Positions 1-35,920 of a stretch of 35,920 nt of DNA are shown here, piece by piece (position 1 is the stretch's first letter; the number at the start of each line of letters is the position of its first letter). The stretch comes from an uncultured Candidatus Saccharibacteria bacterium (GTDB lineage: Bacteria > Patescibacteriota > Minisyncoccia > Phycocordibacterales > DATDWN01): positions 1 to 35,920 of the forward strand of contig CAZKCA010000006.1 of assembly GCA_964551495.1 (NCBI GenBank). Direction: 5' to 3'. Made by a program: the position numbers and the translations under genes. Under the pieces are notes generated by a model that was given only the letters and a program-made list of their open reading frames with translations, made no database searches and had not been told where the DNA came from.

Positions 1-1
1 A

Positions 2-1687
2 ACAAATACTCCTCCAACAATCACTTTAGTTGGAAGCAATCCTATATCAATTACAGTAGGAACACCTTTCACAGATCCAGGAGCAACAGCTACTGATTTG
101 GAAGATGGAAATATTACAAACAAAATAGTTGTAACAGGAACAGTTTCTACTACAACCGTTGGAACTTACACTCTTACATATACAGTTACAGATAGTGGAG
201 GACTTACAGCTTCAACAACAAGAGATGTTATTGTTACAACTGGAGGTGGACCTCAATGTTTGTTACCAGATATAACTTCCCCTCTTACTGCAGAAGTACA
301 AGTTAATTCATCATTTAGTTATACTCTGACCGCTTCTTCTACTGCTACAACAACATTAAACGTTGCAACATCTACACTTCCAGTAGGTCTTACATATTCA
401 AACGGAGTAATATCTGGAACACCTACTGCTGTCGGTACATATAATATAACTTTGGAGGCTTCTAATAGCTGTGGAACAACTACAAAAACTCTGGTTCTAA
501 CAGTTAAAGAAGTTCCTCCACCTGTTTGTGTTGGTTGTGGTGGCGGTTCCGGTGGTGGAGGCGGAGGAGGTGGAGGTAATGGTCCTATAATTCAAAGCCT
601 AACAATATTTAATGAATATGTTCAAGAAATTGAACCGGGAGTGGCTATGGTTACTTGGAATACAAATCTTCCTGCAACAAGGGAGGTTGTATATGGAAAT
701 TCTTCACAAACTAATTTAGGACTAGCTCCTTTGTATGGATATACAAACAATACAGAAAAAATTTCTACACCTCTTTCTACTACTCACAGCATGGTTATAC
801 CTATAGATAGAGATAAAGTATATTACTTTAGACCAATCTCTTCTGACAATTCTAGAACTGTTGTTGGTAAAGAGTTAAATATTACTCGTGGACAAGCTCC
901 TGTGGGCGGATCATGTTTCTACTTGTATGACTTTTTGAGAAAAGATTTCAACAATAATCCTGTTGAAGTTAGAAAACTACAAGTATTTCTAAGGGATCTA
1001 GAAGGATTTACTGATTTACAAGTAACGGGAGTATATGATGATCAGACAATAGTTGCTTTGAATGCTTTTCAAGATAGATATGCTGGAGATATTTTGACAC
1101 CTTGGGGACACGAGGCTCCTACTGGGTATACATATATATTAACAAAGAAGAAAGTTAACGAGATTTATTGTCAGAGAGCTTTCCCTGTTACTCCTCTAGA
1201 ACAACAAGAAATAGATTCATTTAGGGCATTCTTAGAGAGTTTGAGAAGGGCAGGTGTTACAGTAGAAAATAATATTCCAACACCTCCATCTAGTTCTAGC
1301 CCGGTAGAGATTCAAAATCAAATAATCGGTTCTACTGCAGGAACAGAAACTGATACTACTGTTGTGGGTACATCAACAATAACTACATTAGCCGGAGTTA
1401 CTGGAACTACTCAAAATATTATTACTAATCTGACTGCTAACGTATTGCAGAGTGGAAGAAATTTATTGAATTATGTTTTGGGATGGTTTGGTTTCCCTGC
1501 TTCTAGTGTGTTAGAGAACGATTATTCATCTGGAAAATCTTGGTATATCAATTGGGTAATAGTTATAGTTATATTAGCAGTAATAGCTAGTCTATATCTA
1601 TGGTATAAGGAACATAAAAAAAATAAAGAAGAAGAAATTGAACTTAAAAAAATAGAGGAATTGAATAAAGAAATAGATTTGAAATAA
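2..1687 (+). CDS. Cell-surface protein, 5'-truncated by the window edge: Ig-like repeats, poly-Gly linker, FN3-like module, peptidoglycan-binding-like module, C-terminal TM anchor
   Basis: The frame is open from nt 2 (TNTPPTITLVGSNPISITVGTPFTDPGATATDLEDGNIT resembles an Ig-like surface repeat), so the TTG at 98 is internal. LQVFLRDLEGFTDLQVTGVYDDQTIVALNAFQDRYAGD resembles a PG_binding_1 repeat. A hydrophobic WYINWVIVIVILAVIASLYLWY segment lies near the C-terminus, and a hairpin terminator follows. Confidence 0.6.
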   Translation, partial: TNTPPTITLVGSNPISITVGTPFTDPGATATDLEDGNITNKIVVTGTVSTTTVGTYTLTYTVTDSGGLTASTTRDVIVTTGGGPQCLLPDITSPLTAEVQVNSSFSYTLTASSTATTTLNVATSTLPVGLTYSNGVISGTPTAVGTYNITLEASNSCGTTTKTLVLTVKEVPPPVCVGCGGGSGGGGGGGGGNGPIIQSLTIFNEYVQEIEPGVAMVTWNTNLPATREVVYGNSSQTNLGLAPLYGYTNNTEKISTPLSTTHSMVIPIDRDKVYYFRPISSDNSRTVVGKELNITRGQAPVGGSCFYLYDFLRKDFNNNPVEVRKLQVFLRDLEGFTDLQVTGVYDDQTIVALNAFQDRYAGDILTPWGHEAPTGYTYILTKKKVNEIYCQRAFPVTPLEQQEIDSFRAFLESLRRAGVTVENNIPTPPSSSSPVEIQNQIIGSTAGTETDTTVVGTSTITTLAGVTGTTQNIITNLTANVLQSGRNLLNYVLGWFGFPASSVLENDYSSGKSWYINWVIVIVILAVIASLYLWYKEHKKNKEEEIELKKIEELNKEIDLK

Positions 1688-1690
1688 AAA

Positions 1691-1723
1691 GAAGAACCGG
1701 CGATGTGCCGGTTCTTCTTTTTG
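1691..1723. terminator. Bidirectional intrinsic terminator between the surface-protein gene and tsaD
   Basis: GAAGAACCGGC / GCCGGTTCTTC forms an 11-bp perfect stem, flanked by an A-run on one side and a T-run on the other. Confidence 0.75.
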
Positions 1724-1795
1724 TACTTCCTAGAGGATTTTACTAAAATAAACTTTTTTGTCTATTTAAATTGTGGACAATTATTTCTGATTGTT

Positions 1796-2974
1796 TTATT
1801 TATCATCAAGTCTTAAGTTTCCTTTGGCGATTATTTCTGTTTTTGATTTAAGTATTTTTGGGTCGAGTAAATATTTTATAAACCCAGCAAAAGCTATCAT
1901 CAGAGCATTATCTCCGGTCATACCGTTTTTTGGTATTGTCATATTTAAACCAGGGAAGTCATGGGAAACCATATCAAAAAAAGATTGTTGTATGAATTCG
2001 TTCGCTACTACACCTCCAGCAATTATAAGATATTTGTAATCTTTTTGAACCAAAGCTTTTTTTGTTTTAGTTAAAAGAACTTCAGTTACCGCATCTTCAA
2101 ATTCTCTGGCTAAACTGATTTTTTTCTCAGGACTTAAGGTTCCTATATCTCTTATGTAATACAATACAGCTGTTTTGATTCCAGAAAAAGAGAAATCAAA
2201 ATCTTGAGAATTTATCATTGGTCTAGGTAGTATCACTGATCTTTCTAAAGAAGTGTTTTTTCTGGCCTCTTTAGCTAACTTAGATATCTCTGGTCCTCCC
2301 GGATAAGGTAATGCAAGCATTCTAGCTACTTTATCAAAAGCTTCTCCTACAGCATCATCTCTTGTTTGTCCTATTATTTTATATTCTCCCCATTTTTCTA
2401 TATCTATAATTTCAGTGTGTCCCCCTGATATAAGTAGAGCAAGAGCAGGGAATTCAATAGGTTTTATGTTTGTGGATTCTCCTAAAACAGAAGTTATATG
2501 TCCTTCCATGTGATTTATTGGTAACACAGGGGTATTCCAAAGTTTTGATAATGCTTTTGCAAAAGAAATACCAACCCATAAAGCTGGCTCAAGTCCTGGT
2601 CCATAAGTTACAGAAATAAAATCTACTTTTGGGTTTTCTACATTTTCAAATATTTCTCTAAAACTTTCATACAAACCCTCCTCTCTGTGGCATATCTGTT
2701 CAATTTCTTGCCATATTTCTTCGGAGTAATATATTTCTGACTCAACAAATAATTCTGCTTGGACTAGAGATTTTTTCAGAAGGGGAGCTAGGTTTTTGGC
2801 GTGTTCTCTTTTAGCTAAGTTTGGATAAACTCCTCCGTATTCAGCATGTATTGCTACTTGAGAATACAAAGCCTCACCCAAAACTTTTACTTTTGGGTTG
2901 TCTAAATCACCGGAAGCTTCTACTATACCCAAAGCTGTTTCGTCGCAAGATGTTTCAATAGATAGTATTTTCAT
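1796..2974 (-). CDS. tsaD: tRNA N6-adenosine threonylcarbamoyltransferase TsaD (Kae1/Gcp family)
   Basis: N-terminus MKILSIETSCDETALGIVE, the INHMEGHI metal motif and IIAGGVVANE near the C-terminus. At 392 aa it is somewhat longer than typical TsaD. Confidence 0.9.
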   Translation of the reverse strand: MKILSIETSCDETALGIVEASGDLDNPKVKVLGEALYSQVAIHAEYGGVYPNLAKREHAKNLAPLLKKSLVQAELFVESEIYYSEEIWQEIEQICHREEGLYESFREIFENVENPKVDFISVTYGPGLEPALWVGISFAKALSKLWNTPVLPINHMEGHITSVLGESTNIKPIEFPALALLISGGHTEIIDIEKWGEYKIIGQTRDDAVGEAFDKVARMLALPYPGGPEISKLAKEARKNTSLERSVILPRPMINSQDFDFSFSGIKTAVLYYIRDIGTLSPEKKISLAREFEDAVTEVLLTKTKKALVQKDYKYLIIAGGVVANEFIQQSFFDMVSHDFPGLNMTIPKNGMTGDNALMIAFAGFIKYLLDPKILKSKTEIIAKGNLRLDDK

Positions 2975-2976
2975 AG

Positions 2977-3050
2977 TGCGCGTTGAGGAACTCGAATCCC
3001 CGGCCTTCTCAACGTCAATGAGACGCTCTAACCAACTGAGCTAAACGCGC
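2977..3050 (-). tRNA. tRNA-Val (anticodon GAC)
   Basis: Hand-folded cloverleaf on the minus strand: GCGCGTT / AACGCGC acceptor, GCTC/GAGC D-stem, TCTCA-TTGACGT-TGAGA anticodon arm, GGGGA-TTCGAGT-TCCTC T-arm. No CCA is encoded. The tsaD ATG starts 2 nt after the discriminator. Confidence 0.9.
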
Positions 3051-3111
3051 ATTAACACTCTAAAAGTACCAGATTTCGGGTTATTTTGCTAGTGGGTATT
3101 TTCTAATATAC

Positions 3112-3140
3112 TTGCAAGATTTGCTATTTTTTGGTATAAT
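3112..3140 (+). promoter_or_regulatory. Sigma70-like promoter for ORF 3163
   Basis: TTGCAA, 17-nt spacer, TATAAT. AAGGAG RBS at 3151-3156. Confidence 0.6.
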
Positions 3141-3162
3141 ATAGAGTAGAAAGGAGTTTAGC

Positions 3163-3669
3163 ATGTCGTATTTTGCGGTAGGTTACATTCATGGAGGAGA
3201 CGTTGAGGATATGTTAACTTTTTGTGATTTGATCTCTGGAAGTAGAAAGCCGTACCACGCGTATTTTCTAGAGCAAGAACTCTTGAACATAGTACAGTTG
3301 TGGCCAGTATTTCTTCATCAGATGGAGGTTATTGATATTCTGAAGTCTAGTTACAGAAAATCTTTACGGAAACATAGGAAGTTGAAATCTATTGGACCAG
3401 TACCAAATCAAATTCGTAGCTTTGGCCCTGCTTTCAAAATGTTGAGATACAGACCGAATAATTTTAAAACCATAATTACTCTGGATATGAATAAAACACC
3501 GGCGCTTATCTCAGTTCAGGGACACTCTCAAAAAATTGTACATGAACTTGCTAAAAAGGTGGGTATAGGACCAATTTTTGAAGTTAAAGATGACAGTGTT
3601 TTACTTCCAAGTGAAATGCTGGATCTTCAATTCTCTGTTGGTAAGATTTTGCAAATTATTGGTAAGTAG
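3163..3669 (+). CDS. Hypothetical protein (168 aa), no recognisable motif
   Basis: Good promoter and AAGGAG RBS 6 nt before the ATG. Visibly higher GC than neighbouring genes. Lies between tRNA-Val and the tRNA-Glu tail elements. Confidence 0.55.
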   Translation: MSYFAVGYIHGGDVEDMLTFCDLISGSRKPYHAYFLEQELLNIVQLWPVFLHQMEVIDILKSSYRKSLRKHRKLKSIGPVPNQIRSFGPAFKMLRYRPNNFKTIITLDMNKTPALISVQGHSQKIVHELAKKVGIGPIFEVKDDSVLLPSEMLDLQFSVGKILQIIGK

Positions 3670-3819
3670 TTGGATCAACATAAAAAACACTCTTGGGATG
3701 TAAATGATTACAAAACAAGAGTAAGGATCCGCATTAATTTTTAATAGCGGAGTCAAAAAGTAACCGTGTCATATTCAAATAGGAATTATGATGCGGTTTT
3801 TGATTTATATAGCGATTGG

Positions 3820-4003
3820 TGACCTTATGGGGAATCTTCCGCGAGTAAAAATTTTCCGTCGAAAATTTTTCTCGTGTCCGCAGCTCGCGACCCGTCGTGT
3901 TCGACGGGTACCCCGCTCCGCTTTTCGATTCCTCACGAAAACCTATAACATAGGTTTTCTGTAGGGTCATGCAAAAATCGCCTTTCGGCGATTCTGCTTT
4001 GCA
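3820..4003 (-). repeat. tRNA-tail element Glu-2 (CGGAGC...GGTCGCGAG core type), ending in a degenerate third copy of the tRNA-Glu tail
   Basis: Minus-strand order is as follows. First a 15-bp perfect palindrome containing the tRNA tail (3961-3975 / 3998-4012). Then hairpin GAAAACCTATGTTATAGGTTTTC, then GAGGAATCGAA (inverted T-loop), then AAGCGGAGCGGGGTA. Then the CCCGTCG-AACA-CGACGGG hairpin, TCGCGAGCTGCGGACACGAG and the AAAAATTTTC-GACG-GAAAATTTTT hairpin. It ends in GATTCCCCATAAGGTCA (3820-3836, 2 mismatches to the tRNA-Glu tail). Confidence 0.75.
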
Positions 4004-4125
4004 TGACCCTACGGGGAATCGAACCTTACAGGATCAGTACCCCGATTGAGATATTTTATTTCGCAGGCTCATAAAATATCTCAATCGGGCTTCGATTCCC
4101 CAGACTTTTTTACTTCATAAAAATG
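4004..4125 (-). repeat. tRNA-tail element Glu-1 (long AT-hairpin type), ending in an exact 22-nt copy of the tRNA-Glu tail
   Basis: tgaccctacggggaatcgaacc occurs at 4004-4025 and inside tRNA-Glu at 4126-4147. The interior carries GGGGAATCGAAG (inverted T-loop), a 19-bp hairpin CCCGATTGAGATATTTTAT / ATAAAATATCTCAATCGGG, then GTACTGATCCTGTAA. Confidence 0.8.
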
Positions 4126-4197
4126 TGACCCTACGGGGAATCGAACCCCGATTACCGCCTTGAAAAGGCGATGTCCTAACCGTTAGACGATAGGGCC
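4126..4197 (-). tRNA. tRNA-Glu (anticodon TTC)
   Basis: GGCCCTA/TAGGGTC acceptor, TCGCC-TTTTCAA-GGCGG anticodon arm, CGGGG-TTCGATT-CCCCG T-arm. No CCA encoded. Confidence 0.9.
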
Positions 4198-4264
4198 TAC
4201 AACCGCAACATTTTAACATTTTTCTATAAAAATGCAAAAGAAATATAAGTATTACAATATGTCA

Positions 4265-4293
4265 TTGACAAATTTACTTAAATATGATAATAT
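4265..4293 (+). promoter_or_regulatory. Sigma70-like promoter for small ORF 4310
   Basis: TTGACA, 17-nt spacer, TAATAT. GGAGGG follows at 4301-4306. Confidence 0.6.
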
Positions 4294-4309
4294 TAGTGTA
4301 GGAGGGTGT

Positions 4310-4486
4310 ATGCAGGATTATACTGCTTATGCGCGTACTCAGTGTGATTATTTGTACGCACTGACTAAAGCAGGATTTTCTATCCGGGACATTCAAAAGA
4401 TGTCTCCGGAGGAACGGGTTGAGCTCGGCCGACAAGCCTTGCTCGACGAACAGTCCGCCCGCGACGGGCAAAAAAATCCGTCGTGA
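4310..4486 (+). CDS. Small hypothetical protein (58 aa from the internal ATG; the ORF track starts at 4232)
   Basis: GGAGGG RBS just upstream of the ATG at 4310, while the promoter lies inside the longer ORF. A hairpin+T-tract terminator overlaps the stop codon. GC-rich 3' half. Start and central motif (MQDYTAYAR..., MSPEERVEL) resemble ORF 7800. Confidence 0.45.
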   Translation: MQDYTAYARTQCDYLYALTKAGFSIRDIQKMSPEERVELGRQALLDEQSARDGQKNPS

Positions 4487-4594
4487 GGCGGATTTTATTT
4501 TAAAAAATAAACCCACCCAGAATCAATATCTTAACTAGTAAGCATGGGGTCGCACATTTTGTGTGGCCTTTTCTTTTCTGTTACAATTAGAAAA

Positions 4595-5206
4595 ATGAGA
4601 AACTATATTATTATTGGAGTTTTGGTTATTTTCGCTTTGGGGGTTTATTTTTTCTCAAACTCAAGTCCTATAATAAAAAACTACCCTCCAAAAAATGATA
4701 CTATTGTAGCCTTTGGGGACAGTCTGGTTAGGGGAGTTGGAGCAACAAATGGAGAAGGTTTTGTTTTCCTTTTGTCTCAGAAAATTGGAAAACCAATAAT
4801 AAACTTGGGTGTTTCTGGAGACACTACCGCAGAAGGTTTGGCTAGAATAAGCAATGTCACAAAAAGAAATCCGGGGACAGTTCTGGTGTTGCTTGGGGGT
4901 AATGATTATTTGAAAAAAGTTCCCCAAGAGGAAACATTTGAAAATTTGAGAGAGATAATAACTAAACTTCAATCAAATGGTGCTATGGTTGTTTTGCTTG
5001 GCGTGCGCGGGGGAGTTTTGTCTGATAAGTTTGGAAATGATTTTCAATCTTTAGCTAGAGAAACAGGTTCAGTTTATGTGCCAGATGTTTTGGATGGCAT
5101 AATTACAAATAGATCACTTATGTATGATACTGTTCATCCAAACGATAAAGGCTATGCTCTTATAGCAGAAAAGGTCTACGAAAGGGTAGCAAAATACATA
5201 AGGTAA
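4595..5206 (+). CDS. SGNH/GDSL-family hydrolase, membrane-anchored or secreted
   Basis: Blocks AFGDSL, GGNDY and DTVHPN, plus an N-terminal hydrophobic helix. The start is ambiguous (4544 or 4595). Confidence 0.75.
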   Translation: MRNYIIIGVLVIFALGVYFFSNSSPIIKNYPPKNDTIVAFGDSLVRGVGATNGEGFVFLLSQKIGKPIINLGVSGDTTAEGLARISNVTKRNPGTVLVLLGGNDYLKKVPQEETFENLREIITKLQSNGAMVVLLGVRGGVLSDKFGNDFQSLARETGSVYVPDVLDGIITNRSLMYDTVHPNDKGYALIAEKVYERVAKYIR

Positions 5207-6130
5207 CTACTTAGTTTTTAAGTGTATATAGATGTCTTCTAGAGCTCTTACAGCATCTCCGGATGCTATGTTGTTTTGGTGGTAAAGAGCGTCTGTGCAG
5301 TCTCCTGCGGCCCAAATACCAGGTGTTTTGGTTTGCTGGGTTCTTGGGTCTATAGGGATCTGATTTAACTCATTTAAATCTATGACATTTTTTGCAAAAT
5401 AAGTAGTAGGCAAAAGTCCAATCTCTACAAAAATTCCAGGAGTTTCTATAAAATGTTCTTCTTTTGTAATTGCATCTTCATACACTATACCTGTAACAAA
5501 TTTTTCTCCTTTTATTTCTTTTGGAACAGCATTTTTAATTATTTTAAAGTTAGGATTTTCTGAAAGTTTTGATACTGTGATTTCATCACCTTTGAGTTTG
5601 TCACTTCTGTTTAGTAGAGTAACACTTTTGCAATAAGCCAAAAGTTGAGCTGCGCTTTCCAAGGCTGCGTTGCCTCCTCCTATAACCACGACATCTTGCC
5701 CACTAAAAAGAGGACCGTCGCAAGAGGCACAATAGGTAACACCTTTGTTATCAAACTCTTTTGCTCCTGGAATGTCTAATTTTCTTCTATAACTTCCTGT
5801 GGCGATTAGTATTGTTTTTGTAGGGTAATTTGATTTATTTGTTTTAACTTCAAAACCTTCATCCTTTTTTGAAATATCTTCCACTAGTTCACCTTCTTTG
5901 ATGTCTACATATTCTCCAGAATAGGCTCTAAGGTGGGCTTCTAGACTTTTGGCCAGATCGTTACCAGAGATTTTTATTGTTCCAATCCAATTTTCTATAC
6001 CCTCAGAAACTACACTTTGACCACCAAAATCTCCAGTTATTAAAGCAGTTTTTAATTGTTTTCTGGCAGCATAAACTCCAGCTGAAACTCCGGCAGGTCC
6101 ACCACCAATAATTATAAGGTCGTATATCAT
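5207..6130 (-). CDS. trxB: Thioredoxin-disulfide reductase
   Basis: IIGGGPAG and GGGNAA dinucleotide folds, redox-active CASCDG, 307 aa. Confidence 0.9.
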   Translation of the reverse strand: MIYDLIIIGGGPAGVSAGVYAARKQLKTALITGDFGGQSVVSEGIENWIGTIKISGNDLAKSLEAHLRAYSGEYVDIKEGELVEDISKKDEGFEVKTNKSNYPTKTILIATGSYRRKLDIPGAKEFDNKGVTYCASCDGPLFSGQDVVVIGGGNAALESAAQLLAYCKSVTLLNRSDKLKGDEITVSKLSENPNFKIIKNAVPKEIKGEKFVTGIVYEDAITKEEHFIETPGIFVEIGLLPTTYFAKNVIDLNELNQIPIDPRTQQTKTPGIWAAGDCTDALYHQNNIASGDAVRALEDIYIHLKTK

Positions 6131-6202
6131 AGTGCGATAATTATAACAGAATAAGAAATATTTCCAAAAACAAGTGACAATTAAAAAAATAACAGTGAGA
6201 AG

Positions 6203-6285
6203 CGCCAGCCGGAGACACTGTCTGAGCGAAGCGAGTTTGGCGGGAGGTCAGCTTCGAGTGCTTTATTTCACAAAAACCGAGGACG
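6203..6285. repeat. GC-rich 83-nt intergenic repeat, copy A (inverted partner at 18052-18134)
   Basis: About 88% identical by hand count to the reverse complement of 18052-18134; the first 48 nt differ at 2 positions. Lies in the trxB-ftsZ spacer. Confidence 0.85.
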
Positions 6286-6311
6286 ATGAGAAATCAATTG
6301 TTTTTGAAATT

Positions 6312-7463
6312 TTACTTAATCTTTGATCTTCTTAGAAAAGCTGGTACAGATCCCCATTCATCATCTTCATCATCTGTTTTTTCTTCTTTTCTTTCTTCTA
6401 CTTGAGGTGTTGGGACAGAGTTATATATTTTACCCTTATCTTCTTCTTCTTTTTCTTCAAAACTAGGTTTCATTGGTTGGCTCTGGAAAAGAGTTTTCTT
6501 TGTAAAATTTTCTGGGAAGTTTGAAGCAATAACAGTAATTTTTACTTCTCCTTTCTTTAGTTTTTCATCTCTTACTGTTCCAAAGATTATCTTAGCGTTT
6601 GGATCAACAGACTCGGTGATTATTTTAGCTGCGTCTTGTATTTCAAACATTCCTAGATCATCTCCTCCAGCAATAGAAAATAGTAGTCCTTTTGCACCAT
6701 TTATTGAGACTTCCAAAAGAGGTGAGTTTATAGCCATTTTTGCTGCTTCTTCGGCTCTTTTTTCTCCTGTAGCAGTACCAATACCCATAAGAGCTGGTCC
6801 AGCACCTTCCATAACAGCTTTAATGTCTGCAAAGTCTATATTGATTATTCCGGGAGTTGTAATAAGGTCAGAAATACCTTCGACGGCAGATTTCAAAACA
6901 TCGTCACAAATTGCAAAGGCATTTTTTGCTGTAGTTTCTTTTGATATGGAAGAAAGTAGTCTATCGTTTGGTATAACGATTATTGCGTCTACTGCTTGGC
7001 GTAGCTCTTCTAGTCCAGATTCTGCCAATGCCATTCTCTGAGGTCCTTCAAAGAAGAATGGTTTTGTTACAACTGCCACGGTTAGGGCCCCCATTTCTTT
7101 TGAGATTTTTGCTACCACAGGAGCTGCTCCAGTACATGTTCCACCACCTAGTCCACCAGATATAAAAACCATATCTGCCCCCTTTATTGCCTCTTGGATT
7201 TCTTCTCTTGTTTCTTCTACAGCTCTTCTTCCAAGTTCGGGATTCATCCCGGCACCCAAACCTCTTGTTAGGTTTTTTCCTATATGGATTTTTTTCTTTG
7301 ATAGGGAATGATGAAGGTCCTGAGAGTCTGTGTTTACAGCAATAAAATCAACACCTCTTACTTTTGAGTTGATCATGTGGTTCAGAGCGTTTTTTCCAGA
7401 CCCTCCAATACCCAAAACTTTGATTCTTGCGAATGCTTCTACATCAGTTTTTATTTGTGGCAT
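6312..7463 (-). CDS. ftsZ: Cell division protein FtsZ
   Basis: GIGGSGKNA and the GGLGGGTCTGAAPV tubulin signature. Acidic C-terminal tail with a conserved terminal peptide. Confidence 0.95.
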   Translation of the reverse strand: MPQIKTDVEAFARIKVLGIGGSGKNALNHMINSKVRGVDFIAVNTDSQDLHHSLSKKKIHIGKNLTRGLGAGMNPELGRRAVEETREEIQEAIKGADMVFISGGLGGGTCTGAAPVVAKISKEMGALTVAVVTKPFFFEGPQRMALAESGLEELRQAVDAIIVIPNDRLLSSISKETTAKNAFAICDDVLKSAVEGISDLITTPGIINIDFADIKAVMEGAGPALMGIGTATGEKRAEEAAKMAINSPLLEVSINGAKGLLFSIAGGDDLGMFEIQDAAKIITESVDPNAKIIFGTVRDEKLKKGEVKITVIASNFPENFTKKTLFQSQPMKPSFEEKEEEDKGKIYNSVPTPQVEERKEEKTDDEDDEWGSVPAFLRRSKIK

Positions 7464-7557
7464 AATGGTATTTTGTAATTAACTGGCCAGTAAATCGAAC
7501 ATCTTTGTACTAGAAATTCCCCACTATCATAGCAGAAAAGGTCTAAAATAGAAACAA

Positions 7558-7586
7558 TTGACACTGGTTGTCTAAAGGAGTATAAT
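7558..7586 (+). promoter_or_regulatory. Consensus sigma70 promoter
   Basis: TTGACA, 17-nt spacer, TATAAT (perfect hexamers), about 200 nt upstream of the likely start at 7800. Confidence 0.65.
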
Positions 7587-7799
7587 TAAATTTAGAAAAG
7601 TGAGAATCTGCCAAGTTTTTGGCCGATTTTTGCCGTTTGTTGAAAGGAAAACAGAGAGATGCAGGAAATTTCTGGATCAGGTCCAGTTGTCCTAAACGTA
7701 GGATTCGACCCGACGAATTTCGTTGTGGCGGCGGCGCCAATCCGTCGTGGTGGCGCAAAACAAAAGAGTCACCATGGCTCTATCCACATGAGGGGTATC

Positions 7800-8099
7800 A
7801 TGCAAAATGATGCCTATGGTCGGGAGGAAACTCCAGAACAGGAGCAAGAACAGGAGCAGACTCCTGAATGGAAGATTTTGGGACTTATGTCCCCAGAAAA
7901 AGTCTTTGAACTTCTCAGTGAGCAGAAAATGACTCTCCTCACTGAAGTTCAAAAAGACATTCTGATGCAGTATGTCGCGTTTGAAGGGCGTGTCTCCGGC
8001 ATTCGTTTGCATACCGGGGATTGTCACAGAGGTGCTTGCATCGTGATGGCGCTTCGTCGCGCTATCGATTTGATTTCAGAAGAGGAGCAAGTCAACTAA
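7800..8099 (+). CDS. Small acidic hypothetical protein (about 99 aa; the ORF track starts at 7659)
   Basis: GAGGGG lies 4 nt before the ATG at 7800. The upstream 47 codons of the tracked ORF cover a GC-rich hairpin-rich leader. A strong terminator follows at 8131-8163. GC is well above the local background. Confidence 0.5.
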   Translation: MQNDAYGREETPEQEQEQEQTPEWKILGLMSPEKVFELLSEQKMTLLTEVQKDILMQYVAFEGRVSGIRLHTGDCHRGACIVMALRRAIDLISEEEQVN

Positions 8100-8130
8100 G
8101 GCTTGAAAGGGGGCCTTGGTCACAAGCTTA

Positions 8131-8163
8131 ACCGGCGCTTGAAAGGAGCGCCGGTTTTTTTAT
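8131..8163 (+). terminator. Intrinsic terminator
   Basis: ACCGGCGCT / AGCGCCGGT 9-bp stem followed by a T8 run. Confidence 0.8.
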
Positions 8164-8189
8164 TGCTTCATTTTTAAATTCAAAGGGTG

Positions 8190-9368
8190 TTAAGGTAAAA
8201 ATTGTTTTAACCACATCAAAACTTTTTTCCAAACATCAGAAGTTTTTTGTCTATTTCCCAAAGTATCTTTTCCTTCGTCAGAAAATCCTAAAACACAAAG
8301 TCCGTAAGCTACTGCCCAAGTAGAATCTTTTACTCTGCTTTTTTCCGGTAAGTTTAGCTCGGCTTTTTTTGAAGGAATTTTTAGGGCGGCTTTTGCCAAG
8401 TCTTCTATCGTTCCTATATTTCCACCTCCTCCTGTTATTATTATTCCGGCAGGTAAAAGCCCATTTCTTCCGAGTTTTTTCAAATGGTTTTCAATCAGTT
8501 CAAACATATCAGAAAGTCTAGCGTTTATTATTTCTTCCAATTTTTTCTTTGGATAGTTTTGGCTTCCCATAGATCCTATTTTTATATTCTCGGCTTCTTC
8601 CAAAGGAATTTTTAGTCCCAAAGCAATATCATTTGTAATATCGTTTGAGCCAATAGGGAAAACTTCTAGCGATATAGGAATATTATTTTCATAAACAACA
8701 ATTGAAATAGTTTCAGCTCCTATGTTGGCCAAAACACAGCCAGCAATTTTTTGTGTTTTTGTGAGAGTAACAAAACTAGCTGCGATAGGGGAAGCCATTA
8801 CGTCTATTACATAAATCCCCGCGTCATCCAAAGCTTGCATCAGATCGTTTAGATGGGGTTCTAAACAAGTAACAAAAAGAGTTTTAACTTCAAGTTTTAC
8901 ACCTTTGAGTCCCAATGGTGTTTTTGCTGGAACAGACTTTCCATCTATTTTGTATGATACAGGTATAGCATGAAGTATTTTTCTGTTTTGTATGAGAGTA
9001 GAAGGAATATCTTGTTCACACACCTCGTTTACTTTATCTATATCAAGAGAAGTTATTTCTAGATCTGCACGACTAGTCATTATTGTGCCGGTAGAGGTAA
9101 TACCAGAAAGACCAATTCCTCCTATAGAAATAAAAGCTTTTCTTATTTTTATACCGGAAGTTTTTTCGGCTTGAGATATGGCTGTTTTTATACTTGAGGT
9201 GACATCTTCTGTGTTGAGTATGTAGCCGTGTCGCATTCCTTTTGACTCAGCTATTCCAGTTCCAATGATGCGAGGAATTGATTTTCCTCCGTTTTTAATT
9301 AGTTCGGCTACTACCACTTTTACTTGGTAAGTACCAATATCTATACCAACTGTAATGTTGTGCATCAT
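8190..9368 (-). CDS. ftsA: Cell division protein FtsA (actin-like ATPase)
   Basis: VGIDIGTYQVKVVVAE phosphate-1 motif and IIITGGGGNIG adenosine motif. Located immediately upstream of ftsZ. Confidence 0.9.
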   Translation of the reverse strand: MMHNITVGIDIGTYQVKVVVAELIKNGGKSIPRIIGTGIAESKGMRHGYILNTEDVTSSIKTAISQAEKTSGIKIRKAFISIGGIGLSGITSTGTIMTSRADLEITSLDIDKVNEVCEQDIPSTLIQNRKILHAIPVSYKIDGKSVPAKTPLGLKGVKLEVKTLFVTCLEPHLNDLMQALDDAGIYVIDVMASPIAASFVTLTKTQKIAGCVLANIGAETISIVVYENNIPISLEVFPIGSNDITNDIALGLKIPLEEAENIKIGSMGSQNYPKKKLEEIINARLSDMFELIENHLKKLGRNGLLPAGIIITGGGGNIGTIEDLAKAALKIPSKKAELNLPEKSRVKDSTWAVAYGLCVLGFSDEGKDTLGNRQKTSDVWKKVLMWLKQFLP

Positions 9369-9406
9369 TTGTAATATTTGTAAGTAGAGGTTTTTAGAAG
9401 TACAAA

Positions 9407-9799
9407 CTAAATACCAAATTGCTTACGCAATTTTTCCTCTGCTTTATCCATTCTACTACCATGATCGAATCCTTTCAAATGCATCAAACCGTGGATAAAT
9501 AAAAATGCTACAAAGTTTTTGAAATTTCTTTCAAATTGCTTTGCTTCTTTTTTTGCTTTTTCTAGTGTTATAAAAATTTCACCTTCGTTTTTATTTAAAG
9601 TAAAACTTAGTATGTTTGTTGGCTTGTCTTTTCCTCTATAGGTTTTATTTAAAATTCTTGATCTTTTTTCTCCTATAAAAACCAAACTTAAATTGTAGTT
9701 TTTACCTAAAGCGGCTTCTTTTATCTTATCAAAAGGCACGCCAGAGAGCGTGCTTTTTGTTTTATTTGTGATTTCAAAATTGTTTACAATTTTTGACAT
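9407..9799 (-). CDS. ybeY: rRNA maturation endoribonuclease YbeY
   Basis: HGLMHLKGFDH zinc motif, 130 aa. Confidence 0.9.
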   Translation of the reverse strand: MSKIVNNFEITNKTKSTLSGVPFDKIKEAALGKNYNLSLVFIGEKRSRILNKTYRGKDKPTNILSFTLNKNEGEIFITLEKAKKEAKQFERNFKNFVAFLFIHGLMHLKGFDHGSRMDKAEEKLRKQFGI

Positions 9800-10041
9800 T
9801 ATTTTCTTCTACTGAAATCTACCATTTTGCCCATTTTTATCATTTCTGTTACTTCTTCTCTTCTTCTTAAAGATTTAAGAGCTTTTTTCTTTTTTACATA
9901 TTCAGAGGCTTTTCTTCCTGAGTATCTTATACTTCTGACACGAGGTAAAACACCAGAACCCTGGACTCTTTTAGTGAATCTGCGTATTAAATTAAGGTTA
10001 TTTTCATTACCTGTCTTTGTTACTTCTACATTTATTGTCAT
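9799..10041 (-). CDS. rpsU: 30S ribosomal protein S21
   Basis: Small basic protein. The LIRRFTKRVQGSGVLPRVRS...KKKKALKSLRRRE pattern is typical of S21. Confidence 0.8.
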   Translation of the reverse strand: MTINVEVTKTGNENNLNLIRRFTKRVQGSGVLPRVRSIRYSGRKASEYVKKKKALKSLRRREEVTEMIKMGKMVDFSRRK

Positions 10042-10078
10042 GGGGGATACTATAACACAGAAGATTTTTCAATTCAAG

Positions 10079-11257
10079 CTATTTGGTGGTTTTTTCTAGT
10101 TTAGTCAAAAAAGCCGGCAAATCCTTTATATCTACTGTTTCTTGTTCTCTTGTGGTTATGTTTCTAACCACTACTGTGTTATCTATAGCTTCCTTTTGTC
10201 CAACTATCAAAACATGGCTTGCGTGGTTATATTCGGCTCCAGTTAATTGTCCTGTGATTTTGTCCTTGGTTAATGAATGGTAAACAGGTATTTTGTTTCT
10301 TCTTAAAATTTCAACAATATTTAGAGCCTTTAGTTTTGCTGTATTTCCTAGTTGAACTAGATAAAAACTTGGTTTTTTTATGTTTTTTACAAGGATCTTT
10401 TTTGGGGCCTTTTTACTTTTTATTATCAGAGTACATCCTATACACGATAATTCCTTTTTTAGTCCTATTTTCTTTGCCAAGCTATTATATCTGTATCCAT
10501 AAGCAAGAAGTGTTCCTTCTTTATCTTTTTTGCTATCAAAATCTCTAATTTCAAATATGGTATGAGATGAATAAAGTTTGTTTCCGACTAATTGAGATTT
10601 TATTTTGTAAGGTATTTCAAAAGCCTCTAAGTATTCTAATGTTTCTTTAAAATAATTTTTACTAAAATCAGATAGGTAGGCGATTGACTGAGGAAGACCT
10701 TCTGGCATAGGTCCCATTTCTCTCGCTATAGAATAAATATTTTTTTTACCCTCAGATTTTATTTTTGTAGGTAGATTCGGTAGATTTTTTCTAAAATATG
10801 AGTTTAGTTCTTTTTCAAATTTAGAAACAGATTCTTTGTCGCCTATGCTGTTTATGTCTATATAGACATCTTTGTGACCAAGATCATAAAGCATAGATAG
10901 AGCTGTTTTTATACATAGAGCTTCGCTAGTATTTTTGTTTGACCCCATTATTTCAAGGCCGTATATATTTTCGTTTGGTTTTTTTCTTTGACCGCTTCCA
11001 GGAAATGGTTTTTTATAATGAATCATTATAGGTTGTTGTTCGGAGTATAAATTATTTTGGTCGTACCAATTTAAAAGAGATATTTTTTCTTCTATATCAT
11101 TGTATAGTTCATATTCTTTAAATTGTTTTGATTTTTTGTATACGTCTGGAGTTATGGTTGGAGTATTGATGATAGAAAATCCATATTGGATAGCAATTTC
11201 ACCTATTTTATCAGTCTCTGAAACCAATTCTTTATTTATTTTCTTATCTTTTTTCAT
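10079..11257 (-). CDS. Histidyl-tRNA synthetase-like (class II aaRS / HisZ-like) protein with divergent catalytic motifs
   Basis: C-terminal HGTP-type anticodon-binding domain (FYLVQLGNTAKLKALNIVEILRRNKIPV...HVLIVGQKEAIDNTVVVRNITTREQ). Positions equivalent to FRYERPQ and GGGRYD read IHYKKPF and YGYRYN. Confidence 0.55.
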   Translation of the reverse strand: MKKDKKINKELVSETDKIGEIAIQYGFSIINTPTITPDVYKKSKQFKEYELYNDIEEKISLLNWYDQNNLYSEQQPIMIHYKKPFPGSGQRKKPNENIYGLEIMGSNKNTSEALCIKTALSMLYDLGHKDVYIDINSIGDKESVSKFEKELNSYFRKNLPNLPTKIKSEGKKNIYSIAREMGPMPEGLPQSIAYLSDFSKNYFKETLEYLEAFEIPYKIKSQLVGNKLYSSHTIFEIRDFDSKKDKEGTLLAYGYRYNSLAKKIGLKKELSCIGCTLIIKSKKAPKKILVKNIKKPSFYLVQLGNTAKLKALNIVEILRRNKIPVYHSLTKDKITGQLTGAEYNHASHVLIVGQKEAIDNTVVVRNITTREQETVDIKDLPAFLTKLEKTTK

Positions 11258-11258
11258 A

Positions 11259-11894
11259 TTAGTTTATTTTTCCAGGCCAAAAACTTATTTTTTGAATAGG
11301 AAGAAGTCTAATAATAGGTTTGCCTATTATCTCTTCTTCTTTCAATGTCCCCCAAGATCTTGAGTCATAACTTTTTGGACGATTGTCTCCCATGACAAAA
11401 TATTCGTCTTTGCCAAGTATGACCGTAAAATCTGCCTGAGATTTGTTGACTATAAAAGTTTCGTCGAGTATCAAACCGTCAGGGTTTTCATCATTTATTA
11501 TTGTTATTTGAGAACCTTTCATTTTGACCGTTTCTTCAGGTAGACCTATTATTCTTTTTATTAGATTTCTTTGGCTATCTGTTTTAAAAGTTGGGTCTTT
11601 TAGATTGAAAACAATAACGTCGTTTCTTTTTAGATTTTTATTTTGGACGCTAATTTTTTCAACTATAAGATAGTCGCCAGATTCAAAAGTTGGACTCATT
11701 GATTCTCCGGAAACTACATAAGGTTCAGCGATAAAGTATCTAAAAGGTAGTACTATACCAAAGGCTATAATCGCAAATATAACAACTTCTTTTAAGATAG
11801 ATTTTAAGGTAGAAGATTTTTTTTCTTGGGGTACTATAGGAGCATTATTTTCCTCATTCATGGAGCTATTATACAGATAATGTTTTGTTGACAC
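11259..11894 (-). CDS. lepB: Signal peptidase I
   Basis: SGESMSPTF (catalytic Ser), KRIIGLPEE (Lys) and GDNRPKSYDSR boxes, with an N-terminal TM segment. Confidence 0.9.
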   Translation of the reverse strand: MSTKHYLYNSSMNEENNAPIVPQEKKSSTLKSILKEVVIFAIIAFGIVLPFRYFIAEPYVVSGESMSPTFESGDYLIVEKISVQNKNLKRNDVIVFNLKDPTFKTDSQRNLIKRIIGLPEETVKMKGSQITIINDENPDGLILDETFIVNKSQADFTVILGKDEYFVMGDNRPKSYDSRSWGTLKEEEIIGKPIIRLLPIQKISFWPGKIN

Positions 11895-11945
11895 AATAGG
11901 AGAAAGTGTAATGTAAAAAATAGTAAATAAAATCTTGTTGAGACT

Positions 11946-12030
11946 CTACATATTTGGAGACTTCGCAAGCGCGACGGCGCGAGACCGAGCAAAATTTCAG
12001 CAGAAATTTATGCGTGCTCCAAATATGTAG
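11946..12030 (+). repeat. Orphan member of the tRNA-tail element family, bounded by perfect 14-bp terminal inverted repeats
   Basis: ctacatatttggag (11946-11959) pairs with ctccaaatatgtag (12017-12030). The interior GCGC-GACG-GCGC hairpin and AAAATTTC-AGCAG-AAATTT hairpin match unit Lys-B (25706-25790). No tRNA is adjacent. Confidence 0.75.
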
Positions 12031-12084
12031 TGTTGAAAAAGAGATTTTATTCCAATTTTTCTATTTTTCATTTATAATTTGCCT

Positions 12085-12672
12085 ATGTCATACATATTTG
12101 TTGGGCTCGGAAATCCAGGAGAAGAATACGAAAATACACGTCATAATGCTGGTAGGATATTGCTTTCTTATTTTGCCAAGGAAAATGGTTTTGATTTTAC
12201 TTATGACAAAAAGATAAACTCCCAAGTTGCAAAAGGAAAAGTTGGTAAAAGTTCGGTTACACTTATTTTGCCAGATACTTTTATGAATAATTCGGGGAAA
12301 GCTTTGAAGGATGTGATCAAAAATCAGAAATCAGCAGAAAAATTATTGGTTATTTATGATGAGTTAGATCTTCCTTTTGGTAAAAATAAAATCTCTCACA
12401 ACAAATCTTCAGGAGGACACAGGGGATTGGAATCTATAATAAAATCTATAAAAACCAAAAATTTCGCAAGAATAAGGATTGGTATCTCTCCAGTGACTCC
12501 AACAGGCAAAATAAAAAAACCAGTAGGGGAAGAAAAAGTAATGAAATTTATTTTAGGAAAATTTAGTCCGGATGAATTAAAAGCTTTGAAAAAAATGTCC
12601 AAAGATATAAACGAAGCACTCGAAAATTTTGTAAACAATGGGTTAGAGATAGCGATGAATAAGTTTAATTAA
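12085..12672 (+). CDS. pth: Peptidyl-tRNA hydrolase
   Basis: IFVGLGNPGEEYENTRHNAG N-terminal signature. The ATG at 12085 is preferred over the TTG at 12079. Confidence 0.9.
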   Translation: MSYIFVGLGNPGEEYENTRHNAGRILLSYFAKENGFDFTYDKKINSQVAKGKVGKSSVTLILPDTFMNNSGKALKDVIKNQKSAEKLLVIYDELDLPFGKNKISHNKSSGGHRGLESIIKSIKTKNFARIRIGISPVTPTGKIKKPVGEEKVMKFILGKFSPDELKALKKMSKDINEALENFVNNGLEIAMNKFN

Positions 12673-12675
12673 AAA

Positions 12676-12700
12676 TAAAACCGCCAATTGGCGGTTTTAT
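12676..12700. terminator. Bidirectional intrinsic terminator between pth and rpsA
   Basis: AAAACCGCC-aatt-GGCGGTTTT with A-runs and T-runs on both sides. Confidence 0.8.
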
Positions 12701-12703
12701 TAT

Positions 12704-13852
12704 TTATTTCTCCTCTTCTTTTTTATTTGGATCTACGTAAGACAAGGTCATTTTTTGTTCTTTTGGTTCAAAGAGAGTTATCTTGAACTTGTAGTTTTTA
12801 CCAAGCTCAAGAGTATTTCTGATTTTTTCTTCACTTCCAAATTCTGAGATATGAACAAGTCCAGCCACACCTTCTTCGATAGAAGCTAATGCTCCATGTT
12901 TGTTGAATTTGATAATAACACCATCGACAATATCATCTTTCTTATATTTTTTCTCAGCTTCTCCCCAAGGGTTTTCTTTCAAAGCTTTTATAGAAAGTGA
13001 TATTTTGCCATCTTTAATTTCTATTATTTTGACTTTTATTTTCTCACCAATTCTAAATAGTAATTTTGGATTTTCCACTAATGCCCAGTCTATTTCTGAA
13101 ATATGAACAAGCCCCTCAAGTCCTTCTTCTAATTTTATAAATACTCCAAAATCAACCATTCCTGTTACTTCTCCTGTTACCACATCACCAACCTGGTATC
13201 TGTCGATAATATGATCTTTATTTTTTTGTTCTGGACTTTTTTCAGAGAAAATAAGCTTTCCTTCTTTTGGAGAAACTCCAATTATAGAAACTGCAATTTT
13301 CTGTCCAACAAGTTTTCTTAATTCCTCTAGAATTCTGTCTTTATCTCCATCTGCTACTCTTGGATAGTGTTCTGTTTTAAGTTGAGATGCAGGTAGAAAA
13401 CCAGAGATTCCTTGCCATGAAAGAAGTAGACCTCCTTTGTTTGCTTCTGAAACTGTAAGTTCGTATATTTTCTTTTCTTTTATTGCCTCTTCTGCTTCGC
13501 TCCAAATCAAAGCTTGTCTTGCTTCTTTCAGAGATATTTCAATGTAACCATCTTTGTTTGAGATACTTACAACTTTTCCAGCAACAGAGTCTCCGACATT
13601 TATCTTTTTGATAATGTCACGAGCATTTATAAATTCTCTACCATAAATAATACCTGTTCCAAATGGAGGTATATCTATGTAAACAGAAGATTTTTCAATA
13701 CCTATTACAGTACCTTCTATTACATCTTCTAATGAAGGTGGGTTAGGAATGTTAGGCAAAGCCTTACCCATAAATCCTTCTTTCTTTGATTTTGATTCAC
13801 CGTCTTCTTCGACTTGTAAATCTTTTTCTTCCAATTCTATTGTTTTAGTCAT
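12704..13852 (-). CDS. rpsA: 30S ribosomal protein S1 (four S1 domains)
   Basis: Repeated S1 OB-fold signatures (G.V.G.V....G.F(I/V)....EG(L)VHISE), 382 aa. Confidence 0.85.
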   Translation of the reverse strand: MTKTIELEEKDLQVEEDGESKSKKEGFMGKALPNIPNPPSLEDVIEGTVIGIEKSSVYIDIPPFGTGIIYGREFINARDIIKKINVGDSVAGKVVSISNKDGYIEISLKEARQALIWSEAEEAIKEKKIYELTVSEANKGGLLLSWQGISGFLPASQLKTEHYPRVADGDKDRILEELRKLVGQKIAVSIIGVSPKEGKLIFSEKSPEQKNKDHIIDRYQVGDVVTGEVTGMVDFGVFIKLEEGLEGLVHISEIDWALVENPKLLFRIGEKIKVKIIEIKDGKISLSIKALKENPWGEAEKKYKKDDIVDGVIIKFNKHGALASIEEGVAGLVHISEFGSEEKIRNTLELGKNYKFKITLFEPKEQKMTLSYVDPNKKEEEK

Positions 13853-13978
13853 TTTGTATATTGCTTCAGACGGCTTTCCTCGGAGTGCTTTCCACTTTGT
13901 GAGTGGATTAGGACTCTCTGCCTTTAAAAGGTGAGGGAAGTTTAGCGCCTGAAACTGTTAATAAATATACAGGCCTAT

Positions 13979-14006
13979 ATTATACATAATTTTAAAAGAA
14001 TGACAA
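13979..14006 (-). promoter_or_regulatory. Sigma70-like promoter for rpsA
   Basis: On the minus strand: TTGTCA, 16-nt spacer, TATAAT. This leaves a 5' leader of about 120 nt. Confidence 0.55.
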
Positions 14007-14011
14007 TCTTA

Positions 14012-14040
14012 TTGATTTTTTGGTTAACTTGTGATATAAT
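14012..14040 (+). promoter_or_regulatory. Sigma70-like promoter for the zinc-ribbon gene
   Basis: TTGATT, 17-nt spacer, TATAAT, followed by an AGGAGG RBS. Confidence 0.6.
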
Positions 14041-14060
14041 TGTATTTAGGAGGTGATATT

Positions 14061-14357
14061 TTGTCTGAATCTTCTGCAAAAAGAACCTTTTTTGATTATT
14101 ATAATAACCCTAGAAATTTCTGCCCAGTCTGCGATGATTTTAGACAAGATCTCTTTTGTACAACCTGTGGTACCCCTAACCGTAATTGTAATCAAAAAGA
14201 ATTTTTTAGAAGATTAAGTGTTAATTCTGTGGAAGAGGCTGAGTTTCTGTGTTCCGGTTCGAATGGAGATCCTGGTTGGCACACTTATGATCCGGAATTT
14301 CCAGAATCAAAGTATTGTCCAATATGTGGCTATGAAAAGGATCGGTTTAGGGTTTAA
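14061..14357 (+). CDS. Small zinc-ribbon protein (CxxC...CxxC plus a C-terminal CxxC)
   Basis: AGGAGG lies 7 nt before the TTG at 14061. Motifs CPVC...CTTC and CPIC. A long hairpin terminator follows at about 14366-14407. Confidence 0.55.
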   Translation: MSESSAKRTFFDYYNNPRNFCPVCDDFRQDLFCTTCGTPNRNCNQKEFFRRLSVNSVEEAEFLCSGSNGDPGWHTYDPEFPESKYCPICGYEKDRFRV

Positions 14358-14426
14358 TTTCTTATAAAAACCGTAAGTTCGAAACGAATTCTACGGTTTT
14401 ATTTTTTATGATATAATACATCCACT

Positions 14427-15068
14427 ATGATAATCACACACCATGGAGTAGATTTTTTTAAGGTTTCTTTTGGGGACATGACTTTGGCGGTCAATCCAAT
14501 CTCGAAAGATTCGAAATTTAAAAGTTCTCGCTTTGGGAGCGATATTACACTTATCTCTCTTATAAACTCTCCAGATCACAATGGTAGTGACAGTACTTCT
14601 AGGGGCGATAAAGAATCTTTCATTATCTCTGGTCCTGGTGAGTATGAAGTATCCGGGGTTTTTATAAAAGGTTTTGCTACTACTTCAAATTATGAAGGAA
14701 AGCAGTCTATAAATACTATTTACAAGATTACTCTTGAAGGAATGAATCTCTGTTTTCTAGGTGGAATGTCAGACGAAAAGATTCCTAAAGAAGTTACCGA
14801 AGAAATAGATGGTATAGATCTTTTGTTTGTTCCAATCGGTGGAGATGGTGTCTTGCCCGCTTCTTTGGCACACAAAATAGCTGTTCAGTTTGAACCAAAA
14901 ATAATTATTCCAAGTCACTTTGATGGAATAGGTGATGAAAAATCTCTAAAAACTTTTCTAAAAGAAGCGGGAGCCGAAAAAGCTGAAGAAGTTGATAAAT
15001 TAACACTAAAGAAAAAAGATTTGGAAGGAAAAGAAGGTGAAGTGATAATTATAAGTTCTTCTAATTAA
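14427..15068 (+). CDS. MBL-fold hydrolase-like protein (UPF0173-like) with a partly degenerate metal motif
   Basis: ITHHGVDFFKV...LAVNP and IDLLFVPIGGDGVL...IIPSHFD follow the UPF0173/Lactamase_B layout. The HxHxDH position reads INSPDHN. Confidence 0.55.
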   Translation: MIITHHGVDFFKVSFGDMTLAVNPISKDSKFKSSRFGSDITLISLINSPDHNGSDSTSRGDKESFIISGPGEYEVSGVFIKGFATTSNYEGKQSINTIYKITLEGMNLCFLGGMSDEKIPKEVTEEIDGIDLLFVPIGGDGVLPASLAHKIAVQFEPKIIIPSHFDGIGDEKSLKTFLKEAGAEKAEEVDKLTLKKKDLEGKEGEVIIISSSN

Positions 15069-15080
15069 TCAATCTTAAAT

Positions 15081-15500
15081 ATGTTTAAATATTTAGATTA
15101 TCTTAGAAAAAAACCTGATATCTATAAAAAAACTTTTGCTATAATGGTGTCCTTTTTTGTGGTGGGGGTTATGTTTGTTGTTTGGCTTTCTGTTATTTAT
15201 CCAGACATAAAAAATATAGGTCAGAAGAAAGCAAAAATAAAAGAAAACAACCCAACAGCTATCAGTGCTTTTATGGCCAATGTTTTTGAAGGTTTTGGTT
15301 CCATTCAAGAAAGTTTCGGTGAGCTTACTGGTTCTATGGATGATATAAATAATCTACTAGAAACCACTTATTATAATTCTTCTACAACAACAGAAAATTT
15401 TGTTGATCAAGGACTTTATTACGATCAAATTACATCTAGTACCACAGAAGAAGCGGTTTCTAGTTCTAGTTTAGAGAGCGATCTAGAGTCTAATTTTTAA
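15081..15500 (+). CDS. Hypothetical single-pass membrane protein
   Basis: One TM helix (FAIMVSFFVVGVMFVVWLSVIY) and a Ser/Thr-rich tail. Confidence 0.5.
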   Translation: MFKYLDYLRKKPDIYKKTFAIMVSFFVVGVMFVVWLSVIYPDIKNIGQKKAKIKENNPTAISAFMANVFEGFGSIQESFGELTGSMDDINNLLETTYYNSSTTTENFVDQGLYYDQITSSTTEEAVSSSSLESDLESNF

Positions 15501-15549
15501 TAAAATTTACTACCAAAAAAGTATTTAATATGCTATAATAGCGGTTAAT

Positions 15550-18021
15550 ATGGCCAAAAAAGACACAGAAAAATCTAGCGAAGAATTGAAGCCTGTTTTA
15601 GGTGGAAATGTCATACCTCAAGAGATTACAGATGAAATGAAGAGGTCTTTTATAGACTATGCTATGTCTGTTATTACAGATCGTGCTCTGCCAGATGTTA
15701 GAGACGGTCTAAAACCTGTTCACAGAAGAATTCTTTATTCTATGAATGAAAATGGTCTTACTATTTCTGGTAAGACTAGGAAATCTGCGACGGTGGTTGG
15801 ATCTGTGATCGGAGATTATCACCCCCATGGTGATGTGGCTGTTTATGATGCTATGGTAAAAATGGCTCAAGACTTTACCATGCGTTATCCTCTCATTATT
15901 GGTCAAGGAAACTTTGGTTCTATAGATGGTGATAACGCTGCGGCTTATAGGTATACAGAAGCAAAAATGTCCAGACTAACATCTGAAGTTCTAAGAGACA
16001 TAGAAAAAGATACCGTTGATTTTATTCCAAACTATGATGGTACCAAAAAGGAACCAAAAGTTTTGCCTACTGCTGTGCCAAATCTTTTGTTAAATGGAAC
16101 ACTTGGTATTGCTGTTGGAATGGCCACAAATATTCCTCCTCACAACTTAGGTGAAGTAATGGACGCAGTTAACCATCTTTTGGATAACCCAGAAGCTACA
16201 ACAGATGATTTGTTGCAATTTGTAAAAGGGCCAGATTTTCCAGTAGGAGGTGTCGCTTTCAATCAAAAAGATATTTCTCATGCTTACGCACATGGTAAAG
16301 GTGGTGTTGTTGTCAGAGGTGTGGCCGAGGTTGTTGAAACCAAAGCAGGACAATTTCAAATTGTCATAACCTCAATACCTTTCAGAGTAAACAAGCAGAC
16401 TTTAGTGGAAAAAATCGCCGAGCTTTTAAGAGACAAAAAACTTGAAGGTATAAAAGGTCTTCGAGATGAATCAGCTAAAGATATAAGAGTAGTGATTGAT
16501 TTGAAAGGGGGAAGTCATCCTCAAAATGTTTTGAATTTCCTATACAAACATACTCAATTAGAAGACACATTTCATTACAATATGGTTGCCTTGGTAGATG
16601 GAGTACCTCAGACGCTTTCTCTAAAAGATGTTTTGGAGGAGTTTGTAAAGCACAGGAAGGAAGTAATTAAAAGAAGAACAGAATTTGATCTAAAAAAAGC
16701 ATTAGAAAGAGAACATATTCTTTTGGGTCTTAAAAAAGCATTAGATCATATAGATAAAATAATCAAGTTGATCAGAGGCTCAAAAGATACTCCAGAAGCT
16801 CACAAAAATTTGATAAAAGAGTTTAAGTTTTCTCCTATTCAAGCAACAGCTATTTTGGAAATGAAGCTCCAAAGGCTTGCTGGTCTTGAGAGAAAGAAGA
16901 TAGAAGATGAGCTAAAAGCAGTTCAACTTTTGATAGAGGAACTAAAGTCTATTTTAGGAAGTGTTAAGAAAATTATTTCTATAATTAAAAAAGAATCAGA
17001 AGAAATAAAAGAAAAGTATGGAGATGAAAGAAGGACTAAAATAATGAAAGGTGGGGTTCAAGTTCTTTCTGTGGAAGATCTTATACCAGACGAAGAAAAT
17101 GCTTTGGTTTTGACTGCTGGTGGGTATATAAAGAGAACAAACCCAGATGAATTTAGAAAACAAAGACGAGGTGGTGTGGGTGTGGTTGATTTAGATACCA
17201 AAGAAGAAGATTTTGTCACTCACCTTTTAACCGCTTCTACTCATAATGATCTTTTATTCTTCACAAACAAGGGGAAAGCTTATCAGACCAAGATGTATGA
17301 TATTCCAGAAGGTAGAAGAGCAACAAGAGGAAAGTCTGTTATGAATTTTTTGCCACTTTCCGAAGGGGAGAAAGTTACTGCAATTTTGCCTATGCCAAAA
17401 GAAGTCAAAAAATCTGACTCTTCAATAATGATGCTTACAAAACATGGTGTGGTCAAAAAATGTAGCGCCGCTAGTTTTCATGATGTAAGAATTTCTGGAA
17501 TTATTGCAATCAAACTAGATGGTAACGATGAGCTAGTTTCAACTTCTTTTGTAAACAAAAAAGATACATTTATTGTTGTGACAGAAAAAGGTCAGGCTAT
17601 TCATTTCAAGGAATCTGATATAAGAGAAATGGGTAGAACAGCTATGGGAGTGAGGGGAATAAAACTAGGTAAAGGAGATTCTGTTATTTCTGCTGATGTT
17701 GTTCCAAATACTTGGGACAGTCCTACACTTATGGTCATTTCTGAAAATGGTTATGGTAAAAGGACAGATATAGATGAATATAAAATCCAAAATAGAGGAG
17801 GTTCTGGAATAAAAACAGCAAAAGTTACATCTAAAACAGGTAAACTTATCTCAGCTAAACTTTTTGAAAACGATGATGCAGAAGTAGTAGCAATGTCTAA
17901 AAAATCTCAAGTTATAAGAACAGATGTAAAAGAAATTCCTGTACTAGGAAGACAAACTCAGGGTGTTAGAATAATGAAACTTCGCGAAGGGGATGGAATT
18001 GCATCTCTTGTGTGTTTGTAA
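15550..18021 (+). CDS. gyrA: DNA gyrase subunit A
   Basis: [22 protein letters not shown] (active-site Tyr region) and C-terminal beta-pinwheel repeats, 823 aa. Confidence 0.95.
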
Positions 18022-18051
18022 AAAGTTTATAAATTTTCCCTAATTTCAAAA

Positions 18052-18134
18052 CGTCCTCGATTTTTATAAAACAAAGCGCTCGTCACTGACCTCTCGCCAA
18101 ACTCGCTACGCTCAGACAGTGTCTCCGGCTGGCG
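18052..18134. repeat. GC-rich 83-nt intergenic repeat, copy B (inverted partner of 6203-6285)
   Basis: Reverse complement of copy A with about 10 mismatches. Lies directly downstream of gyrA and is followed by a T-rich run. Confidence 0.85.
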
Positions 18135-18273
18135 ATCCTCGTTTTTGTTTTAGCTAAAAATCTGCGAATGTTTTTAAATTAGGGAAAATTATTGATGAAG
18201 TTTTAAAAAATCAAGGCGAATATGTGTATTTCTTTCTTTTATATTGCAAAATAAAATAGTATTATAAATACAT

Positions 18274-18801
18274 ATGTTTTCTGATCCTGAAAAAAATATT
18301 GAACAATGTGGTATTCAAGCGGGTATGGATATCGCAGATTTAGGTGCCGGTTCAGGATTTTACACTATATCTGCTGCCAAAGCACTGGCTTCTACCGGTT
18401 GTGTTTATGCTGTAGATGCCCAAAAAGAGCTCTTAACTAAGTTAAAAAATACAGCTAGTAGGGAAGGTTTGTATAATATAGAAGTTGTTTGGGGAGATAT
18501 AGAAAAAGTTGGAGGAACTCATTTGAGAGAAGGTTCTATAGATTTTGTTATGCTATGCAATGTTTTGTTTCAAATAGAAGACAGAAAAGGCACTATTCAA
18601 GAAATAAAAAGAATATTAAAACCAAATGGTAGAGTTTTGGTTGTAGACTGGTCAGATTCTTTTGGTGGTATTGGTCCAAGACCAGAAAATATTATTCAGA
18701 GAAACGTTGCCTTGGAGATTTTTGAAGCCGAAGGTTTTCATTTGGACAGAGAAATTAGAGCAGGCGCACATCATTATGGTATTATTTTGAAAAAGCTATG
18801 A
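18274..18801 (+). CDS. Class I SAM-dependent methyltransferase
   Basis: Motif I DLGAGSGFYT, LKPNGRVLVVDW post-motif, 175 aa. Confidence 0.8.
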   Translation: MFSDPEKNIEQCGIQAGMDIADLGAGSGFYTISAAKALASTGCVYAVDAQKELLTKLKNTASREGLYNIEVVWGDIEKVGGTHLREGSIDFVMLCNVLFQIEDRKGTIQEIKRILKPNGRVLVVDWSDSFGGIGPRPENIIQRNVALEIFEAEGFHLDREIRAGAHHYGIILKKL

Positions 18802-20090
18802 AAGGAATGAGTAATTTTCAAATTGGACTAATGGTTATCTTCGGCGCATCTTTAGTGATTGGTCTTTTTGTGTTTGCCACCCAAAGAAGTAGTTTTGGAG
18901 AAGATTCAGCTTCTGTTTTGATTTGGGGAACTCTTCCTCAGGAAACTTTTGATACTGTTTACAAGGCTTCTAGTATTTCAAAAAATAAAAAAGTTTTAGT
19001 TTCTTATGTCAGAAAGGATCCAGCAGATTTTGATACTGATTTCGTAGAAGCTTTGGCAGACGGTAGGGGTCCAGATGTGGTTATTTTAAGACACGATTCT
19101 GTTTATACTCATAGAAATAGAATTTTCCCGATACCATACAGGAGTTTTAGTGAAAGAAATTTCAAGGACATTTTTATTGAAAATGGTGAAATATTTTTAG
19201 GACCTGAGGGTATAGTAGCCTTTCCGTTTATAGTAGATCCTTTGGTTATGTATTGGAACAGAGATATGTTCTCAAACAATCTCGTAGTCAACCCCCCAAG
19301 ATTTTGGGATGAATTTTACCCTCTTATAGAAAAGATAACCAGAAAAGATTCTTCTGGAAATGTTATGCAGAGTGCTATTGCTTTTGGAGAGTGGAGAAAT
19401 GTCACAAATGCCAAAAGTATTGTTTCTCTTCTTTTTATTCAGGCGGGTACACCGATTGTTTCTGTAGAAGCTGGAGAATATAGATCTGTGTTGGCTTCTC
19501 AATTTGATTATCCTGTTGCTCCAGCTCAGTCTTCTTTGAATTTCTATACCCAATTTTCCAACCCAACATCTGTGAATTATAGCTGGAATAGATCACTACC
19601 TTCTTCGCAAAACTTTTTCCTTTCTTCAAATTTAGCTACTTATATTGGTTTTGCTAGTGAAATATTTTCTTTACAACAAAAAAACCCAAACCTAAACTTT
19701 GATGTAACTTATGTTCCTCAGATACGATCTGCAGAAAATAGAACAAATTTTGCCAATCTGTATGGACTTTCTGTTGTTAGGCAATCAAAAAACATAGCAG
19801 CCGCATTTTCGGTTGTTACTTCTTTGGTAGAACCAGCATCACTAAAAGCTCTAGAAACAAAAACAAACTTACCACCTGTAAGAAGAGATTTGCTTGCGGA
19901 TAAGCCAACAGACGCCTATAGATCTGTATTTTATGACTCTGCTCTGGTTAGTAGATCTTGGATAGATCCAAGTCCAACAGACACCTCAGAAATATTTAGA
20001 ACAATGGTGGAATCAGTTACATCTGGTCAAGCCAGAATATCTGAATCATTAAACAGAGCAAATAGTTCTTTGGATAATTTATTTAGATAA
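18798..20090 (+). CDS. Membrane-anchored extracellular solute-binding-protein-like protein
   Basis: N-terminal TM anchor. DPLVMYWNRDMF resembles the family-1 SBP motif. Start overlaps the methyltransferase stop (ATGA). Confidence 0.45.
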   Translation: MKGMSNFQIGLMVIFGASLVIGLFVFATQRSSFGEDSASVLIWGTLPQETFDTVYKASSISKNKKVLVSYVRKDPADFDTDFVEALADGRGPDVVILRHDSVYTHRNRIFPIPYRSFSERNFKDIFIENGEIFLGPEGIVAFPFIVDPLVMYWNRDMFSNNLVVNPPRFWDEFYPLIEKITRKDSSGNVMQSAIAFGEWRNVTNAKSIVSLLFIQAGTPIVSVEAGEYRSVLASQFDYPVAPAQSSLNFYTQFSNPTSVNYSWNRSLPSSQNFFLSSNLATYIGFASEIFSLQQKNPNLNFDVTYVPQIRSAENRTNFANLYGLSVVRQSKNIAAAFSVVTSLVEPASLKALETKTNLPPVRRDLLADKPTDAYRSVFYDSALVSRSWIDPSPTDTSEIFRTMVESVTSGQARISESLNRANSSLDNLFR

Positions 20091-20093
20091 TTT

Positions 20094-20522
20094 ATGAAAA
20101 AAACCTTAATACATTCATTAATAATTTTTAGCTTAGCTTTCTTTGCTTTAACTTCTGTATCATTTGCTCAATCAGGTATAGAAGGTAACCAGCCTCCAGC
20201 TACACCAAGCGAAACTTCTGGCTATAGAGGGGTCATCCCTAATTGTCAGGGAAACACTTGTACTTGGAATGATATTATTAAGACAATAGATTATCTTGTT
20301 GATTTGGCTATGGGTATTGCTCTTGTATTTTCTTCGGCAGTTATAGCTTTTGCTGGATTTAAATATATGTCTTCCGGAGACAATCCAGGCAAGAGAAAAG
20401 AGGCAAATACAATGCTTCAAAAAGTTGTTATTGGAATTGTTTTGGTTATGGGTGCTTGGGTAATAGTTAATTTAATATTTACAGCTTTAGGTGCAGATCA
20501 GTCCATAAGATTTGCAATATAA
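20094..20522 (+). CDS. VirB2/TrbC-like (T4SS-type) pilin-family small membrane protein, paralog 1 of 6
   Basis: Signal peptide ending FAQ, then two hydrophobic helices joined by the FKYMSSGDNPGKRKE loop. Confidence 0.55.
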   Translation: MKKTLIHSLIIFSLAFFALTSVSFAQSGIEGNQPPATPSETSGYRGVIPNCQGNTCTWNDIIKTIDYLVDLAMGIALVFSSAVIAFAGFKYMSSGDNPGKRKEANTMLQKVVIGIVLVMGAWVIVNLIFTALGADQSIRFAI

Positions 20523-20526
20523 AAAT

Positions 20527-20946
20527 ATGAAAAAAACTTTAATACATTCATTAATAATTTTTAGCCTAGCTTTCTTTGCTTTAACTTCTGTATCATTTGC
20601 TCAATCAGGTATAGAAGGTAACCAGCCTCCAGCTACACCGAGTACTCCGAGCAATAATACGAGTTATGATATAAAAATAACAAACCCTTTGAAGGTGGGG
20701 GATAAGCTTACGGACATAATAGTGGCTGTTTTAAATAATGTTGTTATGCCTATAGCAGCAGTGGCAGCTGTGCTCTATATAATCTTGGCTGGTTTCAAAT
20801 ACGTTTCTGCCAGAGGTAACCCTGCCAAGATACAGAGTGCTCATCAAAATCTATTATGGGCGCTAGTTGGAACTGGTATTTTGTTAGGTGCAGCTGGTAT
20901 TTCTAGGGTTTTACAAAATACAGTAAATCAGTTTTTAATAAATTAA
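20527..20946 (+). CDS. VirB2/TrbC-like pilin-family protein, paralog 2
   Basis: True start at MKKTLIHS. The first 120 nt are nearly identical to paralog 1. Helix-loop-helix GFKYVSARGNPAKIQ. Confidence 0.55.
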   Translation: MKKTLIHSLIIFSLAFFALTSVSFAQSGIEGNQPPATPSTPSNNTSYDIKITNPLKVGDKLTDIIVAVLNNVVMPIAAVAAVLYIILAGFKYVSARGNPAKIQSAHQNLLWALVGTGILLGAAGISRVLQNTVNQFLIN

Positions 20947-20951
20947 TATTT

Positions 20952-21341
20952 ATGAAATATTTATTAAAATTATCTATATTTTTAATACCATCTTTTACTT
21001 TAGCTTTTTCCTTAGGAGGAGATAGTACTTTTAAAAACGTTATTTTTGAAATTGTAAGTATACTAGAACTGGCTTTACCTCTTTTATTTGGGGGTGCCCT
21101 GATTATTTTCTTTTGGGGATTATCAAAATTTGTTATAAATTCTGACAATGAGACTGAATTAAAAAAAGGCAAAAACTATATGCTCTGGGGCATTTTGGCT
21201 TTGTTTATATTAATTTCTTACAGAACAATTGTTGGTTTGGTAGTCAGAGATTTGGAATTTGGTGATGGAAATACTATTCCTCAGCTTCCAACAGGAGGAA
21301 ATGTAGAGAGTGTTAATAGTAATATAAATTTTAATCCTTAA
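20952..21341 (+). CDS. VirB2/TrbC-like pilin-family protein, paralog 3
   Basis: Signal peptide; FFWGLSKFVINSDNETELKKGKNYMLWGILALFIL. Confidence 0.55.
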   Translation: MKYLLKLSIFLIPSFTLAFSLGGDSTFKNVIFEIVSILELALPLLFGGALIIFFWGLSKFVINSDNETELKKGKNYMLWGILALFILISYRTIVGLVVRDLEFGDGNTIPQLPTGGNVESVNSNINFNP

Positions 21342-21344
21342 GAT

Positions 21345-21728
21345 ATGAAAAAAATATATAAAAATATAATTATATTATTAGTATTGTTTCCAAGTTTTTC
21401 TTTTGCTGCTTTAGATGGTCTCAAAGGGCTTATGAGTGAGTCTTTGGGTTTGTTAAATCTAGGTATAAGGATTATTTTTGCATTAGCTTTAGTTTTATTT
21501 TTCTGGGGTCTTGTCCAATTTATAATGAAGTCAGGGGATGCTAAATTACGAGATGAAGGTAAAAAAAGGATGATCTGGGGTATAATCGCTTTGTTTGTAA
21601 TGGTTTCTATATACGGAATATTAAACTTTGTTGGAAGTTTAGTTGGCATAAATCCAAATTCATCTGGGTCTCTAGAAGTTTGTCCTCCTGGTACTATCAA
21701 TGCTGGAGGCACTGGTCCTTGTGATTAA
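21345..21728 (+). CDS. VirB2/TrbC-like pilin-family protein, paralog 4
   Basis: Signal peptide; FFWGLVQFIMKSGDAKLRDEGKKRMIWGIIALFVMVSIYG. Confidence 0.55.
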   Translation: MKKIYKNIIILLVLFPSFSFAALDGLKGLMSESLGLLNLGIRIIFALALVLFFWGLVQFIMKSGDAKLRDEGKKRMIWGIIALFVMVSIYGILNFVGSLVGINPNSSGSLEVCPPGTINAGGTGPCD

Positions 21729-21828
21729 TTATCCACATTTTCTTGTATTTTAGCCAAATTTATACTATAATTTGGAGGTAGTTATTCGGTCGTTAGTTTT
21801 ATTAAAATATTTTAATAATTATAAAATA

Positions 21829-22182
21829 ATGAAGAAATTTATTTACACTGCTTTGTCTTTGTCACCTATGTTGGCTTTGGCACAAGAAGGAAACCTTGGT
21901 GGAGTTGAAAGATTGGTTAGACAATTTGGAGATATCCTAAATAGTCTTGTTATTCCAATATTGTTTGCTATTGCTATCATTTACTTCTTCTGGGGTCTTG
22001 TAAAATACATCAAGTCTGCAGGAGATCCAAAGGCAGCAGCTGAGGGAAGATCTATAATGATCTGGGGTATAATAGCTCTAGTTGTTATGGTTTCTGTTTA
22101 TGGTCTTATAGCTTGGGTTCAAAGTGCTTTTGGAATCCAAGGTGGAGCTACACCTACTCTTCCTACAGTTCCAGGTCTATAA
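21829..22182 (+). CDS. VirB2/TrbC-like pilin-family protein, paralog 5
   Basis: Start at MKKFIYTALS (the track starts at 21772). FFWGLVKYIKSAGDPKAAAEGRSIMIWGIIALVVMVSVYG. Confidence 0.55.
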   Translation: MKKFIYTALSLSPMLALAQEGNLGGVERLVRQFGDILNSLVIPILFAIAIIYFFWGLVKYIKSAGDPKAAAEGRSIMIWGIIALVVMVSVYGLIAWVQSAFGIQGGATPTLPTVPGL

Positions 22183-22194
22183 TAGCAGTATTTT

Positions 22195-22470
22195 ATGATT
22201 ACCATTGCTCCTTTCTTAAATAAAGTAAACGCTTTTATAATAAACCCTCTTATATATCTTTTGTTTGTTGTATCATTTGTTTACTTTGCCTACGGAGTTT
22301 TCAAATTTCTTACTCTGGACGCTTCTGATGGGAAGAGGATAGAAGCAAGAAATGCTATTTTGTGGGGGATTGTTGGAATGGTAATTATGTTTTCTGTTTT
22401 CGGGCTTATCAGGTTTGTCTTGGACACATTTGGTATAAGTCCATCCGAAGTTAGATATATCGAACTTTAA
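22195..22470 (+). CDS. VirB2/TrbC-like pilin-family protein, paralog 6 (no signal peptide)
   Basis: FAYGVFKFLTLDASDGKRIEARNAILWGIVGMVIMFSVFG shows the same helix-loop-helix. A terminator follows. Confidence 0.5.
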   Translation: MITIAPFLNKVNAFIINPLIYLLFVVSFVYFAYGVFKFLTLDASDGKRIEARNAILWGIVGMVIMFSVFGLIRFVLDTFGISPSEVRYIEL

Positions 22471-22472
22471 TA

Positions 22473-22500
22473 AAAACCGCCTTCGGGCGGTTTTTGTTTT
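22473..22500 (+). terminator. Intrinsic terminator ending the pilin-like array
   Basis: AAACCGCC-ttcg-GGCGGTTT followed by a T-run. Confidence 0.8.
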
Positions 22501-22562
22501 GTGTAAATTTTTGCATAAAAAAACCGCGAGTCTCCCATTGTTAGGGAAAAACTCGCGGTAGT

Positions 22563-23906
22563 CTAGTAAAACTCAATCTTGTATTTTTCTTCTTTTTCGG
22601 TCATCGACCGATATCGAAGAGTTTTGATTTGCTGGTCTCGGATTTTTGCTCGGCCAGCTTTTTTGGGATCAAGTTCAATAACCTGATCCCCATTTATTTC
22701 AATCTGGGTAATTTCTTGCCCTAGACGATCGGAAGAGAAATTCCGACCATTAACCTCAATTGTTTCAGACCATTTTCCACCTGTTGGGGCGGTGATGATC
22801 AGTGTTTCCTTTGCCACTACCGGAGCGGTTGCTTCGGTAGAAGCTTTCCAGGCCGTCAGACCTGTTTGGTTATAGAGGTAGAGTGCTGCGAGGAAGTTTC
22901 CTTCCTCGGCTTCAGGATTGATATCCTTTATCTGGACATCATTTCCAAACCCGTTGACCTTGCGGTCAGGGTAGGCTGATACCTCCCTATACCATGAAGT
23001 CAGGTTGATTTGGTGTAAGCCTCGGTCGTTGCAGTTAATTCTGCCAACCAGGGCTTGCGAGCCATCGGATTCGAGATGGTTGTATTGAGACTCTCGTTCG
23101 ATGATCTTCATCATCTGTTCAAGATCCTCTTTGCTTTTGGCATGTTTGGACCAGAATTCTCTAGCCTTTTTTTCTCCCTCGGCGTTTGGGCCAGGGATAG
23201 GGCCGAGATTTCCAATTTCAGGACAGTCCGTTGGTGACGGCCGTCCAGAGGTTGCTTTTAGGTCCTCCGTGTTTGGTGGCGGATTAAGCCACGGGTCAAT
23301 CCATAGATTGAACACAAGGCCTGCCAGGGCAGCCCATATAACTGCATTACCAAACCCTGTGAGGACGTTTTCTTTTTTGCCTCGTTCCACCTTTTCTTCC
23401 CGAAGGAAGAGGTAGGCTAAGGCAATTGCCACTTGAGTAAAAACCGTCCACCAGTTTAGGATGTACTCTTTGTATCCCCACGTATCGTGGAAGAAAACAG
23501 CGAGCACTAAGTGTGTGAGCCCCAGTCCAACTAGTGGCTTCCAAACCTTTTTCCAGGTTTTAGTCAACCAGGATTCTCTATTTGGGTCTGGAGGATTTTT
23601 GATTATCTTTTTTCTCCATCTGATGAATAAAAATCCACCAATAGGGAGAAGAATTGATAGGACTAACACTGTCCACCACAACCATACTGGCATACCAGCA
23701 TCTAACTTTTGCAAGTAGACAAAGGTTTTCAGAATAGTTGTTGTTGTTAAGTAAAGGGCAATGACCACTAACACCAAAATGGTAATTGTGACCAAAGTTA
23801 TTCCAAGAGTTTTACCAATCAGACCAAGGGTCTTTTTGGTCGGTTTGACTGATGACAAGAAGTTGTCAATCAAATCGAAGGGTTTTTTTAACCAATCCCA
23901 GTTCAC
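22563..23906 (-). CDS. Polytopic membrane protein with a C-terminal lytic-transglycosylase (SLT)-like domain
   Basis: About 6 N-terminal TM helices. IIERESQYNH...DRGLHQIN...AALYLYNQTG fits the SLT E-S ... GLxQI ... Y..G pattern. GC is clearly above the window background. A minus-strand terminator lies at 22523-22559. Confidence 0.5.
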   Translation of the reverse strand: MNWDWLKKPFDLIDNFLSSVKPTKKTLGLIGKTLGITLVTITILVLVVIALYLTTTTILKTFVYLQKLDAGMPVWLWWTVLVLSILLPIGGFLFIRWRKKIIKNPPDPNRESWLTKTWKKVWKPLVGLGLTHLVLAVFFHDTWGYKEYILNWWTVFTQVAIALAYLFLREEKVERGKKENVLTGFGNAVIWAALAGLVFNLWIDPWLNPPPNTEDLKATSGRPSPTDCPEIGNLGPIPGPNAEGEKKAREFWSKHAKSKEDLEQMMKIIERESQYNHLESDGSQALVGRINCNDRGLHQINLTSWYREVSAYPDRKVNGFGNDVQIKDINPEAEEGNFLAALYLYNQTGLTAWKASTEATAPVVAKETLIITAPTGGKWSETIEVNGRNFSSDRLGQEITQIEINGDQVIELDPKKAGRAKIRDQQIKTLRYRSMTEKEEKYKIEFY

Positions 23907-25048
23907 TTCTTTCCTCCTTCTGTTGGTAGTCCGATTTGGACCCCTGTCCCTCCTGCTACGTATGTGGTTAGTTTACCTACTGCTTCTGCATTGATCTCTG
24001 CTACAACTGTAGCCGTAGCAAGTCTCAACGCTTCAGGGGCAGGCATACCACCTTTAACGTACATTTCCATAAGAGCGGATACTCTTCTTGTTTTAGCTTC
24101 AGCTATCTTCGCAATATATCCTCCTTCTCCATCAGCTTCAGCCAATTTTGCATTAGCTTTTTCTTTTGCGATGCGGGTTGCCTCTAGAGCCTCTTGCATT
24201 TTTTCAGCAGCCTTAGAGATTTCAGGGTCACTGATGTATAGGTGTTTTACTTTTACGCCAAGAGGTTTAAGTCTCAGGTTTAAGTCTTCCATTGCTTCAC
24301 CGAACTTTTCGGTGCCCAATTGTTTATCGGACTTTTCGCCTTTACCTTTATATGTTTCCCAGTCCATTTTAAGAACTTGGTTAGAAATAAAGGTTCCGAT
24401 GATATCGCTGATGGTCTGTAAAAAACCATCACTATATACTTCAAAGAAAGGTCTGGCATCCTCAACTTCAACAATTGCTGTGCTAAGGATATTGAACCGG
24501 ACCTGATCTTTGGTATCTAGTTCGTGATGATAGGTAGGTCTTGGAAACTCGGCATAGAGTCCGTATTTTTTTACTTTCGATGCTTTGAGTGCACTAGAAA
24601 GTCGGATTTTTTCTTGAGGAGTTTCTTCTGTGTCTTTTCTTACAACTCTGTCTATATAGACAGGTTTTACGTTCCTAAGATAGGGGAGCCCGATCCAGCG
24701 AACACCAAATGTCTTGATTAGCCAAGACTGTATAGATATTTCATTTCTAACTAGATTAGTTAGATTTTCAATTGTAACCTTAGTGTTAACCCTTTTGGGT
24801 TTAAGTTTACCATCTGGTCTTATCTCCTTACCTTTAACATTCCCTACATAATTGATTATAGGGCCGTTTTCCTCATTTCCGGCCACTATGGCTCGGATGA
24901 GGTTGGGTGTCTCATCCACAAACCCAAGACTTCGCCAGAAGCCCCATTTTTCAGAGGATTCCTGTTCCTCTGGTTTTCTGACTAGCAGTCCAGTGATAAC
25001 GATTATCACTGTTGCTATTAATGATAGAGAGGCAAAAAAGATTAACAT
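23903..25048 (-). CDS. Membrane-anchored protein with SPFH/band-7-like features (tentative)
   Basis: N-terminal TM and an Ala/Glu/Lys-rich C-terminal coiled region (EALEATRIAKEKANAKLAEADGEGGYIAKIAEAKTRR). 4-nt overlap with the downstream gene. High GC. Confidence 0.35.
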   Translation of the reverse strand: MLIFFASLSLIATVIIVITGLLVRKPEEQESSEKWGFWRSLGFVDETPNLIRAIVAGNEENGPIINYVGNVKGKEIRPDGKLKPKRVNTKVTIENLTNLVRNEISIQSWLIKTFGVRWIGLPYLRNVKPVYIDRVVRKDTEETPQEKIRLSSALKASKVKKYGLYAEFPRPTYHHELDTKDQVRFNILSTAIVEVEDARPFFEVYSDGFLQTISDIIGTFISNQVLKMDWETYKGKGEKSDKQLGTEKFGEAMEDLNLRLKPLGVKVKHLYISDPEISKAAEKMQEALEATRIAKEKANAKLAEADGEGGYIAKIAEAKTRRVSALMEMYVKGGMPAPEALRLATATVVAEINAEAVGKLTTYVAGGTGVQIGLPTEGGKK

Positions 25049-25128
25049 CTTTTCTCCTTTTCAAGATTGAATTTTCAAGGAACCGACTAGAGGTTTGACC
25101 CTAAAAGCCAGAACCTATTCCGTTATTA

Positions 25129-25157
25129 ATTCTATCACAAAAAGGCTAAAAAGTCAA
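25129..25157 (-). promoter_or_regulatory. Sigma70-like promoter for the GC-rich two-gene operon
   Basis: On the minus strand: TTGACT, 17-nt spacer, TAGAAT. AAGGAG RBS before the ATG at 25048. Confidence 0.55.
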
Positions 25158-25213
25158 GCTAAATTTTAATAAAAAAACAGCTCAACAAAGAGATATTTTT
25201 AATATTTTTATTA

Positions 25214-25394
25214 GTGGGCAAGGGGAGACTTGCCTCCAAATTTTCTTTCGTCGTCACTCAAGAAAATTCTAGGCGCCAGATTTCCGACAAGCTCTGTTGA
25301 GCTTGTAGACCGGAAATCTGTTCGAGTCACCTCACACAAAAATATATTTTTGCTATTGCTCCGACGAAAAAACCGGCTTTCGCCGATTTTCGTG
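25214..25394 (-). repeat. tRNA-tail element Leu-TAG (Leu type), ending in a 17-nt copy of the tRNA-Leu(TAG) tail
   Basis: gtgggcaaggggagact occurs at 25214-25230 and 25394-25410. Minus-strand order is as follows. Hairpin+U-tract, then GGTGACTCGAAC (inverted T-loop). Then a nested hairpin AGATTTCCG[GTCT ACAAGCTC-AACA-GAGCTTGT]CGGAAATCT and GGCGCCTAG. Then the AATTTTCTT-GAGTGACGACGA-AAGAAAATT hairpin, then the tail copy. Confidence 0.8.
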
Positions 25395-25476
25395 TGGGCA
25401 AGGGGAGACTCGAACTCCCAAGCCGTGAGGCACTAGTTCCTAAGACTAGCGCGTATACCAATTCCGCCACTTGCCC
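25395..25476 (-). tRNA. tRNA-Leu (anticodon TAG), class II long variable arm
   Basis: GGGCAAG/CTTGCCC acceptor, CTAGT-CTTAGGA-ACTAG anticodon arm, GGGAG-TTCGAGT-CTCCC T-arm. No CCA encoded. Confidence 0.9.
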
Positions 25477-25529
25477 AATGATTTATACTTTATAATATTT
25501 TTTTAGAAAAAGAAAGAGGGGATTTTTTT

Positions 25530-25705
25530 GAATCATGTGGTCAGGAATAAAAAAGGATTCTTCCGTGAGTAAAACTTTACTGTCCGCCTTGTTGTCGAGA
25601 CAGGTCGCAAAATTTTCTCGTGTCCGCAGCTCGCGACCAAGTCTGCTGACTTGGTACCCGCTCCGGTCTGCACATGTAAGAAAAAATCTGGAGCAGTCCA
25701 GATTT
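25530..25705 (-). repeat. tRNA-tail element unit Lys-A (distal), including its hairpin/U-tract module
   Basis: The core GACCGGAGCGGGTACCAAGTCAGCAGACTTGGTCGCGAG is shared with the Trp element. It ends ATTCCTGACC + ACATGATTC. The hairpin at 25681-25705 is identical to 26004-26028 (25 nt). Confidence 0.75.
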
Positions 25706-25815
25706 GAATCGTGTGGTCACAAATAAATTTCTGCTGAAATTTTTCGCGACCCCGGCTTGGCCCGTCGGCCTGCGCCTTGCACATGTAAACAAAAACAGCA
25801 TAACATGCTGTTTTT
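25706..25815 (-). repeat. tRNA-tail element unit Lys-B with its hairpin module
   Basis: ACATGTGCAAGGCGCAG, a GGCC-GACG-GGCC hairpin, GGGGTCGCG, an AAATTTC-AGCAG-AAATTT hairpin, then ATTTGTGACC + ACACGATTC. Preceded by the hairpin AACAGCAT-gtta-TGCTGTT plus T-run. Confidence 0.75.
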
Positions 25816-25894
25816 GAATCATGTGCACCCAGCAGGAATTTCTCCTACAATTTTCTTTCGTCGTCACTCAAGAAAATTCTAGGCGCCAGATTTT
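25816..25894 (-). repeat. tRNA-tail element unit Lys-C (truncated Leu-type unit), ending in a 19-nt exact copy of the tRNA-Lys tail
   Basis: 25819-25837 equals 26035-26053. The 45-nt block aattttctttcgtcgtcactcaagaaaattctaggcgccagattt is identical to the Leu-TAG element. Confidence 0.8.
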
Positions 25895-26029
25895 AATCTT
25901 TGTGGTCACAGATAATTTCCTCGTCGTCACTCGGAAATTTCCGCGACCCCGTCTCGCTTGTTTTGCTTGGTAGCAAAACATAGCTCCGCCTTGCACATGT
26001 ACTAAAAAATCTGGAGCAGTCCAGATTTT
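25895..26029 (-). repeat. tRNA-tail element unit Lys-D (proximal), including its hairpin/U-tract module
   Basis: The hairpin AAAATCTGGACTGCTCCAGATTTTTT follows tRNA-Lys. Then ACATGTGCAAGGCGGAGC, a GTTTTGCT-ACCA-AGCAAAAC hairpin and GCGAGACGGGGTCGCGG. Then an AATTTCC-GAGTGACGACGA-GGAAATT hairpin and ATCTGTGACC + ACAAAGATT. Confidence 0.75.
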
Positions 26030-26039
26030 ATTAGTCATG

Positions 26040-26112
26040 TGCACCCAGCAGGATTCGAACCTGCGACCATCTCCTTAAGAGGGAGTTGCTCTACCACCTG
26101 AGCTATGGATGC
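26040..26112 (-). tRNA. tRNA-Lys (anticodon CTT)
   Basis: GCATCCA/TGGGTGC acceptor, ACTCC-CTCTTAA-GGAGA anticodon arm, GCAGG-TTCGAAT-CCTGC T-arm. No CCA encoded. Confidence 0.9.
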
Positions 26113-26115
26113 GTA

Positions 26116-26263
26116 TGTGCTCGGAGTGGGAATCTCCCTCGAAATTTTTTCGTCGCCACTCAAAAATTTCTGGGCACCGGTTTGTCGACAAGCCCTGTTG
26201 GGCTCGTAGACCGACAAACCGTTCGATTCTCACGCACAAAGCTTTGCTTTGTTTCCGTGGCTG
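26116..26263 (-). repeat. tRNA-tail element Leu-TAA (Leu type), ending in a 19-nt copy of the tRNA-Leu(TAA) tail
   Basis: tgtgctcggagtgggaatc occurs at 26116-26134 and 26262-26280. Same module order as the Leu-TAG element, with compensated stem changes. The distal tail copy lies 3 nt from the 5' end of tRNA-Lys. Confidence 0.8.
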
Positions 26264-26345
26264 TGCTCGGAGTGGGAATCGAACCCACATCCCTTTCGGG
26301 ACAACATTTTAAGTGTTGCGTGTATACCAGTTCCACCATCCGAGC
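26264..26345 (-). tRNA. tRNA-Leu (anticodon TAA), class II
   Basis: GCTCGGA/TCCGAGC acceptor, CAACA-CTTAAAA-TGTTG anticodon arm, long variable arm, GTGGG-TTCGATT-CCCAC T-arm. Confidence 0.9.
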
Positions 26346-26346
26346 A

Positions 26347-26826
26347 TTAAATATTTTTACCAATATTTTTTCCTCTATGTGTAGGTTGAAGACTATGACA
26401 GTTTGGACACAAAATCCTCAAATTTTCTAGTCTATTATCGTACCTATTACCATTTACGTGGTCTAGTTCTAAAGGAATTCTACCGTCTGTCGATATTTTA
26501 GCCCAACCACATTGTTCACATTTTGGCTCTTTTAGTTTAGCTGAAAAAAGTCTTTTTTTCAACTTAAAACTCTGATATGTACTTTTTGAAACTAGAATTT
26601 TATAAAGTGGTATTATTGGATTTTCTCCAAATTTCATACCCTTATTCCATGTCATTCCAGTAAAATGAGAAGTATCTAGGTTATTTTGTTTTACGTATTT
26701 CTTAACTTGTTCGTAGTTTCCACCAGTAGGTTTCAGTCCTAAAAGTTTTATAACATTTCTAATACTTTTAGATTTTTTAACTGCCTTTATGAGCTGATCA
26801 TCTGACCATTTTCTAATTCCACCCAT
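26347..26826 (-). CDS. Free-standing HNH endonuclease (homing-endonuclease-like) with an N-terminal HTH-like domain
   Basis: CEQCGW...LELDHVNGNRYDNRLENLRILCPNCH is the zinc-bound HNH motif. The stop codon lies 1 nt from the tRNA-Leu(TAA) 5' end. Confidence 0.8.
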   Translation of the reverse strand: MGGIRKWSDDQLIKAVKKSKSIRNVIKLLGLKPTGGNYEQVKKYVKQNNLDTSHFTGMTWNKGMKFGENPIIPLYKILVSKSTYQSFKLKKRLFSAKLKEPKCEQCGWAKISTDGRIPLELDHVNGNRYDNRLENLRILCPNCHSLQPTHRGKNIGKNI

Positions 26827-26900
26827 AGGTTTATAATTATTGGTATGCGATAATTATAATATATTTAAGTGTGTATTCCAAATAGTCTTTTAAAATTTTG

Positions 26901-26972
26901 AGGCCTGAGGCGGAATCGAACCGCCGTATATTCCTTTTGCAGAGGAATGCCTTACCACTTGGCTACCAGGCC
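26901..26972 (-). tRNA. tRNA-Cys (anticodon GCA)
   Basis: GGCCTGG/TCAGGCC acceptor, TTCCT-CTGCAAA-AGGAA anticodon arm, GGCGG-TTCGATT-CCGCC T-arm. Starts 5 nt after the rbfA stop. Confidence 0.9.
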
Positions 26973-26977
26973 TTATT

Positions 26978-27301
26978 TTATTCTTGATTAGAAAGATCGT
27001 CAATTTTTTGACGGTTTTTCTCTCCTAAATCGATTTCAAAATTGATAAAAGGAATTCTACCTAATTTTGAGTTATTTTGCACATATTTTCTAAACTCGCT
27101 TCTCTTTCTTTTTGCAAATTCAAGAGCTGTTTTTTCGTATGAATCAGGGAAAACTGTGAAAAATACAGTACATCTTTTACCATCTTTAGATAAGTTTAAA
27201 TTTGTAACAGTGATAAGTGAGGATCCATTTCCTTCATATTCCAAAAATTTGGAAGCTAAATCTCTTATGACCTCAGACGCTCTTTCGCTTTTTATAGACA
27301 T
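26978..27301 (-). CDS. rbfA: Ribosome-binding factor A
   Basis: 107 aa. The RASEVIRDLASKFL...ITVTNLNLSKDGKRCTVFFTV pattern is typical of RbfA. Located immediately downstream of infB. Confidence 0.85.
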   Translation of the reverse strand: MSIKSERASEVIRDLASKFLEYEGNGSSLITVTNLNLSKDGKRCTVFFTVFPDSYEKTALEFAKRKRSEFRKYVQNNSKLGRIPFINFEIDLGEKNRQKIDDLSNQE

Positions 27302-27302
27302 A

Positions 27303-28802
27303 TTATTTTTCTACCATTACAAAATTTTCTATATAATCTCCTGGGGCTAATTCTGTTCTTGCTTCAAGCATAACTCCACATTCTTTTCCTTCTCCTACTT
27401 CATCAGTTTTTACTTTTTGAGATTCTAATCCTCTAATTTTGCCTTCACCAATTTTTTCATCTCTTCTTAAAATTTTTATCATAGATCCAACTGATAATGT
27501 TCCACTTTCTACTCTACAACCAACTATTTGCTTATCTTTTATTTTGCTAAAGGTTTTTAACACTTTTGTTCGGCCTTTTATTTCTTCTTCCAATATTTTA
27601 GGAGTTAGATTTTCCAATTTTTCTTTTAGAAATTCGCTTAGTTTGTATATTATATTGAAATTATGAATTTGAATTTCATTTCTTTCAGCTAGGGTTTTGG
27701 CAGGTGAATCTACTTTTGTGTTAAATCCTATAACTAAAGTTTTTTCATTTCCTAAAACAGCTTTTATATCATTTTCAGATATAGTTCCTACTCCAGAGTA
27801 AACTATTTCAGGTATAATTCTGTCATTGCCTAGTTTTTCTACTTCATATACAACGGCCTCCAAACTTCCAGCCGTATCAGCTTTCAAAACTATGGGTATT
27901 ATATTATCGCAAGACTTTTCTTTTATTTCTTTTTTATTTTCTTTAGCAGAAAGCTTATTCTTTTCCACGAATTCTAAAGCTTCATTTTTGGTTTCAAAAG
28001 TTTGGAATATCGCTCCAACTTCTGGCATACCATCCCAACCAATTATTTTTATTGGTTTTGAAAAACTAGCTTCATCTATTTGTTTTCCAAGATAATCCTC
28101 TATTATTCTAAGTGGAGCAAGACTTGTGCCAGAAGCTACAAACATTCCTTTTTTCATACTTCCATTTTTTATTACACAAGTAGCAGATATTCCTTTTTTG
28201 ATGTCACAGTTACTTTCTATTATCACACCAGAAGCTTTTTCATTTGGATCAGCAGACAATCCCTCCATTTCAGAAACCAAAATAATCATATCCAAAAGTT
28301 CGGATATCCCTTGTCCTGTTTTTGCTGATATAGGAACAAAAGGAACATCTCCTCCGTATCCTTCTACATAAACACCATTTTCTGCCAGACTTTGTTTTGT
28401 TCTGTCTACACTTGCTTCTGGTCTATCTATTTTATTTATAGCAACTATAAAAGGTATTTTTTCATTTTTTATAGATTTCAAAGCCTCAATTGTTTGAGGT
28501 TTTACTCCATCTTCCGCAGAAACAACAAGTATAGCAATATCAGCCACATTTGCCCCTCTTTTTCTGATACCAGAAAAGGCTTCGTGACCAGGTGTGTCTA
28601 GAAAAGTTATTTTATATTCTTTGCCAGTTTGATCCTTGTGTAAAACTTCATAAGCCGAAATATGTTGAGTGATTCCTCCTGCTTCATCTAGTGGCTTTAG
28701 ATTATTTCTAATAAAAGAAAGCAGGGTGCTTTTACCATGGTCTATATGGCCCATTATGGCAATTATTGGCGGTCGTTCTGTTTTTTGTGTATGCATGGTC
28801 AT
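27303..28802 (-). CDS. infB: Translation initiation factor IF-2 (short form lacking the N-terminal extension)
   Basis: GTPase motifs GHIDHGKST, DTPGH and NKID, plus C-terminal IF-2 domains, 499 aa. Confidence 0.9.
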   Translation of the reverse strand: MTMHTQKTERPPIIAIMGHIDHGKSTLLSFIRNNLKPLDEAGGITQHISAYEVLHKDQTGKEYKITFLDTPGHEAFSGIRKRGANVADIAILVVSAEDGVKPQTIEALKSIKNEKIPFIVAINKIDRPEASVDRTKQSLAENGVYVEGYGGDVPFVPISAKTGQGISELLDMIILVSEMEGLSADPNEKASGVIIESNCDIKKGISATCVIKNGSMKKGMFVASGTSLAPLRIIEDYLGKQIDEASFSKPIKIIGWDGMPEVGAIFQTFETKNEALEFVEKNKLSAKENKKEIKEKSCDNIIPIVLKADTAGSLEAVVYEVEKLGNDRIIPEIVYSGVGTISENDIKAVLGNEKTLVIGFNTKVDSPAKTLAERNEIQIHNFNIIYKLSEFLKEKLENLTPKILEEEIKGRTKVLKTFSKIKDKQIVGCRVESGTLSVGSMIKILRRDEKIGEGKIRGLESQKVKTDEVGEGKECGVMLEARTELAPGDYIENFVMVEK

Positions 28803-28844
28803 ATAGTTTAATTTGGTTAAACTTCATAATAGTAAAATTTTTTA

Positions 28845-29327
28845 TTATTTCGACTCTAATGTTTTCTTAGATTCTTCTACAACCTCTTTCTCTTCTTCTG
28901 TTAGTTCAAACTGACTCTTAAATTTTTCTAGAGGTTTTGAAAAGATTGATACTCTATCTCTTGAGTGGAGAGAAGATACTACTACACCATTTCCATTCTC
29001 ATTTAAAAATGAAGTTGAGAAACTTTGATTTCCACCATCTCCAGTTCCTTTAAATGGGTTAAATCTAATTGTTTTTACTGCTTGTATACTTCTCTGTAAT
29101 CTCATTTCTATATTTTTGAAGTAAGAAACTGATTTTTTTTCAAAAGTTTTCAATTGACTGATTTCATCTTTCATTGAAATAATCGTGTCTTCTAGGGATT
29201 TTCCTGATTTGCCAGACATCAATTTTTTAAGCTTTATTTCAAGACGAATAATCCATACAAATAGCAAAATGCTTATTCCACCTGCTATATAAGAGATAAG
29301 TAATGGATCTAAAGTCATCGAGGACAA
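28845..29327 (-). CDS. DUF4446-like membrane-anchored protein
   Basis: N-terminal TM, then RFNPFKGTGDGGNQSFSTSFLNENGNGVVVSSLHSRD, which matches my recollection of the DUF4446 core. Confidence 0.55.
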   Translation of the reverse strand: MSSMTLDPLLISYIAGGISILLFVWIIRLEIKLKKLMSGKSGKSLEDTIISMKDEISQLKTFEKKSVSYFKNIEMRLQRSIQAVKTIRFNPFKGTGDGGNQSFSTSFLNENGNGVVVSSLHSRDRVSIFSKPLEKFKSQFELTEEEKEVVEESKKTLESK

Positions 29328-29385
29328 TTATACATAAAAATTGACATTTTGCAAAACTTTTTGGCCATGTTAGTCTTTAGTTACA

Positions 29386-30564
29386 ATGTTTTTTAGTAAT
29401 AAAAAAGATTCCAGAAAGGTTTTTTTGGATTACGCTTCTTCTACGCCTATAGATCCTGGGGTTTTGCACAAGATGAGTCTTTATCTTGAAAGTCATTTTG
29501 CCAATCCAAGAGCTTTGTATAGTCAAGCAGAGGAAGCCAAAGAAGAAATGAAAATTGCAAAAAGTGATATTGCAAATGTTTTTTCTTGTAAGCCAGATGA
29601 AATTTATTTTACTTCTGGGGGTACTGAGTCAAACAATCTGGCTATTATGGGAGTGTTTTATGCTAATAAAGACAAAGGTTTTAAACCTCACTTTATAACG
29701 ACAGAAATAGAACACTCTTCGGTTCTAGAGGTTTTTAAAGAAATAGAAGATAGGGGTGGGGAAGTTACTTATTTGAAAGTGTCTTCAGAAGGACTGTTTT
29801 CTTTAGAAGAATTAAAAAATTCTATAAAAAAGGAAACTGTTTTAGTTTCTATTGCTTATGCAAATAATGAAATTGGAATAATTAATCCAATTAAGGAAGT
29901 TTCAAAAATTATAAAAGAATGGAAAAGAGAAAAAGAAACTAATTTTCCGTATTTCCATTGCGATGCATGTCAGGCTGTTTTGTATCTTTCTTTGGATGTT
30001 TCAAAAAATGGTTTAGACATGATGACTTTAGATGGTTTAAAAATGTATGGTCCTAGAAATTGCGGTATTTTGTATATAAAAAATGAAGTTCAAATAAAAC
30101 CTATTATGTATGGTGGAGGACATCAAAGAGGAATACGTAGTGGAACAGAAGATATTTCTTCTGTTTTGGGTATGGCATATGCCCTAGATTTGGCAGAGAA
30201 TTTAAAAGAAGAAGAATCAAAAAGACTTTTAAAAATTAGAGATTATGCAATAGGTAAAATTTTAGAAAAGTTTGAAGGAGCTTCTTTAAACGGCTCAAGG
30301 ACCCAAAGACTTCCAAACAATATAAATATTTGTTTTCCAGATAAAGATGCAGAGTTTTTAGTAGTTTCTTTGGATGTTTTTGGTATAGCGGTATCTTATT
30401 CTTCATCTTGTAATACTTTGAAAGAAGATTCTTCCTCTTTTGTTATAAAAGCTTTAGATAAAAAAGATTGTTCGGCAAGTAGCTTGAGGATTACTTTAGG
30501 CAGAGATACTCGAGTGGAAGATATTGATTATCTTGTGGAAAAACTTGAACAAATTATAAAATAA
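29386..30564 (+). CDS. Cysteine desulfurase / class V aminotransferase (NifS/IscS-like)
   Basis: FLDYASSTPIDP, TSGGTESNNLAI, HCDACQA, GLKMYGP (PLP-Lys region) and SYSSSC (catalytic Cys loop). Confidence 0.8.
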   Translation: MFFSNKKDSRKVFLDYASSTPIDPGVLHKMSLYLESHFANPRALYSQAEEAKEEMKIAKSDIANVFSCKPDEIYFTSGGTESNNLAIMGVFYANKDKGFKPHFITTEIEHSSVLEVFKEIEDRGGEVTYLKVSSEGLFSLEELKNSIKKETVLVSIAYANNEIGIINPIKEVSKIIKEWKREKETNFPYFHCDACQAVLYLSLDVSKNGLDMMTLDGLKMYGPRNCGILYIKNEVQIKPIMYGGGHQRGIRSGTEDISSVLGMAYALDLAENLKEEESKRLLKIRDYAIGKILEKFEGASLNGSRTQRLPNNINICFPDKDAEFLVVSLDVFGIAVSYSSSCNTLKEDSSSFVIKALDKKDCSASSLRITLGRDTRVEDIDYLVEKLEQIIK

Positions 30565-30604
30565 TTTATTTACTGTTTTTTGTTGAAATGATATTATTAA
30601 TTCA

Positions 30605-31417
30605 ATGAAAGAACTAAATCAAAACCAATTAATACTTCTAACTCTTCTGGTTAGCTTCGTTACTTCTATAGCTACAGGGATTATTACTGTATCTTTACTT
30701 CAAGAAGCTCCAGTAGAAGTTACTAGAAATATAAATAGAATAGTGGAAAAAACAATTGAAACAGTTACCCCTGTAGACGTTTCTTCTGGAGAAAAAGAAG
30801 TTGTAACTGTTGTTGTTAAAGAAGAAGATTTGATAATGGAGACTATTCAGAAAAATATAGATAGTATTGTTAGAATAAATGAAATAGATTTGAATAATGG
30901 AAATAAAACTTTTTATGGTATGGGAGTAGTTACTTCTAAAGAAGGTAATATAATTACGGCCAGAAAAAATATTTCATATTTATACAAATATGTGGCGACC
31001 ACAAATGATGGAAGAGAATTTATTTTAACACCAGTTGGTTTAGATCAAAATACAAACTTTGTTATATTTAAAGTAAATCTGGAAGAGGGTCAAAATTATA
31101 ATTTTACTCCTGCTAAGTTGGCTGGGAACAATCCTAGTTTAGGTCAAACAATAATAGGTTTAGGAGGTAGCTCCCAAAATATAACTGCTGTTGGTAGAGT
31201 CTCATCTTTTATAACAAGAGATTCTGGTACAGGTACATCTACGGTAAAAATAGTTTCAGGTGTTGAAAATGATATGCCTGCCGGAGGTTTAGTTGTAGGT
31301 AGTCCATTTTTTAATCTTTCAGGAGAACTTGTTGGGGTTAAAATATCCTCATTAAATTCGTCAGCATTTACTCCAGTTACTATAATAAAAGAGGAGATAT
31401 CTAAACTTTCAGAGTAG
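30605..31417 (+). CDS. Membrane-anchored trypsin-like (S1C/HtrA-like) domain protein; catalytic triad not evident
   Basis: N-terminal TM. GMGVVTSKEGNIITARKNI, NFVIFKVNL and VVGSPFFNLSGELVGV align to the His, Asp and Ser boxes, but with R, N and no GNSGG. Confidence 0.5.
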   Translation: MKELNQNQLILLTLLVSFVTSIATGIITVSLLQEAPVEVTRNINRIVEKTIETVTPVDVSSGEKEVVTVVVKEEDLIMETIQKNIDSIVRINEIDLNNGNKTFYGMGVVTSKEGNIITARKNISYLYKYVATTNDGREFILTPVGLDQNTNFVIFKVNLEEGQNYNFTPAKLAGNNPSLGQTIIGLGGSSQNITAVGRVSSFITRDSGTGTSTVKIVSGVENDMPAGGLVVGSPFFNLSGELVGVKISSLNSSAFTPVTIIKEEISKLSE

Positions 31418-31472
31418 ATTTGATTTTCAGGTTTATAAGTGGTATAGTTTACATGTAAACTAATTTTTATTT

Positions 31473-34148
31473 ATGCCACCATTTAATCAATTTACAACAA
31501 AAGCCAAAGAAGCTATTCGTAAGACACACGAATTGGCTATAGAAAGGAACCAGAACCACGTGAGTCCTTTGCATCTTCTGGTCGCTTTGGTGTTGCAAGA
31601 AGACAGTATAGTTCAGTCTATTTTGGATAGGTTAGAAGTGGACACAATACTTTTATCAGACTCTCTTTTAGATCTTATAGAAGGAAGTGATGTTGGTCAG
31701 ACTCTATCTGCTTCGTATCAAATGTATCTTACTCCAGAGTTGGCTCAAATATTGGATAATTCTTCTAAAGAAGCTGCTGCTTTGAATGACGAATTTATAT
31801 CAACCGAACACTTGTTTTTATCAATTGTTTCTATTCCATCTTCTGCAAGAGATTTACTTATAAAATTTAAAATAGAAAAAGATAAAATTCTGAAAATTTT
31901 AGAAGAGATAAAAAATACCAAAGAAGTTTTGAAAGACACACCAAAAAAGTTTAAGGCACTTTCAAAATATACAAGAAATTTAACCAAACTAGCCCTACAA
32001 AATAAATTAGACCCTGTTATTGGAAGAGATAGTGAAATATCTAGAATAATCCAAATTCTTTCAAGGAGAACAAAAAATAATCCAATCCTTATTGGAGAAG
32101 CTGGAGTTGGAAAGACTGCTATAGTCGAAGGTTTAGCCATAAGGATGTCTATGGGAGATGTTCCGGAGTCACTTAAAGATAAAGAACTAATTTCTTTGGA
32201 TCTTGGTCTACTTATTGCTGGAACAAAGTACAGAGGAGAATTTGAGGAAAGACTTAAAAATATTTTGAAGGAAATAGAAAAGTCTGATGGTAAAGTTATT
32301 TTATTTATAGATGAAATACATACTATTGTTGGAGCTGGTTCCGCTGAAGGGTCACTGGACGCTTCAAATATGCTAAAACCAGCACTTGCTAGGGGAGAGC
32401 TTAGGGCAATCGGAGCAACTACTCTAAAAGAGTATCAAAAACATATAGAAAAAGATCCTGCTTTGACTAGGAGATTTCAACCTGTATTTGTAAACGAGCC
32501 AAGTATAGAAGACGCTATTACTATTTTAAGAGGATTAAAAGAAAGATACGAATTGTATCATGGTGTCCGTATTACAGATGAAGCAATTATTTCTGCTGTA
32601 AATTTAAGTAGTAGATACATAACAGATAGATTTTTGCCAGATAAGGCGGTAGATCTTATAGATGAAGCATCTTCATATCTTAAAATTTCACTTGAAAATA
32701 TGCCTCCTGTATTAGAAGAAACTCATTCTAAAGTAGTTAAACTTGAAATAGAAAGAGAGGCTCTGAAAAAAGAAACTGATTCAAAGTCCAAAAACAGAAT
32801 TAAAGATATAGAAAAAGAGATTGCTGATCTAAAGGAAAAAACTTCTGAGATTGAATTGAAATGGAAAAATGAAAAAGAAACAGTTTCAGATATTAAAAAA
32901 ATAAAAAAAGATCTTGAAGAAATGAGAAGGGAAGCTGAGGCAGCCGAAGCCAGGGCAGATCTTTCTCGTGCAGCTGAAATTAGATATGGTAAAATCCCAG
33001 CTTTAGAAAAAGACTTAGATTCTAAAGCCAAAAGACTGAAAAAACTTCAAAGTTCAAGAAGGATTTTAAAAGAAGAAATTACAGAAAATGATATTGCTTC
33101 TATTGTTTCAAAATGGACAGGAATTCCTGTTTCTAGAATGCTTGAAGAAGAAGCTGAGAAACTTGGAAGAATGGAAGAAGTTTTGAAAGGAAGAATTGTT
33201 GGTCAAAATGAAGCGGTTTTGAAAATATCTGACACAATAAAAAGATCAAGAGCTGGTATAGCTGATCCAAATAGACCAATTGGTTCATTTATATTTCTAG
33301 GTCCTACAGGGGTTGGTAAAACAGAGCTAACAAAAGCTTTGGCAGAATTTATGTTTAACGATGATAATGCTTTGATAAGGATAGATATGTCTGAGTTTAT
33401 GGAAAAACATAGTATATCTAAACTTATTGGAGCTCCTCCTGGATATGTTGGTCACGAAGAAGGAGGAAGTATAACAGAAAAAATAAGACACAGACCTTAT
33501 TCTGTTGTTCTTTTCGACGAGGTTGAAAAAGCTCATCCAGAAGTTTTTAATGTGTTACTTCAAGTTTTGGATAATGGTAAACTGACTGATGCGAAAGGCA
33601 GGGTGGTAAACTTTAGAAACACAGTTATCATACTTACTTCAAATATTGGTTCTCAATACATAGATCGAATGGAAAAAATTGGTTTTGCGTATGATAAGAC
33701 TGACAAGGTTAATTATGAAGAAGCAAAAACAAAAGTTATGTCAGCCTTGAAAGATCATTTTAGACCAGAGTTTCTAAATAGATTGGATGAGATAATTATA
33801 TTCGATATTTTAAGCAAAGAAGCTATTGAAGAGATTGTTAAGATTCAAGTTGGAATTGTTACAAAAAGACTTGCTGAAAAAGAAATCTCACTTATTTTAT
33901 CCCCAAATGTTTACAAACATTTGGCTACCGAAGGATATAGTTCACAATACGGCGCAAGACCTTTGAAAAGACTTATACAAACAAAAATTCTTACACCAAT
34001 TGCTTCTCTTATAATTGGCAAGAAGATAATGAAAGGGGGAACGATCAATGTTGATATAAAAGGCAACGAATATATTTTTGATGTAAAGAAAGGAAGGAAG
34101 GGGTCTTTCATAAGCGATGGTTTTGTAGATAAAAATGTGCTAGCATAA
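31473..34148 (+). CDS. clpB: ATP-dependent chaperone ClpB
   Basis: Clp N-domain, two AAA+ modules ([16 protein letters not shown]) and a long coiled-coil middle domain, 891 aa. Confidence 0.95.
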
Positions 34149-34200
34149 CTAAGTTAAAAATAATGTAACATAATAAAAAATATGTTATATTGTTTTTATT

Positions 34201-34283
34201 GCGTCGGTGGTAGAGTGGTCAATTACAACAGACTGTAAATCTGTCGGCTTCGGCCTACGAAGGTTCGAATCCTTCCCGGCGCA
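34201..34283 (+). tRNA. tRNA-Tyr (anticodon GTA), class II long variable arm
   Basis: GCGTCGG/CCGGCGC acceptor, ACAGA-CTGTAAA-TCTGT anticodon arm, GAAGG-TTCGAAT-CCTTC T-arm. No CCA encoded. Confidence 0.9.
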
Positions 34284-34446
34284 CAAAATAATTCCCGTAA
34301 GGGAATTTTTTGATTGACGCCGGAAGTAAACCTCTGGGAGAGGTTTACGTTAGGATTCGAAAACCTGTGATAACTTTTTGTGCGAGTAGCAACAAAAAGT
34401 AGAACAGGTGTACCGTTCATGTAATGAAAGAATCCTTCCCGGCGCA
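34284..34446 (+). repeat. tRNA-tail element Tyr (long AT-hairpin type), ending in a 17-nt copy of the tRNA-Tyr tail
   Basis: gaatccttcccggcgca occurs at 34267-34283 and 34430-34446. The interior starts with the hairpin AATTCCC-gtaa-GGGAATT plus T-run. Next comes an inverted tail copy, TGACGCCGGAAG-[hairpin]-GTTAGGATTCGAA. Then a long hairpin AACCTGT...ACAGGT and GTACCGTTCATGTAATGAAA. Confidence 0.8.
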
Positions 34447-34450
34447 AAAT

Positions 34451-34479
34451 TTGATTTTTTAGTCTAAATATGCTATAAT
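34451..34479 (+). promoter_or_regulatory. Sigma70-like promoter for the PQ-loop-like gene
   Basis: TTGATT, 17-nt spacer, TATAAT, starting 5 nt after the distal tRNA-Tyr tail copy. AAGGGGG RBS before the GTG at 34501. Confidence 0.6.
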
Positions 34480-34500
34480 TAAGGGCAGAAAGGGGGTAGT

Positions 34501-35070
34501 GTGAATACCTACCAAATCGTGAGTACCTTAGGTGCTCTGCTTCTTTACATTCCGCTTGCTTATCAGGTATGGACAGGAAAGGTAAAACAAAATCTTGCAA
34601 CTTGGATTCTTTGGGGGATTCAGGATGCAATCGCTTGTGCAGCAATTTTTGCACAGGGTGGCAATTGGTATATTGCCGGTGCTTACACATTGGGTTGTAT
34701 TGTTATACTATCTTGCATGGTAAGATCAAAAAATCTGACATGGGGACTATTTGAAACAATTACAGCTTCTACAGTAGCGATCTGTCTGGTCGGCTGGTAC
34801 TTTTCTGGACCATATCTTGCAAATATTTTATCTGTGGTAGGTTTGGCTTTAGCCACTTTCCCACAGATAAAAGATGCTTGGAAATATCCAGAGACAATGC
34901 CTGTCGGGATTTATTTCGGGTATACCATTGTAAACTTTTTGGCTACAGCTGGTGGGAATGCTTGGACGGTAGAAGAAAGACTCTATCCAGTAGTAGCAGG
35001 GTTTTGTTGTCTTATTGTGGCGGTATTACCACTTAGAAAAGTTAAATTCATTAAGCCCCATAGCGCCTAA
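34501..35070 (+). CDS. Polytopic membrane protein, PQ-loop-like (tentative)
   Basis: About 6-7 TM helices and a LATFPQIKDAWK PQ motif. GC is above background. The hairpin terminator at 35056-35090 encloses the stop codon. Confidence 0.5.
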   Translation: MNTYQIVSTLGALLLYIPLAYQVWTGKVKQNLATWILWGIQDAIACAAIFAQGGNWYIAGAYTLGCIVILSCMVRSKNLTWGLFETITASTVAICLVGWYFSGPYLANILSVVGLALATFPQIKDAWKYPETMPVGIYFGYTIVNFLATAGGNAWTVEERLYPVVAGFCCLIVAVLPLRKVKFIKPHSA

Positions 35071-35137
35071 GCGCTGTGGGGTTTTCGTTTGACTTGTTTT
35101 ATTCTTTGGTTTAGATTTTGTCATGGAGGCAGATTTG

Positions 35138-35401
35138 ATGTCTGATTGTCAAAATCAAAATGGAACAAAGAGATTGGTTCCATTTTCGGAACTAGTCATT
35201 GGTACGAAGTTCTTTTTTGGAACATCTGTGTGTATAAAAACACAGGAAGGGTGGACTTCGCCCTTGATTCAGTTTGAAGAAGTAAAACCTGAATTGTGCA
35301 AGTTTAACATTGTTTTTCTTACCCCCAATAGGGGGACAATGGGCTGGCTTTCGCCAGATCAGTGTGTGGAGGTTATTGCTCCACACTTGGAGGGCTCTTG
35401 A
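35138..35401 (+). CDS. Hypothetical protein (87 aa from the ATG at 35138)
   Basis: GGAGG lies 8 nt upstream of the ATG at 35138 (the track starts at 35123). A hairpin+T-run terminator lies at about 35403-35436. Confidence 0.45.
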   Translation: MSDCQNQNGTKRLVPFSELVIGTKFFFGTSVCIKTQEGWTSPLIQFEEVKPELCKFNIVFLTPNRGTMGWLSPDQCVEVIAPHLEGS

Positions 35402-35500
35402 GCTTATGCTCAGAGCCTTTTTTCTTTTGTTTTGTGTCTGATTTTGAGACTTGATATCAATATTTTTTTATGTTAGACTCTAATTCACTTATATAAAATT

Positions 35501-35656
35501 ATGTCACAAGATAGATTAATACCACTTAGAAACAAGGAGTCAGGAGAAGTTTACTGGACTTCAAAAAACAAAAAGAAAGTGGAAAGAAAAATAGAATTAA
35601 AGAAGTTTAGTAAAAAGCTCAGAAAAAGAGTGGTTTTCAAAGAGACTAAAAAATAA
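35501..35656 (+). CDS. rpmG: 50S ribosomal protein L33
   Basis: 51-aa ORF below the track cutoff: MSQDRLIPLRNKESGEVYWTSKNKKKVERKIELKKFSKKLRKRVVFKETKK. The Y.T.KNK....K(I/L)ELKK(F/Y)....(R/K)..V.FKE.K pattern is typical of L33. Confidence 0.85.
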   Translation: MSQDRLIPLRNKESGEVYWTSKNKKKVERKIELKKFSKKLRKRVVFKETKK

Positions 35657-35658
35657 AA

Positions 35659-35686
35659 CAAAACCGCCAAACGGCGGTTTTGTTTT
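35659..35686 (+). terminator. Intrinsic terminator after rpmG
   Basis: AAAACCGCC-aaac-GGCGGTTTT followed by a T-run. Confidence 0.8.
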
Positions 35687-35690
35687 ATAA

Positions 35691-35830
35691 TTTGCGGGAG
35701 ATGGAGGAATCGGTCAGGAATATTTTTTTCGTCGTCACTCGAAAAATTTCCCGACCCGGACTCGCGACCAAGTCTGCTGACTTGGTACCCGCTCCGTCTT
35801 TCGATTCCAAAGATAAAACCTTTGGTTTTG
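35691..35830 (-). repeat. tRNA-tail element Trp (CGGAGC...GGTCGCGAG core type), ending in a 22-nt exact copy of the tRNA-Trp tail
   Basis: tttgcgggagatggaggaatcg occurs at 35691-35712 and 35827-35848. Minus-strand order is as follows. Hairpin CCAAAG-gttttat-CTTTGG, then GGAATCGAA (inverted T-loop) and AGACGGAGCGGGTA. Then a CCAAGTC-AGCA-GACTTGG hairpin, TCGCGAGTCCGGGTCGGG, and a hairpin with loop GAGTGACGACGA. Then ATTCCTGACC and the tail copy. Confidence 0.8.
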
Positions 35831-35901
35831 CGGGAGATGGAGGAATCGAACCCCCGACAACGGTTTTGGAGACCGTTGTTATACCACTTAACTAATCTCC
35901 C
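35831..35901 (-). tRNA. tRNA-Trp (anticodon CCA)
   Basis: GGGAGAT/ATCTCCC acceptor, ACGGT-CTCCAAA-ACCGT anticodon arm, GGGGG-TTCGATT-CCTCC T-arm, discriminator G. No CCA encoded. Confidence 0.9.
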
Positions 35902-35920
35902 AGTAAAAAGAATACTATCA

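Follow-up and report, generated by a model that had tools for sequence, protein, structure and literature searches.

The tRNA-Trp(CCA) gene of the window (the whole 35,920-nt stretch of DNA analysed) is followed by a short insert, which is probably a recently inserted, non-autonomous mobile structured-RNA element, member of a Patescibacteria family targeting tRNA 3' ends. As originally predicted, the same sequence, tttgcgggagatggaggaatcg, flanks the insert on either side, at 35691-35712 and at 35827-35848 (minus-strand reading CGATTCCTCCATCTCCCGCAAA). Both copies lie on the tRNA strand and span from the T-loop C56 to 4 nt beyond the discriminator. They are 136 nt apart, with a 114-nt non-coding core between them, and no ORF was found in the 136-nt insert. 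The occurrence of an exact 22-mer repeat at a distance of 136 nt within 36 kb excludes chance.

Architecture of the tRNA-Trp locus

The locus is composed of the following features:

35830-35901, minus strand: tRNA-Trp(CCA) gene, CCA not encoded (ARAGORN; Rfam tRNA, 68.7 bits)
35827-35848, minus strand: tail copy 1, the tRNA-Trp own 3' end from C56 to the discriminator G73, plus the 4-nt trailer CAAA
35807-35825, minus strand: spacer hairpin CCAAAG/GUUUUAU/CUUUGG, read directly from the bases
35800-35808, minus strand: X, GGAATCGAA, reverse complement of the T-loop TTCGATTCC
35761-35795, minus strand: 5' core module (CGGAGC...), with the P4 hairpin at 35767-35786
35712-35756, minus strand: P5 helix GGUCGGGAA.../...UUCCUGACC, with the loop GAGUGACGACGA at 35729-35740
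35691-35712, minus strand: tail copy 2, exact 22-nt repeat of the tRNA-Trp 3' end
35655-35686, no single strand: terminator hairpin, bidirectional, common to the convergent rpmG
35501-35656, plus strand: rpmG (L33), convergent with tRNA-Trp

The element is located between tRNA-Trp and the terminator. The closing helix P1 (GGAAUC/GAUUCC) is built by X and the first bases of tail 2, and X matches the Trp T-stem at only 2 of 5 positions. The spacer at 35808-35819 (GTTTTATCTTTG) is for 11 of its 12 nucleotides the reverse complement of the trailer in the empty-site allele, CAAAAATAAAAC (see below), while the anti-acceptor found in other copies is deleted here; the tail and this 12-nt inverted copy of the local trailer are the only parts of the Trp copy that are clearly target-derived. 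The first C of the repeat is also the last C of the core motif CTGACC, so the repeat made at insertion may be of 21 nt. Folding of the two strands of the Trp copy gave -49.4 and -50.7 kcal/mol, values that do not tell which strand is folded, and the folded strand was therefore assigned by comparison across the family.

Related elements at other tRNA genes of the window

Elements made of an inverted T-loop copy and, downstream, a 17-22-nt sense tail copy were found at six of the eight tRNAs of the window, with none at tRNA-Val and tRNA-Cys. When the window was scanned admitting up to 2 mismatches, tail copies of each tRNA were retrieved only beside that tRNA. In addition to the Trp copy, the elements are:

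26116-26262, minus strand: Leu-taa element, type b (118.8 bits), X at 26221-26229, P5 loop at 26150-26161, 19-nt tail 2 at 26116-26134
25536-26038, minus strand: tRNA-Lys(ctt) array of 3-4 nested or tandem units (Lys-1, Lys-outer, Lys-2, Lys-A)
25214-25393, minus strand: Leu-tag element, type b (102.2 bits), X GACTCGAAC at 25320-25328, 17-nt tail 2 at 25214-25230
3819-4124, minus strand: tRNA-Glu elements Glu-1 and Glu-2
34285-34447, plus strand: tRNA-Tyr element, type c, X at 34352-34361, 17-nt tail 2 at 34430-34446

The Leu-taa element abuts the tRNA-Lys 5' end. The Lys array is polymorphic in composition, some of its units lie directly after terminator hairpins, and those with a short X start with ACATGTGCA and end with GACCACA. 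At tRNA-Glu, the tRNA-proximal Glu-1, which we call young, belongs to type c and is missing from strain X8; its exact 22-nt repeat (tail 2 at 4004-4025) equals that of Trp, hence the Trp duplication is indeed 22 nt long but shares with Glu-1 the rank of longest that had been given to it alone. Glu-2 is a type a variant with an anti-acceptor at 3961-3969, X at 3924-3932 and a decayed tail at 3819-3835. The possibility that Glu-2 is a degenerate tandem tRNA copy was rejected, since its anti-acceptor GACCCTA complements the 3' strand and is not the tRNA 5' strand GGCCCTA (G-U pair).

Anatomy and RNA structure of the family

The elements, of about 110-170 nt and protein-less, have a common order: tRNA, spacer, X, hairpins P4 and P5, second tRNA tail. 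X is the reverse complement of T-loop and T-stem, and its pairing with the start of tail 2 closes a three-way junction. On average, X matches the T-stem of its own tRNA at 3.7 of 5 positions, versus 2.2 of 5 for non-cognate tRNAs. The P5 loop is a conserved 12-nt sequence, GAGUGRCGACGA. Compensatory changes in P4/P5 were observed in 21 of 33 pairs in type b and in 25 of 31 pairs in type a, with G-U/A-U alternation on the tRNA-sense strand only, and 22 of 23 copies fold better on the sense strand (total -985 vs -818 kcal/mol); covariation thus concerns the sense-strand RNA. Three unrelated core architectures (a/b, c1 and c2) occupy the same position.

The 5' part is variable, with anti-acceptor and P2 present or absent. 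Many copies contain an internal anti-acceptor and an anti-trailer, both matched to the target and separated by the conserved module P2, which together with tail 1 give perfect palindromes of 24-29 bp (L002, L006, L029). Whether core ends are joined precisely to the tails had been posed as a check, and the type a junction (...GACC/tail) is precise in 9 of the 10 type a copies read. Tails are 17-22 nt long, except in L011, where the repeat takes in 52 nt of trailer and terminator and exceeds 70 nt; a fixed 22-bp target duplication, hinted at by the two young copies, was discarded on these lengths. A 2-nt bulge is recurrent in tail 2 (extrahelical AC/AT insertion after GAT(T)). In L005, L006, L024 and Glu-2 tails are decayed and cores intact. 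As a check for a mature-RNA intermediate, CCA was looked for after every tail 2 and found after none, even where the tRNA gene encodes it (L010, L023), nor was any untemplated tail found. A single case of cargo, a 230-aa ORF between tRNA-Ser and its element, was detected in L013.

Distribution

The family is confined to tRNA 3' ends, and the same architecture was found at about 30 further loci in other genomes and metagenomes. A scan with the pattern AATCGAA-N40-70-TNGAGTGRCGACGAAA over 596 Gb of genomes and JGI metagenomes retrieved matches either in Patescibacteria or in unrelated genomes, the latter with neither tRNA nor stem and attributable to chance. The Patescibacteria matches lie just 3' of a same-strand tRNA wherever the contig flank suffices, the exceptions being L004 and L038, which are cut off, and L035, whose tRNA was not recognised. 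In the pattern scans the tail of each family member matches its own tRNA. A covariance model built from type b copies recovered the Trp copy (35701-35810, 54.5 bits, E=1e-10); all 37 matches with E<0.05 fall in Patescibacteria loci, and control loci gave only E>0.07.

At gathering score, Rfam returned only tRNAs in the window, and a permissive search (E<=5) of 25100-26400 gave nothing credible among ribozymes, omega/HEARO RNAs, group II introns and tRNA-like RNAs. The full pattern had no match in 2.9 million viral contigs, where the bare loop motif gave 40 stemless matches, ascribed to chance; the family is therefore not a phage attP module in that collection. No transposase, recombinase, integrase or reverse transcriptase was found among the ORFs sampled in the window and at the loci beside copies; clustering and Pfam assignment of the neighbouring ORFs yielded nothing beyond an HNH gene, genes for cell-wall-binding proteins and syntenic housekeeping genes. 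Searches of the literature, by topic or with the loop sequence, retrieved no description of the family.

Shared cores and turnover between tRNA genes

The original prediction of a core common to Trp and Lys-A holds over 35 of 35 nt (GGAGC...GCGAG, at 35761-35795 and 25630-25664, with 0 matches in 100 shuffles); the position given for Lys-A, 25621-25658, was about 9 nt off, and the supposed difference in the first four nucleotides (GACG vs GACC) is really a 1-nt indel, GAC/GGAG vs GACC/GGAG. The X segments of the two differ as reported, GGAATCGAA at 35800-35808 versus ACATGTGCA at 25669-25677. Also the core relationship proposed for Glu-2 was recovered, in the form of shared flanks, CGGAGCGGG...GGTCGCGAG, around a different, compensated hairpin; modules of Trp, Lys-A and Glu-2 are mosaic.

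Cores move between tRNA identities and between classes. With Saccharibacteria tRNA-Glu elements the Leu-taa core of the window shares 93% (L011) and 89% (L005) identity, against 57-60% with the elements found at Leu-taa in closer relatives (L010, L023), and a Zambryskibacteria Lys core (L006) shares 86% identity with a Saccharibacteria Arg core (L015). In a close, syntenic relative (L024) different element types are found at the same tRNA-Lys and tRNA-Leu-tag genes. Clustering of cores by host tRNA, which had been indicated as the observation to look for against mobility, was not seen in the core identity matrix, where the Leu-taa core is nearest to Glu elements. Judging from the sequences (identity matrix and turnover in L024), cores follow neither tRNA identity nor taxon. 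The core identities across tRNAs, the L024 turnover and the precise empty sites described below favour mobility or a copy-and-customise process over local duplication, as had been proposed.

Empty sites

Presence/absence polymorphism is bounded exactly by the repeat. A contig of X8 skips 35682-35825 and keeps one tail copy, with a flank about 95% identical and an identical tRNA part. The same X8 strain has the Glu-1 empty site, where 4004-4125 is skipped and the joint can be placed anywhere within the 22-nt repeat. Collapse of the repeat during assembly is doubted, because 22 nt is shorter than the presumed assembler word size (about 31). Both polymorphic copies, Trp and Glu-1, have perfect 22-nt repeats, while Glu-2, present in both strains, has a decayed tail. 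The empty sites could also have arisen by precise deletion, the 22-nt repeats having recombined with each other. Neither an excised nor a circular intermediate was seen, nor was any insertion caught in progress.

Transcription

The elements are transcribed, as evidenced by one RNA contig and by contigs of relatives. In the soil metatranscriptome X11, the contig matching 35696-35887 (depth 3) was the only one with at least 95% identity across the window region 16000-35920; it holds tRNA-Trp together with the element and ends at C35696, the last acceptor-stem base, that is, at the tRNA-like end of tail 2. Related cores were found in wastewater metatranscriptomes at depths of 50-380. Metatranscriptome contigs carry no strand information.

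Origin of the element

In the explanation we consider probable, a non-autonomous element would insert between a tRNA and its terminator and, by landing there, extend the tRNA transcript at its 3' end. The tRNA remains intact because the segment from T-loop to 3' end stands on both sides of the insert (tails 1 and 2). In the RNA, P1, formed by X and the start of tail 2, would close P4 and P5 in a three-way junction. The T-loop complement and the tRNA-derived tail may act as homing determinants, and the mobilising enzyme may be encoded elsewhere: either a reverse transcriptase or nicking endonuclease working on the co-transcript in a SINE-like manner, or a transposase/recombinase that cuts the two strands with a stagger of about 22 bp. 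The tail repeat would be an insertion by-product, later decaying. Against this explanation counts the fact that plain cut-and-paste with target-site duplication does not yield an anti-acceptor, an anti-trailer and an X matched to the T-stem.

We tentatively entertain, as possible though doubtful, that the element is a self-customising SINE-like parasite of CPR tRNA genes, rewriting its own ends from the target, and represents a so far unrecognised class of bacterial mobile RNA/DNA elements. The near-universal T-loop might serve as a common handle, present in antisense form at X and in sense form where tail 2 begins, and T-stem, acceptor strand and even the local trailer might be copied from the invaded tRNA gene, e.g., through synthesis of target-primed or snap-back type in which the template is switched at the T-loop. 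The RNA would then mimic an acceptor/T-arm and be trimmed by the tRNA 3'-processing machinery.

Direct repeats running from the T-loop to the tRNA 3' end, or just past it, are the classic signature of integration in tRNA genes, which leaves tRNA fragments (PMC9897764; Williams 2002, as cited there). The repeat of 22 of 22 nt on both sides of the Trp insert is such a signature; the tandem arrays, with the newest unit adjacent to the tRNA, resemble att-site accretion, and the 230-aa ORF of L013 is cargo-like, with the structured module at the distal end. The elements could accordingly be scars or miniature derivatives of integrase-type elements (attL/attR, CIME-like), whose cargo was lost after tyrosine-integrase attP recombination at the T-loop region. 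We judge this unlikely, as whole elements measure merely 110-170 nt, the ORFs scanned, in the window and beside copies, included no integrase, and the 2.9 million viral contigs searched are devoid of copies. Moreover, cores 86-93% identical are found at Leu, Glu, Lys and Arg with different tails, and an attP-borne tail cannot follow the target so fast; the RNA-type covariation and the conserved loops on the tRNA-sense strand are also unlike arm-type protein sites.

Slightly less likely still is a host-beneficial, largely vertical RNA of the tRNA trailer (a processing/stability module, a decoy or an acceptor/T-arm mimic), with tails kept by selection or gene conversion and turnover due to allele recombination. 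Such a role would agree with the presence of the element at 6 of 8 tRNAs despite a streamlined genome, with structure and loops conserved across classes, with co-transcription and an X11 contig ending as if cut by a tRNA 3'-processing enzyme, and with anti-acceptor, P2, X and tail 2 mimicking a coaxial acceptor/T-stem stack. It is at odds with decaying tails beside intact cores (L005, L006, L024, Glu-2), with the anti-acceptor deletion in the Trp copy, with an X8 strain living without the Trp and Glu-1 elements and tRNA-Val and tRNA-Cys without any, with three unrelated core architectures (a/b, c1, c2) at one position, and with cores independent of tRNA identity and phylogeny.

A guide RNA of an RNA-guided system (IS110 bridge RNA, TnpB/IscB omega RNA, TIGR-Tas), with X and tail addressing the two strands of the tRNA gene, appears very improbable. 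In its favour, one tRNA segment is represented in antisense by X and in sense by the tail, beside a conserved scaffold, and TIGR-Tas systems, known from parasitic bacteria, target both strands of DNA (PMC12045711). On the other hand, X and tail overlap in sequence and pair together, and hence are not free guides, the "guide" would match a site already occupied, and neither an effector gene among the neighbouring ORFs sampled nor an Rfam match was found. Membership in TIGR-Tas is excluded by unit geometry, TIGR units being of 36 nt with 9-nt spacers in regular arrays. Finally, that the repeat arose by chance or by a single duplication confined to the Trp locus, for which nothing speaks beyond the existence of the repeat, is virtually impossible and already refuted by its exact 22 nt and by the same architecture at 6 tRNAs of the window and about 30 further loci.

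If most Patescibacteria tRNA genes carry such inserts, these would make up a sizeable unannotated share of very small genomes and cause recurrent assembly breaks at tRNA loci. The elements are a compact natural case of the universal T-loop being targeted with the gene unharmed, and the logic of their target-matched ends is relevant to how programmable insertion works and perhaps to how it could be engineered. A protein partner is suggested by the conserved P4/P5 RNA, with its invariant 12-nt loop, and the elements can serve as strain-level markers for gene flow that took place recently between CPR classes.

Comparison with known systems

With tRNA-gene islands and CIMEs the elements share the direct repeat of a tRNA 3' segment starting from the T-loop, an intact tRNA, tandem arrays at the tRNA and occasional cargo (L013). 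They differ in being 100-1000 times smaller, with no integrase found and one core family serving many tRNAs, and in having a covarying RNA as core and an extra inverted T-loop/T-stem copy; in addition, they are absent from the viral contigs searched.

Folded single-strand recombination sites are known from the integron attC and from the CTX phage attP(+) used by XerCD. Possible parallels in the element are the stem of an imperfect hairpin, which reproduces the double-stranded target, recurrent extrahelical bases and arrays growing at the live site, but there is no integron integrase or dif-like site, the loops are conserved in sequence and the stem differs with each target tRNA. IS200/IS605 choose their target by internal-guide base-pairing, and group IIC introns insert after terminators; likewise, X complements the target and some units of the Lys array lie directly after terminator hairpins. 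Unlike those systems, the element has no TnpA/TnpB, intron-encoded protein or intron domains (Rfam), and, to our knowledge, neither of them makes a long target duplication.

Retrotransposons targeting tRNA genes include TRE of Dictyostelium and Ty3 of yeast (PMC5006619, PMC5911963). The element may resemble these and eukaryotic SINEs in being non-autonomous, in exploiting tRNA-gene transcription or targeting as a safe haven, in a 3' end that is precise and a 5' part that varies or is truncated, and in target duplications of variable length. It differs in being bacterial, not derived from the tRNA body and without an A-tail; the ORFs sampled included no reverse transcriptase as a partner, and an RNA intermediate would be hypothetical.

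With MITEs, the element shares a small, non-coding, structured nature, insertion polymorphism (empty sites of Trp and Glu-1), transcription with neighbouring genes, and direct repeats flanking terminal inverted ones, the latter formed by X and the beginning of tail 2. Bacterial MITEs that are co-transcribed and folded include Correia/NEMIS, RUP and ERIC. In contrast to MITEs, no parent IS was seen, the direct repeat is 17-22 nt or longer instead of 2-10 nt, the inverted repeat is a T-arm copy of the target that varies with the tRNA, and the element is found strictly 3' of tRNAs, on the same strand.

The tRNA-Trp element and related units in the window

The window (35.9 kb, 35.5% G+C) carries 8 tRNA genes, and the tRNA-Trp locus has the following features:

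35830-35901, minus strand: tRNA-Trp(CCA)
35712-35691, minus-strand reading: exact second copy (tail 2) of the tRNA-Trp 3' bases CGATTCCTCCATCTCCCGCAAA
35655-35686: first terminator after tRNA-Trp, beyond tail 2 and common to the convergent rpmG

The repeat runs from C56 of the T-loop through the 3' strands of the T-stem and of the acceptor stem to the discriminator G and 4 nt of trailer, and 114 nt of unique sequence without any ORF separate its copies, which are 136 nt apart. The exact 22-nt tail duplication of the original prediction was thus found at both sites; it is not the longest, as had been claimed, being equalled by that of Glu-1, an element behind tRNA-Glu. The core said to be common to the Trp element and Lys-A, a unit behind tRNA-Lys, was recovered as the 35-nt GGAGCGGGTACCAAGTCAGCAGACTTGGTCGCGAG, identical at 35761-35795 and 25630-25664 and with 0 matches in 100 shuffles, although the coordinates proposed for Lys-A were about 9 nt off and the supposed GACG/GACC contrast is a 1-nt indel. 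The remaining description was accurate.

Elements were found on the tRNA's own strand and 3' side at 6 of the 8 tRNAs (Glu, Leu-tag, Lys, Leu-taa, Tyr and Trp), tRNA-Val and tRNA-Cys having none. Their first feature is X, an inverted copy (9-11 nt) of the T-loop/T-stem set by each tRNA's own loop (e.g. GGAATCGAA, GACTCGAAC, AGGATTCGAA); the second, 60-110 nt past X, is tail 2, a 17-22-nt sense copy of the 3' end of the same tRNA. No tail copy away from its own tRNA was detected scanning the whole window. X base-pairs with the start of tail 2, closing a three-way junction, and the hairpins in between follow at least three designs.

Table. Core designs of the window elements (P4 and P5, core hairpins)
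Type a: Trp, Lys-1, Lys-2, with Lys-A and Glu-2 as variants; CGGAGC - P4 - GCGAG - long P5 with base GGUCG/UGACC
Type b: both Leu elements and Lys-outer; P4 of 9 bp + 8 bp, its GUYU bulge conserved, followed by an A/U-rich P5
Type c: Glu-1 and Tyr; long hairpin - GGUACYG - short hairpin

A 12-nt P5 loop, GAGUGRCGACGA, is common to types a and b (5 occurrences in the window, 0 in shuffles). The Trp, Lys-A and Glu-2 elements have a mosaic build: in Lys-A, the 5' module of Trp is followed by the middle part of Glu-2 and then by TATTCCTGACC, the 3' end of Trp. In the Glu-2 of a sediment metagenome strain (X8), a 22-nt insertion (GTCCGCCTTGTCGTCGAGACAG, plus strand) in the P5-like arm, at window 3857, matches the longer arm of Lys-A, indicating that internal modules are themselves indel-polymorphic. 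The 3' CCA, encoded by none of the 8 window tRNA genes, is encoded in the tRNA-Leu-taa of two relatives (L010 and L023; L numbers denote loci from other genomes or metagenomes), where tail 2 of the Leu-taa element is without CCA.

Structural conservation and transcription

Compensatory double changes were observed in 21 of the 33 consensus pairs of type b, almost none being broken, and compensatory changes in 25 of the 31 pairs of type a. Several pairs switch between G-U and A-U (e.g. GU:6 / AU:5), which on the opposite strand would be C-A mismatches, and folding was better on the tRNA-sense strand in 22 of 23 non-redundant copies; structural selection thus acts on the strand co-oriented with the tRNA. 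This fits an RNA, folded top-strand DNA being also compatible with the strand test. The Trp copy in the family fold lies 1.5 kcal/mol above the minimum free energy structure, and the fold z-score of the element is -4.1.

No terminator was found between tRNA-Trp and its element. In a soil metatranscriptome (X11), the only contig with at least 95% identity across window 16000-35920 covers 35696-35887, at a depth of only 3 and in an unstranded assembly; it runs from the tRNA body and tail 1 through the element into tail 2, ending at the last acceptor-stem base, short of the terminator. DNA carry-over would be an alternative source, but none of the coding genes in these 20 kb has coverage, which argues against it. 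In wastewater metatranscriptomes, contigs with related cores reach depths of 50-380 beside tRNAs at 1300-4100.

Strain polymorphism and turnover

Empty sites were found in X8. A 713-nt contig, ~95% identical on the rpmG side and 92/92 on the tRNA side, skips 35682-35825, leaving one tail copy that adjoins the terminator; a 1227-nt contig shows the exact loss of Glu-1 (4004-4125 skipped), with a joint ambiguous over the 22-nt repeat and Glu-2 kept. Collapse of the repeats is an unlikely origin of these sites, since the repeats are below the assembler word size, which we assume to be ~31. In the Trp copy, GTTTTATCTTTG followed directly by GGAATCG is the reverse complement of the empty-site trailer and T-loop, the 11 nt between them being absent.

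The two copies that vary between strains carry perfect 22-nt repeats, in registers C56..+4 (Trp) and G52..A73 (Glu-1), while Glu-2, tRNA-distal and common to both strains, has a decayed tail, as do L005, L006 and L024, where the cores are intact. The tail thus looks like a by-product of insertion and not a selected part.

Other loci are also rearranged. The syntenic close relative L024 has type c at tRNA-Lys(ctt) and tRNA-Leu-tag, in place of the types a and b of the window, and the make-up of the Lys array differs between samples. The tRNA-Tyr locus is a replacement hotspot: other strains have it exchanged as a whole, the right breakpoint coinciding with the end of tail 2. In three metagenomes the match to its flanks stops at 34147/8 and starts again at 34448, where the Tyr tail 2 ends. 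In L001 (5716-6702, against window 34148-34447), on a contig with a 100% identical ClpB, the place of tRNA-Tyr and its element is taken by a degenerate fragment of a tRNA-Tyr 5' part, a LAGLIDADG_3 ORF and another allele of tRNA-Tyr.

Further ORFs in the window

26347-26826, minus strand: 159-aa HNH/HNH_3 endonuclease ORF between tRNA-Cys and tRNA-Leu-taa, its stop codon abutting the tRNA-Leu 5' end
20094-20522 and 20512-20946, plus strand: adjacent ORFs for small, secreted-looking proteins sharing ~40 N-terminal residues (MKKTLIHSLIIFSLAFFALTSVSFAQSGIEGNQPPATPS)

The tRNA-Cys/tRNA-Leu-taa gap measures only 28-58 nt in the syntenic L010 and L023, so that the HNH ORF looks like a free-standing homing-endonuclease insertion in the tRNA cluster; its product is a candidate nickase for tRNA-gene events. 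The pair at 20094-20946 opens a series of short ORFs for membrane or secreted proteins that reaches 22470.

Distribution of the family and of its cores

An exact pattern (AATCGAA, 40-70 nt, TNGAGTGRCGACGAAA) retrieved 17 loci from 185,579 species genomes, 11 of them in Patescibacteria: Paceibacterota, Zambryskibacteria, a Parcubacteria MAG, an unclassified Patescibacteria-group MAG and six Saccharibacteria MAGs, the MAG labels being the depositors' own. Wherever the flank sufficed, the patescibacterial match lies directly 3' of a same-strand tRNA; the 6 matches in other phyla, without tRNA and without stems, are due to chance. Metagenomes gave the same picture, and viral contigs no credible match.

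In each copy tail 2 agrees with the tRNA to which it belongs (Arg, Glu, Lys, Leu, Gly, Ser and others), and the T-stem part of X matches this tRNA at 3.7 of 5 positions, as compared with 2.2 of 5 for other tRNAs. A more complete layout is seen in many copies, in the order tRNA, bidirectional terminator, inverted trailer/acceptor segment, P2 (a short conserved hairpin), X, P4, P5 and tail 2. The inverted segment is the reverse complement of the trailer and acceptor 3' strand; in L002, L006 and L029 it gives perfect palindromes with arms of 24-29 bp centred on the terminator loop. Tail 2 frequently has a 2-nt insertion (AC/AT) after GAT(T), which recurs at different tRNAs and in independent copies (L005, L008, L010, L011, L018, L023); it would form an extrahelical bulge in helix P1 and block a proper T-arm in tail 2.

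A covariance model trained on 12 type-b copies also retrieved type-a copies (Trp, 54.5 bits, E=1e-10; Glu-2, E=1e-7), and nothing under E=0.07 among control loci from viruses and from outside the CPR; types a and b thus form a single superfamily, of which the Trp element is a member.

Table. Core identities
Window Leu-taa vs Saccharibacteria tRNA-Glu elements: L011, 93%; L005, 89%
Window Leu-taa vs its L024 ortholog: 95%
Window Leu-taa vs Leu-taa elements of L010 and L023: 57-60%
L006 (Zambryskibacteria, Lys) vs L015 (Saccharibacteria, Arg): 86%

Of these, L010 stands closer to the window, its IF-2 being 61% identical and its synteny kept. In the identity matrix, the check proposed with the original prediction, cores cluster neither by host tRNA nor by taxon, closely similar ones occurring at different tRNAs and in different taxa. 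Vertical divergence after tRNA gene duplication is therefore rejected and horizontal spread indicated, in agreement with the mobility originally predicted.

At L011 (3643-4130), two tandem elements, type c then type b, follow tRNA-Glu with the same 52-nt trailer-plus-terminator and the same anti-acceptor, whereas P2, X and core differ; customised flanks and cores appear to be exchangeable separately. At L013 (3238-4303, minus strand), a 230-aa ORF without Pfam match lies between tRNA-Ser and its tail element, with tail 2 971 nt downstream, showing that elements can bound small islets with gene cargo; behind tRNA-Glu (5400-6450), another islet has a small ORF between repeated units.

Proposed mechanism

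The element is a non-coding, structured and transcribed insert, specific to tRNA 3' ends, strain-polymorphic, modular and horizontally shared. The T-loop may serve as a common handle, the core being edged by T-loop sequence in opposite orientations (AATCGAA left, GATT right) and all sequence outside these boundaries being probably target-specific. Young copies would be placed between the tRNA and its terminator, guaranteeing transcription, with a precise 3' junction (GACC directly followed by the tail) and a variable 5' part (with or without anti-acceptor/P2, spacers). Together with the ~22-nt duplications, these traits best fit an element mobilised in trans. This might occur by target-primed copying of the co-transcript, whose 3' tail would be the complement of the tRNA gene's bottom strand and whose 5' end would be the tRNA itself, so that both ends could home to an empty allele; alternatively, a putative enzyme might cut at the T-loop and ~22 bp downstream. 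Inverted segments with a local template (anti-trailer, anti-acceptor, palindromes on terminator loops) suggest that the left junction may arise by snap-back or template-switch synthesis.

Comparison with known systems

We file the family among the small non-autonomous mobile elements, its target-matched ends being unusual and its RNA core conserved; a new kind of element, anchored at the T-loop and self-customising, is a tentative proposal, which we hold to be rather doubtful. Nothing in Rfam matched the element, and no description was found in the literature, searched also with the loop sequence, in a coverage that is incomplete, so that an earlier description is possible. Guide RNAs (bridge RNA, omega RNA, TIGR; PMC12045711) differ in having an effector, none being seen here, where the 'guides' pair with each other. 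The repeat geometry is that of tRNA-integrating islands (PMC9897764), but their integrase, size and target fidelity are not those of our elements. Folded single-strand att sites (attC, CTX) are alike in the target-mimicking stem and in the arrays, although no recombinase was found here among the ORFs scanned. The logic of SINE and tRNA-targeting retroelements (PMC5006619) agrees with that of our elements, for which no RT was found among the ORFs scanned and no RNA intermediate seen. With MITEs they share the lifestyle, but are set apart by their long duplication and target-derived inverted repeat.
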